This document shows positions 1-64,000 of a DNA stretch of 64,000 nucleotides, in pieces (within the stretch, counting starts at the first letter, position 1; the number at the start of each line of letters is the position of its first letter). Under the pieces are notes generated by a model. That model was not told the DNA's origin, ran no database searches, and saw only the letters and a program-made list of their open reading frames with translations. A program made the position numbers and the translations under genes. The stretch spans positions 640,553-704,552 of the forward strand of contig OZ242040.1 of assembly GCA_965205095.1 (NCBI GenBank), read 5' to 3'. This DNA comes from Candidatus Multivorans sp. GTDB lineage: Bacteria; Acidobacteriota; Thermoanaerobaculia; Multivoradales; Multivoraceae.

Positions 1-995
1 TCCCCGCGGCGCCCGTGCTCGCCGACATCGTCGTCGACGGCAAGCCGATCAAGGCACTCGCGCAGCCCTCCAAGCAAGCGTTCCTGTATGTCTTCGACCG
101 CGAGACCGGCGAGCCGGTCTGGCCGATCGTCGAGCTGCCGGTGCCGCCTTCGAAAGTTCCCGGCGAGCAGGCCTGGCCTACTCAGCCGCACCCGACCTGG
201 CCGCTCCCCTACGATCTCCAGGGACTCGCCATCGACGACCTGATCGACTTCACGCCCGAACTCCGGGCGATGGCGCTCGAGTACGTCTCGCAGTACCGGA
301 TCGGTCCGATCTTCCAGCCGCCGACCCTGATGGACGGTTCAGAAGAAGCGCTGCCTACGATCCAGGTGCCCGGCCCCGTAGGCGGCACCAACTGGAACGG
401 CGCCGCGCTCGACCCGGAGACCAACGTCCTCTACCTGCCGTCGGTGACCGTCCCCGGGATCATGGGCCTTCGGCCTCCGCCCGATCCCGGCCGCTCCAAC
501 CTCCGCTATCGAGTCGATCTGAGTGAGGCGGACGGCTACCGCTGGGTCACGCTGCCGAACGGCCTGCCGATCACCAAGCCGCCCTACGGCCGGCTGACCG
601 CGATCGACCTCGACACCGGGGAGCACCTCTGGATGGTGCCCAACGGCGACGGGCCGCGCGACCATCCCGCGCTCGCCCACCTCGACCTGCCACCGCTGGG
701 CCAGCAGGGTCGGGTCTCGGCACTGGTCACCAGGACCCTGGTGTTCCTCGCCGACGGCTCGGACGTCATGGTCGTCCAGCCCGAGGGCGCGGGCAGCCGC
801 AAGTTCAGGGCCTTCGACAAGGCGACGGGCGAGGTCGTCTGGGAGACCCACCTGCCGGCCGGCGTGAGCGGCGCACCGATGACCTACCTCCACCAGGGGC
901 GCCAGTACATCGTGATGGCGCTCAGCGGCACGGACTTCGAAAACGAGTTGCTGGCCCTGGCGCTGCCCGAAACCGTGGTGGCCGCGGCTCCCTGA
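1..995 (+). CDS. PQQ-dependent dehydrogenase (glucose/quinate type), C-terminal part; 5'-truncated by the window edge
   Basis: PQQ beta-propeller motifs: LYVFDRETGEPVWPI, GGTNWNGAALDPET, KPPYGRLTAIDL, RAFDKATGEVVWE, PMTY..GRQYI. Confidence 0.85.
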   Translation, partial: PAAPVLADIVVDGKPIKALAQPSKQAFLYVFDRETGEPVWPIVELPVPPSKVPGEQAWPTQPHPTWPLPYDLQGLAIDDLIDFTPELRAMALEYVSQYRIGPIFQPPTLMDGSEEALPTIQVPGPVGGTNWNGAALDPETNVLYLPSVTVPGIMGLRPPPDPGRSNLRYRVDLSEADGYRWVTLPNGLPITKPPYGRLTAIDLDTGEHLWMVPNGDGPRDHPALAHLDLPPLGQQGRVSALVTRTLVFLADGSDVMVVQPEGAGSRKFRAFDKATGEVVWETHLPAGVSGAPMTYLHQGRQYIVMALSGTDFENELLALALPETVVAAAP

Positions 996-1023
996 CCGTC
1001 GGCAACAGACCCCGTAACACCGG

Positions 1024-2466
1024 ATGAACCTGCGCGCCGTCTCCGGTCTGGTCGGACGGCTCCTCCTGCTGCTGGCCGGCGCGCAGTTGATCCCCTTCCT
1101 GTTCGCCATCTGGCACGGCGAGGAACGGCCCGCGGCGGCACTCGGAGGGTCGCTGATCGTCAGCGCTCTGGCCGGCGCGGCCGCCCACTGGTGGGGCAAA
1201 CCCCACGAGAAGATCTACCGGCGCGAAGCGACCCTGGTGGTGGTCGGCGCCTACATCCTGGCCTCCTTCTTCGGCGCTCTTCCCTACCTGTTGAGCGGCG
1301 AGATCGCGGATCCGGCCTCCGCCCTGTTCGAGTCCGCCTCCGGGTTTACGACGACGGGCGCCTCGATCCTGACCGACATCGAACTGCTGAGTCCCAGCAT
1401 CCTGCTCTGGCGCGGGCTCACACAGTGGCTGGGCGGCATGGGAATCCTGCTGCTGTTCGTCGCCCTGTTCCCCAGCCTGGGACCGGGCGCCCGCCTGCTC
1501 TACCGCCTGGAAGTGCCGGGGCCCACCCAGGACATGTTCCAGCCCCAGGTACAGAAGACGGCGACCGTGCTGTGGCGCATCTACGTCGGCCTGACCATCG
1601 TCCTCATCCTGTTCCTGCTCGCCGGCGGCGCCACCCAGTACGAAGCGTTCTGCTACGCCTTCACGACGGTGTCGATCGGCGGCTTCGCCCCCTACAACGC
1701 GAGCGTTGCCGCCTTCGACTCCGCGTTCATCGAGTGGACGATCATCGTCTTCATGCTGATCGCGGGCATCAACTTCTCCCTGATCTTCGCGGTCCGGTCG
1801 CGGCCCAGCCAGCTCTACAAGGACGTCGAGTTCCGCGCCTACGTCTCGATCGCCGCCGTGCTGGTGGGCCTGGTCACGCTGGACCGCTGGCGCAGCACGG
1901 ACCTGCCGTTGCTGGAGGCCCTCCGGGAGGCCGCGTTCAACTCCGTGTCCCTGATGACGACGACCGGCTACACGACCAGGGACTACGACTCGTGGAGCGA
2001 CACGTCGCGCACCCTGCTGCTGCTCGCCATGTTCGTCGGCGGCTGCGCCGGCTCGACCGCTGGCGGCATCAAGGTCGGCCGGCTCGTCATGACCCTCAAG
2101 ATGGCGCTGCGCGAGGTCCATCTCATGTTCAACCCGCGCCGGGTCCTGGCCCTCTGGATCGGCAAGAGGACGATCAGCGACCAGGTGGCGCGCAGCCTCG
2201 GCGGCTTCATGACGCTCTTCGCCTTCCTGTGGCTGGGAGTCGCCGCCATCCTCGCCCTCGCGGGCAACGACATGGTGACCTCGCTGTCGTCTTCGCTGGC
2301 CTGCCTGTCGAACGTCGGCCCGGCGATGGGCGCGGCCGGCCCGTCGCTCAACTACGCCTTTTTCGCCGGCTGGGAGAAGCTGCTGCTGATCTTCCTGATG
2401 TGGCTGGGCCGACTCGAGATCGTCGCCGTCGCGGCGATCCTCCTGCCCGCCTTCTGGCGCCGCTGA
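1024..2466 (+). CDS. trkH: TrkH family potassium uptake membrane protein
   Basis: Selectivity-filter repeats FESASGFTTTGAS, TTVSIGGF, TTTGY, LSNVGP; GGCAGSTAGGIK; LGRLE. Confidence 0.95.
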   Translation: MNLRAVSGLVGRLLLLLAGAQLIPFLFAIWHGEERPAAALGGSLIVSALAGAAAHWWGKPHEKIYRREATLVVVGAYILASFFGALPYLLSGEIADPASALFESASGFTTTGASILTDIELLSPSILLWRGLTQWLGGMGILLLFVALFPSLGPGARLLYRLEVPGPTQDMFQPQVQKTATVLWRIYVGLTIVLILFLLAGGATQYEAFCYAFTTVSIGGFAPYNASVAAFDSAFIEWTIIVFMLIAGINFSLIFAVRSRPSQLYKDVEFRAYVSIAAVLVGLVTLDRWRSTDLPLLEALREAAFNSVSLMTTTGYTTRDYDSWSDTSRTLLLLAMFVGGCAGSTAGGIKVGRLVMTLKMALREVHLMFNPRRVLALWIGKRTISDQVARSLGGFMTLFAFLWLGVAAILALAGNDMVTSLSSSLACLSNVGPAMGAAGPSLNYAFFAGWEKLLLIFLMWLGRLEIVAVAAILLPAFWRR

Positions 2467-2490
2467 GCAGCCTCGCGCGCCACTGGGTAC

Positions 2491-2549
2491 GCGGGTCTTC
2501 TGACCCGCTGCCGCCAAAGGCGTGTGACCACGGGTCTTCTGACCCGTGG
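2491..2549. repeat. Pair of REP-like palindromes (CGGGTC-TTCT-GACCCG) between convergent genes
   Basis: GCGGGTCTTCTGACCCGC at 2491-2508 and CCACGGGTCTTCTGACCCGTGG at 2528-2549; same core, each self-complementary. Confidence 0.7.
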
Positions 2550-2600
2550 AAGACAAGGCGCCGGCCGCAGGCCGGCTCCGTACTGCGCGAAGCTGCTCAG

Positions 2601-3191
2601 CTATTCGACGCGGCTGACGTCGTCGAACTCCGGCCGCGGCAGCCGCCCGAACAGGCCCTCGGGATCGCCGTAGCCGATCGAGCAGAGGAAGTTCGAGCGC
2701 ACCGTCGTGCCGGGGAAGAACAGCTCGTCGCACTTCGCGTTGTCGAACCCCGACATCGGACCGCAGTCGAGGCCGAGCGAGCGCGCGGCCAGCATGAAGT
2801 AGGCCCCCTGCAGGGTGGCATTGCGAAACGCCGTCACCTCGGAGAGTTCGGCGTCGTTGCGGAACATCTCGGCCATGCCCGGATTGTGGGCGAAGAGCAC
2901 GTCCATCTTCTCGAAGAACGCCAGGTCGTAGCCCAGGATCGCGGTCGCGGGCGCCTGCCGGATCTTGTCCTGGTTGCCCGGCATGGCGATCGAAGCCAGC
3001 CGCTCCTTCGCTTCGTCGCTCACGGTGAAGACGACGCGCTGCGGCCAGCAGTTCGCGCTCGTCGGTCCCCACTTCATCAGATCGTGAAGTTCCTCCAGGG
3101 TTTCCCGCGGCACCTCGCGCGGCAACCACCTGTTCTGGCTGCGGGCGTCCCGGAACAGGACGTGCATGGCGTCTTCTGCAATCTTCGGCAT
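2601..3191 (-). CDS. rutE: Nitroreductase family protein, malonic semialdehyde reductase RutE-like
   Basis: LFRDARSQN, GPTSANCWP, RNATLQGAYFMLAARSLGLDCGPMSGFD, NFLCSIGYGD, RLPR. Confidence 0.85.
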   Translation of the reverse strand: MPKIAEDAMHVLFRDARSQNRWLPREVPRETLEELHDLMKWGPTSANCWPQRVVFTVSDEAKERLASIAMPGNQDKIRQAPATAILGYDLAFFEKMDVLFAHNPGMAEMFRNDAELSEVTAFRNATLQGAYFMLAARSLGLDCGPMSGFDNAKCDELFFPGTTVRSNFLCSIGYGDPEGLFGRLPRPEFDDVSRVE

Positions 3192-3246
3192 GGCGTTCCT
3201 CCGGCGGCGGATGATAGCCGCAGGTTCCTCGAGCGATGGCGCGGGC

Positions 3247-4818
3247 TCAGTCCGTCGCCGGCACGCGCCGGAACAGCGACCCGACGTGGGACTCGGGCAG
3301 CGGCTTCGTCGCCAGCGACACGGCCGCGGTACAACCCACCGCGAACAGTCCGGCGAGCGCCGCGCAGGAGGTCGGGTTCGGCGCCTCCCCGTGCAACCAG
3401 GAGAAGACCGGATGCAGGAAGCTGCCCTCGAACCAGGCCGGATCGATGACGCCCGTGTGCAGGATCAGGAAGGAACTGAGGCCCACGATCAACCCCGTGT
3501 ACGCGCCGGTGCGCGTCACGCCGCTCCACAGCGCGCCGAGGACGAGCGGACCCGCGAACGCAGCCATCATGCCGCCGTTCCCGGTCCAGACCAGGATCGC
3601 GATGTTCATGTCCATCAGCATCCAGGCCATCGTGACGCAGACGACCATGACTCCGACGGTCGCCCAGCGGCTGATGACCAGCACCCGCCGGTCGAGCTGC
3701 TCCTCGCTGAGGTGCGAGTGGAAGCGCGGCGCGATCGTCCGCCGGTAAAGATCGTTCGCGACGATCTGGGACGACGACACGACGAGTCCATCCGCCGTCG
3801 ACATGACCGCCGACAGGATGCCGACGCCGATCAGCGCGGCCAGCCAGGCAGGGAAGAGCTCGATGAACAGTGCCGGCAGGGCCTCGTTCGGGGTCGATCC
3901 CTCCTCGTACAGGCGGCCGCCGAGCACCGCCCGCGCGAGGGCGCCTCCCAGGCCCAGCATGCCCAGGGTGACGCCGAAGACGGAAGCGAAGCGCAGGAAG
4001 GTGAAACGGGACTTGCCCGTCTTGAGCGCCCAGATCTTGTTGCCGATGTGCGGCAGCAATCCGAGCGGGATGTGGGCGAGCAGCACCGCCATCTGCGACC
4101 ACCAGGAGTGGTAGAGCGGCGTCGAGCGGTTGATCCAGCCGACCTGGTTCGGATCCTGCCCGCGAATGTTCGAGATGACCGTGCCGAAGCCGCCGTCCAG
4201 GCCGGCGCCGAAGAGGAACAGGAGGACGACCAGCACGCCGATCAGCAGCATCAGGAAGCCCTGGACGCCGTCGGTGAGGATGTCCGCGTGGGCGCCGCCC
4301 AGGGACACGTAGACCATCAGCACGACGGCCGTGATCCCCAGCGCCCAGGCCGGCGAAAGCCCGAGCATCGTCTCGAACATGACCAGGCCCGACAGGAGCT
4401 GTCCGGCCAGGTAGAAGAATAGAAGCAGGGACGCCACGGTGACGATCACGCGGATTCCGTCCGACTGGTAGCGGTCTCCCAGGAACTCCGGGATCGAACG
4501 CGAGCCGAACCGGTCGCCCACGTTCGCCACCAGCCGCATGCAGATCAGCACGCCGAGATAGACGCCGGCCGGGTAGAGAACCGCCGACAGCAGCGCCGCC
4601 GTGCCGTGCTCGTAGGCGAGCCCCGGGAAACCGAGGAACGTCGCGCCGCTCGCGGTCGTTGCGGCGAATGCGAGAGCGAGGAAGAAAGGGCCGTAGGCCG
4701 CCCGCGCGGTCGCGAAGTCGTCGGCGCCATGTACCCGGTTCCGGCCGATCAGCCCGAAGGCCAGCATGCCGCCCATGTAGACGGCCAGGAACAGCCAGGA
4801 CCAGACGATCAAGCTCAT
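3247..4818 (-). CDS. Sodium:solute symporter family protein (PanF/PutP-like)
   Basis: Many TM segments; ASGATFLGFPGLAY, SIPEFLGDRY, LGGAHADILTDGVQ, SAVMSTADG. Confidence 0.9.
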   Translation of the reverse strand: MSLIVWSWLFLAVYMGGMLAFGLIGRNRVHGADDFATARAAYGPFFLALAFAATTASGATFLGFPGLAYEHGTAALLSAVLYPAGVYLGVLICMRLVANVGDRFGSRSIPEFLGDRYQSDGIRVIVTVASLLLFFYLAGQLLSGLVMFETMLGLSPAWALGITAVVLMVYVSLGGAHADILTDGVQGFLMLLIGVLVVLLFLFGAGLDGGFGTVISNIRGQDPNQVGWINRSTPLYHSWWSQMAVLLAHIPLGLLPHIGNKIWALKTGKSRFTFLRFASVFGVTLGMLGLGGALARAVLGGRLYEEGSTPNEALPALFIELFPAWLAALIGVGILSAVMSTADGLVVSSSQIVANDLYRRTIAPRFHSHLSEEQLDRRVLVISRWATVGVMVVCVTMAWMLMDMNIAILVWTGNGGMMAAFAGPLVLGALWSGVTRTGAYTGLIVGLSSFLILHTGVIDPAWFEGSFLHPVFSWLHGEAPNPTSCAALAGLFAVGCTAAVSLATKPLPESHVGSLFRRVPATD

Positions 4819-4915
4819 TGGGAAGCGGTCACCGTATCACCGGCCCCGCCACCCGGGTGGCGCGGACTCGCGGCACCCTTGAACCAGTCCATGCGCCCGT
4901 CAGTGGAAGCGCGGC

Positions 4916-4931
4916 TGGCACGAAACTGGCA
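4916..4931 (+). promoter_or_regulatory. Possible sigma54 (-24/-12) promoter
   Basis: TGGCACGAAACTGGCA has GG-N10-GC spacing, one mismatch to TTGC; ~70 bp upstream of the 5000 start. Confidence 0.4.
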
Positions 4932-4999
4932 CACGAAACCGGTTACAGCCGTCCGCCGTACTGCTAGTACGTAATCGACAACCCCGGAGGTCATCTCCC

Positions 5000-5833
5000 A
5001 TGCGTTACGCCACCATCTTCCGAGCCGCCGTCGTTGCCCTGTTGTTCTTCACCCTGCCGGCTCTCGCCATGGCCGAAACTGTCCGTATCCCGGCAGGCAC
5101 GACCGTCTACTGCGTCCTCGACGAGAGCCTCTCGACGAAGAAGAAATCAAGCAATTTCGTCCGGCTGGGAGACCGCGTCCGCGCCAAGGTCGCCGAGGAT
5201 GTCGTGATCGACGGCCGCGTCGTCATCGAAGCGGGTACCGTGGTCTGGTCCGAAGTCAGCAAGGCCCGGCGGGCCAAGGTCGCCGGCATCCGGGGTCGAC
5301 TCGAGGTGGAAGCCAACACCGTCGCCGCGGTGGACGACACCTCGATCCGCCTCGCCGGCGGCTACGACCGCTCCGGCAGAGGCCGCTTCGTGACCGCCGC
5401 GGTCCTGGCCAAGGTCATCGCCTGGCCGTTCATCCTGATCAAGGGCAAGCAGGCGCACTTGAGCCGCGGCGTCATCTTCGACGCCCAGACCGCGGCTCCG
5501 GCCGAAGTGGATGTCGTGGCGCCCCGGGATCTCCCGGTTCTCCGCGCCGACATCCCGGGATTCGAAGTGAGCATCCCGTACGACAGCATCGACCCGGAGG
5601 TGCGGCTGGCCAGCCTGCCGCTCCTGTTCACGGGACTGGCCGCGGACACCGACGAGGCCCACGTCACCGCCGTCAACGGGCAGACGATTCGACGGATCGA
5701 GATCTCCATCGTCGACGGGATGGGCGAGGTCGACTTCCAGGAACTGGCCGAGCACTTCCGGCTCGGAATGAACCGGTTCACCGTCACGGCGGAAGGCCAG
5801 AGCGTGGACGTGCTGCTGGAGTTCGAGTTCTAG
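5000..5833 (+). CDS. Secreted hypothetical protein
   Basis: GGAGG RBS, signal peptide ending ALAMA, beta-rich body (IPAGT..GD.V.A.VAEDV.IDGRVVI.AGT). Confidence 0.75.
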   Translation: MRYATIFRAAVVALLFFTLPALAMAETVRIPAGTTVYCVLDESLSTKKKSSNFVRLGDRVRAKVAEDVVIDGRVVIEAGTVVWSEVSKARRAKVAGIRGRLEVEANTVAAVDDTSIRLAGGYDRSGRGRFVTAAVLAKVIAWPFILIKGKQAHLSRGVIFDAQTAAPAEVDVVAPRDLPVLRADIPGFEVSIPYDSIDPEVRLASLPLLFTGLAADTDEAHVTAVNGQTIRRIEISIVDGMGEVDFQELAEHFRLGMNRFTVTAEGQSVDVLLEFEF

Positions 5834-5874
5834 CCGGCCTCCCTGCGAACGGCGGTCTTCGCTACTGTTCCGCC

Positions 5875-8097
5875 ATGCCAACGACCACACGCAAGCCGCG
5901 CCTGTCGTACTTCCTTGCCGCCATCGCAGGTGTCTCCGCCCTCGCTCCGGCGATGGCGCAGACGCAGCCGCTGGAGCTCCACCACATCTACGGGCCGGAG
6001 GCGCTCGACTTCTCGCCGGAGCTGCCGCGGCTCCGATGGCTGCCCGGCGGCGAGGAGTACCTCTCGGGGGAGGACGGCGAGGATGGCTGGTCGTGGACGG
6101 CCATCGACGCGGCGTCGGGCGAAAGCCGCCCGTTCTACGACCCGGGGCCCCTGTCAACCGCGCTCCGGGAGCAACTGGACCTGAGCCCTGAGGACGCGGC
6201 GTCGAGGGCGCGGCCCGGGTCGCTTCGGCTGTCGCCGGCCCGGGACCGCCTGCTGCTCGACCTCGCCTCGGACCTCTTCGTCTGGAGTTTCGACGAAGAA
6301 ACGCTCACCCGGCTCACACGGGGTCCGGAGACCGAGGAACTCGCTCGCTTCTCGCCGGACGGCCGCCGTCTCGCCTTCGTCCGCGACGCCGACCTCTACG
6401 TCGTCGACGTCTCCGGCGACGAACTCCGGCTGACCACCGACGGCGGCGAGAACACCCTGAACGGCAAGCTCGACTGGGTCTACCAGGAGGAAATCTACGG
6501 CCGCGGCAACTACCAGGCCCACTGGTGGAGTCCCGACAGCCGCCGCATCGCCTTCCTGCAGAGCGATGAGCGCGACGTGCCGCGCTTCACGGTGGTCGAC
6601 CACGTCCCCTTCCGGCCGCCGCTCGAGGTGTATCCCTACCCCAAGGCCGGGGACCCGAATCCCCGTGTGCGGCTGGGGGTCGCCGAGGCGAACGGTGGCG
6701 GCATCACCTGGATCGACCCGGGCCTCTACGGACACTCGGAGATCCTGATCGTGAACGTCGCCTTCTCACCTGACGGCGATGTCTGGTACCAAGTCCAGGA
6801 CCGCCGGCAGACCTTCCTCGACCTGCACCGGGCCGATGCGGACACCGGCGAATCGGAGCGCGTTCTGCGGGAGGAATCCCACGCCTGGGTCAACGTGCTC
6901 GGGCCACCGCAGTTCCTCCAGGATGGCGGCTTCCTCTGGCTGAGCGAACGGACGGGCTTTCAGCACCTGTACCGATATGACACGGACGGCAACCTCGTCG
7001 CACCGCTGACCGAAGGACGCTGGGAAGTGCGTTCCCTGAACGCGGTGGACGAAGAGCCGGGATCCGCCTACGTCTCAGGTACCTTCCGATCGCCAATCGG
7101 CACCGACGTCCTGCGGGTCGCTCTCGACGGCTCAGGCCCGGCCCTGCTCACCGGGGAACCCGGCAGCCACCGCGGCAGCTTCCCTGACGACGGGTCGATC
7201 AGCCACTGGATCGCCACGTCGAGCGACCTCCACACACCGACGACGATGACCCTTCGGCGCGCCGGCGACGGTGCGACCGTCCGCGACCTCGGCGGCGGCG
7301 ACGTGCCGGACCTCGAGCGGTTCGATGTCTCGCCCCCGGAACTTCTGACCATCGAGACCAGCGACGGCGTCGACCTGGCGGCGATGCTGATCCGGCCGCA
7401 CGGCTTCGATCCCGACCGGGTCTACCCGGCCTGGGTTCACGTCTACGGCGGGCCCCACGCCCAGCAGGTCCGGGACGGCTGGCAGGGCTCACGCGGCATG
7501 TGGTTCCAGTACCTGGCGCAGCAGGGGATCGTCGTTCTCGTCGTCGACAACCGCATCGCTTCGGGCAAGGGAGTCGAGTCGACCTGGCCGGTGTACCGGA
7601 ACTTCGGCGAGCAGGAGCTCATCGACCTGGTCGAAGCGGTCGACTGGCTCGGCGCGAAGCCGTGGGTCGACGCGGAGCGGATCGGTCTCGACGGCTGGAG
7701 CTTCGGCGGCTACATGACGCTCTTCGCGCTCACCCGTTCCGACCGTTTCCGCGCCGGTATCGCCGGCGGCAGCGTCGTCGACTGGCGCGCCTACGACTCG
7801 ATCTACACCGAACGGTACATGTCGACTCCGGACGACAACGCCGATGGCTACGAGCGCAGTTCAGTGCTCGAGTCGGCCGGGGACCTCCACGGCGACCTGC
7901 TGATCATCCACGGCACGATGGACGACAACGTCCACATGCAGAACACCCTGCAGATGGCCTGGAAGCTCCAGAAGGCCGGCAAGCCCTTCGAGATGATGCT
8001 CTACCCGAAGTCACGCCACGGCGTCACCGATCCCGACCTTTCGCTGCACCTGCGCGAGACGATGGCGCGGTTCATCCTGAAGACGATCGAGCCCTAG
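5875..8097 (+). CDS. S9B family dipeptidyl peptidase IV-like serine peptidase
   Basis: Signal peptide; DWVYQEE, YPKAG, VYGGPH, catalytic GWSFGG, HGTMDDNVH, SRHG. Confidence 0.95.
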   Translation: MPTTTRKPRLSYFLAAIAGVSALAPAMAQTQPLELHHIYGPEALDFSPELPRLRWLPGGEEYLSGEDGEDGWSWTAIDAASGESRPFYDPGPLSTALREQLDLSPEDAASRARPGSLRLSPARDRLLLDLASDLFVWSFDEETLTRLTRGPETEELARFSPDGRRLAFVRDADLYVVDVSGDELRLTTDGGENTLNGKLDWVYQEEIYGRGNYQAHWWSPDSRRIAFLQSDERDVPRFTVVDHVPFRPPLEVYPYPKAGDPNPRVRLGVAEANGGGITWIDPGLYGHSEILIVNVAFSPDGDVWYQVQDRRQTFLDLHRADADTGESERVLREESHAWVNVLGPPQFLQDGGFLWLSERTGFQHLYRYDTDGNLVAPLTEGRWEVRSLNAVDEEPGSAYVSGTFRSPIGTDVLRVALDGSGPALLTGEPGSHRGSFPDDGSISHWIATSSDLHTPTTMTLRRAGDGATVRDLGGGDVPDLERFDVSPPELLTIETSDGVDLAAMLIRPHGFDPDRVYPAWVHVYGGPHAQQVRDGWQGSRGMWFQYLAQQGIVVLVVDNRIASGKGVESTWPVYRNFGEQELIDLVEAVDWLGAKPWVDAERIGLDGWSFGGYMTLFALTRSDRFRAGIAGGSVVDWRAYDSIYTERYMSTPDDNADGYERSSVLESAGDLHGDLLIIHGTMDDNVHMQNTLQMAWKLQKAGKPFEMMLYPKSRHGVTDPDLSLHLRETMARFILKTIEP

Positions 8098-8181
8098 GAG
8101 CTAGCGCGGTAGAGACTGGGTGCGCCGGCGCCCTCGCCGGCATCCGGCGCGAAGCGCCGGCTTCCGGACCTTCTGCCGCGA

Positions 8182-8724
8182 TCACCCCCGCCAGGCCCGC
8201 ACGCTGAGCGCCAGCGTCGCGATCGTCCCCCAGGACAGGCCCACAACGACGCCGGCATCGAGGATGCCTCGCCACGGCTGATCCAGCCGGTGGACGAGCA
8301 CGATCAGAACCAGGATGCCGAGGGTGCCGAACCAGACCCCAAGCCGCTCCCGCCTCGTGCCTTCGAAGTACCCCGCCGCGAACAGCGGTGCGAGCACGAC
8401 CCGCCGGAGCGTCGGCTGGTTGCGAACCGTCATCGCCCGCTCCGCCACCCGCGGCGAGAACCGCAACTGGAATCCACGCAGCCCCTCGGACCAGGCCATG
8501 AACGGGATGATCGCCAGAAGAGCCGCCCAGTGATACCAGGCGAACGGATGGTCGAAGGCGGCGATCGAGATTCGTGCCAGCCGGTAGACAGCCCACAAGA
8601 GCAGACCGACAATGCCGCCGATGGCCCACAGGGCGCCGGCCGTCGCCACGGCGCGGCCGATGGAGCGCCGGCCAGCACGCTCCGTCCGGTCCGACGGTGA
8701 GTCCGCGGGCACGGGTTCACTCAT
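8182..8724 (-). CDS. Hypothetical membrane protein
   Basis: About four TM segments; MAWSEGLRGFQLRFSP and QPWRGILDAGVVVGL look like conserved motifs; ATG overlaps the end of the upstream gene. Confidence 0.7.
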   Translation of the reverse strand: MSEPVPADSPSDRTERAGRRSIGRAVATAGALWAIGGIVGLLLWAVYRLARISIAAFDHPFAWYHWAALLAIIPFMAWSEGLRGFQLRFSPRVAERAMTVRNQPTLRRVVLAPLFAAGYFEGTRRERLGVWFGTLGILVLIVLVHRLDQPWRGILDAGVVVGLSWGTIATLALSVRAWRG

Positions 8725-10021
8725 CCGAGGCGAGATCCCGACGGCCCTGGTCGCTGGCCAGCGCGGCATGGTTCAGGATGTTCCTCGCCATCGACGACGG
8801 CTGCGCCTCGGCATTCGCGCGGTAGACCGCGGCGCGCACCTCGTGGACCTCGGCGCTCTCCGGCGCCGCGTGCCGGGCCGCCTCGATCAGGTGACACGCC
8901 ACCGCATGGCGCCCGGCCGCGGATTCGGCCCGAGCCGCCTCGATCACCTGCTCCACTCCGCCGGCCAGTTCGACCCACGCAAGCGCCTGCTCGCTCTTCG
9001 CAGCCGGGACCACCGTGTCGAACTCGCCGTCCCACCAGCCTCCGTAGCGCCGCCAGACCATCCGCACAAGGAAACTCGGATCGTCGTAAACCGGCTGCAG
9101 GTAGGGCTCGTCCGCAAGGTCGGCCGGAGGCGTCACCACACGCACAACCTGGTCCAGGCTCAGGCCCCGGTTCATCGCCGCCACGCTCTGTTCCTCGATC
9201 GACCGCATGTAGCGCGCCGTGCCATCCAGCGCGCGGCGCACCCGGTCGGCCCCCAGAATCGGCAAGCCGTGCCCCGGCAACAGGATCTCGGCGCCGAGCG
9301 GCAGCATCCGCTCCAGGCTGTCGGCCCAGTCGCCGACGTAGCGCTGCACCTTCTGCGGGTTGCCGGCGTTCGGCACCGCCCAGATGAACAGGTCGCCGGT
9401 GTGGAGGATGCGACGCTCGGGTATCCAGGTCCAGGTGATGTCGTCCGTCTCGCCGCGGCCGTGCGTCAGTTCGAAGGTGAGCTCTCCGCGCCGGAAGGTC
9501 AGACCGCGGCGATAGAGAACATCCGGATAGCGGTAGCTGTCCGGCCAGCGGTAGTGCGGCGCGTCGATCGCGAACTGCCGGCGGTTGATCGCCGTGTTCC
9601 AGCCCAGGGTCGCCCGGTAGCGGTCGAAATGATCCGGCACCCGCTCGTGGGCGTAGACCGTCGGCCGCGGCCAGCCGCGTTCTTCCGCCTCGGTGTCGAA
9701 CGCGGTCACGGAGAACACGTGGTCCGCGTGGTGGTGCGAGTAGATCGCGGCAACGACCGGCGTCTCGGGCCAGACGCGGCGCACATCCTCGAAGCAGCGC
9801 TTCACGTCGAGCAGATGGCCGGCGTCGAGCATCACGAGTCCGTCGCCGCTGTCGATGACGTAGAAGCCGGCGATGCCCTTGAAGCCGAGCAGGCCCTCGG
9901 CGAGCTGGCAGGAACCCGGGTAGTAACGGTGGACCGGATGGTGCTCGAACTGGAGGTCGAGTTCTCCGCGCCAGGCCTGCTCGGCCAGCTTCAGAAGGTC
10001 GGGGCCGCGTTCGTCAGACAT
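8717..10021 (-). CDS. Alkyl/aryl sulfatase-like metallo-beta-lactamase fold hydrolase
   Basis: YSHHHADH, HGRGETDD, TGDLF, PNAGNPQKVQR, LPGHG, RRYGGWWDG; start taken at MSDERG. Confidence 0.9.
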   Translation of the reverse strand: MSDERGPDLLKLAEQAWRGELDLQFEHHPVHRYYPGSCQLAEGLLGFKGIAGFYVIDSGDGLVMLDAGHLLDVKRCFEDVRRVWPETPVVAAIYSHHHADHVFSVTAFDTEAEERGWPRPTVYAHERVPDHFDRYRATLGWNTAINRRQFAIDAPHYRWPDSYRYPDVLYRRGLTFRRGELTFELTHGRGETDDITWTWIPERRILHTGDLFIWAVPNAGNPQKVQRYVGDWADSLERMLPLGAEILLPGHGLPILGADRVRRALDGTARYMRSIEEQSVAAMNRGLSLDQVVRVVTPPADLADEPYLQPVYDDPSFLVRMVWRRYGGWWDGEFDTVVPAAKSEQALAWVELAGGVEQVIEAARAESAAGRHAVACHLIEAARHAAPESAEVHEVRAAVYRANAEAQPSSMARNILNHAALASDQGRRDLASDE

Positions 10022-10105
10022 GGCGCGCGACGTTAGCGCAGCACGCGACGAGGCCGGCCGAAGAACGCTGCTAACCTCCGCCGAGCCATCGTCGTCGGAG
10101 ACCGT

Positions 10106-12409
10106 ATGCAAACTGCCGCGGCCGAAGCGCCAGGGAGAACACACCTCGGCGCCGGGCGCCGGGTAGCCGCCGGTGTAGTGGGTCTCCTGGTCTGCCTGCC
10201 CGTCGGCGGGCAGGAGCAGCCGGCGACCGGCGCCGAGCGCCCGACGATGGCGGCCACGCCGGTCGACCAGGGACCGACCGTCGACGGCGACCTGAGCGAC
10301 CGGGCCTGGCAGACGTCCGAGGTCGGCACGGACTTCATTCAGCACGAGCCGCTCGACGGCGTGCCGGCGACCGAGCAGACGGAAGTGCGCGTCGTGTTCG
10401 CGGACGGCACGATCTACTTCGGCATCACCGCGTTCGACGCGAACCCCGACGCGATCGTCGCCAAGGAGATGGAGCGCGACAGCCGCATCTTCCAGGACGA
10501 CTCCGTCCTGCTGCTGCTCGACACGTTCCACGATCGGCGCAACGCCTACGCCTTTGCCACCAACCTGAACGGCGCGCGAACCGACGCCCTGGTAACGGAC
10601 GAGGGCAGGGACCTGACCCCGCAGTGGGACGGCATCTGGTCGGTGGCCGCCCGCAAGACGGCCTTCGGCTGGACGGCCGAGATCGCGATCCCGATCTCGA
10701 CGCTCCGCTTCGACCCGGAGGCTCCCTCCTGGGGCTTCAACGTCCAGCGCTACATCGCCCACAAGCGCGAGATGACGCACTGGTCGGGCCTGCCGCGCGA
10801 GGTCAGCGTGCTCGGACAGGTCGGCTCCGAGAACCAGCCCGTCTTCCGGGTATCCATGGCCGGCGAGCTGACCGGACTCACAGGTCTTGCGCAATCGGCG
10901 CAACTTCAGATCAAGCCGTTCGCCATCGGCGACGTCAGCGAGGACCCCCGTCTCGATCTCGACCCGAGCACTGGTGGCGACTACGGTCTCGACCTCAAGT
11001 GGGGCGTAACGCGCTCCCTGGCGCTCGACCTGACGTACAACACCGACTTCGCCGAGGTCGAGGTCGACGAGCTGCAGACGAACCTGACCCGGTTCTCCCT
11101 CTACTTCCCCGAGAAGCGGGACTTCTTTCTCGAGAACGCCGGCATCTTCGACTTCGGTCCTCCCCACCGCCTGTTCTACCTGCCGCCCGTGCTCAAATTG
11201 TTCTTCTCGCGACGGGTCGGCCTGGCCGACGGCCAGCCGGTGCCGATCGACTGGGGAGCGCGGCTCACCGGGAGGATGGGGGGCTGGGATCTCGGCGTGC
11301 TGCGGGTCAAGGCGGCCGGAGTCGAGCGCGACGACGGCCCGCTGCCGGCCAACGCGTTCAGCGTGGCCCGCCTGAAGCGCAACGTCGGCCAGCGGTCCTC
11401 GATCGGCGCCATCGTCACCGAGGCCGCTCCGGACGGCCTGTCGGCGAATCGCGTCGCCGGCCTCGACTTCGTCTACAAGCCAACCCCGAAGCTGATCTTC
11501 GGCGGCTTCTGGAGCACCAGCGGCATCAGCGAAGAGCCATCGGCGAGTTCCGGGAGTGCCGCCGCCGACGCTCCCTCCGATGCCGGCGAATCCGCCTACG
11601 GCTTCAACTTCGACTACCAGGGTCGCGCACTGACCGTATACCTGGACGCCCAGGAGATCGAAGAGGACTACAGTCCGGACGCCGGGTTCCTGCTGCGCAA
11701 GAACGTCCGCCACGTGAACCCGCTGATCCAGTGGCTGCCCCGGGTCGAGCGCGGCTTCGTCCGCTCCTGGTTCACCGAGGTCACGATGGATTACTACGAG
11801 ACGCTGGACACCGGGGAGCTGGAGTCACGGCGGATCGAGATCTCGCCCATCGGCATGAGGATGACGACCGAGGACCGCTGGCGCATGGGCTACGTCCTCG
11901 AAACGGAGAACCTCGTCGAACCCTTCGAGGTGTCGTCCGGGGTCGTGATCCCGCCGGGCCGCTACGACTTCGAGACATGGGACATCGCCGGGTTCTCGAA
12001 CCAGAGTCGACTGTTCGGCCTGCGCGGACGCATCAGCATCGGCGATTTTTACAACGGCACCCAGACTTCCGGACGCATGGGCTTCAATTTCCGGATCTCC
12101 AGGAACGTTCAGACCCAGACGAGCTGGGTCTACAACGACGTCGAACTGCCCCAGGGCGCCTTCGACGTCGGCCTCTACAGCCAGCTCGTGACCTTCACGT
12201 TCACCCCGAACCTGCGGCTGAACACGATCGTCCAGTACAACGACCACTCCGGCGATCTCGGGACGAACATCCGCCTGCACTGGATCTACAAACCGGGCTC
12301 CGACCTGTTCGTCGTCTACAACGAGAACTGGATGGCCGAGGATCTGCGCTACCGGCAGAGCACCCACCGCCAGATCGCGGTGAAGTTCACCTACCTGATC
12401 CAGCCGTAG
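10106..12409 (+). CDS. DUF5916 / CBM9-like domain outer-membrane protein
   Basis: VDGDL, LLLDTFHD, WTAEIAIP..LRF, NTDFAEVE, FPEKRDFFLEN, C-terminal barrel end KFTYL. Confidence 0.85.
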   Translation: MQTAAAEAPGRTHLGAGRRVAAGVVGLLVCLPVGGQEQPATGAERPTMAATPVDQGPTVDGDLSDRAWQTSEVGTDFIQHEPLDGVPATEQTEVRVVFADGTIYFGITAFDANPDAIVAKEMERDSRIFQDDSVLLLLDTFHDRRNAYAFATNLNGARTDALVTDEGRDLTPQWDGIWSVAARKTAFGWTAEIAIPISTLRFDPEAPSWGFNVQRYIAHKREMTHWSGLPREVSVLGQVGSENQPVFRVSMAGELTGLTGLAQSAQLQIKPFAIGDVSEDPRLDLDPSTGGDYGLDLKWGVTRSLALDLTYNTDFAEVEVDELQTNLTRFSLYFPEKRDFFLENAGIFDFGPPHRLFYLPPVLKLFFSRRVGLADGQPVPIDWGARLTGRMGGWDLGVLRVKAAGVERDDGPLPANAFSVARLKRNVGQRSSIGAIVTEAAPDGLSANRVAGLDFVYKPTPKLIFGGFWSTSGISEEPSASSGSAAADAPSDAGESAYGFNFDYQGRALTVYLDAQEIEEDYSPDAGFLLRKNVRHVNPLIQWLPRVERGFVRSWFTEVTMDYYETLDTGELESRRIEISPIGMRMTTEDRWRMGYVLETENLVEPFEVSSGVVIPPGRYDFETWDIAGFSNQSRLFGLRGRISIGDFYNGTQTSGRMGFNFRISRNVQTQTSWVYNDVELPQGAFDVGLYSQLVTFTFTPNLRLNTIVQYNDHSGDLGTNIRLHWIYKPGSDLFVVYNENWMAEDLRYRQSTHRQIAVKFTYLIQP

Positions 12410-12434
12410 AGCCGGCGAGGGCGGATCGCCGCCG

Positions 12435-13334
12435 CTACGTCTTCGCCCAGTTGAACGTGCGTACCAGGTGCGTGTAGTCCGCGTGGCCGCGGGCGATCGT
12501 CGTGCTGCCCAGGAAGTCCTCGCGGCCCAGCATGACCCGCAGCGGATAGGGCTTGCCCTCCAGCCACTCCTCGTCGAGATGCCCGTAGTCCTCGACCGGG
12601 CGCAGCGCGAGGCGGGAGAACGTGATGTGGAGGACGACGCGCTCTCCAGGAATCGCGCGCGGGTAGTTGCCGTGCCAGACCGAACCGTCCCAGGCCACGA
12701 CGGACCCGGCCGGGCACTCCGTCGGAATCGCGCCCGGCTCCGTGGCGACTTCCTCCTCGTTCGGATGGCGCCGCAGGCGGTGAGTCCCCGGGATCACCTT
12801 CGTGCAACCGCCGGCCTCGGTGAACTCGTCGCACGCCCAGCACAGGGTCAGGAGCTGGTTGTGCACCGGGAACGGCGCCGGCAGCCAGTTCTGGTCCGCG
12901 TGCAACGGCAGCTTGGCGGCCCCGAGCGGCCGGATGCTGCAGATCAACTGGGAAAGCAGGGCACCCTTGCCGCACATGACTTCGGCGAGGGCCTGGAGCT
13001 TCGGTCGGAGGACGACCTCCTCGAAGATCGGGTCGCGGCCGAGCAGAAGCGCGGCCGAACGGCCCTTCGCCCGCCCTTCCGTCTCCTCCGCCAGGCGCAG
13101 GCAGGCTTCCCGCAACTGCTCCGTGACCTCCAGCGGCGCTACCTGGCGCAGGATGGTGTAGCCCTGCTCCTGCATGTCGTGGATGTTCTGCGCCATGTCG
13201 AGCTGCTCGACGGTCGCCGCCATCTCGTTCGAGAGGTCGAAGGGCTGCCGGGTCTCGGTCTGCCGTTCCGGTGTCGGCCGCGCCTCTCTTCGGGCTGCCG
13301 GCCTTTCGAGTTGCGCCGTCGCGGTCTGCGCCAT
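12435..13334 (-). CDS. Phytanoyl-CoA dioxygenase (PhyH) family Fe(II)/2OG dioxygenase
   Basis: LHADQ (HxD), GCTKVIPGTH, GSVWHG; GAGGAG RBS before MAQTAT. Confidence 0.9.
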   Translation of the reverse strand: MAQTATAQLERPAARREARPTPERQTETRQPFDLSNEMAATVEQLDMAQNIHDMQEQGYTILRQVAPLEVTEQLREACLRLAEETEGRAKGRSAALLLGRDPIFEEVVLRPKLQALAEVMCGKGALLSQLICSIRPLGAAKLPLHADQNWLPAPFPVHNQLLTLCWACDEFTEAGGCTKVIPGTHRLRRHPNEEEVATEPGAIPTECPAGSVVAWDGSVWHGNYPRAIPGERVVLHITFSRLALRPVEDYGHLDEEWLEGKPYPLRVMLGREDFLGSTTIARGHADYTHLVRTFNWAKT

Positions 13335-13607
13335 CGTCGACTCCTCGCTCGATTCTGGGCGGTATCTCGTCGGAGCGATCGATCGTAACAGGCCATCTGG
13401 CCTCATCTCTGTTTTTGGGCTACAATCGCGGTGCTTTCACGGCGCCGCGAGGCAGGGGACCGTCCACCCCGGCTGTCGCCACCAGATGCCTCAAAGCGGC
13501 CGCGCCTCAGCTTCCCGAGACGTCCACCACGTCGCCCCGTCCTCCGGGAGGAACTGAACTGCCAGCCGGCGGCGCCAGTGGACTCAACGGGTCGATACCC
13601 CACCGGA

Positions 13608-16600
13608 ATGCCAGAAGCGCAAGGCGAACACCCCACCGGGACACCTGCCGCCTCCAAACGGCGGCCGGCCCGCCGTCGGCGGCGTCCCCGTCAACGCGGG
13701 GGCACCGGAAAAACGCGCGCGGTCGCGCTTCATCAGCGCAGCGCGTCTCATTTCCGCCCCGAGGACCGCGAACGGGGCAAGGCGGTCTTTTCGGCGGGAA
13801 ACGTGAAGCTGGAAGTCGACGGCACGAGCGCCCGGGCCATCGTCGAAGCGCTGGCGCCCTGCGAAGGCTCCGCCGCGGACGAGCCGGCCGGGAACGACGC
13901 CACCACCGTGGAGATCGACTGGTCGAGGGTTCCCGACGAACGCATTCTCCACGCGGTGTGCGACTGCCCGCAGTTCGCCGGCGGCACGGCCTGCGGCCAC
14001 ATCTGGGCGTCGCTGCTCGAACTCGCCGCGAAGGAGCCGAAGAGCCAGCCAGCCGGATCAGGCCGCGTCTCGCTGCGGAAGACCCGGCCTCCACAGGTCT
14101 CCATACCAGGATCGGCATTGAACACGATGGACACCCCGACCGCCGCCGCGAACGCACCTCCCCGCCCTTCCCGGCGCACCCGCAGGAGCCGCAGCCGGCG
14201 CCGGAGGCGAACACCGGCAACGACGAGCTGGAGGTCGGTCGTCGACGCCGTTCGCGAGGACATCGAGCAGCAGGGCCTTCCCGAGAAGACCTCCGCGGCA
14301 AGGCACGGGGAGCCCGAGATCCGGTTCCTGATCAACGCGGCGACGAGCCGCACTGCCGGCGGGCTGATGATCGACATCTTCGGCCGCAAGAGGAATCCGC
14401 AAGGCGAACTCGGCAAACTGAAGCGTCTCAACATCGACCACGCCAAAGTCGAGGAACTGCTTGGCCTGAACTCGCTTGACGCCGACGCCTCCCCAACGAA
14501 CGGAGCGTCCCCGGCCGCGGAGCCGGCGATGGTTACCGCGCTGCCGCCCGAGGCGCCGCAACGCCAGGGGCGCAAGCGGAAGGCCGGGCGCGGCCGACCA
14601 CCGGGGCGCCCTCAGATCCAGCGCGTCTTCGTGCCCCTGAACTGGGTCGATCACCTTCTGCCCCGCCTCAGCTCGAGCGACCAGCTCTTCTGGTGGGATG
14701 GCCGCTCCCTCGCCAACCTGCACCCGGTGAGCTTCGACGACGGCGCGCCCTGGCGCCTCACCCTGCAACTGGAGATCGCTGCCGCCAGCCGTATCCGGCT
14801 CCGCGGGCTGCTCAAGCGCGGCGAGGAGACGACACCTCTCAGCCGCGCGGCCCTGGTGCTGCCGTTCTCCAGGGGCAACGGCGTCACCCCCGGCGCGGAA
14901 GCGAACGAGGCAGGCAATACGCTGCTGCTGCTGGACAACTCGATCGGCCGCCTCCACCTCGAACCGCAGCGCGACCAGCCCTGGTACTCCCTGCTCGGCG
15001 CCAGCGGCGATCTGGTCATCCCGGACGAAGACCTGGAAGCGGCAGTGACCAGCCTCCTGGAGCTGCCCGCCCTGCCCCCTCTGGAGCTTCCGGAAGAGGT
15101 CTACCTCTCCGAAGAGTCCCCGGTCCCCCAGCCACGGCTGGCGCTCGAGCCGGAGGACGCACCGGAGTGGATGAACCCCCAGCTCGAGGCCCGCCTCTCC
15201 TTCGGCTACGGCAGCCTGACCGTCGACGCCGGCGATCCGCGGTCGGCGGTGGTCGACTGGGAGGAGCATCGCTTCGTCCGGCGCGACCAGAAAGTCGAAC
15301 AGGACGCGCTTGTCCGTCTCCTCGAGCTCGGCCTGAAGCCGGTCGCATCCAAGACCGGCCACAGCCTGGAGCTCGAGCCGCGCGACCTGCCCGCGGTCGC
15401 CGAGCCACTGCTGACGGAGGGATGGGAGGTCGAAGCCCACGGCGCCTCGATCCGACCGCCGAATCCGCCGGCGTTGCGTATCGAGAGCGGCGTCGACTGG
15501 TTCGAGCTCAGCGGCCAGATCGACTTTGGCGAAGACCAGATCGAGTTCTCGGAGATCCTGTCGGCGATCTCCGAAGGCCGGCGATCGGTCGAGCTGGACG
15601 ACGGATCGAAGGGACTCCTGCCGGCGGCCTGGGTCGAGAACTACGGCTCGCTCAGCCAGCTCGCCCAGGCCTCGAGCGAAGAGGGACTGCGTTTCCTGCC
15701 CTCGCAGGCCCTGCTGGTCGACGCCCTGCTCGCGGTGACGCCGCCGGTGAACGTCAGCAAGACGTTTGCCGAGCTGCGCGAGAAACTGAGCACCTTCTCG
15801 TCGATCAAGCCGAAGAAGGAGCCGCGCAGCTTCGTCGGCACGCTCCGCAACTACCAGCGCCTCGGCCTGGGTTGGCTGTGCTTCCTGCGCGAGTTCGGCC
15901 TCGGCGGCGTGCTGGCGGACGACATGGGGCTGGGCAAGACGATCCAGGCGCTGGCCGTGCTCCGCATGTACCGCACCGCCTCGCGGACGACGAAGCTGCC
16001 CTATCTCGTCGTCGCGCCGCGCAGCCTCGTGTACAACTGGATCGACGAGGCCGCCCGTTTCACACCCGACCTCAAGGTGCTGGAGTACGCGGGTCGCGAC
16101 CGCGAAGAGCTGCGGGGCGAACTCACTTCGGCCGACCTGGTCGTCACGACCTACGGCACCGTCCGCCGCGACATCGGCTATCTCGCGACCGTCGACTTCG
16201 ACACCGTGATCCTCGACGAGGCCCAGGCGATCAAGAACGCGACCTCGCAGACCGCCAAGGCCTGCCGCCTGTTGACCGGCAAACACCGCCTCGCGCTCAC
16301 CGGCACCCCGATCGAGAACCACCTGGGCGAACTCGGCTCGATCTTCGAGTTCCTCAACCCGGGTCTGCTCGGGCGGCTGCCGGCCCTGGACGTGCTCGCC
16401 GGCGGCCGCGCGCCAAGCGAACAGGAACTCGCCCTTGTCGCCAAGGGTCTGCGTCCCTTCATCCTTCGCCGCAGCAAGCGGGAGGTGCTCCCGGACCTGC
16501 CGGAGAAGACCGAGCAGATCCTGCAGTGCACCCTGAACCCGAAGCAGCAGGAGATCTACGACCAGCTCCGGGCCGGTTACCGCGAAAGCCTGCTGAAGCA

Positions 16601-17222
16601 GGTCGAGGACAAGGGGGTCGGCGGATCGGCGATGCAGGTGCTCGAGGCGCTGCTCCGCCTGCGGCAGGTCGCCTGCCATCCGGGGCTCATCGACGAGTCC
16701 TGGAACGACGCGGGCAGCGCCAAGCTCGAGTCGCTGTTCGAGCAGGTGTCCGAGGTGCTCGACGAGGGGCACAAGTGCCTCGTGTTCTCCCAGTTCACGT
16801 CGCTGCTGGCCTACGTACGGAGCCACTTCGAGGAACAGGGCGTCCCGTACGCCTACCTCGACGGCCAGACCCGGAACCGCGGGGAGGTGGTCGATCACTT
16901 CCAGAGCGACCCGGACACGAACATCTTTCTGATCAGCCTGAAGGCGGGCGGCGTCGGCCTGAACCTGACCGCCGCCGGCTACGTCTTCCTGCTCGACCCG
17001 TGGTGGAACCCGGCCGTCGAAGCGCAGGCCATCGACCGCACCCACCGCATAGGCCAGACCCAGCCCGTCTTTGCCTATCGCCTGATCGCCCGGGACACCG
17101 TGGAAGAGAAGATGCTGGAACTCCAGCGCTCGAAGCGGCAGATCGCCGACGCGATCCTCGAAGGCGGCGGATCGTCCCTGCGGGATCTCACCGCCGACGA
17201 TCTGCGGATGCTGCTGAGCTAG
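13608..17222 (+). CDS. SNF2/SWI2 family helicase with N-terminal SWIM zinc finger
   Basis: CDC...CGH SWIM motif; LADDMGLGKT, LDEAQ, LTGTPIEN, FSQF, AGGVGLNL, DPWWNP, QAIDRTHRIGQ; start uncertain (13431 or 13608). Confidence 0.95.
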   Translation: MPEAQGEHPTGTPAASKRRPARRRRRPRQRGGTGKTRAVALHQRSASHFRPEDRERGKAVFSAGNVKLEVDGTSARAIVEALAPCEGSAADEPAGNDATTVEIDWSRVPDERILHAVCDCPQFAGGTACGHIWASLLELAAKEPKSQPAGSGRVSLRKTRPPQVSIPGSALNTMDTPTAAANAPPRPSRRTRRSRSRRRRRTPATTSWRSVVDAVREDIEQQGLPEKTSAARHGEPEIRFLINAATSRTAGGLMIDIFGRKRNPQGELGKLKRLNIDHAKVEELLGLNSLDADASPTNGASPAAEPAMVTALPPEAPQRQGRKRKAGRGRPPGRPQIQRVFVPLNWVDHLLPRLSSSDQLFWWDGRSLANLHPVSFDDGAPWRLTLQLEIAAASRIRLRGLLKRGEETTPLSRAALVLPFSRGNGVTPGAEANEAGNTLLLLDNSIGRLHLEPQRDQPWYSLLGASGDLVIPDEDLEAAVTSLLELPALPPLELPEEVYLSEESPVPQPRLALEPEDAPEWMNPQLEARLSFGYGSLTVDAGDPRSAVVDWEEHRFVRRDQKVEQDALVRLLELGLKPVASKTGHSLELEPRDLPAVAEPLLTEGWEVEAHGASIRPPNPPALRIESGVDWFELSGQIDFGEDQIEFSEILSAISEGRRSVELDDGSKGLLPAAWVENYGSLSQLAQASSEEGLRFLPSQALLVDALLAVTPPVNVSKTFAELREKLSTFSSIKPKKEPRSFVGTLRNYQRLGLGWLCFLREFGLGGVLADDMGLGKTIQALAVLRMYRTASRTTKLPYLVVAPRSLVYNWIDEAARFTPDLKVLEYAGRDREELRGELTSADLVVTTYGTVRRDIGYLATVDFDTVILDEAQAIKNATSQTAKACRLLTGKHRLALTGTPIENHLGELGSIFEFLNPGLLGRLPALDVLAGGRAPSEQELALVAKGLRPFILRRSKREVLPDLPEKTEQILQCTLNPKQQEIYDQLRAGYRESLLKQVEDKGVGGSAMQVLEALLRLRQVACHPGLIDESWNDAGSAKLESLFEQVSEVLDEGHKCLVFSQFTSLLAYVRSHFEEQGVPYAYLDGQTRNRGEVVDHFQSDPDTNIFLISLKAGGVGLNLTAAGYVFLLDPWWNPAVEAQAIDRTHRIGQTQPVFAYRLIARDTVEEKMLELQRSKRQIADAILEGGGSSLRDLTADDLRMLLS

Positions 17223-17317
17223 AGCCGGGCGCCGGACGGGCGCCCGCACCGCCGCCGCCGCGCTTGCGCCGCGGCGGCGTCGACGACATCTGAGCCGGTT
17301 CGTCCGGCTGCAATCGG

Positions 17318-17356
17318 AGGGCCTTCGGAACCGACATGAGTTCCGAAGGCCCTTTT
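17318..17356 (+). terminator. Intrinsic terminator downstream of the SNF2 gene
   Basis: 14-bp stem AGGGCCTTCGGAAC / GTTCCGAAGGCCCT running into a short T-run. Confidence 0.75.
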
Positions 17357-17450
17357 GCGTCTTAGTCGATACACGCGGCCGCTGAACCCACGGCCACCGA
17401 CAACAACCCGGCCGCCCGGCCGTCACGAACGGAACTACTGGAGCTGGACG

Positions 17451-17672
17451 ATGACGTCCCCGAACCTCACTTCGAACCTCCGCCAACCACGAACCAGGCC
17501 GCGCGCTGGCCATCGGCTGCGCGGATGGAACCCCCGACTCTCCCAGCCTCCAGCCAGCGCCCTCGAAGCACGCCTGACCCGTGCGTTTCACATGCTCGAC
17601 GCCCCGTCGGCGCCGCTGGTCTCCATGCTGCACAGCCGGGCCACCGGCCCGGCGGGAAGGCGGCGGCGATGA
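17451..17672 (+). CDS. Small hypothetical protein (73 aa), possible first gene of the peptide cluster
   Basis: GGAG 7 nt upstream; stop overlaps the next start as ATGA; no recognisable domain. Confidence 0.35.
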   Translation: MTSPNLTSNLRQPRTRPRAGHRLRGWNPRLSQPPASALEARLTRAFHMLDAPSAPLVSMLHSRATGPAGRRRR

Positions 17673-18172
17673 ACCGCCGCCGCCTGGCCCTGGCCGCCGT
17701 CGTCGTGGCCGTCCTCGTCCCCCTCGGAGGTCTCCTCTGGTTCGAGTCCGGAATCCGCGCCCGGCAGGCACAGCGCCCGGAAGTCGGGGCGACGTTCCCC
17801 GCGCTGCCGGGCTTCGCGGACGGCGAGACCCTGCCGGCCGCTCCGGGACGGCTGCGGGTAGTCACGTTCGCCAGGGCCGGCTGCGGCAACTGCGACCGCA
17901 CCATCACCACCCTGCGCCGCCTGAACCGAACCGAAGATCCGACCTTCGACCTGATCGCGGTCGTCGCCGGCGCCCATGAGCCGGAAACGAACGGCGACGG
18001 CCTTCTCGCCATCGCCGACCCGGACGCCTCCGTCTCGAGGCGCTTCGGAGTGGTCCACGTGCCGCTCGTGTTCCTGGTCGACGAGCAGTCCCGGATCCTT
18101 GCAGTCGCCACCGGCGAACGTCCGGAGACCGCCTGGCGCGCCTTCCTGGAGTCCGGAACCGATGCGCTCTGA
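17669..18172 (+). CDS. Membrane-anchored thioredoxin-fold (TlpA/AhpC-like) thiol-disulfide oxidoreductase
   Basis: MNRRR plus TM anchor; VGATFP, CGNC active site, cis-Pro region GVVHVPLVFLVD. Confidence 0.8.
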   Translation: MNRRRLALAAVVVAVLVPLGGLLWFESGIRARQAQRPEVGATFPALPGFADGETLPAAPGRLRVVTFARAGCGNCDRTITTLRRLNRTEDPTFDLIAVVAGAHEPETNGDGLLAIADPDASVSRRFGVVHVPLVFLVDEQSRILAVATGERPETAWRAFLESGTDAL

Positions 18173-18764
18173 GCGATTCCGGATCCGTCCCCCGCACGCG
18201 GCGGCCGCCGGCCTGCTGGTTGCCGCCGGTCTCGTGACGGTCGCTGCCCGGACGCTGGGGCCGACCATGGACCGGCTCGCCTGGGCCGCCGCGCTCGACC
18301 CATCGGCGCCCGCCCCGGGCGAGGTGGTCCGCCAGCAAAGGCGCTCCGACTGCGGTCCGGCGGCCCTGAAGATGGTCCTGGACCACTGGGGCATCCAGGA
18401 CGTGACGCTCGCCGAGCTCGAGATCGCGACCGGAACCGGACCGGACGGCACCAGCCTCCTGGCGCTCAAGAAAGCCGCCGAGGAACGGGGCGTGACGAGC
18501 CAGGGGCTCCGGCTTCCGGTCCATCGGCTCCGCGAGATCCCGCTCCCCGCGATCGCCCACGTCCACGGCGACCACTTCGTCGTCATCCGCAGCACCGGCG
18601 ACGAACTCGTCATCGACGACCCCTCTCTCGGCCGGCTGCGCATGAGCTCCCGCGTCTTCGCCCGCTCCTGGGACGGGGTCGTTCTGAGCTTCACCGGCGG
18701 CCCTCCACCGATTCCGCGGACGGTACGAACCCCGTCCGTTTCACCCGCAACCTACAACCCTTGA
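18162..18764 (+). CDS. Stand-alone C39 family cysteine peptidase with N-terminal hydrophobic segment
   Basis: RQQRRSDCGPAALKM (Q, C), GTSLLAL, LPAIAH, HFVV (H), DDPSLG (D), FARSWDG; no ABC domain. Confidence 0.92.
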   Translation: MRSERFRIRPPHAAAAGLLVAAGLVTVAARTLGPTMDRLAWAAALDPSAPAPGEVVRQQRRSDCGPAALKMVLDHWGIQDVTLAELEIATGTGPDGTSLLALKKAAEERGVTSQGLRLPVHRLREIPLPAIAHVHGDHFVVIRSTGDELVIDDPSLGRLRMSSRVFARSWDGVVLSFTGGPPPIPRTVRTPSVSPATYNP

Positions 18765-18779
18765 AGGAGATACTCCTCT

Positions 18780-19106
18780 ATGAAACTCCGCGTTCTGTTT
18801 GTTTCCGCCCTCTTCCTGTTCCTCGCCGGAGCGGCACTGGCGACACCGACCGTCGGCGAACCGACCGTCCCCGACGAAGCCGAACTCCTGACCGCCTGGG
18901 ATCTGGAATCGCTTGCAGGCCCGACTTCGGCCGACTACTCGCTCGCCCCGCCGGTCGTCCCGCCCGAACCCACCGAGCTGGCGGTCTACTCGCCCTGCGG
19001 TTGCACGCCGATTCCCGGTTGTCCGTTCCCGATTCCCTGGCCCTCACCCGGCCCCACGTTCCCGTTCCCGCTGCCCGGTCCGTGCACGTGTCCGCTGCCG
19101 TTCTAG
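18780..19106 (+). CDS. Secreted Pro/Cys-rich precursor peptide P1
   Basis: AAGGAG RBS; Sec signal (..GAALA); leader-like LTAWDLESLAGP; Pro-rich C-terminus with 5 Cys. Confidence 0.8.
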   Translation: MKLRVLFVSALFLFLAGAALATPTVGEPTVPDEAELLTAWDLESLAGPTSADYSLAPPVVPPEPTELAVYSPCGCTPIPGCPFPIPWPSPGPTFPFPLPGPCTCPLPF

Positions 19107-19143
19107 TGCAGATGACACGCACATCTTCCGAAGGAGGACCGAC

Positions 19144-19320
19144 ATGAACACCACCTCAACCCTGATCGCGATCCTGCCCGAGGCCGACCTCGCGGCCGTC
19201 ACCGGCGGAAACGACTGGGTCGTCTCGGCGGCTTGCTGGGCGGCAGCGGTCTTCGTCGACGCCTTCTTTCCAGGCCTGGGTGCCCTGGTCTCCCTTTCCT
19301 GCCAGACCCCCGTCATCTGA
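19144..19320 (+). CDS. Double-glycine-leader bacteriocin-like precursor P2 (58 aa)
   Basis: AGGAGG RBS; leader MNTTSTLIAILPEADLAAVTGG; hydrophobic 36-aa core with 2 Cys. Confidence 0.85.
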   Translation: MNTTSTLIAILPEADLAAVTGGNDWVVSAACWAAAVFVDAFFPGLGALVSLSCQTPVI

Positions 19321-19371
19321 AACCACCACGAACGACTCATTCACATCTGAACCCCAAAAGGAACTTCACTC

Positions 19372-19692
19372 ATGACAAAGACCCTTCTAGCCGTTGCGGC
19401 GGGCGCTGCGCTGTCGGTCAGCGCAGCCGTTCCGCCACCTGATTCCCTTTCTCGCTCGCCCGTGGACTCCGAGCTGCGCACAGCAGCGACCGTTCACGAG
19501 CCTGCCATCGACCTCGGTCCGCCCTCCCTGCCCAACCAGGTTCTGGCGCAGACAGTGGGAACGGGTTCCACTTCCGACTTCCTCTGCGGAGCCGCCGCAG
19601 GAGCCGGTTTCGCCCTGACGCTGAGCGGCGTCGGGGCGATCCCCGGCGCACTGCTGGGCGGCGCCGGCATGGCCTGCGCCATGTTCTTCTGA
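19372..19692 (+). CDS. Bacteriocin-like precursor P3 (signal peptide + pro-region + Gly-rich core)
   Basis: AAGGA RBS; signal-like N-terminus; LPNQVLAQTVGTG leader-like motif; core STSDFLCGAAAGAG...GMACAMFF. Confidence 0.8.
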   Translation: MTKTLLAVAAGAALSVSAAVPPPDSLSRSPVDSELRTAATVHEPAIDLGPPSLPNQVLAQTVGTGSTSDFLCGAAAGAGFALTLSGVGAIPGALLGGAGMACAMFF

Positions 19693-19763
19693 GCTCAGCC
19701 ACTCGGCACAGCCAGTCAGTCAATCAATCAACCCAAACCACTTGATCCTCGAAAGGAAACGAT

Positions 19764-20060
19764 ATGTCCAAGAAAGCACTAGCCACAGTTCTCCTCATCA
19801 CTCTCGGCTTCGCCATCGCTCCAACGGCAGGGGCCAGCAGCCCTCCCGACTTTCCGGTCCCGGACGGCGGCGACCCGGCCGAGGCCGAGCAAGTCGGTGA
19901 ACTCGTCCTCGCGACGGCGACCGGCGGAACAAACTGGAGCTGCGTCGGCGCCGTCCTCGGCTTCAGTTTCACAGCTCTCGCAGCCGGCGCTGCGACCGGC
20001 GGCGTCGGTCTTGCCATCGTCGGAGCCTACGCGCCAGTTGCCCTCGTCCTTTGCTCCTAA
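19764..20060 (+). CDS. Bacteriocin-like precursor P4 (signal peptide + GG leader + core)
   Basis: AAGGA RBS; Sec signal (..TAGA); VGELVLATATGG; 43-aa hydrophobic core TNWSC...LCS. Confidence 0.85.
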   Translation: MSKKALATVLLITLGFAIAPTAGASSPPDFPVPDGGDPAEAEQVGELVLATATGGTNWSCVGAVLGFSFTALAAGAATGGVGLAIVGAYAPVALVLCS

Positions 20061-20197
20061 GCCCCTTCTTCAAACCCAGTAGACCACGTCAATAGAGAGT
20101 TCGATGGCCACGAAGAAGTCAGGAGCCCTGCCCAACCCATCGGGTCGACCTCCCACGTCTCCTGCGTGGCCATCGTCTCTCTACTCCGCAGAGATGT

Positions 20198-20227
20198 TTG
20201 ACGGACGCCATCCCGGCGCGCTAGCGT
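20198..20227 (+). promoter_or_regulatory. Sigma70-like promoter of structured element copy 1
   Basis: TTGACG-N18-TAGCGT; a homologous promoter is at 24460. Confidence 0.6.
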
Positions 20228-20233
20228 CCGCCC

Positions 20234-20369
20234 GTTGGTTGTCAGAGGCGCAGTGGGCCTGCGAGCCGGACCCCCTGCCATGCTTGGCCAGTGCCCCTGG
20301 GCCTAGGGTCGCTCCCTTCGTCAGGCGAAGCGGTGGGGGGTCTCGTCGCTCCTCTGCAAGGCGGCCAGC
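20234..20369 (+). ncRNA. Putative structured ncRNA, copy 1 (family not recognised)
   Basis: Rod-like pairing by eye; apical GGGTCGCTCCC; colinear homolog at 24495-24629 with base-pair-preserving differences. Confidence 0.6.
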
Positions 20370-20438
20370 GCGGTCCGCCGCCAGTCCTGGTGTCGGCCTT
20401 CCCCATCGCGAGAGCCGGACAGTGACCCCGAGGACTCC

Positions 20439-22025
20439 ATGGCCAGGTTGACTGTGCACGGAAGCCGGGCCGACCGGCTGCTGACCCTGGCACGGCTGGT
20501 GTTGCCGGACGCCATTCGGCGGGCCAACCAGCCATTGGCGGTGGTGGTTCTGGTCGCCATCCTGTTCTTCGTGTTCGCGACCGTCGCGACCCTGGGGTTG
20601 CTTCCGGCGATGTTTGCCATCGAGAGTGACGCACTGCGGAGAAACCTCCTGAGCCTGATCGCCTGCTCCGTGACGACGATCGCGCTGCTCGCCCAGGTGA
20701 CGCTTCGAGCGCCGGTTACCTGGCTGCTCGACCTGGAGGACCTGCTGCGGCTGCCCGTCGGCTTCCGGGACCTGTACGGGCTTCGGTTCGCTCTCAGCAC
20801 GATCGGGTACTGGCTCCCCGTTCTCGGTCCCGCCGGCGTCTACCTCACCGTCATGAGGTCGGGAGGTCTCAGCGGAGTGCCGGTCACCCTGCTGGGCATT
20901 CTTAGCCTGGTCTGGATCTTCGGCCGTACGGCGGCGATCCTGTCTCTTCTCGTCGACCGCTCGGTCGAAGGTGGGCTCGGCACACTGGCCATGGTGGTGA
21001 TCATGGCGGCCTGCCAGGGCGCGATTCTCTTCGGATCGCTGGCGTTCGGCGGCGAACTCGATTCCGAAGCGATCATTGGGGCGATTGAGGAGTCCGCCGT
21101 TCTCGGCGGCCTCGGCTACACGCCCCCCGGCCTCGTCGTCGGCATCGTCCACCAACCGGGGCCTTCGTTGCCGAATCTGGCGAGACTGGGCGGCCTGATG
21201 ATCGTTCTCGGCGCCCTGGTCGCGCTCGAGAACCGGCTCCTCCTTCGTAGCTACGTAGAACGTCCTGGCGGTGACCGCCGAGTCGCTTCCGGTGTGCTTC
21301 CTCTGGTCCGAACGCTCCGAAGATCCCGCCGTCTCACTCCCATGGCCACCCTTACGGTCCTCGAAACCGAATGCCTGTTGCGCCTCAAACCGGCAAGGTT
21401 AGTTCTGGCGATCGCGGTCGCCTTCGCCCTGGTCTGGTTACCTGCCTTCGCCGGTCTCGCCGTCGGTGTGGCCGGGCTCTTTGGACTTGCGCTTCATGGC
21501 TTCCGGGTGGAGAAGCAGCCATCGACCTGCTACGTATGGAGGGAATCGCTCGGCCTGCCCTTCACCGTCCCCCAGGTGTTTCGCGCAACCGGCCGTGCGC
21601 CCAGCGTGATCAGCGTCGTCGTTCTTGCTTTCATCCTGAGTCTGACGCCGCTCGACTGGTTCGGCTGGAGCTTCTTCCTGGCCGCGTCCTGCCTGATGCT
21701 CAGCGGCCTCCTCCTGGCCGGAGCCGCATACGGCCTGATCCAGGTCCACTGGCCCCAACGCAGTGCCGGCCCGAGCCACGAGACGAATGCCGCGAAGTTC
21801 GCGGCGTCACTCCTGTTGCCGCAGATCGCCTTCGCTCCAGTACTCCTCTCCTTCACTCTGTACATCCTGTACGAGCGCGAACGTCTCAGCGCTTCTACCG
21901 TCGGCCTCGTCGCGGCAGCAGTCCTCCTCCTCGCTGCCGGGGCCGCGTACGCGTCTCGTCGAAGGCAAAGACAGATGCTGAAAGCCCGGGGCCGCGAACT
22001 CCTCCTCGGAGACCCTTCCCACTAG
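20439..22025 (+). CDS. Multi-pass membrane protein, putative ABC exporter permease
   Basis: About 12 TM segments; LLRLPV motif; directly upstream of an ABC ATPase. Confidence 0.75.
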   Translation: MARLTVHGSRADRLLTLARLVLPDAIRRANQPLAVVVLVAILFFVFATVATLGLLPAMFAIESDALRRNLLSLIACSVTTIALLAQVTLRAPVTWLLDLEDLLRLPVGFRDLYGLRFALSTIGYWLPVLGPAGVYLTVMRSGGLSGVPVTLLGILSLVWIFGRTAAILSLLVDRSVEGGLGTLAMVVIMAACQGAILFGSLAFGGELDSEAIIGAIEESAVLGGLGYTPPGLVVGIVHQPGPSLPNLARLGGLMIVLGALVALENRLLLRSYVERPGGDRRVASGVLPLVRTLRRSRRLTPMATLTVLETECLLRLKPARLVLAIAVAFALVWLPAFAGLAVGVAGLFGLALHGFRVEKQPSTCYVWRESLGLPFTVPQVFRATGRAPSVISVVVLAFILSLTPLDWFGWSFFLAASCLMLSGLLLAGAAYGLIQVHWPQRSAGPSHETNAAKFAASLLLPQIAFAPVLLSFTLYILYERERLSASTVGLVAAAVLLLAAGAAYASRRRQRQMLKARGRELLLGDPSH

Positions 22026-22077
22026 CCCCTGCCCTACAACCCCCTCTGCCCCTACAACCACAAGGAACACCTCACGG

Positions 22078-22866
22078 ATGGAAGAAGCAATCAAGGCAGA
22101 GAACCTGACCCGGTCGTACGGAGGAAACGTCGTCGTCGACGGCGTCGACCTGGACGTCCGGGAGGGCCAGATCCTGGGTTTCGTCGGCCCCAACGGGGCC
22201 GGCAAGACGACGACCTGGTCGATGTTGACCGGAGTCTTGCAACCGACGAAGGGAACGGTGCGGCTGCTCGGCAAGCCGATGGACATCAACGACACCGAGC
22301 TCAAGCAGGAACTCGGCATCGTGCCCGATCACAGCGTGATGTTCGAGAGCCTGACCGGCGAGGAACTGCTGCTGTCGTATGCCCGCATCTATGGCCTGGG
22401 CCGCGAGGACGCCGGGCAGCGGACCGACGAGGCGCTCGCGGTGTTCGACCTCGAGGACGCCGCCAAGCGGCCGATCACGACCTACTCCCACGGCATGAGG
22501 AAGAAGATCCGCCTGGCCGCGGCGACCCTTCACGGTCCGCGAATCCTGTTCCTCGACGAGCCGTTCGAGGGGATGGACGCCCTGAGCGCCCGCACCGTCA
22601 TGTCGATCCTGCAGCAGATGGCCGAGCAGGGGGCAGCCATCTTCCTCACTTCCCACATGCTCGACTACGTCGAGCGCGTGTCGACCCACATCGCCGTCAT
22701 CAGGGACGGCAAGGTCCTTCTTTCGTGCTCCCGCGAGGAGTTCCGCGAACTGCCCGCCGCCGAGGGAGAAGACGGCGCCGGCCGGCTCGAGAACCTCATT
22801 CTCAGCATCTCCAGGCGCGAGAGGTTCTCCCGCCTCTCCTGGATCGGCAACAGGAGCACGACATGA
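22078..22866 (+). CDS. ABC transporter ATP-binding protein (ABC-2/drug export type)
   Basis: GPNGAGKTT, YSHGMRKK, LFLDEP, LTSH. Confidence 0.95.
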   Translation: MEEAIKAENLTRSYGGNVVVDGVDLDVREGQILGFVGPNGAGKTTTWSMLTGVLQPTKGTVRLLGKPMDINDTELKQELGIVPDHSVMFESLTGEELLLSYARIYGLGREDAGQRTDEALAVFDLEDAAKRPITTYSHGMRKKIRLAAATLHGPRILFLDEPFEGMDALSARTVMSILQQMAEQGAAIFLTSHMLDYVERVSTHIAVIRDGKVLLSCSREEFRELPAAEGEDGAGRLENLILSISRRERFSRLSWIGNRSTT

Positions 22867-23642
22867 CCGAGCATCCAGGCAGCACCCAAGGCGAACGCCA
22901 CGCCAAGACCAGCGGCGACGACTCACCGGGCCGGAACGCCTGGCTCACGGCGCTGGTCGGGCTCTTCGCGTCGCCGCGGCGGAGCCTCGAGATCATCCGG
23001 AACCGCAACCCATGGCTCGCAACGCTGCTCCTGGTCCTGGCCGGAAACGCCGCCCTGGCCCTGGCCTCCGCGCCGCTGGGTCTCCAGGCCATGCGGGCTC
23101 AACTGACGGAACGGATGCCTGGCAGCCCCGAACAGGTCGACGCCATGATGGCGCAGTTCGAACAGGCAGCCGCGGCAGGGCGTTGGCTGGCGATGGCCAC
23201 CGGCCCCCTCTCCGTGGCCGTCGGACTCGCGATTCAGACCGTCCTCGTGTGGCTGCTGGCGACCGCGCTCCAGGGACGGCTCCGATTCGTCCAGTCCCTC
23301 GCCCTGATGATCCACCTGGCCGTGATCACTCATCTCCAGGGCTGGGCCAACTTCCTTCTCGTTCACCTCCGCGGCAGCGACGCGATCCGCTCGCAACTGG
23401 ACCTCCGGGCGCCGATAGGACTCGACCTGCTGCTGGCCGGCGACAACGCGACGCTCAACGCCGTCTACGCGAGCATCAACCCGTTCACGATCTGGTTTCT
23501 CTCGCTGCTCGCCCTGGGCGCTGCCGCCGTGTTCGAGATCCCGCAGCGCAAGGCCTGGCTGCTGGCCGCCATCTACTGGGCAGCGACGACGGCCTTCACC
23601 GCCGTGGCGGCCGGTCTCTTTGCCCGGCTCACACCGAGCTGA
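22863..23642 (+). CDS. Yip1 domain membrane protein
   Basis: LFASPRRSLEIIR..PW, five TM segments, SINPFTIW..LLALG; ATGA overlap with the ATPase gene. Confidence 0.8.
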   Translation: MTEHPGSTQGERHAKTSGDDSPGRNAWLTALVGLFASPRRSLEIIRNRNPWLATLLLVLAGNAALALASAPLGLQAMRAQLTERMPGSPEQVDAMMAQFEQAAAAGRWLAMATGPLSVAVGLAIQTVLVWLLATALQGRLRFVQSLALMIHLAVITHLQGWANFLLVHLRGSDAIRSQLDLRAPIGLDLLLAGDNATLNAVYASINPFTIWFLSLLALGAAAVFEIPQRKAWLLAAIYWAATTAFTAVAAGLFARLTPS

Positions 23643-23687
23643 CCCGGCCGGCGACCCGGTTCGATCCCGCGTCGATACACTCCCCTC

Positions 23688-24386
23688 ATGGGCGAAGAAC
23701 CGGAGGCGAGCGGCCACCTCCGGTTCAAGGCCCTGATCTGGATCTTCACCGCTCCGCGGAAGAGCTTCGTCGTCATTCGCGAGCACCACCCGTGGGTCGC
23801 CGGCCTGGCCGTGGGCAGCTTCCTGATCGTCCTGGCCCTTCTGCTGAACGCATGGTGGTTCGGCGATGCCATGGGAAGCATCGGCGAGCCCCTCGAGATT
23901 CCCTACGGGATGGTCTCGTTCGTCCTGGCGGCCGTCCCGCTCACGCTCCTGTTCGAGGCCGCCGTGCTTCGGCTCCTGGCGGCGGCCATGAAGGGTCGGG
24001 CGCGGTTCGAGCAGTGCCTGTCGCTGGCGCTGCATGTCGGCCTCGTCGGCGCCGTGGGAGTGGTCGTCCGCTCGCTGTTGAGAACCACCCAGGTCGACAG
24101 CCTCCTCGAGCTGCAGCGGAGCGTCCTCGACAGGAAACCGGATTCCGGCCTCGACGTGATCGGGCAGGTAGCCGAAATGGCGCCCGGCGCGATTCTCGAC
24201 CTGATGATCCACTCCTTCGTCTTCATATGGTCCTTCCTCCTGCTCGGCCTGGGCGCCGCCGCGGTGTTCCGGCTGTCCCTACCAGCCGGGTTCGCCATCG
24301 CCGCGATCAACTGGGTGGCAGGAAAGGTGTTGGAGATCGGTTTGGCGGGCCTGATGATCGCGGCGGTGACGGCATCCTTCCCCTGA
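23688..24386 (+). CDS. Yip1 domain membrane protein (paralog)
   Basis: IFTAPRKSFVVIR..PW, GRARFEQCLSLALH, FIWSFLLLGLGAAAVF; aligns by eye with the preceding gene. Confidence 0.8.
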   Translation: MGEEPEASGHLRFKALIWIFTAPRKSFVVIREHHPWVAGLAVGSFLIVLALLLNAWWFGDAMGSIGEPLEIPYGMVSFVLAAVPLTLLFEAAVLRLLAAAMKGRARFEQCLSLALHVGLVGAVGVVVRSLLRTTQVDSLLELQRSVLDRKPDSGLDVIGQVAEMAPGAILDLMIHSFVFIWSFLLLGLGAAAVFRLSLPAGFAIAAINWVAGKVLEIGLAGLMIAAVTASFP

Positions 24387-24459
24387 CCGCGACGCGGCCA
24401 GGCGGCAGTTTTCGCCTCAGCGTTCGTCTCGGCCGCCGCCCCACAGATGGTCGAGTCGT

Positions 24460-24488
24460 TTGACGGACAATCGACCGCGCGGTAGCTT
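24460..24488 (+). promoter_or_regulatory. Sigma70-like promoter of structured element copy 2
   Basis: TTGACG-N17-TAGCTT. Confidence 0.65.
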
Positions 24489-24494
24489 CTCGCC

Positions 24495-24629
24495 GTTGGT
24501 TGTCGTCGCGCCGTGGGCCTGCGAGCCGGGTCTCCTGCCGAATACAACAGTCGACACCAGGCGCCGGGTCGCTCCCGGCGCTCGGCGAATAGGCAGGGCG
24601 TTTCGTGCCCACTGTGCATGGCGACCAAC
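24495..24629 (+). ncRNA. Putative structured ncRNA, copy 2
   Basis: GTTGGTTGTC/GGCGACCAAC closing stem, GTGGGC/GCCCAC, CCTGCC/GGCAGG, apical hairpin GCGCCGGG-TCGCT-CCCGGCGC. Confidence 0.65.
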
Positions 24630-24719
24630 AAGGCCCGGCGCCAACTCTCTCTGCCGGCCTCGGCCGCGGCATGCTGGTATAACGGTGGCACCAACCGGCT
24701 ATCGATGAGGGGAGAAACC

Positions 24720-25820
24720 ATGCCGAGCAGAGTTACTCTCGCTGCCGCCACCGCCGCGGCCGTCGCCTTCCTGGCGGTACCCGCTGCGCCTGCCGCCGAC
24801 GACGACGCGATCCCGCGCACGGCCTCAGGCCGTCCCGACCTGACCGGCGACTACGAGATCTCCACGCTGACCCCGTTGCAGCGACCTCAGGAGTTCGGCG
24901 ACAACCTGTACCTGACGCCCGAGCAGGCGGAAGAGATCGCCGAACGGGAGCGCCAGCGCGTAGCGGCACGCGCCGCCGTCCGCCGGATCGACGAACCGCC
25001 CCCGCCCGGCGGCGCGCCGCCCATCGGCCTCGGCGACGAGTTCCGGGAGACGAGCGGGGCCGGCAACGTCGGCGGCTACAACAACTTCTGGACGGATCGC
25101 GGCAGCGACGTGTTCTCGATCGACGGCAGGTTCCGGACCTCGATCATCGTCGATCCGCCGAACGGCCGGATGCCGCAACTGACCGCCGAGACGCTGCAGA
25201 GGATGTCCGAGCGCCGCGGTCGCCGGCGGGGCAACGACGGCACGGCCTGGTGGCTCGAGGTCGAGGGCCCCGGTCCGTACGACGGCCCCGAAAACCTGGG
25301 CGTCCCCGAACGCTGCCTGATCGGCTTCGGCTCCACCGGCGGACCTCCGATGCTGCCCGTGCTCTACAACAACGCCAAGCGGATCGTGCAGACCGAAGAC
25401 CACCTGATGATCCTGGTCGAGATGGTGCACGACGCGCGCATCGTCCGCATCGGCGGCGAGCACGTCCCGAAAGACGAGCGCCGCTGGCTCGGCGACTCGA
25501 TCGGCTGGTGGGAGGGCGACACACTCGTGGTCGAAACGACGAACTTCATCGACCGCCCGGCGCTCTTCCTGGCCTCACGGAACCTCAAGGTGACCGAGCG
25601 CTTCACACGGGTCAACGCGGACGACCTGCTCTACGCGTTCACGGTCGAGGACCCGACCGTGTGGAGCGCGCCCTGGAGCGGCGAGTACCTGTGGCCCGGC
25701 ACGCCCGCCAAGGTCTACGAGTACGCCTGCCACGAGGGGAACTACGCCATGGGCAACATCCTCAGGGGCGCGCGGCTGCTCGAGGACGAGACCCGCGGCG
25801 CGGCCAGCGGCGGCCAGTAG
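24720..25820 (+). CDS. Secreted hypothetical protein (PRT..G.PDL.G family)
   Basis: Signal peptide; IPRTASGRPDLTG, DPPNGRMP, ERC, GDSIGWWEGDTLVVETTNF, YEYACHEGNY; TGGTATAAC extended -10 upstream. Confidence 0.85.
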   Translation: MPSRVTLAAATAAAVAFLAVPAAPAADDDAIPRTASGRPDLTGDYEISTLTPLQRPQEFGDNLYLTPEQAEEIAERERQRVAARAAVRRIDEPPPPGGAPPIGLGDEFRETSGAGNVGGYNNFWTDRGSDVFSIDGRFRTSIIVDPPNGRMPQLTAETLQRMSERRGRRRGNDGTAWWLEVEGPGPYDGPENLGVPERCLIGFGSTGGPPMLPVLYNNAKRIVQTEDHLMILVEMVHDARIVRIGGEHVPKDERRWLGDSIGWWEGDTLVVETTNFIDRPALFLASRNLKVTERFTRVNADDLLYAFTVEDPTVWSAPWSGEYLWPGTPAKVYEYACHEGNYAMGNILRGARLLEDETRGAASGGQ

Positions 25821-25856
25821 TTCCCGAGCCGCTGCTCTCCCGAGCCGCTCCTTCCG

Positions 25857-26282
25857 CTACTGCTCGGTCGGATCCCGACCGTCGCGCGGCGCGCCCGTTC
25901 CCGAGGAACCCATGAACAGCTTGCGGCCGTCCGGGAAGGTCAGGTCGCGGCCGTTCGCCTTGTTCGAGCCGTCCTTCGCCTGGTAGCCGTCGACCACGAT
26001 CTCGGTCCCCGGCAGGAGCGACCTCTTCGTGAAGCCGCGCCTGGCGAGCGTGTTCGGCGTACCGCCTTCGACCATCCAGACGGTCGACGAGCCATCGTCG
26101 TTCATCACCTCCAGGTGAATCCAGGCGTGGGGATTGATCCACTCCATCTTCGTCACCTTGCCGCGAAGCTGGAGCGGCCTGTCGGCGTCGAACTCGGCCG
26201 AAAAGGCGTGATGAGCGGCGAGCGGAATGGCGAGCACCAGGGCGAAGCCTGCTGCCAGTAGGACGATTCGCTGGAACTTCAT
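25857..26282 (-). CDS. DUF6152 family secreted protein
   Basis: Signal peptide followed by HHAFSAEFD, EWINPH, WMVEGGTPN.L. Confidence 0.8.
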   Translation of the reverse strand: MKFQRIVLLAAGFALVLAIPLAAHHAFSAEFDADRPLQLRGKVTKMEWINPHAWIHLEVMNDDGSSTVWMVEGGTPNTLARRGFTKRSLLPGTEIVVDGYQAKDGSNKANGRDLTFPDGRKLFMGSSGTGAPRDGRDPTEQ

Positions 26283-26311
26283 CGCTGTTCTCCTCTCCTT
26301 GGCGGTATCCG

Positions 26312-27133
26312 TCAGGGACCCGAGTCGGCGCCCTTGCGCAGGTGGCCGTACATCAGCTCCTCGGCGAACTCGACGCACTTGAACTCGAGCAACTGCATGT
26401 TCGGGTCGACCCTGCGGTAGAGCGGCAGGCTGATCGTCCAGGGCTGGCTGTAGACGTTCTCGTCGGTGATCGTCGCCTCGTACTGGAGGTGATACGGGCT
26501 CATCGCGGTCCAGCGCTCCTCGACGTGGATCGCGTCCGTGTGGTGGTTACCGCTCGAGTCGAGCCAGGTGTCCGGCACCTGACTCGTCACGTCGACCACC
26601 AGTGTCTCCCCTTCCCAGCGACCGATCGAGTGTCCCATCCAGGTATCGAACGGAGCCTCGAAGCCCTCCCGGTTCATGTAGACCACGCGGCTGGCGCTGG
26701 CGAACTCGTAGGCGATCAGCACGTGATCGGGCGTCTGGACGATCTGGAACGGGAACGGCATGTAGTTGGCGCGCGGGATGCCCGGCATGTAGCACTTCAC
26801 CGCCGGATCGAGCGCCAGCCAGTTCTCGCGGTTCTGATCGCGCTTCTCCAGCGCCTCCGGCAGGTACGGGATCCTGCCGCCTTCGACGATGCCGAGACCG
26901 CCCGGTATCGCGCCCAGCGCGGCCATCTCGACCACCGGGCCGTGGCGCGCGGCGTGCGGTTCGATGTCCCAGTGGGCCGCGCCCAGCGCCTGCCAGATCC
27001 CGTTGAGATCCGGCCTGTCGTCGTGGGTGCGCGGCGCCCTGTAGTCGCTGTCCTGCGCCGCCGCGGGCACCGCCGCGAACACCAACGCCGCAAGCAGCGT
27101 CAACACCGCCCGTTCCGTGAGACTCCGCTTCAT
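26312..27133 (-). CDS. Secreted hypothetical protein, paralog of 24720-25820
   Basis: APRT..RPDLNGIWQ, DPAVKCYMPGIPR, GHSIGRWEGETLVVDV; GAGGAGG RBS. Confidence 0.85.
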   Translation of the reverse strand: MKRSLTERAVLTLLAALVFAAVPAAAQDSDYRAPRTHDDRPDLNGIWQALGAAHWDIEPHAARHGPVVEMAALGAIPGGLGIVEGGRIPYLPEALEKRDQNRENWLALDPAVKCYMPGIPRANYMPFPFQIVQTPDHVLIAYEFASASRVVYMNREGFEAPFDTWMGHSIGRWEGETLVVDVTSQVPDTWLDSSGNHHTDAIHVEERWTAMSPYHLQYEATITDENVYSQPWTISLPLYRRVDPNMQLLEFKCVEFAEELMYGHLRKGADSGP

Positions 27134-27252
27134 CACAATCTGCCTCCTCCGATGAGGGCCTGCTCTGGTCGCGAACGGTGAGGATAGCAGCCTGCTCGCC
27201 CGGTTCCCCCGCGACTCGGGCTCGAACCGGCTGGCGCTAACATGGTCATCCG

Positions 27253-29145
27253 TTGACCGGTTCCGCACGCCACCGCCGGCCGCCAAGGCTGCTGGTCGCT
27301 ACCGCCGCCATGGCGCTCACGGCCGCGTCCCACTTCGCGGGCCCGACAGGGGCCAACGCGCAGGACGGTCGGCCGCGGCTGGATCAGATTCGAGAGGACA
27401 TCGTGCTCCGCGAGTCGATAGACGTTCGGCTGATCAGTCTCGACGCCGTCGTCACCGACTCCTCCGACCGACCGGTGACCGGCCTGACCAAGGACGACTT
27501 CGAACTCAAGGTCCAGGACGAACCGGTCGAGATACTGAGCGTGGCCGCGGGAGAAGACCTCCGCACCACCGTCACCGGACGCCTGACGATTCTCCTCTTC
27601 ATCGACGAGCGCCACCTGCAGCGGAAGCACCGCGACGCGGCCCTGGCCGAGATCGCTGCAGCTCTCGACGAGGAGATTGCAGCCAACCCGACCTGGGTGG
27701 CGGCCGCCGCGTTCGGCGACCGTCTCGAGCCGCTGCTGTCGCCGACCCGCGACCGCGCGGCGGTGCGAGCGACGATCGAAGCGGCGATCGCACGGGACAT
27801 CCCGACGACGACCCTGCGCTCGCAGCAGCGCTCCGTTTCCCTGGCCATGAGGGAGACGCTGCGCCTGATGGCGGCGAGGGGCAGCCGCTACCGCCTCGGC
27901 GAGGCCTCCCTCGCCAGCGTGGAAGCGAACCTCCGCAGCTTCGGCGAGGCCCTGCGGCAGGACACCCTGCTGACCGTCAGCGCGGTGCGCTCGCTGGTCG
28001 AGGCGCTGGCTTTCGTTCCCGGCCGCAAGGCGATCCTGTTCGTGAGCGACGGCCTGCCCCGCCACCCCCTCGACAGCGCGGCCAAGACGATGTATGACCG
28101 CCTCGCGGGCGCTTCCCGGCAGATCGAGGGCGACGAGATGATCAGCGCCCGCGGCTCGCTCGACCTGAACGACCGCAATCACCGGCCCTTCGGCGTTGAC
28201 CGGGCAGACCGCATGGGCGTGGCGACGAACATCGTCCAGGTCGACGACGGCGGCGCATTCGCCTTCCAGACATTGGCCGCCGAGCTGAGCTGCGCGGACG
28301 CCTTCGATCAACTGGCGGCACTCGCGAACACTCACCGGGTCACCTTCTACCCGCTCAAGCCGCCGGTCATCGACCCGGCGATCAGCGAACTCGGCGAGAG
28401 CGCCAAGGACCGCGGCTCGATCGTCGAGCTGTCGAACGTACGGACGGGACTGAACAGTCTGGCCGGCCTGACCGGCGGGCTCTCCTTCGTCTCCGACACC
28501 GGCGTCGCCGAGTTCCTGCAGTCGACCCGCACCGACATCTCGACCTACTACTCGCTTTCTTTCACGCCTCCCGACTCGATGGGCGACACCGGCATTCGCG
28601 AGATCACCCTCCGGCTGCGGCAACGGCCTCTCGCCAGGAGCGGCTCGCTCCGCTACCGGGCGAGCTACGCGCCGGTGACGATCCAGCAGAACCTGGCCAG
28701 CCGAGCCTGGGGAACGCTGCTGTTCGGCTGGGAGGAGAACAACCACGGCATGGAGGTCCAGGTCAGGAGGTCCGCGATGCGCGAGCGGCCGGACCAGTCC
28801 GGGCACACGCCGCTGGAAGTCAGGGCCAGTCTGCCGATCGGCGACCTCGAACTCGCGCCGGTCCGGGCGACGCGCAACCCGGTCGCCAGCGGCTTCTTCC
28901 GCGTGGTGGTCCAGGTCCAGCGAGACGACGGCAGCCGGATGCCTCCCCAGCACTTCGACTTCGAACTGAACGTGCCGGTCGCCGAACTCGAGCAGGCCGC
29001 GGGCCAGTACATCGCCGTCCGCAGCGAAGTGCTCCTGTCGCCGGGGTCCTACCGGCTGGCGGTCGGCATCTGGGAGGAGAACAGCGGCCGCTCGTCCTTC
29101 GTGGTCCGGGAGCTGGCGGTGCAGGCCGACCCGAGCGTCGCCTGA
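27253..29145 (+). CDS. VWA domain protein (VWFA-related, acidobacterial type)
   Basis: VVTDSSDRPVTGLTKDDF, PGRKAILFVSDG, LAGLTGG, YYSLSFTP, LSPGSYRL. Confidence 0.85.
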   Translation: MTGSARHRRPPRLLVATAAMALTAASHFAGPTGANAQDGRPRLDQIREDIVLRESIDVRLISLDAVVTDSSDRPVTGLTKDDFELKVQDEPVEILSVAAGEDLRTTVTGRLTILLFIDERHLQRKHRDAALAEIAAALDEEIAANPTWVAAAAFGDRLEPLLSPTRDRAAVRATIEAAIARDIPTTTLRSQQRSVSLAMRETLRLMAARGSRYRLGEASLASVEANLRSFGEALRQDTLLTVSAVRSLVEALAFVPGRKAILFVSDGLPRHPLDSAAKTMYDRLAGASRQIEGDEMISARGSLDLNDRNHRPFGVDRADRMGVATNIVQVDDGGAFAFQTLAAELSCADAFDQLAALANTHRVTFYPLKPPVIDPAISELGESAKDRGSIVELSNVRTGLNSLAGLTGGLSFVSDTGVAEFLQSTRTDISTYYSLSFTPPDSMGDTGIREITLRLRQRPLARSGSLRYRASYAPVTIQQNLASRAWGTLLFGWEENNHGMEVQVRRSAMRERPDQSGHTPLEVRASLPIGDLELAPVRATRNPVASGFFRVVVQVQRDDGSRMPPQHFDFELNVPVAELEQAAGQYIAVRSEVLLSPGSYRLAVGIWEENSGRSSFVVRELAVQADPSVA

Positions 29146-29150
29146 CGCAA

Positions 29151-31382
29151 CTATCGCTGCAGCAGGTAGTTCAGCTTGACGATCAACTGCCGGCCCAGCG
29201 GCTCGCGGCGGCTGATCGTCTCGGCCGTCCAGTTCTCGTTGTAGACGATGAACAGGTCCGAGCCCGGACGGTAGATCCAGTGGAAGCGCGCGTTGACGCC
29301 GAGCAGCTCGTCGGACGTGTTGTACTGGGCCAGCAGGTTGAGCCGGATGTTCGGGCTGAAGGAGACGTCGATCCGCTGGCGGAACTGGTCGAAGCTGAAG
29401 GCGCCGGCCTGCAGCTTGACGTCCGCGTAGGTCCACTGCGTCGAGACGCGGAGGAAGCGGGACAGGCGAAAGGTCAACCCGGAGTTCGTTCTGAGCCAGT
29501 TGCCGTCGAAGAAACCGCCCCCGAAGGTGATGTTGTCGAACCAGACGGCCCGCCTGCCGCTCGTCGAGAACCCGCCGGCGAAGCCGTCGTTCTCGTAGAG
29601 ACCCGGCTGCACGACGATCCCGGGAGAGATCTCGAACGGCGCGAACAACTGTTCCTTCGTTCTCCGGACTCCGCCCCAGAGGAACTCGCCGCTCAGGGTC
29701 TGGACGCCCAGCGGCGAGATGCCGACCGTCTGGCTCTCGAGCCGGCCGTCGCTGCTCCGTTCGAAGCGTTCGTAGCTGAGATCCGACCACCAACTGAGGA
29801 GCCCCGCCTTCTCGATCCTCGGCCGCCACTCGAGGCGTGGATTGACCATCCGGAAGTCGCGACGCTGCAGGAATCCGACCGCCGGTTCGTAGTCCGGCTG
29901 CACCTCCACGTAGTCCCCCGTCAGACTGAGCTCCGGCCCCTGGTAGATGAAGCCGGCCCCACGCGACTCGTTGGCCTCCTGCTCGGAATCCGGGACTCCG
30001 CGATCGCTCACCGCCCAGAAACCGGAGAACTCGAGGCGTTGAGTCGGCTTGAAGTCGACGTCGAGGCCGTAGAGGCGTTCGCTCTCGTACCCCTCCCGGC
30101 TCCTCTCCGTGAAGATGCCGCCGACCGTCGATCGGTCGCCGATGTTCCGGGTGACCCGGGTCACGCCGTAGGTCGTGCCGGGAACGAGCATTTCGCCCGC
30201 CTCGCCATGGAGCGCCTCGGTCCGCGCACCGAGAGCGCCGACATTCCAGCCTCCGGCGCGGCCCGTGAGTCTGGCGCCGAGCTCGAGCGGGACCGTACGA
30301 CCCTGGTCGAGGCCGATACGGCGAGAGAAGAACGGCCTCATCAGCGCGCTCTCCCACGGAACCTTGGGCCTGGGACCGAAGTCGAACAAGCCGGCGTTCT
30401 CGAGGAAGAAGTCGCGCTTCTCGGGGAAGAACAGGGAGAAGCGGGTCAGGTTCACCTGCTGGTCGTCGACCTCGGTCTCGGCGAAGTCCGTGTTCCAGGT
30501 CAGGTCCAGGACCATCGAACGGCTCAGGCCCCACTTCAGGTCGATGCCTCCGTCCGAGTCGTCGGAACTGCCCAGGGCCGGATCCTCGGTGCGGCCGCCG
30601 ATGACATAGGGCTTCACGTCGAACTGACGCGAGGGCCGGAGACCTCGAAGACCGGTCAGATCGCCCGCCAGGGAAACCCGATACACCGCGATCTTCCCGA
30701 ACTGGTTGAGATCCTCGGCGCTTGCCTCGAGAGGCAATGCGGCCCAGTGCGTCTCCTCGTTGCGGCGGCGGATGATCCGCTGGACGTTGAGCCCCCACCG
30801 CTCGACCCGGGGATCGAAGCGCAGGGTGGAAACCGGAATCGCGATCTCCGCCACCCAGCCCGCCGCGGTCCGGCGCGCCGAAACCCGCCACACGCCGTCC
30901 CAGGCCCAGTTCACGTCCCGGCCCTCGTCGGTAATGAGGGCGTCGCCGCGGGCGCCGTTCGGGTTCGTCACCAGGACGTAGCCGTTGCGGAGATCGTGGA
31001 ACGTGTCCAGCATCAGGAGGATCGAGTCGTCCTGGAACAGGTCGCTGTCCCGCTCCATCTCCTTCGCCACGATCCGCTCCGGCTCGCCGTCGTTCGCGCG
31101 GACCGCGACGAAAAGGGTGTCCGGCGTGTAGGCGACGGCGAACTCGGTCGTTTCCGTCGACGGCGCGCCCGGACTCGGATCCCGCTGAGTGAAGTCGCCC
31201 GCCCACTCGGCTTCAAGCCAGGCGGAGTCCGTCAGCTCGCCGTCGACCCGAACCGGCTGGTCGATCTGGAGCGCAGCGAGACTGGGCCGGCCTTGGGCGT
31301 CGACGGGGGACGGCGCGAGGAACGACGGGAGAAGCAGTGCCGGGACCGACAGGACGGCCCGAAGCCGACGCACGCTCAGCAT
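29151..31382 (-). CDS. DUF5916 / CBM9-like domain outer-membrane protein (paralog of 10106-12409)
   Basis: Motifs shared with the paralog: AKEMERDS..FQDDS, NTDFAE, FPEKRDFFLENAG, HWIY.PGSDLF.VYNENW. Confidence 0.85.
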   Translation of the reverse strand: MLSVRRLRAVLSVPALLLPSFLAPSPVDAQGRPSLAALQIDQPVRVDGELTDSAWLEAEWAGDFTQRDPSPGAPSTETTEFAVAYTPDTLFVAVRANDGEPERIVAKEMERDSDLFQDDSILLMLDTFHDLRNGYVLVTNPNGARGDALITDEGRDVNWAWDGVWRVSARRTAAGWVAEIAIPVSTLRFDPRVERWGLNVQRIIRRRNEETHWAALPLEASAEDLNQFGKIAVYRVSLAGDLTGLRGLRPSRQFDVKPYVIGGRTEDPALGSSDDSDGGIDLKWGLSRSMVLDLTWNTDFAETEVDDQQVNLTRFSLFFPEKRDFFLENAGLFDFGPRPKVPWESALMRPFFSRRIGLDQGRTVPLELGARLTGRAGGWNVGALGARTEALHGEAGEMLVPGTTYGVTRVTRNIGDRSTVGGIFTERSREGYESERLYGLDVDFKPTQRLEFSGFWAVSDRGVPDSEQEANESRGAGFIYQGPELSLTGDYVEVQPDYEPAVGFLQRRDFRMVNPRLEWRPRIEKAGLLSWWSDLSYERFERSSDGRLESQTVGISPLGVQTLSGEFLWGGVRRTKEQLFAPFEISPGIVVQPGLYENDGFAGGFSTSGRRAVWFDNITFGGGFFDGNWLRTNSGLTFRLSRFLRVSTQWTYADVKLQAGAFSFDQFRQRIDVSFSPNIRLNLLAQYNTSDELLGVNARFHWIYRPGSDLFIVYNENWTAETISRREPLGRQLIVKLNYLLQR

Positions 31383-31389
31383 CGCCGGA

Positions 31390-33006
31390 TCATCCGGCGA
31401 GCCCCGAGCCTCGGCGCTCTTCGCGACGCCCAGCCAGAGAGTCGAGAATCCGGTGCGGGGCCGCACGCGCCTGCCGGTCGGCCGCACGGATCAACAGGAT
31501 TCCGAGTGCGAGGGCACAGAGAATCAGCGCCAGCCCTCCCAGGGTCGCCACCGGCGGCCCCCAGGCAACGTTCCGAGCCAGATGCTCGAACAGGAACGGA
31601 GTCCCCGCGGCGAGCCCGACGAAGCAGAGCGCCGCGCCGAAGCCGCCCGGATTGGACGGGAGCTTCATCGCGTAGGGCCCGATATCGACCGAATACGGCC
31701 AACGGACCGAAGAGTACGCTCCGAAGCCGAAACCGCCGATCAGGACGCCCGCGGGAAACGCCAGCCACAGGGCGAGGATCTCCCACCCCGGCCAGCCCAC
31801 GCGCTGCCATGCCCAGGCCACGGCGAGGCCGAAGACGAACGCGGGAAAGAGCGTCAGACCCTTGCCGCCGGCAGTTGCCAGGTCGACCAGGCGTACGGGC
31901 AGCAGGAAGCGCTCTCCGATCGAGCGGTGCGCGACCCCGTAGACGTTGTTGCGGAGCCCCAGCATGAACCCGACGATGATGAGGCCCTGCGCGATGCCCA
32001 GCAGACGGCCCGTCTGCACCAGCGGCGCCAGGAAGACGCCGAGAACCAGGATGCCGCGGACCCACTTCAGCCTCATCCACGAATCGAACTCGATCAGTGC
32101 CAGACAGGTCGAGGGCCGGAGACGCCGCGCGCGGCGCAGAATCCGCGCGAGCGGCAGGTGGACCCCGGTGACGTCGCCCGTTCGCGCCGACAGGACGGGG
32201 CGCTGGTTCCTCAGAATCCGATACTCGACCAGCATGCAGCCGGTGGCGGCGAGCCACAGAGCGGCCAACCGCGCGAGGTTCGCGCCGAGGTCCCGCGGCG
32301 CCTCGAAGATCGCGGCCACAAGGCCGCCCGGCAGGTAGCCGGCGGCCGTCAGCAACCGCGACTCGCGCATCTGGTCGGCGACCAGTTCGAGGACCGGCTG
32401 CTCCGTCAGATCGAGCGCCCGGTCCTTCATGACGGGCTCCGCCGCGAAGGCCGCCGCCAGCGCCAGAACAACCAGTGCAGCCGTCGTCATCCAGCTCGCG
32501 TTCAGGTCGTCGAGCTTGAGCAGAACGAGAGCAACCAGCCGGCCCAGCAGGACGACCAGAGCGACCGTCGCGAACAGGGCCGTGACGAGGTGCGCAAGAC
32601 CGTCGGTCCGCTTGAAGAGCAGGTAGACAATCGCCGGACCGAACGCGGCAACCCAGAGCCCGGACAGTCCGGCGCCGACCCGCAGCGCGTAGAGAGCGCT
32701 GAACCGGACCGGCAGCACCACCAGCCGCCGGACGTCGAAGTGCCGGGACATCTCGACCCGGACTACGACCGTCATGATCAGCCAGAACAGCACCCCCAGC
32801 CCCGCCAGAAGGTTCAGCGTGTTCCGCCGCAGCTTCTCGTCCGGCAGCTCGAAGGTCGCCGCCACGCCGAACGCCGCGAGCAGGCCCACGAACAGGAACC
32901 CGCCGGCCATCGCCAGCCGGCCCCAACGTTCCGTCCGACCCCGCCGCCAGTTGTCGCGCAGAAGGACCGGCAGCAACGCCCTGCACTCGCCCAGCACGCT
33001 CATCAT
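31390..33006 (-). CDS. Multi-pass membrane protein, paralog of the permease at 20439-22025
   Basis: LRRNTLNLLA, LPVRFSALYALR, GYLPGGLV, LPLARILRRARRL match the 20439 protein. Confidence 0.75.
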   Translation of the reverse strand: MMSVLGECRALLPVLLRDNWRRGRTERWGRLAMAGGFLFVGLLAAFGVAATFELPDEKLRRNTLNLLAGLGVLFWLIMTVVVRVEMSRHFDVRRLVVLPVRFSALYALRVGAGLSGLWVAAFGPAIVYLLFKRTDGLAHLVTALFATVALVVLLGRLVALVLLKLDDLNASWMTTAALVVLALAAAFAAEPVMKDRALDLTEQPVLELVADQMRESRLLTAAGYLPGGLVAAIFEAPRDLGANLARLAALWLAATGCMLVEYRILRNQRPVLSARTGDVTGVHLPLARILRRARRLRPSTCLALIEFDSWMRLKWVRGILVLGVFLAPLVQTGRLLGIAQGLIIVGFMLGLRNNVYGVAHRSIGERFLLPVRLVDLATAGGKGLTLFPAFVFGLAVAWAWQRVGWPGWEILALWLAFPAGVLIGGFGFGAYSSVRWPYSVDIGPYAMKLPSNPGGFGAALCFVGLAAGTPFLFEHLARNVAWGPPVATLGGLALILCALALGILLIRAADRQARAAPHRILDSLAGRREERRGSGLAG

Positions 33007-33185
33007 CGCGCGATCTTAGCCGCGCCATCGACCGTCTCAGGACGCGCGTCAAGTACTTCCGTCACGCCTGTTGCCCTGCCGCTTGCGGGCCGCAAACAGG
33101 TGTGCGAGGCGCGATACGCTGAGGAGTCCCAACCGGCAACGGGAGGCGACCGGCCGCCGGCGCCGAAAACCGCAGGAGACATACG

Positions 33186-34223
33186 ATGTCCGCACGCATG
33201 CTGTTGATCGCCCTGGGCTGCGCCGGCGCGGCCGGATTCCTCGGCGCCGCCGGCAACGACAAGACCTCCGACACGATGGCCTCGGCCGCGAACAACCTGC
33301 TCGCCGCCCTGAGCGATGAGCAGCGTGCGACCGTCATGCTCGACTTCGACGCCGCCGAACGCGTCGACTGGCACTTCATCCCCAAGGAGCGCAAGGGGTT
33401 GTCGATGCTGGACATGAGTCCCGACCAGCACCACCTGCTCCACGCCCTCCTCAGCGCCTCCCTCAGCCGCACGGGTTACGGCAAGACGACCACCGTGATG
33501 AGCCTGGAGTCCGTGCTGCGCAAGCTCGAGGAAGCGGCCGGCGCCAACCGTTTCACCTCGATGCGGGATCCGCTCCGCTACCACGTGACGTTCTTCGCAG
33601 AGCCGAGCGAAGAAGGCGACTGGGGCTGGAGCTTCGAGGGGCATCACGTGTCGCTCAACTTCACCGTCGTCGCCGGCCAGGCGACCGCCTCCACGCCGCT
33701 GTTCCTGGGCGCCAATCCCCACCGCGTCCCGAGCGGTCCGCGCGAGGGTCTGCGTGCCCTGGCCAACGAAGAAGACCTCGCTCGGGCGCTGCTCGATTCC
33801 CTAGACGACGACCAGCGAAAGCAGGCCGTGATCGGCGACGAGGCGCCACGCGACATCTTCACGTCGAACAAGCCGCGAGTGGAACCGGAGGAACCCGAGG
33901 GCCTGCCCGCAAGCGCGCTCCGGCCCGACCAGCGGGATCTTCTGGACGCCCTGATCGAGGAGTACGCGGGCAACGTCCCGCCGGACCTGGCCGAGAAGCG
34001 CCGAGCCCAGGTCGAAGCGGCCGGCGATGCGATCCACTTCGCCTGGATCGGTCCGGGCGAACCCGGCGCCCCCCACTATTACCGCGTGCAGGCACCCGAC
34101 TTCGTCATCGAGTACGACAACGTCCAGAACCGTGCGAACCACAGCCACACCGTCTGGCGCGACTTCGACGGCGACTTCGGCCGCGATCTGCTGGCGCAGC
34201 ACCACCGCGACTACAGGCACTGA
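33186..34223 (+). CDS. DUF3500 domain secreted protein
   Basis: WHFIPKERKG, WGWSFEGHHVSLN, PLFLGANP, YYRVQ, IEYDN, NHSHTVWRD, DFG.DLL. Confidence 0.9.
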   Translation: MSARMLLIALGCAGAAGFLGAAGNDKTSDTMASAANNLLAALSDEQRATVMLDFDAAERVDWHFIPKERKGLSMLDMSPDQHHLLHALLSASLSRTGYGKTTTVMSLESVLRKLEEAAGANRFTSMRDPLRYHVTFFAEPSEEGDWGWSFEGHHVSLNFTVVAGQATASTPLFLGANPHRVPSGPREGLRALANEEDLARALLDSLDDDQRKQAVIGDEAPRDIFTSNKPRVEPEEPEGLPASALRPDQRDLLDALIEEYAGNVPPDLAEKRRAQVEAAGDAIHFAWIGPGEPGAPHYYRVQAPDFVIEYDNVQNRANHSHTVWRDFDGDFGRDLLAQHHRDYRH

Positions 34224-34233
34224 CGCGGCCGCA

Positions 34234-34431
34234 AAACAAGATCCGCATAACCTGGCCCACTTATCCTCGAGTTATGAGGATCTTGTTTGGCCGCGAATCC
34301 AGAGAAAGAAGCCCCTCATAACTCGCCCACAAGGTCCCGCACGTTATGAGGATCTTGTTCTTCTGTATCTTCGGGACACACAAGATCTCCATAACCTGCC
34401 CACAAAGAAGGTCGCGTTATGAGGATCTTGT
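34234..34431. repeat. Three tandem palindromic units, 72-73 bp period
   Basis: GTTATGAGGATCTTGT at 34271, 34343 and 34416; each preceded about 20 nt earlier by a near-complement ACAAGATCYNCATAAC (degenerate in unit 2). Confidence 0.85.
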
Positions 34432-34443
34432 ATCTTCACGGAA

Positions 34444-36072
34444 TCACTCTGCAGTCGCCGGAACGTATCGTGTGCCGCGGCGCTCGCCGCGGCGCTCAAG
34501 GCGACCGCTCGCAACGAGCCGCGCAAGCACGGCCAGAGCCTGCGGACGGCTGAATCCCGTCCGCTCCCGCAGGAGCGCGTTGGTCACCGGGGTTTCCCGC
34601 GCCATCTTCAGCACAAGGGCGTCGACCTCCGCGACGCTGAGATGCCCGTGGCGCCGGTCCAAGTCTCTGCTGATCCGGTAGGCCGCACCGCCGCGCTCGC
34701 CCTCCTGCACCAGCAGTCCCGCATCCCGAAGCCGCTGGAGTACGCTGCGGGCAGCAAGCGCATCGACGCCCAGAATCTCCCTCGCCCTAGCATTCGTCAG
34801 CCGCTCTCCACGCGCCGCAACCACCAGGAGCAGACGGTCCTTGGGCTTCAACTCGCCTTGCTGCTCGAGTTCCTGGACCCAGGCCCTCTCTTCCCGAGTC
34901 ACCGTCGCTTCCAGCCGGAGCGTGACGGCAAACTCCCGGCCACCCCCCGGTTCGGAGAACTCCGGCTGCCCCAGCAGGTTCGCCGCCATCTCGTCTTCCA
35001 TGACGTCGATGCCGCGGCCGGCGTCCTCCGCAAGGTCGAAGCGCCGCAGAGCAGCAATCACGGTCTGGTTCCGCGCCGCGCTTTGCTCCCGGATGTTCTT
35101 GACCGTCACCGGCTCCGGCAGCCCTCCCGGAGAAGTGACGACCACGCGATTCGGTCGAATCTCGATCCGGGCCGAGGTGCCTCTCATCTCGTACGAGCGG
35201 TGCGCGACCGCATTGGCGATCGCCTCTCGCACGACCTTCTCAGGCAGGCGCGGAAGCTCGTGCCGATACAGACCCGGCACGACCAGGTCGAAGCCGACCT
35301 CGCGCATCACGATCTCCGTCGTCCTCTCGACCTGGGCCGGCAACGGGCCTGCGACCTCCTCCCTGCGGTCGTAGGCGTCGCCCTCGTCTCGATACCGGAA
35401 GATCTCCACGAACGCCTTGCCGAGAAACCGTTTCGGTTCGGGCGTCAGGTAAAGCACGCCCGCGACCGTCAACCGACCGTCGTCAGTAGCGAAGCCCTGC
35501 TCTCGGAGGCGATCCTCCAGGCTCTCGCTGCTCCAGCCCCAGGCGCGAGCGAGCTCCTTCATCAGCCCGGCGTCCGCCTCAGCCAACGGGACCACCGTCG
35601 CGGTGGCCTCAAAGCTCTGCAAGGCACGTGCGGCCACAAGCTCAGACAAGGCACGTCCGACCAACGGCCTGTTAGAGGCACCTCGCCGAACCAGCACCCG
35701 ACCTTCGGAAGTTTGGGCAACGCCCTCTTCCCGCGGCGAAACCGAGACCACAACGATCGACGTGTCTCCGACTTGGAGCTCGCGAATCTCGAAGCGGCCC
35801 GGGTCATGCAGATTCCCTACGACTTCATGAAGTCGTTTCTCGTGCTCACCGGTAAGGCGAGCGCCGGGCACGGAGCCGTCGTCCAGGACGCCGATCAGGA
35901 TTACGCCGCCTTCCGCGTTTGAGAACCCCACCACTGCGGCTCCGATCTGCTTCCTCGAGAACCCCAGCTTGGCCTCCACGAATCTGCTCTCCACGCGGTT
36001 TCGGCCAGCGGACTCCAAGACGAACTCCCGCCGGAACTCCGCCATGGTCATCGACTGAGGCCCCGACCTCAT
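34444..36072 (-). CDS. AlbA_2 (Schlafen-like) + HATPase_c_4 + wHTH protein (often labelled RecG-like ATP-binding protein/regulator)
   Basis: ESRFVEAK, GFSNAEGGVILIGVLDDG, REAIANAVAHRSY, VTSPGGLP, RN, EDAGRGI, two GER.G..Y HTH ends; start uncertain. Confidence 0.9.
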   Translation of the reverse strand: MRSGPQSMTMAEFRREFVLESAGRNRVESRFVEAKLGFSRKQIGAAVVGFSNAEGGVILIGVLDDGSVPGARLTGEHEKRLHEVVGNLHDPGRFEIRELQVGDTSIVVVSVSPREEGVAQTSEGRVLVRRGASNRPLVGRALSELVAARALQSFEATATVVPLAEADAGLMKELARAWGWSSESLEDRLREQGFATDDGRLTVAGVLYLTPEPKRFLGKAFVEIFRYRDEGDAYDRREEVAGPLPAQVERTTEIVMREVGFDLVVPGLYRHELPRLPEKVVREAIANAVAHRSYEMRGTSARIEIRPNRVVVTSPGGLPEPVTVKNIREQSAARNQTVIAALRRFDLAEDAGRGIDVMEDEMAANLLGQPEFSEPGGGREFAVTLRLEATVTREERAWVQELEQQGELKPKDRLLLVVAARGERLTNARAREILGVDALAARSVLQRLRDAGLLVQEGERGGAAYRISRDLDRRHGHLSVAEVDALVLKMARETPVTNALLRERTGFSRPQALAVLARLVASGRLERRGERRGTRYVPATAE

Positions 36073-36234
36073 GTCACGGGGGTGGAACAAGGGATATGCC
36101 AATTTTCTTTCCGCCTGAAAGGTCAGATTCAAGTTTGTCATAACTGCCTGCGGAGGCATCGAAGCGGCGACCACTGCATGTCAACGCCAGGAGCGTTGCT
36201 AGGGTACGCGCCCAAACCACCCAGGAGGCGCTTG

Positions 36235-37257
36235 ATGTCAGCACCCGCTCCCGGCACAGCCGGGTGGCTTGCCCAGGTCCAGGAAGAAACCGTCGACCCA
36301 TTCCGCCGGATCGTCGACCCGCACCACCACCTGTGGCGACGTCCCACCGGCGATTATCTCCTCGAGGACCTGTGGGGCGACACCGAAGCGGTCGGTTCCG
36401 ACGGCGAGAGCCACAACGTCGAGAGGACCGTGTTCGTCGAGTGCCGGGCCTGCTACCGCGAGGACGGTCCCGAGCACCTGCGCTGCGTCGGCGAGACGGA
36501 GTTCGTGGCGGAAGCTGCCGCCGCCTCCGCCGCGGGCGACGGCGCGACCATCTCCGGCATCGTCAGCCACGCGAACCTGACCCTGGGCGAAGGCGTCGCG
36601 GAAGTGCTCGACGCCCACGAGGAAGCCGGCAACGGACTGTTCCGCGGAATCCGCCACGCGGGCGCCCGCGATCCCCATCCCGAGCACCTGCGGATCGCCG
36701 GACGGGCGCCCGAGGGTCTCTACGGTCGCGAGGACTTCCGGCGCGGCATGAGAGTGCTCGGCGACCGCGGTCTGACCTTCGACACCTGGCACTACCACCA
36801 CCAGAACCGCGACTTCGCCGCCTTGGCGCGCGCCGTGCCCGGGACGACGATGGTTCTCGACCACTTCGGCACGCCGCTGGGCGTCGGCCCCTACGCGGAC
36901 AGCCGCGAGGAGATCTTCGAGGCCTGGAAGGACGACATCGCCGAGATCGCCGCGTGTCCCAACGTGGTCGCCAAGATCGGCGGCCTGGCCATGCCGGACA
37001 ACGGCTTCGGCTGGAGCGAGCGCGCCACTCCCGCGACCTCGGACGAACTCGTCGCCGCGCAGCGCCGCTACTACCTGCACACGATCGATCGCTTCGGCCC
37101 CGAGCGATGCATGTTCGAGAGCAACTTCCCCGTCGACAAGCTCTCCATCCCGTACCACGCGATGTACAACGGCCTGAAGAAGATCGCGGCCGGCTTCCCG
37201 GACGACGAACAGGACGCGATGTTCTACCGGACCGCGGCCCGGGTCTACTCCTTGTGA
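36235..37257 (+). CDS. Amidohydrolase family 2 protein
   Basis: VDPHHHLW, FRGIRH, LDHFG, KIGGL, FGPERCMFESNFPVD. Confidence 0.92.
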   Translation: MSAPAPGTAGWLAQVQEETVDPFRRIVDPHHHLWRRPTGDYLLEDLWGDTEAVGSDGESHNVERTVFVECRACYREDGPEHLRCVGETEFVAEAAAASAAGDGATISGIVSHANLTLGEGVAEVLDAHEEAGNGLFRGIRHAGARDPHPEHLRIAGRAPEGLYGREDFRRGMRVLGDRGLTFDTWHYHHQNRDFAALARAVPGTTMVLDHFGTPLGVGPYADSREEIFEAWKDDIAEIAACPNVVAKIGGLAMPDNGFGWSERATPATSDELVAAQRRYYLHTIDRFGPERCMFESNFPVDKLSIPYHAMYNGLKKIAAGFPDDEQDAMFYRTAARVYSL

Positions 37258-38621
37258 GGCCGCGGCTCCAGGTCGGCGTCTGCGGTTTGCTGGCCGCGGC
37301 GTCCGCCTGGAGCCAGGTTCCGGAATCGACGCCCGGCGAACCGCCGGCGCGACGCTGGACCACGATCGAGCGCCTGTCCGAAGAACGTCTGGCGGCCGCT
37401 CACGCCGACATCCAACGCCACCGCGCCGCGGTTCAACCGCCGCCGCCCCTCCCCGGCCTCAACGACTATCGCGGCGTGTTCCACGCCCACGCCGGCGACT
37501 CGGACCACACCGGCGGCACGCCCGAAGAGCTCCTGCTGGACGCCAAACGAATCGGCGTCGACGTCGTCTTCCTCTCCGACCACTACCGGCCGCCGCGCGA
37601 CTTCATGGACAGTTGGCACGGACTGCGCGACGGCGTGGTCTTCATCCCCGGCTCGGAGGCGCACGGCTTCCTGATCCACCCCGAGGAGTCGGTCGTCGAG
37701 TACATGGAAGCCGACGCCGGCACCTTGCTCCGCCAGGTGAACCGCGGCGCCGGCATGGCGTTCCTCTCCCACGTCGAAGAGCGGCTCGACCATCCCATGG
37801 AGGGCCTGACCGGCATGGAGATCTACAACCGCCACGCGGACGCCCTGGACGACGGCGACTCGATGCGGGCGCTGCTCGCCTGGACCGTCGACCCGGACCA
37901 GTCGAAGGCCCTGGCGCGCGCCGCCGAGCTGTACCCCGAGGAGGTCTTCGGCGCCCAGTTCGACTATCCCGCCCTGTACCTGGAGAAGTGGGACCGCGAG
38001 ACGGCTCGCCGCCCCGTCGTCGGCGTCAACGCGAACGACTGCCACCACAACCAGGTCTTCGTCGTGATCAAGGTCGACGACCAGTCCGTCCGCGTCGGCA
38101 CGATCGTCGACGATCCGGACGAGATGAGGGTCCTTACCGCCGCCGACGCGCCGGGAATTTCCGAACTCGTGCGTGGCCACGAGTCAGGCGCCGTCATCGG
38201 CCGCTACGACCTCGACCCCTACTGGGTCTCGATGAACAACTCCACCACCCACATCCTCGCGCCGGCTCTCGACGAAGAGACCATCCGCGCCGCCGTCGCC
38301 GCCGGCCACGTCTACGTCGCCCACGACTGGCTGGCCGATCCGACCGGCTTCTCCTTCTACGTCACCGAAGGAGTAGGACCGGCCGCCATCATGGGTGATG
38401 AATGGACCCTGGAAGCCGGCAAACCAACCGAACTCAAGGCCCTCTTCCCCTTGCCCGCAACCATCCGCCTCATCCGTAACGGCGAGGAGATTGCCGTCAC
38501 CGAGGCCCGGTCCCTCACCCACCGCCTCGATCAACCCGGCGTCTACCGCGTCGAAGGCTGGCTGGAGGTCGACGGTGAACTGCGTACCTGGATCTACTCG
38601 AATCCGGTGTACGTGAGATAG
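37254..38621 (+). CDS. Secreted PHP-domain-like metal-dependent hydrolase
   Basis: GVFHAH, FLSDH, GSE, SH, GMEIYN, NDCH; C-terminal Ig-like PGVYRVE..WIYSNP; GTGA overlap with the upstream gene. Confidence 0.8.
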   Translation: MRPRLQVGVCGLLAAASAWSQVPESTPGEPPARRWTTIERLSEERLAAAHADIQRHRAAVQPPPPLPGLNDYRGVFHAHAGDSDHTGGTPEELLLDAKRIGVDVVFLSDHYRPPRDFMDSWHGLRDGVVFIPGSEAHGFLIHPEESVVEYMEADAGTLLRQVNRGAGMAFLSHVEERLDHPMEGLTGMEIYNRHADALDDGDSMRALLAWTVDPDQSKALARAAELYPEEVFGAQFDYPALYLEKWDRETARRPVVGVNANDCHHNQVFVVIKVDDQSVRVGTIVDDPDEMRVLTAADAPGISELVRGHESGAVIGRYDLDPYWVSMNNSTTHILAPALDEETIRAAVAAGHVYVAHDWLADPTGFSFYVTEGVGPAAIMGDEWTLEAGKPTELKALFPLPATIRLIRNGEEIAVTEARSLTHRLDQPGVYRVEGWLEVDGELRTWIYSNPVYVR

Positions 38622-38772
38622 GGCTGAGAGCCTCAGGTAGCCAGTGGAAGCGGCTCCAGAGCCTCGATTGCCGCGGCGCGCTCCGACTGGGTGACCTGCC
38701 ACTGGTCGCCGGGTTCCCGGCCCCAGATCGTTCTGCGGCACCGGCCGCTGCCGATCACGCCGACGCCCTCCA

Positions 38773-38947
38773 GCCTTCTCCGGTCCGGAGGGGAGGGTCC
38801 CCGGGGGCTGTCGGCAAGCGACGGCCGACACCCGCTCATGAACCGACACCCAACCGGAGCGCAGCCGACCGCAGCGAGCGCCGACCTTCCATTCACCGAG
38901 AAAGCGCGAGCGGCCCCGGGGACCCTCCCCTCCGGGCCGGAGAAGGC
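38773..38947. repeat. 175-bp element bounded by a 34-bp inverted repeat (MITE-like or hairpin)
   Basis: 38773-38806 GCCTTCTCCGGTCCGGAGGGGAGGGTCCCCGGGG is the reverse complement of 38914-38947 with one mismatch. Confidence 0.8.
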
Positions 38948-38983
38948 GGGTGCCACCGACGCCGCTACGCTTCGCCGACGCCG

Positions 38984-40258
<1,275 letters not shown>

Positions 40259-40572
40259 GGCTCTCTTGCTCCTTCTCCCAGAAAGACAGGGCTCTGTGAC
40301 TTGAGGCCGCGAAGCTATCGCAGCCGGCCGGCGGACGCCACAGTCCGGGCGGCCCGGTCGCCGTTTCGGGCAGCCGATCGATTCAAGAACCGGAATCCGG
40401 TAGCCGAATCATGGATCCGCCGGATCCAGAGCTTCGTAGGAGATCCGTCCAGGACAGTGAATTGCCATCCTGGAACGTCTGAGAGCCAACCGACTCCCGA
40501 ACTCGAAAAACCCGCGTGGAAACGACACCAAACGGCCTGACCGGGTGCCTGTCCTGCCTTCGTCACAACAAC

Positions 40573-40588
40573 TGGCATCCGCCTTGCT
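40573..40588 (+). promoter_or_regulatory. Sigma54 (-24/-12) promoter
   Basis: TGGCATCCGCCTTGCT fits TGGCAY-N5-TTGCW; ends ~36 bp before the start codon, which has a GGAGGG RBS. Confidence 0.7.
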
Positions 40589-40624
40589 CAACGGACCTGT
40601 GCCCCACAACAGGAGGGAACTTCC

Positions 40625-43369
40625 GTGTTGTCACATCTTCAAAACGAACACCGAGAAAACCGTACCGGCACGAGCCGAAGCGCGATCCTCGGTCTATGCG
40701 CCGCCCTGGCGCTTGCTCTTCTGGCCGCGCCAGCGAGCGCTCAACTCACCGGCCGGCTGGCCGGAACCGTGGCCGACGACGGTGGCGCGGCGCTTCCGGG
40801 TGTCACCGTGACCGTCGAGTCGCCAAACCTGATGGGCTCGCGCACCGACTTCACCGACGAGAACGGCGAGTTCAGCTTCCGCGTCCTGCCGCCCGGCGTC
40901 TACACAGTCCAGGCCGAGCTCGACGGCTTCATTCCGCAGCAGAAGAGTGAGGTGGAAGTCCGCCTGAGCCGGGTGACCGAGCTCCAGTTCGCGATGCCTG
41001 CCGGCGAGTTCACGGATCAGATCGTCGTCGTCGCCGAGACGCCCGTGGTCGATCCGGAGCAGGTATCCACATCGCAGACGTTCGGCGTCGAGTACCTGAA
41101 GAAGGCCTCGATCGGGTCGGCGAACCGGAGCTATCAGAGTGTGCTGACGCAGGCCGGCGGCGTCGCCGGCGGCTCCAATCCGAACGTGTTCGGCTCTACC
41201 CTGGGCGAAAACGCCTTCTACATCGACGGCATCGACTCCACGGATCCGGTCACGGCGACCTGGAACATCAACATGAACTTCGACACGATCCAGGAGATCA
41301 ACTTCGAGACCGGCGGTTTCGAGGCCCAGTACGGTCGCGCCACGGGTGGTTTCGTCAACGTCGCCACCAAGTCTGGCGGCAACGACTTCGCCGGCAGCCT
41401 GGACGTGCGCTACCGCGACACCGACTTCAACACCGACGGCGAGCACTTCGACACGGAAGCGAACGTCGTCGAGTTCCGGGAAACCGGCGCCAATCTCGGC
41501 GGCCCGGTCCGGCGGGACGAACTCTGGTTCTACGTCGCCGCGAATCCGGTGCGTTCCAAGAACACGCCCACGGAAGCGCCGACCACGCGCGACTTCGAGG
41601 GGACGAACCTGAACGGCAAGCTGACCTGGCAGGCGAGCGAGGAATGGCAGGTCGTCGGCCGTTACATCGGAGAAGACACCACGATCGCCAACGTGAACTC
41701 CGGCCGCTCCGTGGCGCCCGAAGCCACGTACTTCCAGGAGCAGCCAAAGAGCATCCTGGGCCTGGAAGCACTCGGGCTCCCCTCGTCGAACCTGCAGTGG
41801 CACATTCGAGCCGCGGCCATCCGGGGCGAGCTGAACTCCTTCCCCCAGAGCCGCGACTTCGACACGATCGGCCACATCGACTCGGCCGGCGACGGGTCGA
41901 GGTCGGTGAACTACACGAACCAGCAGTACTCGACCCGCGACCGCGACGACCTTGCCACGAGCCTGACCTGGTTCACGGACGGCGCCGCGGGCGACCACGA
42001 GGTGCGTGTGGGCCTCGAGTACGCCGACAACTTCTTCCGAACGGCGAACAACACCGTAGGCGGCTTCTCCTTCGCGGACCGCTTCGGCGAACCGTACATC
42101 TTCTTCCGCTCGCCGATCGAAGCGCCGGCCGACAACAACGGCGAACTGTTCACAGCCTACGCCCAGGACACCTGGCGGGTCCTCCCCAACCTGACTGTCA
42201 AGTTCGGGCTGCGCCACGACCAGGCCGCGTTCCAGAACGACGTCGGCGAGGAGGTCGCCGACCTCTCGAAGCTGCAGCCCCGCCTCGGCGTCGCCTGGGA
42301 CATCGGCGGCAACGCGAGAACGGTGGCCCGCGCGAACTGGGGACGGTTCATGCACCCCAACGCTCTGACTTTGCCGAGCTTCGCCCGCGTGAACAGTCTG
42401 CCGACGATCCGGTACCTGTCGTGTTCCGCTTTCGCCGCCAGATTCCTGGGAGTCGCACCGGAACGGTGCGCCACCGCGTCGCCCGGAAGCCGAACGATCG
42501 GCAGCCTGATGGTGGACAACTGGATCACCGATCCCGAGGGCTTCGATCCACACGGCTGGTTCTACAACACCGTCTTCGCGAGTTCACCGAGTGTTGTCGC
42601 TTCGACTCTGGACGCCACGTACGCCGACGAATGGACCCTGGGCATCGAGCATGAACTCGCCCGCCGCACGTCCATCGGTCTGACCTACGTCAACAAGGAG
42701 ACGTTGGACATCTTCGAGGACACCTGCAACGGCAACGTGCCTACGCCCTCGGCCGGCGCCGACTGCGACTACTACGTGATGGCGAACCTGCCGGGACTCA
42801 CCCGCGACTACAGCGGATTCATCCTGAACTTCGAGTCGCGCTACACGAACTGGATGGAGGTACGTGCCTCATACACCTACTCGGAGTCCAAGGGCAACAT
42901 CGAGTACACGCAGAACGCCGGTACGGCCTTCGACATCTATCCGGACCACTTCGACAACCGCTACGGCTATCTTGCGGACGATCGCCGACACCGGTTCAAG
43001 GTGAACGGATACGTCGACCTGCCGCTCAACTTCACCGTCGGCTTCGACGCCTTCTGGTCGTCGGCCGGGGCCTACACGGCCACCGAGACGCTCACGCCGC
43101 CGTCCTACAGCCGCTACTTCACAGAGCAGCGTGGTGCGCGGAGGGCGAACGACAGCTACAACCTGGACCTGCAACTCGCCAAGGGATTCACATTCGGTCC
43201 CGACCTGCGCTTCGAGCTGGTCGCTGCCGTCTTCAACGTCTTCGACCAGGAGCAGGTACTCACCGTCTGCACCCGGGTCGAGGGCTGCACCGGCGGCGTC
43301 GATCTCGACGGTGCGCTGACCTATCGTCAGCCCCAGCGCTACGAAGCGGGCATCCGCTTCGAGTTCTAG
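40625..43369 (+). CDS. TonB-dependent receptor with carboxypeptidase-regulatory-like N-terminal domain (Oar-like)
   Basis: GTVAD..ALPGVTVTV, LPPGVY, ENAFYIDG, AQYGRATGG..N..TKSG, YAQDTW, QPRLG.AWD, C-terminal RFEF. Confidence 0.92.
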   Translation: MLSHLQNEHRENRTGTSRSAILGLCAALALALLAAPASAQLTGRLAGTVADDGGAALPGVTVTVESPNLMGSRTDFTDENGEFSFRVLPPGVYTVQAELDGFIPQQKSEVEVRLSRVTELQFAMPAGEFTDQIVVVAETPVVDPEQVSTSQTFGVEYLKKASIGSANRSYQSVLTQAGGVAGGSNPNVFGSTLGENAFYIDGIDSTDPVTATWNINMNFDTIQEINFETGGFEAQYGRATGGFVNVATKSGGNDFAGSLDVRYRDTDFNTDGEHFDTEANVVEFRETGANLGGPVRRDELWFYVAANPVRSKNTPTEAPTTRDFEGTNLNGKLTWQASEEWQVVGRYIGEDTTIANVNSGRSVAPEATYFQEQPKSILGLEALGLPSSNLQWHIRAAAIRGELNSFPQSRDFDTIGHIDSAGDGSRSVNYTNQQYSTRDRDDLATSLTWFTDGAAGDHEVRVGLEYADNFFRTANNTVGGFSFADRFGEPYIFFRSPIEAPADNNGELFTAYAQDTWRVLPNLTVKFGLRHDQAAFQNDVGEEVADLSKLQPRLGVAWDIGGNARTVARANWGRFMHPNALTLPSFARVNSLPTIRYLSCSAFAARFLGVAPERCATASPGSRTIGSLMVDNWITDPEGFDPHGWFYNTVFASSPSVVASTLDATYADEWTLGIEHELARRTSIGLTYVNKETLDIFEDTCNGNVPTPSAGADCDYYVMANLPGLTRDYSGFILNFESRYTNWMEVRASYTYSESKGNIEYTQNAGTAFDIYPDHFDNRYGYLADDRRHRFKVNGYVDLPLNFTVGFDAFWSSAGAYTATETLTPPSYSRYFTEQRGARRANDSYNLDLQLAKGFTFGPDLRFELVAAVFNVFDQEQVLTVCTRVEGCTGGVDLDGALTYRQPQRYEAGIRFEF

Positions 43370-43447
43370 AGCAGCCGTTCGCGAGGCCCTTCAGTGGCCA
43401 GCGGACGGCCAGGGTCCGGCGTCTCAAAAGGGGCGAGGCGCCGGGCC

Positions 43448-43984
43448 CTATCCCACCTCCACGGCGGAAGCACGACTCAGGTCGCGCAGTCGACCGGCCT
43501 GCTCGTCGCTCAGGCCGTGGACCCGCAAGAGCAGGCGGCCGTCGGCGACGTGGTGATCCAGAACCGAAGCCCGGCCTCGGCCGCTCCGGATCCCCCGGCC
43601 CGGGAGCAGCCCGCCTTCCCAGAGCACCCGCAGCACGGTCATCAGGATGAGCCCGAGCGCCGTGCCCTCATACGTCACGACGCCTACCGGCGGCCCGGCG
43701 ACGATCGACATGCCGCCGGTCGGCAGCGGGTAAGCCAGCGCCGTGCCGGCCGCCAGGCCGAAGGCGGTGAGGCCGCCAAGGACGGCGCCGGCGAGCGCGA
43801 ACAGCAACACCCGGGACTTCGGCTTCGGCAGCGGCAGTTCGTCTTCTTCCAGCGGCGCCGGGCTGCGTACTTCGACCTGGGAAGCCGCCACGCCCGACTC
43901 AAGTGCGACCTCCACGACGGACCGCAGGTCCGCGACCTGCTCGAAGGCCGCTTCGACCAGATGCCGCTCCGCGGCCGCCGTCAT
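43448..43984 (-). CDS. DUF3341 / ActD-like membrane subunit
   Basis: VRSPAP, GAVLGG, YPLPTGGM, VVTYE; last gene of the operon. Confidence 0.75.
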   Translation of the reverse strand: MTAAAERHLVEAAFEQVADLRSVVEVALESGVAASQVEVRSPAPLEEDELPLPKPKSRVLLFALAGAVLGGLTAFGLAAGTALAYPLPTGGMSIVAGPPVGVVTYEGTALGLILMTVLRVLWEGGLLPGRGIRSGRGRASVLDHHVADGRLLLRVHGLSDEQAGRLRDLSRASAVEVG

Positions 43985-45377
43985 GCCCCACCTCCGCCGG
44001 GTACCGGTGCCGCCGCCGTCCCGGAGGTCGGCGCGGCGTCCGAAGTCGCATCGCCCGCTCCGCCACTCGCACCGTGCCGCCAGCCCTCCCGCATCTCCCA
44101 CACGGAGACGATCGGCAGCAACTGGGTGAACGTGAAGTAGAAGCAGGCGAAGACGCCGACCGCCCCGATCATGATCCCGAGTTCCACCCAGCTCGGCATG
44201 TAGTCGCCGATGCTGTAGGCCAACCGCGGCGTCGACAGGGCCGGCACGACGATCAGGAAACGTTCGAGCCACATGCCGACCAGCACGCCGCAACCGACCA
44301 GGGCCGTCGGCAGCGGGCGCCGGCCGCGCGGGAAGGAGAGCACGGCGACCGGAATGACCAGGTTGACCACGACCATCGTCCAGAACGGCAGTGCGAAGTC
44401 GCCGTGCAGAAGGACGTGGTGCACGTTCTTCTCGAACAGGTCGCCGCTGTACCAGACGGTCAGGTGCTCGGCGAACGTGAAGTAGCCCCAGACCAGGGAC
44501 ATCGTGACGAAGAGGAGCCCGAGGTTGTTGAACACCCGGTCGGTCAGGAAACGCTTGAGCGCGAGGCCGCGGCGGAGCAGCGCCATCGCGATCATCAGCA
44601 CGGCGATCCCCGAGAAGATCGCCCCGACGACGAAGTAGGGCCCGAAGATCGTGCTCTTCCAGCCCGGCGTCTGGGTCATCGCGAAGTCCCAGGACACGAT
44701 CGTGTGAACGGAAACCGCGACCGGGATGATCGCCACCGCCAGGATGCGGATCCCCCACTCCAGGCTGTGCCACTGCTGCGTGGTGCCGCGCCAGCCGAGC
44801 GCCAGGACCGCGTAGAAGCGCTTCTTGAGGCCCGCCGCCGCACGGTCCCGCATGACCGCCGCGTCCGGGATCAACGGCAGGAACAGGTAGAGAGCGCTGC
44901 CGATGATGTAGGTCGTGATCGCGGCGATGTCCCACACAAGGGGCGAGCGAAAGTTGGGCCACAGCATCCGGCTGTTCGGGTACGGAACCATGTAGTAGAA
45001 GATCGCGACCCGGCCGAGGTGGATCAGCGGAAACAGGCCGCCGATCGCGAGCGCGAACAGGGTGATCGCCTCCGCGGATCGGGTCACGGGCCGCCGCCAC
45101 TCCGCATTCGTGACGCGCAGGATCGCCGAGATCAGCGTGCCGGCGTGACTGATGCCGATCCAGAAGACGAAGTTGATGATGTAGAAGCCCCAGAACACCG
45201 GCCGGTTGATGCCGGTGACGCCGATGCCGTTCGCGATCTGGTAGCCCCAGCAGTAGAGGAAGACCAGAGCCAGCGCGCCGCTGGCGAGGGAACCGACGAG
45301 CAGACCCGGCCGGCGGCGATCGAGGCGGCCGAGCAGTTGGCCGTCGAGCGCGGCGGCCGAGGGCTGGGACTCCGCCG

Positions 45378-45399
<22 letters not shown>
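43981..45399 (-). CDS. NrfD/PsrC family membrane subunit (ActC/QrcD-like)
   Basis: NFVFWIGISHAGTLISAIL, R.AEA, HLGR, NFRSPLVWD, SVHTIVSWDFA, PYFVVGAIFSG, GMWLER. Confidence 0.92.
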
Positions 45400-46075
<676 letters not shown>

Positions 46076-46079
<4 letters not shown>

Positions 46080-48481
46080 GCCTTCTCCTCACGGTTCGCG
46101 GTAGCCGGCGCGACCGCACCACGGGGTCGGCCGAGCCGGCGCACGAAGCCAAGATCCTCTCCCGCCTCTGGCATCGCCGCGTGCGTGGCGCCGTTGTCGT
46201 GCGGCGCCCAGCCGACCGGAATCTCCTCGGCCTGCCGCAGGCCGCGGCCGTAGATCACCGGCCGTTCGCTGCGGCGCGGCCGGCGCAGCCGCTCGACCCG
46301 CACTCGAAGATCGCCGCGGGCAAACGCGCCGGCCCCGGCAACCCGGCGATCCGCGGTCAGAAGCGCGTTCACGTTCACGCCGCGGCCCCGCGCGTAGCGG
46401 CCGTAGTCTGCGTGGCCGCCGCCGACCGGCACCCCCAGGCAGCCCGGCCGCACCGTGGGCAGGACAATGGCCGGCAGCTCGATCTCCGCCGCGGTGCCCG
46501 TCAGCCGCACGATGTCGCCCGTGCGAACGCCCAGGCCATCCGCGTCGGCCGTCGCCATCTCGACCCACGACCCCCACATCACCGTCGACAGCGGGTCCGG
46601 CAGTTCCTGCAGCCAGGGACGGTTCGCCCCGCGACCGTCGCCGAGCTTCACGGACTCGAACGGAATCAGGGTGAAGGACTCCACGCCCACGGGAGCGGCC
46701 GGCGCCGGCAGGGACGCCGGATCGGGGAGGCCGGCAGGCGCGCCTTCCCCGTCCACCTGAGGCGGCCGAATAGGCGCGCGCCGCATCTCCTCCGTCCCGA
46801 CCAGGCCGCCGGCGTCCGTCGTCCGCCGCACGAACTGTCGGGCGTTCAGGGCGCCGGCGATCAGCGACGCCGGCAGGGCGACGGGGTCGATCGCATCGTC
46901 GCCCGTCGCCCGGGTCGCGGTGAAGGCGTCGCTGAGCGCCGCCTCGACCGCCTCCTGGAAGCCAGGCCAGGGCAGCGCACTGCCGGCGGCCGCGGCGAGC
47001 GCCAGGGCCACGTCGCCCGGATGCCGCGCCTCACCCCGTGGGGCAACGGTCGGCGACGCGACGAGCAGCGCCGGAATGCCGCGCACCGGGTCCGGCTCCA
47101 CCGCCTGGAAGCGCTCCAGATCGGTCTGAATCGGCAGCACCAGGTCGGCACGGAGCGTCGTGTCGTCGAAGAAGGCGGAGAGCGCGATCACCGTGCCCAC
47201 GCCGCCCATGGCGGACTCGAACCCCGGCATCGCGTACAGCGGATCGGCCTCGGAGACGACCAGGACACTCGATTCGCCGCTGCCCGCCAGACGATCGCCC
47301 AGTGCCGCCGGCGGCACGGTCGCTTCGGCATCGCCGGCAACGCGGCCTTCGAAGCCGAAGTCGAGCCCGGCGAAGACACCGCCCTCCCGGCCCACCGCGC
47401 CCAGCAGCCCGTTGAGCGCCAGCCCGGCGGCGCCGGCGGCAACGCCGGTCCCGCCATCGAGGGCCGATCCGCCGACCATCACCAATGGCCGGTCGGCCCG
47501 GGACAGTTCGGCCGCGAGCCGCTCGATCCGGCTCGCGTCGATGCCGCAGCGTTCGGCCGTCGCGGCCAGATCGGGCGGCGCTTCGGGATAGAGCGTCTCG
47601 TAGGCCGCGCGTTCCGCCTCCCCGACCGTTCCCGAGCCGAGCAGGAGACCGGCGAGGCCGCGCACGAAGAAACCCTCGCTGCCCGGACGTACCGGCAGCC
47701 AGTCATCCGCGTTCGCCGCCGTCAGCGAATGGCGCGCCTCGACCTGGACCAGCTTGCCGCGCCGGTCGGCGGTCAGCTCGGCCCAGGCGCCCGCGAAGTG
47801 AGCGGCGCTCCGCCAGCCGTCGAGGAAGGGCGCGCCGATGCTGAGCACGTAGTCGGCCCGCGCGAGGTCATACGCCGGCCGGGTCGCCTCACCGAAGGCG
47901 AGCCGGGCGGCCTCCCGTTCGACGACGACGTCAGCAGGCTGCCAGTGAACCGGCGCCGGCGCGCCGAGCGCCGCCGCGAACCGCCGCCACAGGCCAAGGA
48001 GCGGCCCCGACGGTGCGCCGGACACAACGGTCGTCGCGTCCGGCGCGGCCGCGATCGCCGTCGCCGCGGACTCGAGCGCTTCCTCCCAGGACACCGGTTC
48101 CAGTTCGCCCGAAGCGCCGCGCCGCATCGGCTCCGTCACCCGGTCCGGGTGATACAGCTCCTGCAGGGCCGAGTGCCCCAACGCGCAGACGCCGCCCGCG
48201 TTGACGAAGCCCTCCGGCAACCCCTCGATCTTCTTCGCCAGACGGTCGACCGTCCTCACCTCTATCTCACAGCCGGCGCCGCACTGCCCGCAGATCGACC
48301 GCCGCCACACGGATGCGCCCGGCAGGGCCGTGCTCCGCCGAACCGGCGACTCGATCCACTCCTCGTCCCGGCGGCGGCAACCCTGCAGCACCGCCACGCC
48401 GGCCGCCGCGTAGACCTTGAAGAAGTCCCGCCGGCCGATCGTGACCCGTGGTTCGCCGCGCCTGCCGCCGTTGCCGCTCAT
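46076..48481 (-). CDS. Molybdopterin oxidoreductase-fold subunit (ActB1/QrcB-like), Tat lipoprotein
   Basis: GRRDFFK...LQGC; C..C...C-x27-C FS0 motif; ADLVLP; ANRPWLQELPDP. Confidence 0.88.
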
Positions 48482-48488
48482 CCAGTCC

Positions 48489-48992
48489 TCACCGGTGGCA
48501 CGCCAGACAGTCGTCGCTGGCCTCGTTCTCGCGGTGGCACTCGACGCACCAACCCATGTCGGCGACGTTGCGCACCGGCTCGGCCACCGTCATCGAAGCC
48601 ACGTCGCCGTGGCAGGTCAGGCACTCGATGCCGGCCCGGGCGTGGGCCCGGTGGTTGAAGTGAACCATCGCCGAGTCGGGGATCACGTTCACCTTCGCCC
48701 ACAGGATCGGCTCCCGGTTCTCGTTCGCGAGCATGACCTTCTGCACTTCGGGGTGGTCGGGTATCTCGCGCCGATGGCAGCCCGCACACGCCTGCACCGA
48801 CGGCATCCCGGCATGCACTCCCTCTTCCGCGCCCCGATGGCAACGAACGCACTCCAGCCCAGCCTCGATGTGGACCTGGTGGTCGTAGGCGATCGGCTGG
48901 TCAGGCGTCGGCAGGTTCTGGGTCGGGCCGCAGGCGCCGGCTGCAAGGGCGATTCCTGCCAGGAACAGCCGACGGGTCGTGCCGCGGCCCAA
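48489..48992 (-). CDS. Pentaheme cytochrome c3-family lipoprotein (ActA/QrcA-like)
   Basis: Five CxxCH motifs; QPIAYDH..H, FNHRAH, MGWCVECH; lipobox AGAC. Confidence 0.92.
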   Translation of the reverse strand: MGRGTTRRLFLAGIALAAGACGPTQNLPTPDQPIAYDHQVHIEAGLECVRCHRGAEEGVHAGMPSVQACAGCHRREIPDHPEVQKVMLANENREPILWAKVNVIPDSAMVHFNHRAHARAGIECLTCHGDVASMTVAEPVRNVADMGWCVECHRENEASDDCLACHR

Positions 48993-48995
48993 GTC

Positions 48996-49607
48996 TCAGA
49001 CCTCGCGGATCCGCTGGTAGGAGGGGACTTCCTGCAGCCGCGTCCAGTAGCGCCGCACGTTGTCGCCGAAGTCGTCGATGCCGAGCGACTCCGCCAGCTT
49101 CAGGCCGTAGCCGACGCAGATGTCGGCGATCGTGAAGCGGCCGCAGCACAGGAAGTCGCGGCTGTCGGAGGTCGCCGACTCGACCAACCGCAACCGGCCC
49201 AGGAACCACCTGCGGTAGTCCTCCGCCACCTGCGACACCCGTCGTTCTTCGGGTTCCAGCCGCGTGTAGCGGAGGAACAGCGTCTGCGGGAAGGTCAGCG
49301 TCGCGTCGCTGTAGAACAGCCAGTTCAGGTACGCGCCGTACTCCGGGTCGTCCACGTCGACGGCGAGCGGCGTCGGACCGTAGCGGTCGACCAGGTACTT
49401 CGCGATGCCCGAGGACTCCGTCATGTGAACGTCGCCGTCGATCATGTAGGGAACCGTGCCGAGAAGGTTGGTGCCGAGGTAGTCCTTCTTGAACACCCGC
49501 GGCGGGAAGGGCAAGACGTGCAGGTCGTAGTCGATACCCATCTCCTCGAGCGTCCAGACGGCACGCAGCGACCGGGCACCCTGGCAGTGGTAGAGCTGAA
49601 TCGTCAC
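48996..49607 (-). CDS. Glutathione S-transferase family protein
   Basis: LYH..ARS.R..W.LEE, GTVP, ESSGI, FTIADI. Confidence 0.9.
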   Translation of the reverse strand: MTIQLYHCQGARSLRAVWTLEEMGIDYDLHVLPFPPRVFKKDYLGTNLLGTVPYMIDGDVHMTESSGIAKYLVDRYGPTPLAVDVDDPEYGAYLNWLFYSDATLTFPQTLFLRYTRLEPEERRVSQVAEDYRRWFLGRLRLVESATSDSRDFLCCGRFTIADICVGYGLKLAESLGIDDFGDNVRRYWTRLQEVPSYQRIREV

Positions 49608-50413
49608 GAGGAACTACCCGACGGATCGACGGCCACGGCCCAACTCGGCTTGCGCTTCTCGCGGAATGCCGCCATGCCCTCGGCCGCCTCCTCGCTCTGG
49701 AACATCCGCCGGCTCCAGCCCTGGGTCAACTCGAACCCCTCGGCGAGCGAGATGTCCGGCACCGCCCGCACCAGCTTCTTGCACTCGACGACCGCCGTCG
49801 GGCCGCCCAGGTTGATCGCGTCGATCTCCTCCTGGACCACCGACCACAACTCGTCGCGCGGCACCGCCTTGTGGGCCAGGCCGTACTCGACCGCCTGGCG
49901 GCCGTCGAAGCGGTCGCCGGTCAGGAACAGCCTCATGCCGTGGTGCGGTCCCAGCTTGCGGAGGCAGACGACCGCGATGATCGCCGGGATCACGCCAATC
50001 CGCACTTCACTGAAGCTGAACATCGCCTCCTCGGCAGTGATGACCAGGTCCGAGGCCGCGACCATGCCCAGGCCGCCGGCGAAGGCATGGCCGTTCACCG
50101 CGGCGATCACGGGCTTCTCACCCTCCCAGATCGCGGTCAGCAGGTCAGGGTAGGGCACGACCCGGTCCGACTCGCCCTCGCCGGGCTGGCGCTTGAGATC
50201 CGCGCCCGAGCAGAAGCCCTTGCCGGCGCCCGTGATCACGATGGAACGGACATTGTCGTCGGCCTGGGCGGCCGCCAGGTGGTCGTAGACCTCCGTGATC
50301 AAGCCCGGCGACAGCGCGTTGCGCCGCTCGGGACGGTTGAGCGTGATGAGGGCCGCGCCATTGCGGACCTCGTAGAGCGTGAATTCGGTCCCCGGCCGGT
50401 TCGACATTCCCAT
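49604..50413 (-). CDS. Enoyl-CoA hydratase/crotonase (AtuE/LiuC-like)
   Basis: LNRPERRNAL, FCSGADL, GHAFAGG, FSEVRIG, EGMAAFREKR. Confidence 0.92.
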   Translation of the reverse strand: MGMSNRPGTEFTLYEVRNGAALITLNRPERRNALSPGLITEVYDHLAAAQADDNVRSIVITGAGKGFCSGADLKRQPGEGESDRVVPYPDLLTAIWEGEKPVIAAVNGHAFAGGLGMVAASDLVITAEEAMFSFSEVRIGVIPAIIAVVCLRKLGPHHGMRLFLTGDRFDGRQAVEYGLAHKAVPRDELWSVVQEEIDAINLGGPTAVVECKKLVRAVPDISLAEGFELTQGWSRRMFQSEEAAEGMAAFREKRKPSWAVAVDPSGSSS

Positions 50414-50437
50414 CCTCCTCCGGCAATCCTCGAGCTG

Positions 50438-52441
50438 CTACGCCGCGTCCTCGTCGATCACCACGAGCAGTTCGCCGTTCCCCACCTGCTCTCCCTCGCC
50501 GACGCGGAACTCCGAAACCGTTCCCGGCTCCGGCGCGGTCACGCGGTGCTCCATCTTCATCGCTTCCAGAACCAGAAGGAGTTGACCCGACTCGACCCGA
50601 TCCCCGACCGCGACGTGGGTCGAGATCACCTTGCCCGGCATCGGCGCGGTCAGACCGCCGGCGACGGCTTCCAGGCCGGCGACCGGGAAGCGCGGCAGTT
50701 CCCGCAGCTCGACGTCGCCCTGCGGACCGTGGACTAGCCAGCGATCGCCATCGGCCGTGACGGTTGAGCGGAACCTGCCGCCGTCGATCACGACTTCGAC
50801 ACCGTCCCCGGTCCGCCGCCGGAATTCGACCGTGTGCCCGCTCGGCTCGCCGTCACCCGCCACGGCACGCGTATCGAACCGGCCGTCGCGCTGGATCCGG
50901 TACTCGATCCGCAGCGCCTCGCCGGCGCCGGTCTCGAACTCGGCCCGCTCGTAGGGCATGACCGTGTTGCGCCAGCCGCTGACGATCGTCGGATGGATGC
51001 GGGCCGCCTGCCTGCGATCGTGCTGGGCGGCCATCGCCGCGCAGATCCCCGCGGCGACCGCCTCGTCGGCGGACGGCAGTCGCACGGGTTCGGGCGCCAC
51101 CCGTTCGATGAAGTCGGTCGTCGTGTCGCCGGCCAGATACTCGGGCGACCGCAGCGTCGCGACCAGGAAGTCGCGGTTGGTCCGAATGCCCTGCACTCGC
51201 GTCGTCTCCAGCACCCGGGCAAGCCGGAGCGCGGCCTCCCGCCGGTTCGGCGCGCCGACGATCACCTTGGCCAGCATAGGATCGAACTCGATGCCGACGT
51301 CGCTGCCGCTTTCGACGCCGGAGTCGAAGCGCGCGTTGATGCCAGGAGCCGGTTGCCACCGCTCCACGCGGCCGGTCTGGGGCAGGAAGTCGTTCGCCGG
51401 ATCCTCGGCATAGAGCCGGGCCTCGATCGCGTGGCCGGCGATCGCCAGGTCGTCCTGGTTGAAGCCCAGTTCCTCGCCCTGCGCGATCCGCAACTGCTCG
51501 CGGACCAGGTCGAGCCCCGTGATCTCCTCCGTCACCGGATGCTCGACCTGCAGCCGGGTATTCACTTCGAGGAACCAGAAGTCGGTCGGAGCTGAGCCGT
51601 CCGCCGGCTGTTCGACCAGGAACTCCACCGTCCCAGCCGAGCTGTAGTCGATCGCCTGGCCGGCAGCCACCGCGGCCGCGCCCATGCGGGCGCGGAGTTC
51701 CTCGCTTACGACCGGCGAGGGCGCCTCCTCGATGATCTTCTGGTGGCGGCGCTGGATCGAGCACTCGCGCTCGAAACAGTGGACGAGGTTGCCGTGCAGG
51801 TCGCCCAGGATCTGGATTTCGACGTGCCGCGAGGAGGCCAGCCAGCGCTCCAGGAACACGGTGCCGTCGCCGAACGCGGCCGCCGCCTCGCGGCGCGCGC
51901 CCTCGACCGCGTCGGCCAGTTCGCTCTCCGACTCGACCACCCGCATGCCGCGGCCGCCGCCACCGGCCGCCGCCTTGACCAGGGCCGGGAAGCCGACTTC
52001 CGCCGCCGCGGCGGCCAGGTCGGCGCCTTCGTCGAGTTCGACGGCCTCAAGCGTCGGCACCTTCGCCTCGCGCATCAGTGCCTTGGCCGAGAGCTTGTCG
52101 CCCATCGCCGCGATCGCCTCGGGGGACGGGCCGACCCAGACCAGGCCCGCGTCGGTCACGGCGCGCGCGAAGTCCGCGTTCTCGGACAGGAAGCCGTAGC
52201 CCGGATGCACCGCGTCGGCGCCGGTGCGCTCTGCCGCAGCCAGCACCTTCCCGGCGTCCAGGTAGGTCTCGACCGACGAGCGGCCGTCCAGCGCAACCCC
52301 TACGTCCGCCTCGGCCACGAAAGGCGCGTCCGCGTCGCCGTCGGCGTACACAGCGACCGTCGCGATCCCCATCTCGCGCGCCGAACGGAAGATCCGCCGC
52401 GCGATCTCACCGCGATTGGCGACCAGGAGCCGCGTGATCAT
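50438..52441 (-). CDS. Acyl-CoA carboxylase biotin carboxylase/biotin carrier subunit (AtuF/LiuD-like)
   Basis: LVANRGEIA, HPGYGFLSEN, GGGGRGM, CSIQRRHQK, EVNTRLQVEH, biotin site EAMKME. Confidence 0.95.
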   Translation of the reverse strand: MITRLLVANRGEIARRIFRSAREMGIATVAVYADGDADAPFVAEADVGVALDGRSSVETYLDAGKVLAAAERTGADAVHPGYGFLSENADFARAVTDAGLVWVGPSPEAIAAMGDKLSAKALMREAKVPTLEAVELDEGADLAAAAAEVGFPALVKAAAGGGGRGMRVVESESELADAVEGARREAAAAFGDGTVFLERWLASSRHVEIQILGDLHGNLVHCFERECSIQRRHQKIIEEAPSPVVSEELRARMGAAAVAAGQAIDYSSAGTVEFLVEQPADGSAPTDFWFLEVNTRLQVEHPVTEEITGLDLVREQLRIAQGEELGFNQDDLAIAGHAIEARLYAEDPANDFLPQTGRVERWQPAPGINARFDSGVESGSDVGIEFDPMLAKVIVGAPNRREAALRLARVLETTRVQGIRTNRDFLVATLRSPEYLAGDTTTDFIERVAPEPVRLPSADEAVAAGICAAMAAQHDRRQAARIHPTIVSGWRNTVMPYERAEFETGAGEALRIEYRIQRDGRFDTRAVAGDGEPSGHTVEFRRRTGDGVEVVIDGGRFRSTVTADGDRWLVHGPQGDVELRELPRFPVAGLEAVAGGLTAPMPGKVISTHVAVGDRVESGQLLLVLEAMKMEHRVTAPEPGTVSEFRVGEGEQVGNGELLVVIDEDAA

Positions 52442-52462
52442 GCCGACCTCACCGCACCGCCC

Positions 52463-54094
52463 TCACATCCTGAAGACGGCATAGCCCTTGGCCCCTTCGA
52501 CGGCCCGGCTGTGGCAAGCGGAAAGCGACAGGCCTAGCACCGTGCGTGTGTCGCGCGGGTCGATCATCCCGTCGTCAGAGACCCGGGAGGTCGCGTAGAG
52601 GCCCAGCGAGCGCTTCTCGGCCCAGTGGATGACGCCGGCGGCCCGCTTCCGGTCCGCCTCTTCGTCGAACGGGATTCCGCGCCGCTGCGCCGCCCGCCGG
52701 GTCACGATCGTCATCACGCCGGCCATCTGCTCCGGGCCCATCACCGCGATCTTCGCGGTCGGCCAGATGTAAGTGAACCGGGTGCCATAGGCGCGGCCGC
52801 TCATGCCGTAGTTGCCGGCCCCGTAAGACGCGCCGACGATCACCGAGAGATGCGGCACGGTCGAGTTCGCGACCGCGTTGATCATCTTCGAGCCGTTCTT
52901 CGTGATCCCGCCCTGCTCGTAGTCCGTGCCCACGATGTAGCCGGTGATGTTGTGCAGGAAGAGGAGCGGCACGTCGATCTGGTTGCAGAGCTGAATGAAC
53001 TGCGTCGCCTTCTCCGCCGACTCGGAGAAGAGCGCGCCGTTGTTGCCCAGGATGCCCACCGGGTAGCCGTGAATCGACGACCAGCCGCACACCAGGGTCG
53101 GCCCGTAGAGCGGTTTGAACTCCTCGAAGCGCGAACCGTCGACGACTCGGCCGATCACCTCGCGGATGTCGAGCGGCGAGCGCAGGTCGCGCGAGACGAG
53201 GCCGAGCAGTTCCTCGGGATCGAGCACAGGATCGTCGGGCGGCAGGCTCGGACCCGGGCCTTCCTTGCGCCAGTTCAGGTGGGCTATCACGTCGCGGCAA
53301 AGGCGAATCCCGTCCATCTCGTCCTGGGCCAGGTAGTCGCCCAGGCCCGAGACGCGGCAGTGCATGTCGGCGCCGCCGATGCTCTCCGGTTCCGCGTCCT
53401 CGCCGGTCGCCATCTTGACCAGGGGCGGACCGCCGAGCGAGACCATCGCCTGGTTCTTGACGAAGATGTTGTAGTCGCTCATCCCCGGCTGGTACGCCCC
53501 GCCCGCGGTCGAGGCGCCGAAGACGATCGACACGGTCGGAATCCGCATCTTCGAGAGCTCGGAGATCTCGTAGAAGAGGCGGCCGGACTCGGCGAAGTGG
53601 CCGAGCGTGCGCTTGGTCTGCGCGTCGGGATCGTCGCCGGTGTTGCCCCGCAGGTCGGCGCCCGCGGACTCCACGAACTGGACGTAGGGCAGCCGGTTGA
53701 CCCGCGCGATCTCCAGGCCGCGCATCAGCTTCTTCGAGTTGAACTCGTTGAAGGCGCCGGCCCGCACCGACGGGTCGTGGCCGAGGATCACGCACTCCGT
53801 GCCCGAGATCACGCCGACGCCGAGCACGAAGCCCGAGCCGACCGTGTAGTACGAGTTCCAGGCCGCGAGCGGCGAGATCTCGAGGAACGGGCTGTCACGG
53901 TCGAGGGCGTTCGCCACGCGCTCGCGCACCGGCAGCCTGCCGCGGCTCCGCAGGCGGTTCATCGCCTCCGGCCCACCGCCGCCGGACACCTGCTCGAGCA
54001 GGCCGTTTACCTGCTCGATCTGCTCCAGGATGTCGGCGCGGTTCTTCCTGAACTGCTCCGAGCTACTGTTGACGCTGGATCTCAGGACCTGCAT
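52463..54094 (-). CDS. Acyl-CoA carboxylase carboxyltransferase subunit (AtuC/LiuB-like)
   Basis: ESAGADL, STAGGAY, GPPLVKMATGE, GASYGAGNYGMSGR, DDGMIDPRDTR. Confidence 0.95.
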   Translation of the reverse strand: MQVLRSSVNSSSEQFRKNRADILEQIEQVNGLLEQVSGGGGPEAMNRLRSRGRLPVRERVANALDRDSPFLEISPLAAWNSYYTVGSGFVLGVGVISGTECVILGHDPSVRAGAFNEFNSKKLMRGLEIARVNRLPYVQFVESAGADLRGNTGDDPDAQTKRTLGHFAESGRLFYEISELSKMRIPTVSIVFGASTAGGAYQPGMSDYNIFVKNQAMVSLGGPPLVKMATGEDAEPESIGGADMHCRVSGLGDYLAQDEMDGIRLCRDVIAHLNWRKEGPGPSLPPDDPVLDPEELLGLVSRDLRSPLDIREVIGRVVDGSRFEEFKPLYGPTLVCGWSSIHGYPVGILGNNGALFSESAEKATQFIQLCNQIDVPLLFLHNITGYIVGTDYEQGGITKNGSKMINAVANSTVPHLSVIVGASYGAGNYGMSGRAYGTRFTYIWPTAKIAVMGPEQMAGVMTIVTRRAAQRRGIPFDEEADRKRAAGVIHWAEKRSLGLYATSRVSDDGMIDPRDTRTVLGLSLSACHSRAVEGAKGYAVFRM

Positions 54095-54260
54095 TGGCCG
54101 GATCGCCTCGCTTTGCCCGTTCTAACGTCGACGTTGGATCTGAGAGCCTGCATGCGAAAACCGCTTCGCTAGTCGCGCAGCGGCGAAGAGAAGTCCCTGT
54201 TGCGAGCGGCGATCATGTCAGATCGGATCCGCTTCGTGTAGCCGCCGCACCCACGCCGAC

Positions 54261-55862
54261 TCAGGCCGCGCTGTAGGCCCCCTTGCGCCACTCGTCCACC
54301 AGCACGAACTTCTGGATCTTGCCGGACGGCGTCAGCGGGAACTCATCCACGCGGTACCAGGCCTTGGGGGTCTTCTGCGGCGACAGGTTCTCGCGGCAGT
54401 AGGTGTGGAGTTCCGCGTCCGAAACCGGGTCGGCCGGGTCCGCGTCGCGAACGAAGGCGCCGACGATCTCGCCCCAGCGCTCGTCCGGCAGGCCGACGAC
54501 CGCCACATCCGCGACCTGGGGATGCTCGAACAGCAGCTCCTCGATCTCCCGCGGGTAGATGTTCTCGCCGCCCCGGATGATCATGTCCCTCAGCCGGCCG
54601 GTGATCGTCGTGTAGCCGCGGTCGTCCATCGTCACCAGGTCGCCGGTGTGCAGCCAGCCGTTCTCGTCGATCGTCTCGGCCGTCCTGTCCGGCATCTCGA
54701 AGTAGCCGAGCATCACGAGATACCCCCGGCAGCAGAGTTCGCCGGCCTCGCCGATCGGCACGGTGGCGCCGGTCTCGGGGTCGATCACCTTCATCTCCGT
54801 CTGCGGCAGCACCGGCCCGAGCGTGTTCGCCTTGTCCTCCTCGCTGTCGTCCGGCTTCATCAGCGTCACGCCCGGCGACGCCTCGGTCTGGCCGTAGATG
54901 ATCGAGAACTGCACCCCGAGCGTGCTCTCGATCCGGCGCACCAGGTCGGCCGGCACGGTCGCGCCACCCGAACAGACGGTGTGGACGGACGACAGGTCGC
55001 GGCGGGCGAAGTCGGGGTGCTCCATCACGGCGATCAGCATCGTCGGCACGCCGAGCAGGTGCGTCGCGCGCAGCTCTTCGATCAGCGCCAGCATGAGCCC
55101 CGGCTCGAACATGACCAGGTTGACCAGGGTCGCCTGGTGCTGGCAGGGACCGAGGACGCCCAGCACGCAACCGCCCGTGTGGAACAGGGGCATCGGGTTG
55201 ACGTAGGCGTCGCCGGGCGTGACACCGAGGCGCTCGGCGGTGAAACGGGCGTTGTTCGTGATCCCGCGGTGGTGGAGGTAGGCGCCCTTGGGGAAACCGG
55301 TGGTGCCCGAGGTGTACTGGATCTGGACCGGGTCGTCCGGGCTCACATCGGGAAGCTCGACGTCGTCGAGGGCGGAGGCGACGAACTCCTCGAAGTCGTC
55401 GAACGGGATGATCTCGCGCAGTTCGGGCAGGCCGTCCGCCACCTGCTTGAGCGACTCCTCCATCGGGTTGCCGCGGAACGAGCGCAGGTAGAAGATGCCG
55501 GACGACCGCGACTGCCGCAGCACGTACTCGAGTTCCTTCGGCTGGTACGCCGGGTTGACCGTCACCAGGACCACGCCGGCGAGTCCCGCCCCGTACTCGA
55601 GCAGCACCCACTCCGGGATGTTCGGCGCCCAGACCGCGACCCGCTCGCCCTTCTCGAAGCGCGCCGCCAGCGCTCGCGCCACGCGCTCCGCGTCGGCCAG
55701 AAGTTCGGCGTAGGTCCAGGTTCGCCTCTCGCCGGGAACGCCCTCGATCAGCGCCACTGTGTCCGGGGCCTCGGCCGCGGCGTCGCGCAGGATGCCGCCG
55801 ACCGTCGTCTCGAGGACGGGTGAACTCGTGTCGGCGGGAACGTAGCTCTCGGTCAGCGGCAT
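54261..55862 (-). CDS. AMP-binding acyl-CoA synthetase
   Basis: YTSGTTGFPKG, YGQTE, WLHTGD, GGENIYPREIE, PSGKIQK. Confidence 0.95.
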   Translation of the reverse strand: MPLTESYVPADTSSPVLETTVGGILRDAAAEAPDTVALIEGVPGERRTWTYAELLADAERVARALAARFEKGERVAVWAPNIPEWVLLEYGAGLAGVVLVTVNPAYQPKELEYVLRQSRSSGIFYLRSFRGNPMEESLKQVADGLPELREIIPFDDFEEFVASALDDVELPDVSPDDPVQIQYTSGTTGFPKGAYLHHRGITNNARFTAERLGVTPGDAYVNPMPLFHTGGCVLGVLGPCQHQATLVNLVMFEPGLMLALIEELRATHLLGVPTMLIAVMEHPDFARRDLSSVHTVCSGGATVPADLVRRIESTLGVQFSIIYGQTEASPGVTLMKPDDSEEDKANTLGPVLPQTEMKVIDPETGATVPIGEAGELCCRGYLVMLGYFEMPDRTAETIDENGWLHTGDLVTMDDRGYTTITGRLRDMIIRGGENIYPREIEELLFEHPQVADVAVVGLPDERWGEIVGAFVRDADPADPVSDAELHTYCRENLSPQKTPKAWYRVDEFPLTPSGKIQKFVLVDEWRKGAYSAA

Positions 55863-55939
55863 CTTGGTTCTCCTATGGGCGGCTGAACGCCGAATCGTAG
55901 CCGGTCGTGGGTGCGTCGGCGGGTCGAAATCGCACCTGG

Positions 55940-55953
55940 TCTGACTAGTCAGA
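55940..55953. promoter_or_regulatory. Palindromic operator upstream of the toxin-antitoxin operon
   Basis: Perfect 14-bp palindrome TCTGACTAGTCAGA, 12 nt before the antitoxin start. Confidence 0.6.
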
Positions 55954-55965
55954 TAGAGTCAGCCC

Positions 55966-56241
55966 ATGACGATGACCTATTCGACCTACGAAGCGAAGGC
56001 GCGCTTCTCGGAAGTTCTCCGGCACGTCCGGCAGGGGAAGACGATCACGATCTCCTATCGAGGGAAACCGGCTGCCGAGATTCGGCCCATCAAACCGAAG
56101 AAGCAGACGCTCGAGGAGCGCATGGAGGATCTTGAGCGTCGCGGGATTCTCGTGCCCGCAAAGACACCGGGGAAGCCCTTCCCCATACTCGCGAGACGTC
56201 CAGGCGCTCTTGAGCGCTTCCTCGCCGAGCGGAACGAGTGA
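55966..56241 (+). CDS. Phd/YefM family antitoxin
   Basis: YEAKARFSEVL..V..G..ITISYRGKPAAEI.P. Confidence 0.9.
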   Translation: MTMTYSTYEAKARFSEVLRHVRQGKTITISYRGKPAAEIRPIKPKKQTLEERMEDLERRGILVPAKTPGKPFPILARRPGALERFLAERNE

Positions 56242-56618
56242 CGCTCGCCTACTTCGACACCTCCGCTCTACTCGCCATCGCCTTCCGCGAACCGGGATGC
56301 CGCGAACTGCAAGAGCGGTTGCGCACATCCCCGCGCGCGGTTTCGTCCAACCTGCTGGAAGCGGAACTGCGTTCGGGACTTGCTCGCGAAGGGATGGACT
56401 TCAAAGCGGACTTCCTGGAAGGCATCGGCTGGATCCTGCCGTACCGCTCCCTGACGCCAGAGATCGACAAGGCACTCTCCGCGGGCTACCTGAGGGGCGC
56501 CGATCTCTGGCATGTGGCGACTGCTCTCTACGCGTCGCGAGTTCCAGAGGAAGCGACCTTCGTCACCAGGGACAGGCGGCAAGGCTCAGTTGCCCAAGCA
56601 CTCGGCTTCAGAGTTTGA
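56238..56618 (+). CDS. vapC: VapC family PIN-domain toxin
   Basis: YFDTSAL, EAE, LRGADLWHVATA, FVTRD; GTGA overlap with the antitoxin. Confidence 0.9.
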   Translation: MTLAYFDTSALLAIAFREPGCRELQERLRTSPRAVSSNLLEAELRSGLAREGMDFKADFLEGIGWILPYRSLTPEIDKALSAGYLRGADLWHVATALYASRVPEEATFVTRDRRQGSVAQALGFRV

Positions 56619-56670
56619 GTCCCATCGCCAGACGGAGGGTGCGCGCCTGCGCTTGCTACCCTCCGCGCCC

Positions 56671-57660
56671 ATGACCAACCAAGTCGCCGAGAAAGTCCTC
56701 GACTCGCTCTACCGGGTCGTCGTGCCGTTGCCGCGGAATCCGCTCAAGGAAGTGAACTGCTATGTCCTCGCCGAGGACGACCGCTGGCTCGTCATCGACA
56801 CGGGCATGAACCGTCCCGAGTGCCGCGACGTGCTGACCGCTGGGCTCGACGAGATCGGCGTCGACCTGGAGAAGACGGACTTCCTGGCGACCCACCTGCA
56901 CGCGGATCACCACGGCCTGATCCCCGACCTCCTGCGGCCCGGCCGCACCGCGTCCATGGGCGCCATCGACGCGGCGGCGATGGGCCGGGCCCACGGCGGC
57001 TGGTCCGAGGACAGCCCGATGGGCGTGTACCTCAGGCGCAGCGGCTTCCCGCCCGAGGAACTGGCCGAGTCCTTCAAGCGCCACCCCGGCGCCCGCTTCA
57101 GCGGCCAGAGGATCGAGTACGCGCCGCTTCACGAAGGCGACGTGATCGAGATCGCCGGCTACCGCCTCGAAGTCATCGACACGCCCGGCCACACCTTCGG
57201 CCACATCTCGCTCTACGACCGGGCCAAACGCCTGTTCATCGCCGGCGACCACATCCTGGGCGACATCACGCCCAACATCCAGGCCTGGGCCGACGACCAC
57301 GACCCCCTGGGCCTCTACCTCGACAGCATCGCCAAGGTCGAGGCGCTCGACGTCGACCTCTGCCTGCCCGGGCACCGGAGTCTCATCCACGACTTCAAGG
57401 GCCGCTGCCGCGAACTCCGTGAGCACCACGAAGTCCGCGGCCAGGAGGTCGTCGACATCCTGCGCGAGAACGGCGGCCGCAACGCCTACGAGACCGCGGC
57501 ATTGATGACCTGGGACATCCGGGCCAAGTCCTGGGAGGACTTCCCGATCATGCAGCGCTGGTTCGCGACCGGCGAGGCGATCGCGCACCTGCGGTGGCTC
57601 GAGGACCTGGGAGAACTGCAGCGGGAGGACGCGGGCGAGCGGATTCTGTACAGCGCCTGA
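56671..57660 (+). CDS. MBL-fold metallo-hydrolase with C-terminal wHTH
   Basis: IDTG, THLHADHHG, TPGHT, AGDH, LPGH, GEAIAHL. Confidence 0.9.
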   Translation: MTNQVAEKVLDSLYRVVVPLPRNPLKEVNCYVLAEDDRWLVIDTGMNRPECRDVLTAGLDEIGVDLEKTDFLATHLHADHHGLIPDLLRPGRTASMGAIDAAAMGRAHGGWSEDSPMGVYLRRSGFPPEELAESFKRHPGARFSGQRIEYAPLHEGDVIEIAGYRLEVIDTPGHTFGHISLYDRAKRLFIAGDHILGDITPNIQAWADDHDPLGLYLDSIAKVEALDVDLCLPGHRSLIHDFKGRCRELREHHEVRGQEVVDILRENGGRNAYETAALMTWDIRAKSWEDFPIMQRWFATGEAIAHLRWLEDLGELQREDAGERILYSA

Positions 57661-57762
57661 ACGACGGCGCTACCTCCGCAGACTCACGCACGCCCGCGAC
57701 CTCCGCCTTGTGGCTACATCTGTCCGACTGGACGAACGGCGAAGAAACAGAAGGAGACTCGG

Positions 57763-58866
57763 ATGCCAGACGAACTGAGGCTGTGGGCGATCAGCGACGC
57801 ACCCGGAGAGGCTGTCCAAATCACAGCTACGAGTCAGACTGACGAGACTGAGAAGATGCTCGAAGACGTATTCGTGGAGCATCCGGGGATGTTGCTGCCC
57901 GAGCTCCAGCTCGTAGGTCGCCAAACACTCACCCGAGTCGGCTACCCGGATCTTCTAGGCGTGGACGGTGAGGGCAGGCTCGTCGTCTTCGAACTGAAGC
58001 GACGAAAGCTCACGCGTGAGGCCGTATCCCAGTTGCTCAGCTACGGCTCACACCTCGAGTCGCTGAGTGACAAGGACTTGGTCGCCCTCATCGAGCGCGG
58101 CTCCGGCAGCAACGGAATCACGCCTATCCCGGACTTTGAGGACTGGTACAGCGACCGTATCGGCCGTCCGCGAGACAACCTGCGACCGCTGAGAATGGTC
58201 CTCGTTGGCCTGGGAGCGGACGAGGAGGCGAGGCGGATCGTCGAGTTCTTGCGAGGATATGGCGTACAGATCGATCTCCTCACGTTCCACGGCTTCAGCC
58301 ACGGCGGAGAAACGCTTCTGGCTGTGCATGATGACAGCGCGTCGCTTGACGATGAGAGCCCCCGAGCCGCTCGGTCCCGGCCAACTGAGAGTCAACCGGA
58401 GTTGTTGCGTTCCTTGCAAGAGCGCGCAAAGGAGAACGGTGTCGCCGAGGTCTGGAAAGAAGCATACCAAGAAATGCGGACACACAGCGATGCCCACTAC
58501 GCCAAGAAGAATGGGATTACATTCACAATGTACCAACCAAACCTGGACCTCGGGGGACCGTTCAACGCTCGTGCTCCCTTCTCTCTGACCTTGGAGCCAG
58601 ACGGCAAGATCCGTGTGACCTTCTTTCCGGCGACCGTCCACCTCTGCCACAACGAACTGAACGACGCCGATCAGGAGTTTGCTTTCGAGCAACGTCCGCC
58701 TAGCAGCGCTCCAACCACGGACAGAGTTGGTGAGGAGTGGTCCACAGTCCTTGACAAAGACAAATGGCGACGCAAACGACACGGCCTGTCATCCCTCTGC
58801 GGGAAGGTGGCAGAGGCATGGAAGGCTACCCGGGAACGCGCGACACACCCGTCCCAAACGGAGTAG
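57763..58866 (+). CDS. NucS/EndoMS C-terminal-like PD-(D/E)xK nuclease domain protein
   Basis: EKMLED, LVGRQ, PDLLGVD..G.LVVFELKR, AVSQLLSY; codon usage looks less GC-biased than the flanks. Confidence 0.75.
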   Translation: MPDELRLWAISDAPGEAVQITATSQTDETEKMLEDVFVEHPGMLLPELQLVGRQTLTRVGYPDLLGVDGEGRLVVFELKRRKLTREAVSQLLSYGSHLESLSDKDLVALIERGSGSNGITPIPDFEDWYSDRIGRPRDNLRPLRMVLVGLGADEEARRIVEFLRGYGVQIDLLTFHGFSHGGETLLAVHDDSASLDDESPRAARSRPTESQPELLRSLQERAKENGVAEVWKEAYQEMRTHSDAHYAKKNGITFTMYQPNLDLGGPFNARAPFSLTLEPDGKIRVTFFPATVHLCHNELNDADQEFAFEQRPPSSAPTTDRVGEEWSTVLDKDKWRRKRHGLSSLCGKVAEAWKATRERATHPSQTE

Positions 58867-58896
58867 TCGGACGGACTCGCAGGGCCGGTACCGCGG

Positions 58897-59472
58897 CTAT
58901 CCGAGGATGAAGGCGAGACCGGCGTTGGCTTCGTCAACGTCGAACTCGTCTGGATCGAAGTCCTCGCCCATCCACTCCTTGATCTCTTTGTGTTCCGGGT
59001 GATCCGGATCACGCAGAATCTCCAGCTTGTCGTAGTAACCCCAGACCCCTCCGCAGTCCTCTGGGGGACAGTTCCTCCTGCCGCCGGTGCACGCCGGTAG
59101 AGAGACCGATGGGTCGTATGGGAGGATCTTCTGCAGCGTGATCCGGTGCTCCCACCCGTCGCCGAAATCGTACTCGTACCTGATCCAGTCCCTCTCGCGC
59201 TTGAGGAGTTGACCGACTTGGACCTTTCCCTCAGCGAGAGTCTTCGGTGCCCCGGGCAGCGTCCAGTCGTCACCCCAAGGGTTCGGGACAGCGTAGGTCT
59301 GCCTGCCGTCGACGAACATGTGGAGGTGTTCGTCAAGCCATCCCATCGACTCCTGAATGACCCTGTGCAGGCGGTCGAGAGGAAGGGAAGGCGGCACCAG
59401 CACCCGCCGCCAGATGGGAGGCTTCGTGCCCTTCAGGACGATCCTGAGTTGGTAAGTGACGCGCCGAGGCAT
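58897..59472 (-). CDS. Plasmid pRiA4b ORF-3 family protein
   Basis: PPIWRR, LHRVIQ..MGW...HLH.F, YEYDFGDGWEH, PPEDCGG. Confidence 0.92.
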   Translation of the reverse strand: MPRRVTYQLRIVLKGTKPPIWRRVLVPPSLPLDRLHRVIQESMGWLDEHLHMFVDGRQTYAVPNPWGDDWTLPGAPKTLAEGKVQVGQLLKRERDWIRYEYDFGDGWEHRITLQKILPYDPSVSLPACTGGRRNCPPEDCGGVWGYYDKLEILRDPDHPEHKEIKEWMGEDFDPDEFDVDEANAGLAFILG

Positions 59473-59783
59473 GTCGCGGCCCGGATGATCTCAGAGCCCC
59501 AGCTGCGGCGCAAGGGTCGCCTGCCGCTCCGACCAGAGCGTGAAACTCTGCCTGTTGCGCCCTCATGAACCCGAAGACCCCTTCGATTCCGTCTCCCGAG
59601 CGAACCAGGCCGTTGCTTTGCCAGTATCTCCCGCTCTTCCCACAGCCGACGATCGTCGCGACGCAGGCGGCAGAGGTCTTCGCGCTCCGCTGTGGTCAGG
59701 TCGTCAGCGCGGCAACCGCGTCAGGCTCAGTTGGTACGCTGGGACCGCAGATCGGGCCGGCCAGCCGACCGAACAGCAGGGTC

Positions 59784-60185
59784 ATGAGAGTCTTCCTCAG
59801 CTACTCCCACGTCGATGCCCCTCTCGCAGCCAAGGTCTCCGAGGCACTTGAAGAGAGAGGCCTCGAAGTATGGAACGCGGAGCGGGAACTCCTGCCCGGA
59901 GACAACTGGGCCGCGGAAGTTGCCCGAGCCCTGGAAGAGTCCGAAGCGATGGTCGTGCTGCTGACGCCCGACGCGGCCAACTCGCCCTACGTAAGGCGCG
60001 ACATGCTCTACGCACTCGGCGCGAAGAACTACAGCCACCGACTGATACCCGTCGTCGTGGGCGACCGCGAGCGGCTTCCCGAGCAGCAGATTCCGTGGAT
60101 GGTGAGGCGGCTCCCCTGGTTTGAACTCGACAGCCAGCATGCTGAAGTCCAGCCGATCGCCGACGCGATCCGCAGTCAGGCCTGA
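59784..60185 (+). CDS. Stand-alone TIR domain protein (TIR_2)
   Basis: MRVFLSYSH.D, L...GLEVW, PGDNW, VVLLTP..ANSPYV, LIPVV. Confidence 0.85.
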   Translation: MRVFLSYSHVDAPLAAKVSEALEERGLEVWNAERELLPGDNWAAEVARALEESEAMVVLLTPDAANSPYVRRDMLYALGAKNYSHRLIPVVVGDRERLPEQQIPWMVRRLPWFELDSQHAEVQPIADAIRSQA

Positions 60186-60249
60186 CGTCCAAGGCGCTCT
60201 CTGCCGCCGCAAGCGTGCCGAAGGAAGTCTACCTTCGGACGGCGTAAGC

Positions 60250-60580
60250 CTACCGGCAGCCGGCATCGACTTCGATCATCAGCCGACAATGGTCACTCGG
60301 GCCGAACTCCCCGATACCGTTCATTGCTCTCGCCTGCACCCTCCGATGAAAGCCCCGGAACGCGAACACATAGTCCAACTGCGAGACGGCGGTTTCCGGT
60401 GACTGTGTTCAGCGCCACATGCTCGAGCTGGAAGCCGGGCTGCTCCGCAACGGACCGAGGCGGTTCCTTCCCGGCTTCCTGAACCAGCGCCAAGTCGGTT
60501 TCTCCCTTCAAGGCCATCTCGGCAAGTACGCACCAAGCCTCTCTTCTCTTGGCGATGTTCGAACTGACTACCTTGATCAT
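60250..60580 (-). pseudogene. Internally deleted, frameshifted endonuclease/exonuclease/phosphatase (EEP) gene
   Basis: N-terminal MIKVVSSNIA..DLALVQEA in one frame; C-terminal QLDYVFA...GPSDHC in another; 331 bp in total. Confidence 0.75.
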
Positions 60581-60635
60581 CGACCGTTCCCACGTCATCG
60601 TGACGTTCACCCTGCCGTCACAACGGAGAGCGAGA

Positions 60636-61574
60636 CTACGCTTCGAGCCGCGGGCCGAACTCCACCGCAATCGGCTCGTCAAAGGCAGGCGAGTCCGGCC
60701 GCCACGAGAGCCGCGCGGTCCTCTTCGCCAGCTTGGGAGCGGCATACACGTAACGCTGATCGTAGGCGTGGTAGATCGCGTCCATGAAACCCTCGATGCG
60801 GAGGAGACTCGCGGCCTGAGGCCAATGGGAGAGCACGGCCCGGCGTTCGGGATCGATCATCGCCAGAGCCAGCGCCTCGTAACGCGAAATGTCGTTTCGC
60901 ACGCCGTCGCGGCCCGCAAGTCCGAGCAGAACATCGTGATAGCGAGTAATCGATTCGACCACTTCGCCATCTCCGCGGACGGCGATGTCGTTGGCGGCCA
61001 CGTTCCCCCCATCGTCGGCCTTCAGGAAGTGCGCCGCCTCGGGCGCAAGCGGGCCTTCCCGGTTGGCCCGGATGACGTGAAGGAAACCGTAGACGAGGTT
61101 CGGATAGGAGATGTGGAGGTTGGTGCAGTCCCCAACCGCCTCTTCCATGCGGTTCGTCAGGTTCCGGAAGGCGTTGAGCGTGCCCTTGATCGACACCGCG
61201 ACACACGGCCCGATACCTGGCTTGCTGACGACAACATCCACGTCCTTCGTCTTCAAGCCTCCCAGCACCGTCAGCTCGCCTCCCGCCGCGCTTTCCGGGT
61301 CGTGAACCAGCATGTGGCCGCCACGCGAGCGGCGCACCGAGAAAGGCGGTCGCGGAACGATGTCGTCCGGGTGAAAGCCGCCCTCAACTACGAGCCGGCA
61401 GGCGATGTACCAATGCAGGGGCCGGATGTGGGCCTGGCTCTGGGGCTTTTCAGGCACGGAAACGAACGCGTCGAGGGCCTCGGAGAGCCCGATCCACTGG
61501 CAGCGATTCGCCTGTCTAGCCACGATGCCGCCACCGGCGCAGGATCTCGACTCCCTCCCGGAGGTCGCGCTCAT
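60636..61574 (-). CDS. Putative type II restriction endonuclease (PaeR7I/XhoI-like motifs)
   Basis: KDVDVV...AVSIKG...FRNLTNRMEEAVGD; overlaps the methyltransferase gene; start could be GTG at 61523. Confidence 0.7.
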   Translation of the reverse strand: MSATSGRESRSCAGGGIVARQANRCQWIGLSEALDAFVSVPEKPQSQAHIRPLHWYIACRLVVEGGFHPDDIVPRPPFSVRRSRGGHMLVHDPESAAGGELTVLGGLKTKDVDVVVSKPGIGPCVAVSIKGTLNAFRNLTNRMEEAVGDCTNLHISYPNLVYGFLHVIRANREGPLAPEAAHFLKADDGGNVAANDIAVRGDGEVVESITRYHDVLLGLAGRDGVRNDISRYEALALAMIDPERRAVLSHWPQAASLLRIEGFMDAIYHAYDQRYVYAAPKLAKRTARLSWRPDSPAFDEPIAVEFGPRLEA

Positions 61575-62988
61575 CGTCAGAACTCACGTCGCCGTTCAGA
61601 CTCACGAGAACGTTCAGCGCTTCGCGCGGCTCCAACTTCAACACACCGCCTCCCAGCGGGTGGCCCTCGACTTCGCAACTGAGACGGGTGAGGGCCGTGT
61701 CCCACCGCCGACGAAGGCGAGATGCCGGAACACCCGCGCCGTTCAGCCGGACGCCGTGGACCGCATTGGTGCACGCGCAGCGCGCCCGGTTCTCGACCAG
61801 AGCTGGCCCCTTCCCACTCATGTAGGAGAGGAAGAGATCGGGCACGTACACATGCGGCACCGCGTACCACGGGGTTCGGACGCGGCACTTGTAGCGCTGC
61901 CGCACCTCCCTACCGGTATCCGAATCCAGGTACCGCCTGACCGCATCGGGCAGCGGCGTCTCGGCGCCGAGCGCGAGCAGGAAGTTCGGCCGATCGTTCT
62001 CCCGCCAAGCCGCGACCGTCTCCTCGGTTATGGCTCCGGCCTGCAGTTCCCGGCCGCTACGCACGGTAGGCCGGAACAGCTTCCCCGGGATTCCCAGTTC
62101 CTCCGCTTCAGACGGGCGGAGGTGAAAGAAGTCGTTGGCACCGGAAACGTAGCCGATTCCTACATCGGCCACGCGCCCGAGTGAGGTGGTCTGTTCGGAG
62201 CCTCTGAGTCTCTCGTAGGCGTCGCGAACCCGGCTCGGCAAGAGCATCGGCCGAAGCCGAGAGCCCCAGCGCCGCCACTCCCGGACCGACACGCGAGTGT
62301 CGGCTAGCGGTGGTTCGGACCGGAACACGAAACGCTCGTGGAGCGCGAGGTCAAAGTGACTCGTCCTCCCGCCAAAGCCGTCGGCGTAGAGGAGCCAGAC
62401 ATCTTCCGACAGGTCGGCGAAGAGCTTCTGCCGGACTGCAACCAACTGCACATCGTCGAAGTGGCTGGCGAACCAGTCGAGGACCGGGGCCGCGTAAGGG
62501 GCATGGCCGATCTCGGCGGGCACGACGAAAGCCATCCGCCCACCAGGCCGAAGCAGAGAGGCCGTCACGATCAGGTACGGCGCCCAGGATGACGAGAGCC
62601 CCGACAACTTGGCGCCCAGGGAGGCGCAGAGTCTCAGAGCCTGCCGTCGCGTCTCGCCGGTGAACCGCTGATAGCGGATGAAGGGCGGGTTACCGGCGGC
62701 ACAATCGAAGCGCTGTGTCGTCGACGCGGCCCAGTCGAAGAAGTCGGCACACTCCACGGTTCCGCGAGGCGCCGCCTCTGTCGCGCTGGAGACGGCTGTT
62801 TCGTCGCAATCAACACCAGTGCTTCGGGGGTGCAGCGCGAGGAACCGGCCGTCGCCGCAGGACGGGTCAAGCATGTGCTCGTCCGGATCCCGAACGGCCC
62901 ATCGAACCAGCGCAGCGGCCGTTTCAGGTGGTGTGTAGTAGGCCCCTCGGGCCTTCTGGTCGGTTACTTGATGCTCGACCGCCACCAT
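61516..62988 (-). CDS. N6-adenine DNA methyltransferase (gamma class)
   Basis: GAYYTP, LDPSCGDGRF, GNPPF, L.PGGR.AFVVP, GGGVLKLEP. Confidence 0.92.
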   Translation of the reverse strand: MVAVEHQVTDQKARGAYYTPPETAAALVRWAVRDPDEHMLDPSCGDGRFLALHPRSTGVDCDETAVSSATEAAPRGTVECADFFDWAASTTQRFDCAAGNPPFIRYQRFTGETRRQALRLCASLGAKLSGLSSSWAPYLIVTASLLRPGGRMAFVVPAEIGHAPYAAPVLDWFASHFDDVQLVAVRQKLFADLSEDVWLLYADGFGGRTSHFDLALHERFVFRSEPPLADTRVSVREWRRWGSRLRPMLLPSRVRDAYERLRGSEQTTSLGRVADVGIGYVSGANDFFHLRPSEAEELGIPGKLFRPTVRSGRELQAGAITEETVAAWRENDRPNFLLALGAETPLPDAVRRYLDSDTGREVRQRYKCRVRTPWYAVPHVYVPDLFLSYMSGKGPALVENRARCACTNAVHGVRLNGAGVPASRLRRRWDTALTRLSCEVEGHPLGGGVLKLEPREALNVLVSLNGDVSSDDERDLREGVEILRRWRHRG

Positions 62989-63096
62989 CGCGGAGACACG
63001 CGGGCAATGGCCCCACGCGCGAGCCGAGACTACACCGTCGTGAGTCGCTCCGGGACGCCAAACCGCGGCTCGGCGGGGCGGTCTACTGGTCGACGG

Positions 63097-63285
63097 TCAC
63101 TCCGCCTTGCCGAGCGTCCCCTCCACACTCATCTCCATCGACATGGACATGGACATCGAGGAGGCGCCGGCCGGCTGACCTTCCACCTGAGGCATCTCCA
63201 TCACCATGTCGGTGTCCATGGTCATGTTCATGCTGTAGGCCAAGGTCAGCCCGGTGGACTCATCGACTCCCATGAATCCGACCAC
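63097..63285 (-). pseudogene. Met-rich C-terminal gene fragment of unknown family
   Basis: Host-like codon usage and beta-strand alternation (SMNMTMDTDM, SMSMSMEMSVEG); in-frame stop just upstream and no evident RBS. Confidence 0.4.
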
Positions 63286-63347
63286 CGGTCACCAGTTGAT
63301 CGTAGTCACTTCCAACGACGAGCGCAGCCACGAGAGCGGCCTAGCGA

Positions 63348-63608
63348 TCACTCCAGCGGTGCGATCGCGCCCGGCTCTTCCGACTGCTGGCCCCGCCTCC
63401 AGGCCTGCCGCAACTCGTTTCGGTGCAGGCAGGCCCACTCGGCTACCAGACCCAGGGCTCTGGGCGGAAGGCGTCCCTTGAACACGGTCGACTGCTCGAC
63501 CCCGATCAACGCCAACGCACCGCCGTACCGGGCGTGGAAGTGTGCAGGGGGTGTGTCCCCCTTCTCCATCTCGATGACGATTCCGTAGAACCGGCTGACT
63601 TCATACAT
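63348..63608 (-). CDS. DUF4160 domain protein
   Basis: SRFYGIVI.M....PAHFHARYG, GRLPPRAL.LV.EW...H..EL...W, IAPLE. Confidence 0.85.
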   Translation of the reverse strand: MYEVSRFYGIVIEMEKGDTPPAHFHARYGGALALIGVEQSTVFKGRLPPRALGLVAEWACLHRNELRQAWRRGQQSEEPGAIAPLE

Positions 63609-63689
63609 CCGTGGAGGCAGCTTCTTCCTCTCGCAGCACGAATCTTCCGAGCGGTCTCCAAGCGTACCAGTGCTGTCCGACCGAACGTC

Positions 63690-64000
63690 CTACGTCCGAC
63701 CGCGGCTGTCAGGCATTCCCTGGCTCCCGCTATCCGCCGCGGGCTCCTCTGTTGCCTCGAGGTCCAGATCGGCTGTGGTCGTGACCTTCGTCCGCGCCGG
63801 GATGTCCCGCGTGACGACGCAGTTCACGCCGATGAAGACATCGTCGCCAATCTCGATCTTTCCGATCAGCCGGCTGCCGGCGCCGACGAAGACGCTGTCA
63901 CCCAGCATCGGCATCTCGTCCAACCGCTTGCCGGTCGGGGCGCCGATCGTCACCTGGTGGAGCAATGTTCCGTTCCTGCCGATGCGAACCCCGGCGCCGA
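63690..64000 (-). CDS. Hexapeptide-repeat (serine acetyltransferase-like) protein, C-terminal part; 5'-truncated by the window edge
   Basis: HQVTIG, P.LGDSVFVGAGS, IGDDVFIGVNCVVTRDIP. Confidence 0.8.
   Translation of the reverse strand, partial: GAGVRIGRNGTLLHQVTIGAPTGKRLDEMPMLGDSVFVGAGSRLIGKIEIGDDVFIGVNCVVTRDIPARTKVTTTADLDLEATEEPAADSGSQGMPDSRGRT

What the first reader, a model, noticed from the sequence alone, without database searches (positions are those of the whole stretch)
17451..24386. Bacteriocin/RiPP-like cluster with hybrid 'Sec signal + double-glycine leader' precursors
Seen: a same-strand cluster of a TM-anchored CGNC thioredoxin-fold protein, a stand-alone C39 peptidase, four short precursor genes with clear RBSs, an ABC permease, an ABC ATPase and two Yip1 proteins. 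All four precursors carry a motif that fits the C39 recognition pattern (hydrophobic or beta-branched residues at -12, -7, -4, then a Gly site): LTAWDLESLAGP, LPEADLAAVTGG, LPNQVLAQTVGT(G), VGELVLATATGG. P1, P3 and P4 also begin with a signal-peptide-like segment. Known: GG leaders are normally cut in the cytoplasm by the C39 domain of a PCAT exporter, and Sec-exported bacteriocins normally lack GG leaders. No PCAT, HlyD or side-chain modifying enzyme is visible here. Inference: precursors cross the inner membrane by Sec, are disulfide-bonded by the CxxC protein, and are activated outside the cytoplasm by the C39 enzyme. I do not recognise this two-step route as a described bacteriocin class.
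Basis: partly seen in the sequence, partly recalled or inferred. Interest (0 to 1): 0.88.

Follow-up and report, generated by a model that had tools for sequence, protein, structure and literature searches.

The report
Sec-exported peptides cut by periplasmic C39
A sponge-associated acidobacterium carries a conserved gene cluster whose small hydrophobic peptides have both an ordinary export signal and a bacteriocin-type double-glycine leader, and they are probably trimmed outside the cytoplasm by a membrane-anchored protease, a maturation route not described for such peptides.

Summary
The gene content is real. It comprises a TM-anchored CGNC thioredoxin-fold protein, a 200-aa stand-alone C39 peptidase, four small genes with strong RBSs, a 12-TM-type permease, a DrrA-like ABC ATPase and two Yip1/YknW-like proteins. 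This C39 is the only one in the complete 5.1-Mb genome, so there is no PCAT.

The locus is syntenic in 17 of 17 fetched orthologous loci of the genus (Acidobacteriota, 'Ca. Multivorans'). Its architecture recurs in other acidobacterial families.

Of 64 signal-peptide-like, non-Pro-rich small ORFs, 42 carry a strict double-glycine leader motif just before the first core Cys (shuffles: mean 3.6, maximum 9). Cores are about 43 aa, rich in Gly and Ala, with one Cys near each end. P1 belongs to a different, Pro/Cys-rich family and has no conserved Gly site.

The C39 keeps Gln/Cys/His/Asp, and a TM helix with K/R on its N side predicts an outward-facing domain. Six thioredoxin-C39 fusion proteins exist. 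The nearest precedents are the periplasmic C39 enzymes FapD and FilB.

Antibacterial activity, the role of the CxxC protein and passage across the outer membrane remain open. I class it as a new variant of a known kind.

The parts
17669..18172 (+). Membrane-anchored thioredoxin-fold protein with CGNC (P0003, 167 aa)
   Evidence: Sub-threshold Redoxin, TraF and Thioredoxin_2 hits. The CxxC is conserved as CGNC in 36 of 37 aligned orthologue segments. Distant counterparts and fusions score above the Pfam cut-offs.
18162..18764 (+). Stand-alone C39 cysteine peptidase with an N-terminal TM anchor (P0002, 200 aa)
   Evidence: PF03412 E 8.5e-31. It aligns to LahT150, PCAT1 and ComA with Q58, C64, H138 and D153 kept. 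It is the only C39 in the genome.
18780..19106 (+). P1: signal peptide plus a Pro/Cys-rich tail. A separate family, not a GG-leader substrate
   Evidence: It is the first gene after C39 in the genus loci. 0 of 26 unique members have the GG motif. dN/dS is 0.32-0.49.
19144..19320 (+). P2: classical N-terminal GG-leader peptide (LPEADLAAVTGG|NDW...) without a signal peptide
   Evidence: dN/dS is 0.65-1.16. An RNA-library contig covers 19141-19307, which is only a weak hint of transcription.
19372..19692 (+). P3 (family A): signal peptide, linker, LPNQVLAQTVGT|G site and a Gly/Ala-rich core bracketed by two Cys
   Evidence: dN/dS is 0.32-0.62.
19764..20060 (+). P4 (family B): signal peptide, linker, VGELVLATATGG|T site and a Gly/Ala-rich core bracketed by two Cys
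   Evidence: In alignment A2, G54, G55, C60 and C97 are invariant. 78 homologues were found; all that carry a name are called 'hypothetical', and none has a Pfam domain.
20196..20384 (+). Conserved ~190-nt element, copy 1, upstream of the permease gene. Candidate promoter and/or structured leader RNA
   Evidence: No Rfam match at E<=1.
20439..22025 (+). Large polytopic permease (528 aa), probably the membrane subunit of the ABC exporter
   Evidence: No Pfam hit. Atlas feature neighbours carry 12TM_1, ABC_export or ABC_tran_2 on 10-45% of members, score 0.95-0.97; this is a lead only. An extra paralogue co-occurs with peptide families C+D.
22078..22866 (+). ABC ATPase, DrrA/ABC-2 type
22860..23642 (+). 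Yip1/YknW-like membrane protein a
   Evidence: Pfam Yip1 8.5e-10; NCBIfam YknW_fam 4e-18, 65.7 bits against a cut-off of 110.
23688..24386 (+). Yip1/YknW-like membrane protein b (second copy, absent from most related loci)
   Evidence: Pfam Yip1 6.7e-11. Among the 17 syntenic loci only L014, L015 and L016 have a close counterpart. A DNA contig of a relative joins 23644 to 24444.
24458..24643 (+). Conserved ~190-nt element, copy 2, downstream of Yip1b and upstream of the next + strand gene
   Evidence: 70% identical to copy 1.

Best explanation
This is a two-operon locus for small, membrane-active, bacteriocin-like peptides that mature outside the cytoplasm.

Step 1 (inferred): P3, P4 and their many relatives are exported by Sec through a normal N-terminal signal peptide.

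Step 2 (inferred from motif, topology and genomics): a membrane-anchored C39 cysteine peptidase, with its catalytic domain in the periplasm, recognises an internal double-glycine leader (L-12, L/A-7, V/T/I-4, G-2, G/A/T/S-1). It cuts there and frees a hydrophobic, glycine-zipper-rich core of about 43 aa.

Step 3 (inferred): the two Cys near the core's ends form a disulfide that staples a helical hairpin. The co-translated CxxC thioredoxin-fold protein acts in the same compartment, either making or checking that disulfide or keeping the protease's catalytic thiol reduced.

Step 4 (inferred by analogy): the separately promoted 12-TM permease, DrrA-type ATPase and Yip1/YknW-like proteins remove the peptides from the producer's inner membrane, for self-protection and/or onward export.

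P1 is a different secreted Pro/Cys-rich peptide. P2 is a signal-less GG peptide under weak constraint.
For: - This is the only C39 in a 99%-complete single-contig genome.
- An orthologue is present in 36 of 36 genus genomes searched. In the same order outside the genus, nearly all matches lie in PCAT-length frames.
- 17 of 17 fetched orthologous loci keep Trx-C39 next to the same SNF2 gene. 16 of 17 show the ATPase and Yip1, while the peptide set between them varies.
- 90 of 106 unique small ORFs between C39 and the ATPase are signal-peptide-like, against 14 of 221 ATG-started ORFs of the window by the same rule.
- Of the 64 signal-peptide-like, non-Pro-rich ORFs, 42 (strict) or 49 (relaxed) have the GG motif ending no more than 12 aa before the first core Cys. 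Shuffles give means of 3.6 and 13.1, and maxima of 9 and 21.
- 45 of 49 cores have exactly two Cys: the first at residue 2-9, and the last 0-6 residues from the C-terminus in 48 of 49.
- 48 of 49 cores hold small-xxx-G-xxx-small, against a shuffle mean of 34.3 and maximum of 43.
- C64, H138 and D153 are invariant and Q58 nearly so. The domain aligns to LahT150 at 1.8e-13.
- 69 of 86 homologues have a TM helix before the catalytic Cys with more K/R on its N side.
- Six proteins fuse an AhpC-TSA/Redoxin domain to the C39 behind one anchor.
- 149 of the best 150 representatives of the family are 345 aa or shorter, and 206 representatives reach E<=1e-30.
- The same architecture is seen in 7 of the 12 further loci in which the C39 query matched (13 fetched: 12 from other acidobacterial genomes, 1 a genus paralogue).
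- dN/dS of P1, P3 and P4 is 0.25-0.70.
- A periplasmic C39 is active in the Fap system (PMC5557850).
- The Yip1 protein YknW with an ABC pump protects Bacillus from the disulfide-bonded SDP peptide (PMC4887032).
- One paralogous peptide (L033) gives sub-threshold hits to Bacteriocin_IIc (0.0077) and bact_IIb_cerein (0.0084).
Against: - Nothing was measured. There is no SignalP or topology predictor here, and no proteomic or cleavage data.
- 15 of 64 peptides miss even the relaxed motif, although most show a near-miss G-x-G site.
- Related sequences are not independent, so the counts overstate the support.
- No outer-membrane export component lies in the locus, so release from a diderm cell is unexplained.
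- The genome shows DsbD_TM but neither DsbB nor VKOR. TlpA-like folds are usually reductants (recalled). Both points argue against the CxxC protein being the oxidase.
- P3 and P4 themselves match no bacteriocin family.
- P2 has no signal peptide, and there is no PCAT to export it.
- The AF2 model of P4 has low confidence, pLDDT 56.9.
- RNA evidence is limited to four short contigs in one metatranscriptome that may contain DNA.
Confidence: 0.6

Rival explanations
1. Maturation is the same (Sec, then periplasmic C39), but the products are not weapons. They would be resident two-helix micro-proteins of the producer's own inner membrane or envelope, for example modulators or subunits. The ABC/Yip1 module would then be a partner or an unrelated efflux system.
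For: The cores are hydrophobic enough to be a TM hairpin: mean KD 1.31, and two helices in the low-confidence model. No outer-membrane exporter lies in the locus. No bacteriocin family matches P3 or P4. The ABC module has its own conserved upstream element.
Against: The peptide set is hypervariable and multi-copy between conserved flanks, and it is swapped as pairs (A+B, C+D) together with a matching extra permease in L014, L020, L024 and L027. That is the pattern of toxin/immunity cassettes. Housekeeping micro-proteins are not expected to vary like this. dN/dS of 0.25-0.7 is high for structural subunits.
Confidence: 0.2
2. The peptides are subunits of a surface fibre or aggregate, as in the Fil pilus, Fap amyloid or Cdz systems. 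The C39 would act as the subunit-maturing peptidase.
For: The C39 gives weak NCBIfam hits to FapD (1.4e-11) and FilB (3.2e-4). The L033 peptide gives a weak hit to FilA (0.038) and DUF6160 (9.4e-4). The cores are rich in glycine zippers, as are the aggregate-forming CdzC and CdzD (PMC5380434, abstract and passages).
Against: The FapD and FilB scores are far below cut-off (44 against 330 bits, 20 against 475). The C39 scores better against PCAT models (3.4e-23). No FapF match was found in the genome, although that control rang in no genome. A true Fil/Fap-like locus from another acidobacterium (L067) looks different: its C39 has a cleavable signal peptide and sits next to a FapF/FilC-like barrel.
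Confidence: 0.1
3. A conventional cytoplasmic reading. The C39 domain would face the cytoplasm, the hydrophobic N-termini would not be export signals, and the peptides would leave through the ABC transporter after cleavage.
For: C39 domains of PCATs act in the cytoplasm (stated in PMC5557850). An ABC exporter is encoded nearby. P2 has a classical signal-less leader.
Against: The N-termini follow the signal-peptide pattern in 90 of 106 ORFs. The positive-inside rule puts the C39 outside in 69 of 86 homologues against 6 the other way. C39 is fused behind a membrane anchor to TlpA-like redox domains, which are extracytoplasmic when anchored like this (recalled). The paired Cys in the cores also fit an oxidising compartment.
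Confidence: 0.06
4. The small ORFs are chance frames in GC-rich DNA and are not genes.
For: In 68% GC DNA long spurious ORFs abound. P2 shows dN/dS near 1.
Against: The ORFs have strong RBSs. Their order and reading frames are conserved across species, and dN/dS is below 1 for P1, P3 and P4. The same architecture occurs in distant families. Gene callers predicted 78 family-B homologues in public data.
Confidence: 0.02

Closest known systems
PCAT / AMS transporters with double-glycine leader peptides (class II bacteriocins, microcins; LahT, PCAT1, ComA)
   Same: The protease domain is homologous and has the same Gln/Cys/His/Asp residues. The leader logic is the same: hydrophobic residues at -12, -7 and -4, G at -2, and G/A/S/T at -1. 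The cargo is small, hydrophobic and Gly-rich.
   Different: Here the C39 is a 200-aa membrane-anchored stand-alone protein predicted to face the periplasm. No PCAT exists in the genome. The leader sits behind a Sec-type signal peptide and a variable linker, 40-77 aa in total before the site. The neighbouring ABC system is of the ABC-2/DrrA type and has no peptidase.
FapD (Pseudomonas functional amyloid) and FilB (Acinetobacter Fil pilus, NCBIfam NF050078)
   Same: These are C39 peptidases that work in the periplasm on Sec-exported partners. FapD is shown to be active there (PMC5557850).
   Different: The window's C39 is far below both family cut-offs. FapD's substrate and recognition site are unknown and Fap proteins lack the canonical leader (same paper). 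Those systems include a FapF/FilC outer-membrane barrel, which this locus lacks. FapD has a cleavable signal peptide, whereas the C39 here appears to be held by an uncleaved N-terminal TM anchor.
SDP (SdpC) toxin with YknWXYZ protection in Bacillus
   Same: A hydrophobic peptide of about 42 aa with one intramolecular disulfide is protected against by an ABC pump that needs a Yip1-family protein, YknW (PMC4887032). From recall, SdpC is Sec-exported and then processed.
   Different: The peptides show no sequence relation, and SDP processing uses SdpA/SdpB rather than a C39 (recalled). YknYZ is MacB-type with the membrane fusion protein YknX. Here the permease is a 12-TM type and no fusion protein is present.
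CdzC/CdzD glycine-zipper two-peptide bacteriocin of Caulobacter
   Same: A diderm producer makes small hydrophobic glycine-zipper proteins in pairs, they act on membranes, and an inner-membrane protein gives immunity (PMC5380434).
   Different: [quoted passage not shown] No thioredoxin or stand-alone C39 is involved.
TlpA / ResA / DsbE periplasmic thiol-disulfide oxidoreductases
   Same: An N-terminal anchor, an AhpC-TSA/Redoxin-type thioredoxin fold and a CxxC motif.
   Different: The similarity is very weak: NCBIfam E 0.03-0.06 and PDB DsbE 0.027. The protein is dedicated to a peptidase, to the point of fusion. Its direction of action (oxidant or reductant) is unknown.

Membership tests
PCAT-type double-glycine processing/export system | C39 domain with catalytic Cys/His (plus Gln, Asp) | tested here: met
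   PF03412 E 8.5e-31. C64, H138 and D153 are invariant and Q58 is nearly invariant in 20 homologues. The domain aligns to 6mpz, 4ry2 and 3k8u.
PCAT-type double-glycine processing/export system | C39 fused to the ABC exporter's TMD and NBD | tested here: not met
   The protein is 200 aa and stands alone. There is one PF03412 match in the whole genome. 149 of the best 150 relatives are 345 aa or shorter.
PCAT-type double-glycine processing/export system | The leader is the extreme N-terminus of a cytoplasmic precursor, with no Sec signal | tested here: not met
   P3 and P4, and 90 of 106 unique small ORFs, start with a signal-peptide-like segment, and the GG site lies 40-77 residues in. Only the P2 family fits the classical form.
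FapD / FilB periplasmic C39 peptidases | Score above the NCBIfam family cut-off | tested here: not met
   FapD 44.1 bits against 330; FilB 20.2 bits against 475.
FapD / FilB periplasmic C39 peptidases | Extracytoplasmic location of the peptidase | tested here: inconclusive
   This is predicted only: a TM helix at residues 13-29 with 4 K/R on the N side and 2 on the C side. 69 of 86 homologues show the same bias. No experimental or dedicated predictor result is available.
FapD / FilB periplasmic C39 peptidases | Partner outer-membrane barrel (FapF/FilC) | tested here: inconclusive
   No match to NF058560 in the own genome, but the control rang in none of the 14 genomes. No such gene lies in the locus.
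YknWXYZ-type peptide-toxin protection pump | Yip1/YknW-family membrane protein next to an ABC ATPase | tested here: met
   Pfam Yip1 is above its cut-off for both copies (39.2 and 42.8 bits against 28.6). NCBIfam YknW_fam is below its cut-off (65.7 bits against 110).
YknWXYZ-type peptide-toxin protection pump | MacB/FtsX-type permease with a membrane fusion protein | tested here: not met
   The permease has no FtsX or MacB hit. Its feature neighbours are 12TM_1, ABC_export and ABC_tran_2. No HlyD-like gene lies in the locus.
TlpA/ResA/DsbE thiol-disulfide oxidoreductases | Thioredoxin fold with a conserved CxxC behind an N-terminal anchor | tested here: inconclusive
   The CxxC is conserved in 37 of 37 aligned segments. 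The window protein is just under the Pfam cut-offs. Distant and fused counterparts are above them.
Class IIb / glycine-zipper two-peptide bacteriocins | Paired small peptides with GxxxG-type motifs and a GG leader | tested here: inconclusive
   The motifs and the pairing (A+B, C+D) are present. Only one paralogous peptide gives sub-threshold family hits, and P3 and P4 give none. Activity was not tested.

The most novel reading that the evidence does not exclude
A large, unrecognised family of membrane-anchored, outward-facing C39 peptidases, often paired or fused with a thioredoxin-fold domain, defines an extracytoplasmic maturation pathway for double-glycine-leader peptides. These peptides reach the periplasm by Sec rather than through a PCAT. 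The products would be a new class of Gram-negative bacteriocins, disulfide-stapled glycine-zipper hairpins, with ABC-2/Yip1 immunity. The system would also give the first clear substrate motif for periplasmic C39 enzymes.
Probability: 0.45. Interest if true: 0.85.

Novelty: new variant of a known kind. Interest (0 to 1): 0.72.

Why it matters
Double-glycine leaders are taught as cytoplasmic signals read by the peptidase domain of the exporter. Genome-mining tools look for them at the N-terminus and next to a PCAT. If the route inferred here is right, a bipartite 'signal peptide plus GG leader' and a periplasmic C39 make up a second way to mature such peptides, and current miners would miss it.

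The family is not small. 206 representatives at 50% identity score E<=1e-30, and nearly all the best ones are stand-alone.

The system would also offer a defined substrate motif for periplasmic C39 enzymes; FapD's target is still unknown. It would supply a natural thioredoxin-protease fusion for study, and a pool of unexplored membrane-active peptides from uncultured sponge symbionts.

Tried and rejected
- Complex prediction on the C39 domain (alignment A3, residues 45-185) with the P4 pro-peptide (alignment A2, residues 25-98): no verdict (score 0.13, mark 0.32). It counts neither for nor against binding.
- AF2 model of the P4 family: pLDDT 56.9, too low for a fold search. Only its secondary structure is quoted.
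- Rfam: no family matched at E<=1 in 17000-26000.
- The sigma-70 pattern scan found 0 promoters in 17200-24800. The terminator-like hits are not above chance in any useful way.
- RNA evidence: one metatranscriptome run (X20) holds four short contigs on the stretch: 19141-19307, 20244-20438, 20896-21069 and 22591-22869. The depths are low, DNA carry-over is possible, and uncovered parts say nothing. I treat this as a weak hint only.
- The strict regex for the GG motif also fires inside signal peptides and Gly-rich cores. I therefore counted only motifs ending 0-12 residues before the first Cys after residue 30, and compared the result with shuffles.
- Paper search was wasted because the prefix 'filb' matched 'filbert'. 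It was repeated with whole words, which found only one mention of the Fil pilus subunit FilA.
- The FapF family search in the own genome found nothing, but its control rang nowhere, so absence is not shown.
- PDB search with the thioredoxin-fold protein gave only weak DsbE/thioredoxin hits, E 0.027 or weaker.
- I considered Flp-type pilins and rejected them. There is no G|xxxxEY-type site, and the weak hits to Bd0108, TafF and flagellin (E 0.0018-0.3) are below every cut-off.
No supplements of papers were requested, and the supplements of PMC5557850 (Fap motifs) might bear on the comparison with FapD.

Full report
**What is there**

Between 17669 and 24386 on the + strand lie ten genes.
- A thioredoxin-fold protein with CGNC and an N-terminal hydrophobic anchor. 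It gives only sub-threshold Redoxin-type Pfam hits.
- A 200-aa C39 peptidase (PF03412, E 8.5e-31). Its start overlaps the preceding stop.
- Four small genes, P1-P4, each with a GGAG/AGGA-type ribosome-binding site.
- A 528-aa polytopic protein with no Pfam family.
- A DrrA-like ABC ATPase.
- Two Yip1 proteins that resemble YknW below the NCBIfam cut-off.

By the titles of closely related contigs, the organism is a sponge-associated member of the Acidobacteriota, class Thermoanaerobaculia, 'Candidatus Multivorans'. The DNA runs that hold the stretch are mostly sponge metagenomes.

**No PCAT, and a conserved locus with a variable middle**

The complete 5.11-Mb genome (99% complete, one contig) has a single match to the C39 family.

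An orthologue of this stand-alone C39 is present in 36 of 36 genus genomes searched. In other families of the same order nearly all matches lie in frames of 700 aa or more, which is PCAT length.

I fetched 20 loci from the genus. Seventeen are syntenic with the window, just downstream of the same SNF2 helicase. All 17 keep Trx and C39, and 16 of 17 show the ATPase and a Yip1 gene within the stretch fetched. The seventeenth, L017, is interrupted by a 430-aa ORF that looks like a transposase, which I did not test.

The small genes between these conserved flanks differ from species to species and fall into families.
- Family A is P3-like and family B is P4-like. They usually occur together.
- Families C and D also occur together. 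In all four loci that have them (L014, L020, L024, L027) there is an extra permease paralogue of about 31% identity.
- Family E is a further signal-peptide-bearing family.
- Family F is P2-like and has no signal peptide.

Swapping of peptide pairs together with a matching membrane protein is the pattern of toxin/immunity cassettes.

**Anatomy of the peptides**

I defined candidates without using the motif: ATG start, RBS, 45-140 aa, same strand, and lying between the C39 and the ATPase. This gave 131 ORFs, 106 of them unique.

Ninety of the 106 pass a simple signal-peptide rule: K/R in the first eight residues, and an uncharged 10-residue window of mean hydropathy at least 1.7 near the N-terminus. 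Only 14 of 221 ATG-started ORFs in the window's six frames pass the same rule.

Twenty-six of the 90 are P1-like, with a Pro-rich second half. None of them has a double-glycine motif before its first Cys. P1's 'LTAWDLESLAGP' is therefore not a conserved cleavage site.

Of the other 64:
- 42 have the strict motif [LIVMF]x4[LIVMFA]x2[LIVMFAT]xG[GAST] ending 0-12 residues before the first core Cys. Residue shuffles give a mean of 3.6 and a maximum of 9.
- 49 have the relaxed motif, which drops the -12 position. Shuffles give a mean of 13.1 and a maximum of 21.
- The 15 misses mostly show near-miss sites such as GAG, GRG or AGG.

Anchored on the site, L dominates at -12 (32 of 49) and at -7 (30 of 49). 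T, V or I fill -4 (43 of 49). G is at -2 by definition. This consensus is recalled from the bacteriocin literature and did not come from a call.

The linker between signal peptide and motif is not conserved.

The cores have a median length of 43 aa and are 40% Gly plus Ala. They are hydrophobic and close to neutral. In 45 of 49 there are exactly two Cys: the first at residue 2-9, and the last 0-6 residues from the C-terminus in 48 of 49. Forty-eight of 49 hold a small-xxx-G-xxx-small zipper (shuffles: mean 34.3, maximum 43).

In the family B alignment G54, G55, C60 and C97 are invariant. A low-confidence AF2 model (pLDDT 56.9) shows a helix for the signal peptide, a disordered linker, a helix for the leader that ends at the GG, and two core helices.

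dN/dS is 0.25-0.70 for P1, P3 and P4, and 0.65-1.16 for P2. The first three are under purifying selection. P2 is weakly constrained or diversifying.

These sequences are related to one another, so the counts are not independent observations.

**The peptidase**

The C39 domain aligns to the solved GG-proteases LahT150 (1.8e-13), PCAT1 and ComA. Across 20 diverse homologues C64, H138 and D153 are invariant and Q58 is nearly so.

Residues 13-29 form a hydrophobic helix with four K/R before it and two after. Of 86 homologues with a recognisable catalytic Cys, 69 have such a helix with more K/R on its N side. Six show the reverse, five tie, and six have no clear helix. By the positive-inside rule the catalytic domain faces the periplasm.

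Six proteins (P0090, P0146, P0164, P0188, P0204, P0216) carry an AhpC-TSA/Redoxin domain and the C39 in one chain. In P0090 both follow a single N-terminal anchor. The two activities therefore work in the same compartment and on a common task. From recall, membrane-anchored domains of this type are extracytoplasmic.

A profile search of 1.84 billion representatives found 206 proteins at E<=1e-30. Of the best 150, 149 are 345 aa or shorter. This is a sizeable family of stand-alone enzymes, not a one-off.

**Spread in the phylum**

In a sample of 401 acidobacterial genomes, 85 have a match at E<=1e-8. That tally includes one genome flagged unpublished, G209, from which nothing else was used. The best matches outside the genus are all in short frames of 225-438 aa.

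I fetched 13 further loci: 12 from other acidobacterial genomes and one, L069, a second C39 locus of a genus genome. Twelve show the C39 by tblastn, and eleven of those have an ABC ATPase downstream on the same strand.

Seven of them (L059, L060, L061, L062, L063, L066, L069) have one or two small ORFs directly after the C39 with the same build: a signal peptide, a G-G/G-A/G-T site, and a Gly-rich core with Cys near both ends. In L060 and L063, and weakly in L066, a Redoxin/AhpC-TSA protein with CxxC precedes the C39. L063 also has a Yip1 gene.

My scan found no such peptides in L057, L058, L064, L065 or L067. L065 looks like a split conventional system: its C39 has no anchor, and I read the upstream frame as HlyD-like by eye without testing it. 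L067 is a Fil/Fap-like locus, with a FilB-like C39 (2.1e-32) next to a FapF/FilC-like barrel.

**The redox protein**

Its CxxC is conserved: CGNC in 36 of 37 aligned genus segments and CPAC in one. The distant loci have CGVC, CDIC and CPAC. The fusions have CPHC (twice), CPYC, CSHC, CSYC and CSNC.

The genome has DsbA-family matches and one DsbD-type membrane domain. Neither DsbB nor VKOR was found.

Two roles fit:
- The protein forms or proofreads the Cys-Cys staple of the cores. The bracket of two Cys and the CPHC of some fusions point this way; that CPHC is the DsbA motif is recalled.
- It keeps the catalytic thiol of a periplasmic cysteine protease reduced. The TlpA-like fold and the presence of DsbD without DsbB/VKOR point this way.

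I cannot decide between them.

**The transporter module and its flanking element**

The permease's nearest feature neighbours in the ESM Atlas are clusters in which a minority of members carry 12TM_1, ABC_export or ABC_tran_2 (scores 0.95-0.97). This is a lead and not a test.

With the DrrA-type ATPase and the Yip1 proteins, it resembles peptide-protection pumps. In Bacillus the Yip1 protein YknW is needed by an ABC pump that protects cells from SDP, a 42-aa peptide with one disulfide (PMC4887032, passages).

The module is flanked by two copies of a conserved ~190-nt element (20196-20384 and 24458-24643, 70% identical). These are the only two in the genome. Both copies were matched in most of the related genus loci searched.

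The element begins with an invariant TTGACG-17 nt-TAGCGT/TAGCTT. It can fold into a long rod of 42 pairs with 98.2% of cells paired, against 41-48% when the partners are slid. Five pairs show changes on both sides, and the covariation exceeds all 500 shuffles. The structure was derived from these same sequences, which inflates those figures. Rfam has no match.

The outermost helix uses the TTGACG, so the promoter reading and the RNA reading conflict at that point.

**How it most likely works**

- Sec export is inferred from the signal-peptide pattern.
- Cleavage by the outward-facing C39 at the internal GG leader is inferred from the motif, the residues, the topology, the fusions and the absence of any other C39.
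- Disulfide stapling of a two-helix hairpin is inferred from the Cys bracket.
- Removal from the producer's membrane by the ABC/Yip1 module is inferred by analogy and from the co-variation of permease and peptide types.

How the peptides would cross the outer membrane is unexplained. They may stay associated with the cell, as Cdz proteins do (PMC5380434).

**Comparison with what is known, and novelty**

The protease and leader are those of PCAT systems, but two defining features fail: fusion to the exporter, and a cytoplasmic N-terminal leader.

A periplasmic C39 is known from FapD. Its authors note that this class is uncharacterised and its target unknown (PMC5557850, passages). NCBIfam also names FilB a putative pilus C39 peptidase. 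The window's enzyme is far below both cut-offs and closer to the PCAT models.

My searches of the held literature found no description of GG-leader peptides with Sec signals matured by a periplasmic C39:
- double-glycine, signal peptide, C39, periplasm
- C39, vitamin K epoxide reductase, thioredoxin
- 'periplasmic C39' and similar phrases
- Acidobacteria, C39, bacteriocin, signal peptide
- FilA, FilB, C39

The library lacks most subscription journals, so this is not proof of absence.

Public annotation leaves family B unnamed or calls it 'hypothetical protein' (78 homologues, none with a Pfam domain).

I rate the finding a new variant of a known kind, with high interest for peptide natural-product and secretion biology. 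Every mechanistic step is inferred.

Noticed in passing
window 20196-20384 and 24458-24643: Two direct copies (70% identical) of a conserved ~190-nt element flank the Perm-ATPase-Yip1 module, and they are the only two in the genome. Each begins with an invariant TTGACG-17 nt-TAGCGT/TAGCTT and can fold into a 42-pair rod with some compensatory changes. Rfam has no match. It is a candidate shared promoter and/or a new cis-regulatory leader RNA.
   Followed up: partly
window 18780-19106 (P1) and its homologues in L014-L044: P1 is a genus-wide family of secreted peptides with a signal peptide and a Pro/Cys-rich tail (e.g. ...ELAVYxPCGC...PFPxPWP...). It is always the first gene after the C39. It has no GG site and matches no family. 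Its function is unknown.
   Followed up: partly
window 19144-19320 (P2): P2 is a classical signal-less GG-leader peptide in a genome without a PCAT. Its core start (NDWVV..C) resembles the family C cores that do carry signal peptides. dN/dS is 0.65-1.16, so it may be a decaying or fast-diversifying derivative. An RNA-library contig covers exactly this gene.
   Followed up: partly
L017 (oriented coordinates 4274-5566): A 430-aa ORF that looks like a transposase sits inside the peptide region of one relative's locus, which also has duplicated permease fragments. This suggests insertion-driven turnover of the cassette. It was not tested against any family.
   Followed up: no
L067 (another acidobacterial genome): This is a separate Fil/Fap-like system: a C39 with a cleavable signal peptide (FilB 2.1e-32, FapD 1.3e-23) next to a FapF/FilC-like barrel. 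It is preceded by a 164-aa secreted protein that carries '...MDDSTLSRVTAA...' after its signal peptide, so periplasmic C39 systems of the known kind also occur in the phylum.
   Followed up: partly
window 23644-24444: A DNA contig from a related strain in a sponge metagenome (run X7) joins 23644 to 24444 with 34 other letters between, so that strain lacks the second Yip1 gene. This agrees with most related loci having one Yip1.
   Followed up: no
window 24705-25820, 25857-26378 (-), 26312-27286 (-): Downstream of element copy 2 lies a 371-aa secreted-looking protein with no Pfam family. On the opposite strand are a DUF6152 protein and another protein with no Pfam family. Whether the first of these is co-regulated with the ABC module is open.
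   Followed up: no

Follow-up and report, generated by a model that had tools for sequence, protein, structure and literature searches.

Two related elements in the DNA analysed here (the window, a 64,000-nucleotide stretch of Candidatus Multivorans sp., GCA_965205095.1 OZ242040.1:640553-704552) belong to a previously undescribed RNA family, which is confined to one genus of uncultured Acidobacteria. Compensatory changes among its members support a real structured RNA family. We think it probable, with some reserve, that these ~155-nt elements are cis-acting 5′ leaders that operate as a translational switch and thus a riboswitch candidate; the regulatory steps of this proposal we infer throughout from comparison of sequences.

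Two related elements behind promoter-like sequences

A preliminary description had proposed two homologous elements, each behind a TTGACG-N17/18-TAGCKT promoter-like pair, which both re-reading and alignment bore out (Table 1). With their promoters included, the two copies aligned colinearly over 213 columns at 82% mean column identity. A BLAST search with copy 2 against the whole 5.1-Mb genome returned copy 1 as the best non-self match, and the two copies matched each other with an E value of 6.2e-12 (70% identity, 183 nt). The shared blocks that had been listed (GTTGGTTGTC, GTGGGCCTGCGAGCCGG, CCTGCC, GGGTCGCTCCC and GGCGAA) were all found in both copies, as were the 5′/3′ closing stems and the contrasting inner stems (CCTGCC/GGCAGG versus ACCCCCTGCC/GGTGGGGGGT). 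The proposed length of ~135 nt left out a 3′ tail just beyond it that also belongs to the element.

A generic sigma-70 scan of positions 19900-24900 returned no promoter-like sites, and our promoter claim is therefore based on conservation rather than on a textbook consensus. Upstream of the copy-1 orthologues, GTTTGACGG and TAGCGT are kept, and the copy-2 orthologues keep the promoter-like pair of copy 2; the earlier placement of the element start close to a -10 box is thus matched by conservation of that box.

The canonical copy 2 (type A) folded at -75.3 kcal/mol, with none of 200 shuffles as stable, versus -70.4 kcal/mol for copy 1 (z -1.45; 15 of 200 shuffles as stable), which taken alone did no better than shuffles. 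Copy 1 is a variant (type B), with internal-loop sequences (AUGCUUGGCC.. / CGAAGC; in most of its orthologues AGACCUAGCC.. / CGAGUC) that differ from those of the main type (GAAUACAACA / CGAAUA).

The 528-amino-acid membrane protein encoded behind copy 1 had no family in Pfam or NCBIfam, and the 366-amino-acid secreted protein behind copy 2 had no match in Pfam, NCBIfam or PDB. The leader is present only at close orthologues of the latter (7 of 80 loci). Between the copies lie genes for an ABC ATPase and two Yip1/YknW-like membrane proteins, which scored 6.8e-18 and 2.8e-07 with NCBIfam YknW_fam, both below the cut-off.

Table 1. Positions of the two elements, their predicted parts and the neighbouring genes in the window.
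Feature	Position	Strand	Details
Copy 1 promoter-like pair	20198-20227	+	TTGACG 20198-20203, 18-nt spacer, TAGCGT 20222-20227; predicted start G at 20234
Copy 1, type B	20234-20389	+	CM R1 106.8 bits; alignments A4 to A6
Copy 1 P1	20234-20243 with 20360-20369	+	
Copy 1 junction strand J	20265-20273	+	
Copy 1 extended P3	20270-20279 with 20332-20341	+	
Copy 1 P5 loop	20309-20313	+	TCGCT
Copy 1 3′ tail	20371-20379	+	
Copy 1 hairpin H6	20375-20396	+	CCGCCGCC, loop AGUCCU, GGUGUCGG; reuses 3′ tail
Membrane-protein gene, 528 aa	20430-22025	+	Shine-Dalgarno GAGGA 20430-20434, ATG 20439; first gene behind copy 1
ABC ATPase	22078-22866	+	Pfam ABC_tran 1.3e-30
Yip1/YknW-like membrane proteins	ORF 22725-23642; 23688-24386	+	Pfam Yip1 1.4e-09, 6.7e-11
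Copy 2 promoter-like pair	24460-24488	+	TTGACG 24460-24465, 17-nt spacer, TAGCTT 24483-24488; predicted start G at 24495
Copy 2, type A	24495-24649	+	CM R1 160.2 bits; fold z -4.95
Copy 2 P1	24495-24506 with 24618-24629	+	
Copy 2 P2	24508-24518 with 24607-24617	+	
Copy 2 junction strand J	24525-24533	+	
Copy 2 P3	24534-24539 with 24592-24597	+	
Copy 2 internal loop	24540-24549 and 24587-24591	+	GAAUACAACA and GAAUA
Copy 2 P4	24550-24553 with 24583-24586	+	
Copy 2 P5	24560-24568 with 24574-24582	+	loop UCGCU
Copy 2 3′ tail	24631-24639	+	GCCA 24640-24643
Copy 2 alternative hairpin H6	24631-24660	+	tail AGGCCCGGC 24631-24639 with GCCGGCCU 24653-24660
Extended -10-like box	24675-24683	+	TGGTATAAC; between copy 2 and its gene
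Secreted-protein gene, 366 aa	24708-25820	+	Shine-Dalgarno AGGGGAG 24708-24714, ATG 24720; behind copy 2

A conserved fold whose 3′ tail has two partners

Each element is closed by a ~20-bp stem (P1 and P2) whose sequence varies by copy. Within it lie a conserved 9-nt junction strand, J (GYCGGGUCN), the helix P3 (consensus CCYGCC/GGCRGG), an internal loop (GAAUACAASA / YGAAUA) that is highly conserved and has GAAUA in each strand, and P4 with a variable hairpin, P5, inside the core. The 3′ arm of the stem is followed, after 0-2 nt, by the tail NGGCCCGRC; this spacing was seen in 79 of 87 non-redundant copies, in which the median stem was 20 bp. The tail pairs with J as a pseudoknot, and it can also pair with the sequence directly downstream as the hairpin H6 (CCGRCNCC-AAUYCN-GGNGYCGG). 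A plain rod, the shape first attributed to the elements, does not describe them. The most conserved nucleotides are the unpaired ones.

That the family is structured, with pairing kept as sequence changes, was confirmed by compensatory changes among homologs found by nhmmer (62 instances in 42 sources). When 36 copies were aligned with MAFFT from sequence alone, 88.4% of cells paired, versus 34-52% with the partners slid, and both sides changed in 13 of 28 pairs, which none of 500 shuffles matched. The corresponding values for 75 CM-aligned copies were 90.5% versus 31-51%, with both sides changing in 23 of 28 pairs, and for 44 distinct metagenome copies 92.9% versus 28-51%, the alignments fitted to the model (A6 and A10) leaning towards the model structure. 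The closing stem behaved likewise: native P1/P2 arms paired at -31.5 kcal/mol, as opposed to -20.9 for swapped partners. In a second set, which was chosen by a pattern on two loop sequences and so carries no independent evidence on those loops, the values were -28.1 and -13.6, and the native partner was best in 29 of 37 cases.

Both pairings of the tail covaried. The pair J9:t1, which occurs only in the pseudoknot, was GC in 36, AU in 6, CG in 6, UA in 3 and GU in 3 of the 75 CM-aligned copies, and GC in 20, AU in 10, UA in 3, CG in 2 and GU in 2 of the metagenome copies; type B copies, whose pseudoknot has two mismatches, account for the 13-15 cells that are unpaired at its second pair. For H6, 84.1% of cells paired versus 33-43% when slid, and both of its variable pairs covaried (GC 13, AU 10, GU 6; and AU 9, GC 7, UA 6). 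Across 36 copies the pseudoknot averaged -15.0 +/- 2.3 kcal/mol and H6 -17.0 +/- 3.0. In copy 2, H6 (the tail plus 22 nt) had a folding energy of -14.5 kcal/mol and the pseudoknot duplex one of -17.2; in copy 1 the tail plus 22 nt folded at -13.7, and the pseudoknot was weaker (duplex -11.3). Comparison of the copies thus shows a tail with two predicted, mutually exclusive partners, J and the downstream strand, of similar strength.

Distribution and position before genes

The window's genome has four copies, and 40 of 41 genomes of the genus have 1-10 each; searches of 15 genomes from 12 sister genera, and of 130 from 66 other genera in the class, found none. Contrary to the initial suggestion of a family tied to the peptide locus, two further copies lie elsewhere in the genome, and well over 100 more, in relatives and metagenomes, precede unrelated genes. 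The preliminary description could not match the elements to a known family, and Rfam 15 offered none: at gathering thresholds nothing matched anywhere in the window, at E up to 10 there was no match on either element in 19900-25000, and at E up to 5 there was none on the element of 16 additional loci. The 6S, c-di-GMP-I and c-di-GMP-II models, which are part of Rfam 15, had no match in these searches.

Of 75 copies, 67 have a TANNNT box upstream, its commonest position being 12 nt before the start of the model, and 32 of these 67 boxes carry a TG extension; the predicted 5′ end coincides with the start of P1. Every copy examined faces a gene that lies downstream on its own strand, a fixed distance away. 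Of the 60 copies with a called ORF, 36 have the start codon at +20 to +40, and among 43 metagenome copies 39 have it at +18 to +51; at most loci besides the two in the window the start codon follows the element by 25-36 nt. The spacing is +46 to +51 nt in 10 of the 12 copy-1 orthologues listed. Among the 10 copy-2 orthologues listed, six have a long spacer (+70 to +122), and three of the other four picks are short ORFs of 52-58 amino acids that are probably not the gene.

The downstream genes mostly encode exported proteins (signal-peptide proteins, lipoproteins and metzincin proteases), and they also include adhesin-like proteins and a bacteriocin-type export module; by a crude rule, 25 of 37 and 31 of 39 proteins had signal-peptide-like N termini. 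Each copy's own ribosome-binding region ranked among the top three partners of its 3′ stem arm in 11 of 28 copies and, in a second set, in 10 of 31, with ~3 expected by chance in each, and the 5′ arm was not enriched (3 of 28 and 3 of 31). By this comparison, the 3′ arm is specifically complementary to the Shine-Dalgarno-to-AUG region of its own gene in about one-third of copies only.

A candidate translational switch and its alternatives

Of the roles first suggested, a leader fits best, and we propose the following scheme. A leader of ~155 nt plus a ~30-nt platform would be transcribed from its own promoter, its 5′ end lying at or close to the base where the closing stem begins. By default P1, P2 and H6 would form, leaving the ribosome-binding region free. 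Because only 0-2 nt separate the 20-bp stem from the tail, we infer that the pseudoknot is impossible while P1 is closed, an exclusion argued from helical geometry only, which a strong kink in the P1/P2 internal loop could relieve. A signal stabilising the pseudoknot would open P1, whose 3′ strand would then pair with the ribosome-binding region; translation would be off and the 5′ end open to decay. OFF on signal is our best guess for the direction, and the polarity may be the opposite. The signal is most likely a metabolite or second messenger, because the conservation pattern, with an unpaired core most conserved and stems that covary, is like that of a small-molecule aptamer. The family has three features of a riboswitch class: a covarying structured aptamer (88-93% of cells pairing versus 28-52% when slid), a 5′ leader location (same strand, -10-like box, start-codon distance; the starts being predicted) and a platform predicted to be mutually exclusive, in which both tail pairings covary with matched energies.

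Somewhat unlikely, though the closest contender, is that the same leader and helices respond instead to an RNA-binding protein particular to the lineage or to an RNA acting in trans, or act constitutively as a 5′ stabiliser and translation tuner. For a metabolite sensor, a range of one genus is narrow; a protein partner specific to the lineage would fit it as well. Either the conserved GAAUA/GAAUA loop or the hairpin loop U(A/C)GCU would be the site of recognition. The former we take to resemble loop-E / sarcin-ricin type modules, which are often protein or tertiary-contact sites, and the position of P1 at the predicted 5′ end recalls protective 5′ stem-loops. Simple thermodynamic modelling, with J and the tail blocked so as to imitate the pseudoknot, also gave no consistent switch: the mean unpaired probability of the Shine-Dalgarno/AUG region was 0.41 versus 0.40, with accessibility up in 4 of 36 copies and down in 4. 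A constitutive element, however, hardly accounts for two exclusive helices of matched strength that each covary, and the P5 loop is swapped for unrelated hairpins in several copies (L224, L229, L231, L234, L236, L174) and so is not an obligatory recognition site.

It is improbable that the elements, at least copy 2, are free-standing small RNAs (an sRNA or 6S-like) that end after the tail or H6, with the gene served by its own promoter. The extended -10-like box reported before the gene of copy 2 is indeed present, and the long spacers of the copy-2 orthologues contain extra GC-rich hairpins and partly keep TGCTGGTATAAC (unchanged in 5 of 10 aligned orthologous spacers, with one substitution in a sixth and in diverged form in a seventh); some tandem first elements (L222, L223, L226) have no ORF behind them. 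RNA-library contigs also cover 20244-20438 (X1, 195 nt, 0 differences) and 24457-24645 (X2, 190 nt, 3 differences) as separate short pieces, but contigs cannot reveal RNA ends, and X2 begins 38 nt upstream of the predicted start. Against such an RNA, a terminator scan found no site at the end of either element, and start codons within 25-36 nt at most other loci leave no space for a terminator and a second promoter. 6S RNA is a free-standing RNA of ~180 nt, usually from a single-copy gene, with a central bubble mimicking an open promoter. Copy 2 alone does fold as a long rod, mostly double-stranded, that contains an internal bubble, but its bubble strand pairs with the 3′ tail, and the family numbers four copies in this genome and as many as 10 in others, each customised to its own gene at a fixed short distance before the start codon; with no 6S model match, the 6S-like decoy that had been considered is not supported.

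Transcription attenuation, with H6 as a terminator whose formation the pseudoknot blocks, is very improbable: H6 is GC-rich (7-11 bp), is formed by the tail and competes with the pseudoknot, but no U-tract follows it in the copies read, the terminator scan gave no site in either 20375-20400 or 24631-24665, and the Shine-Dalgarno sequence comes only a few nt later.

A dispersed mobile repeat (MITE/REP-like, or a promoter-carrying cassette) without RNA-level function is hardly credible, despite several copies per genome, a third copy here that adjoins an IS3-family transposase gene, and identical copies in two genomes (G024 and G027), given that those in G024 bring the entire downstream gene along, that neither terminal inverted repeats nor target duplications were noticed in an unsystematic look, and that a common core with wholly different yet complementary closing stems implies selection on RNA pairing rather than recent copying. 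REP/MITE repeats are numerous and near-identical, lie in both orientations and are not tied to gene positions, as opposed to the four copies here, whose stems differ and whose orientation and distance to the start codon are fixed.

The proposed translational switch has parallels among known riboswitches. SAM-II, preQ1-II and c-di-GMP-II are translational riboswitches built on an H-type pseudoknot, and the leader shares with them a 3′ tail that pairs back into the aptamer junction, a conserved unpaired core, covarying helices and a place directly upstream of the ribosome-binding site. It differs in being much longer, with a variable ~20-bp closing stem, no Rfam model match, a dedicated competitor hairpin for the tail and a Shine-Dalgarno sequence that is not within the tail. 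The Vibrio vulnificus add adenine riboswitch, a translational switch, has a P1 whose 3′ strand can pair with the Shine-Dalgarno/AUG region instead. Here too the 3′ strand of the closing helix has the translation initiation region as a complementary partner, in competition with the 5′ strand, but the aptamer fold is another, the complementarity is clear in about one-third of copies only, and there is a further competing pair of helices (the pseudoknot and H6).

As a GC-rich, covarying intergenic motif before genes, the family was found by the same route as the orphan riboswitch candidates and cis-regulatory leader motifs discovered by comparative genomics (PMC2864571, PMC8632094). It differs in being absent from Rfam 15 and confined to an uncultured acidobacterial genus. 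In Clostridioides difficile and Geobacter, the c-di-GMP-I/II (GEMM) regulons comprise many copies per genome before unrelated genes. Although the likeness is in the regulon only and the Rfam models do not match, the leader family would likewise govern a regulon of secreted metalloproteases, adhesin-like proteins and surface proteins of unknown function.

Two related leaders in a bacteriocin-type cluster

The preliminary description had reported two homologous ~135-nt rods behind promoter-like hexamers, and reading of the window sequence placed both stretches, the hexamers and all of the named blocks at the positions it had quoted. The proposed homology held as well: the two copies align colinearly across 213 columns, promoter included, at a mean column identity of 82%, and copy 1 was the best non-self match of copy 2 in a BLAST search of the 5.11-Mb genome (E 6.2e-12). 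Copy 2, which is of the canonical type (type A), gave a much more stable fold than its shuffled controls did (z -4.95), and copy 1 did not fold better than its controls (z -1.45). Copy 1 is a genus-wide variant (type B), with different internal-loop sequences, an extended P3 helix that takes in part of the junction strand J, and a pseudoknot between J and the 3' tail that has two mismatches.

The setting of both copies is a cluster for bacteriocin-type processing, export and immunity. Double-glycine leader motifs occur inside 18913-19320 (..LAAVTGG/NDWVV..) and in 19764-20060 (..ATGG/TNWSC..), and a third small ORF at 19372-19692 is glycine/alanine-rich. Neighbours of the locus at 13431-17222 and 27253-29145 encode, respectively, a 1263-aa SNF2-family helicase and a 630-aa protein with an acidobacterial VWA domain (TIGR03436, 1.8e-33).

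Features in and around the two copies, in window positions
Feature	Position	Remark
C39 peptidase-domain protein gene	17976-18764	upstream of copy 1
Small ORFs	~19140-20060	two with double-glycine leaders
Copy 1	20234-20389	type B
528-aa membrane protein, no family	20439-22025	after copy 1
ABC ATPase	22078-22866	
Two Yip1/YknW-like membrane proteins	up to 24386	just before copy 2
Copy 2	24495-24649	type A
366-aa secreted protein, no family	24720-25820	after copy 2

The 366-aa protein had no Pfam, NCBIfam or PDB match, and its Atlas neighbours are unnamed. It carries the motifs CHEGNYAM and IGWWEGDT and is part of a large unnamed family, which had 21 matches in one genome of the genus and whose members with 50-65% identity come from Acidobacteriota and marine Gammaproteobacteria. 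The leader was present at just 7 of the 80 homologous loci, each a close orthologue, and we therefore rejected the idea that it is a feature of this protein family.

Small parts of the window were present in three metatranscriptome runs, including a 195-nt contig identical to 20244-20438 in one run (X1) and a 190-nt contig across 24457-24645, with three differences, in another (X2). These assembled contigs record the region's occurrence in RNA libraries only; they are silent on starts, ends, strand and level, and DNA carry-over is possible.

Extent and fold of the family

The element is a family, not merely a pair. Our covariance model (R1) found four copies in the source genome, at 160.2, 107.6, 106.8 and 59.6 bits. 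The third, which had first surfaced in a BLAST search of that genome, precedes a small signal-peptide ORF adjoining an IS3-family transposase gene, and the fourth lies 28 nt upstream of a gene for a secreted metzincin (HEVGHTLGLAH). At the third copy (L003 1472-2936; G000:C1 about 1633978-1635440), the 127-aa ORF runs into the transposase gene on the opposite strand, and the gene regulated by this copy may therefore have been truncated through IS3 insertion.

Beyond the source genome, a family-level search covered 41 further genomes of the genus, 40 of which have 1-10 copies each, and found none in 15 genomes of 12 sister genera, and a class-wide draw found copies in 19 of 20 genomes of the genus and in 0 of 130 genomes from 66 other genera; both searches ran with stricter Infernal filters, and their negatives mean not found in the genomes searched. 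The sole genome of the genus without the motif (G011) also lacks orthologues of both downstream genes and is thus uninformative on whether the leader is dispensable. Weak out-of-genus BLAST matches of 29-42 nt, in G039, G051 and G057, were taken as chance; those in G039 and G051 were not recovered by the covariance model, and G057 lay outside both covariance-model searches. Among metagenome contigs, a loop-based pattern identified 74 loci, of which the model confirmed 68, with 71 matches and 49 unique cores.

Some genomes hold near-identical copies. One (G024) has three near-identical units, each of the leader plus its M48-PDZ lipoprotein gene (L064, L065 and L066; G024:C1 ~1968308, 1572568 and 245467), and another (G027) likewise has leader copies in duplicate and triplicate; these multiples look like recent segmental duplications. 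At three other loci (L222 307-648; L223 471-810; L226 307-667), tandem elements lie 20-50 nt apart; each element has a TGCTAnnnT-like box to itself, their P1 5' strands are similar (GUGAAUCGC), and the first of each tandem is without the usual NCCAAU after the tail and without an ORF behind it.

As read from three alignments (A5, A6 and A10), the element runs, from 5' to 3', through copy-specific P1 and P2 strands, J (GYCGGGUCN), P3, an internal loop in which GAAUACAASA faces YGAAUA, P4, P5, the 3' arm of P2/P1, and the tail (NGGCCCGRC). P5 frequently has a U(A/C)GCU loop, with other hairpins substituted in several copies. Conservation is highest at the unpaired nucleotides of the internal loop, J and the tail. 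GAAUA begins both strands of the most conserved loop (24540-24549 and 24587-24591 in copy 2), with AGUA on the 5' strand in some copies, and this loop, which lies beside P3, may resemble a module of the loop-E/sarcin-ricin type.

Pairing in the core helices and the J:tail pseudoknot; fitting to the model biases A6 and A10 toward its structure, and A5 was not fitted
Alignment	Copies	Cells paired	Cells paired when slid	Pairs changed on both sides	Shuffles reaching this
A5, MAFFT, sequence only	36	88.4%	34-52%	13/28	0/500
A6, model-fitted	75	90.5%	31-51%	23/28	0/500
A10, model-fitted, metagenome	44 distinct	92.9%	28-51%	14/28	0/500

At J9:t1, a pair found only in the pseudoknot, GC, AU, CG, UA and GU were all seen in both model-fitted sets. 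The closing stem was assessed by pairing each 5' arm with its own 3' arm and with those of other copies. Native arms gave -31.5 kcal/mol versus -20.9 for swapped arms in the first set and -28.1 versus -13.6 kcal/mol in the second, in which the native partner came first among 37 candidates 29 times and within the top three in 37/37.

Competing pairings of the tail ahead of the start codon

The tail has a second partner just downstream, with which it forms a rival hairpin, H6 (CCGRCNCC, loop AAUYCN, GGNGYCGG). When 36 copies were aligned without gaps, 84.1% of H6 cells were paired versus 33-43% when slid, and both variable positions covaried; one of these is a tail base that also covaries with J. 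Because they share this base and the tail, H6 and the pseudoknot are mutually exclusive, and their predicted strengths are matched (-17.0 +/- 3.0 and -15.0 +/- 2.3 kcal/mol, respectively). In 79 of 87 non-redundant copies, the tail begins 0-2 nt past the last pair of the stem, which has a median length of 20 bp. With so short a linker and so long a stem, ordinary helical geometry implies that the tail would reach J only if P1 opened or the stem bent sharply at the P1/P2 internal loop.

A further potential partner exists for the stem's 3' arm. In a subset of copies (e.g., L067, L051, L070, L216 and L062) this arm is complementary, sometimes over 11-13 bp, to the segment from the Shine-Dalgarno sequence to the AUG of its own gene. 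The native ribosome-binding region ranked among the top three partners of the 3' arm in 11 of 28 copies, and in 10 of 31 in a second set, with ~3 expected; the 5' arm had no such enrichment (3/28 and 3/31). This complementarity is gene-specific and found in about a third of copies.

The element's own position is regular. A TANNNT box lies upstream of 67 of 75 copies, most commonly 12 nt before the model start, with a TG extension in 32 of them; a generic consensus promoter scan of the window region returned no promoter-like site. Away from the two window loci, a start codon usually comes within 25-36 nt of the element; in the metagenome set it is at +18 to +51 in 39 of 43 copies. Among the orthologues listed, it lies at +46 to +51 for copy 1 (10 of 12) and at +70 to +122 for copy 2 (6 of 10). 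Within the spacer between copy 2 and its gene, TGCTGGTATAAC (24675-24683; alignment A7) is unchanged in 5 of 10 aligned orthologues, with one substitution in a sixth, and may be a second promoter or a portion of a longer expression platform.

Proteins encoded downstream include reprolysin-like metzincins (five loci), an M48-PDZ lipoprotein, CARDB and CsgG-like proteins; the metagenome copies add two matrixins, an astacin, TraT, an RTX protein, an fn3 protein, a secreted nuclease and a TbpB-like lipoprotein. Many of the proteins fall in no family at all. A crude rule assigned a signal-peptide-like N-terminus to 25 of 37 and to 31 of 39 of the downstream proteins, with a lipobox-like cysteine in 4 and 17 of these.

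Identity, proposed mechanism and meaning

At Rfam 15 gathering thresholds the whole window had no match, the two elements had none at E up to 10, and the element at 16 further loci had none at E up to 5. The sole weak match nearby, PA5194_thermometer in one locus (L205; 23.6 bits, where the threshold is 60; E 1.5), lies past the element and was taken as chance. Among the papers searched, nothing concerned the motif or 'Candidatus Multivorans'. With both searches negative, the element belongs to no described family.

We judged the element to be neither a dispersed repeat (REP/MITE) nor the 6S-like decoy that had been among the roles first offered. A terminator-type attenuator was also rejected, and a terminator scan found no terminator-like site at the end of either element. 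The comparison shows a conserved, covarying fold, two matched and exclusive helices that share the tail, and a fixed place before start codons. The element resembles a translational riboswitch built on a pseudoknot, in which a hairpin competes with that pseudoknot and a P1 strand can mask the initiation region, and we regard it as a structured cis-regulatory leader and an orphan riboswitch candidate.

A possible mechanism follows these pairings. By default P1, P2 and H6 would form, leaving the ribosome-binding region free. A signal that stabilised the pseudoknot would force P1 open, whereupon the released 3' strand would occlude the ribosome-binding region and the 5' end would lose its protective stem. 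The pairing between 3' arm and ribosome-binding region is far weaker than the full stem and would matter only if something actively opened P1; the pseudoknot, signal and 3'-arm pairing together would be of about the same order as P1 plus H6. This polarity, off on signal, is a guess, and an accessibility model with J and the tail blocked gave no consistent change and supported no polarity.

As for the signal, a lineage-specific protein partner would also fit the narrow distribution. The binding-loop sequences of the candidate riboswitch are pseudo-symmetric, and its putative regulon is like those of cyclic-di-GMP riboswitches. On a speculative reading that we think improbable, the element would represent a new class of riboswitch in which the pseudo-symmetric GAAUA/GAAUA pocket detects a second messenger, for example a cyclic dinucleotide, and thereby switches the exoproteome of these sponge- and coral-associated Acidobacteria (metzincin proteases, surface lipoproteins and the bacteriocin export/immunity module) as one regulon; copy 1, a type B element with changed pocket nucleotides, would be a variant with specificity for another ligand.

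The family would bring one more class of structured cis-regulatory RNA, with >100 distinct representatives and an evident pseudoknot and expression platform, to a phylum with few known, and its closing stem, tailored per gene to the ribosome-binding region, neatly illustrates how nature can build switches from modules. The RNA also offers a direct experimental handle, as an in-vitro transcript for ligand screening. For the uncultured symbiont lineage that carries it, the leader would mark out secreted and surface proteins, mostly of no known function, that are regulated together, and a layer of post-transcriptional control that is otherwise invisible.
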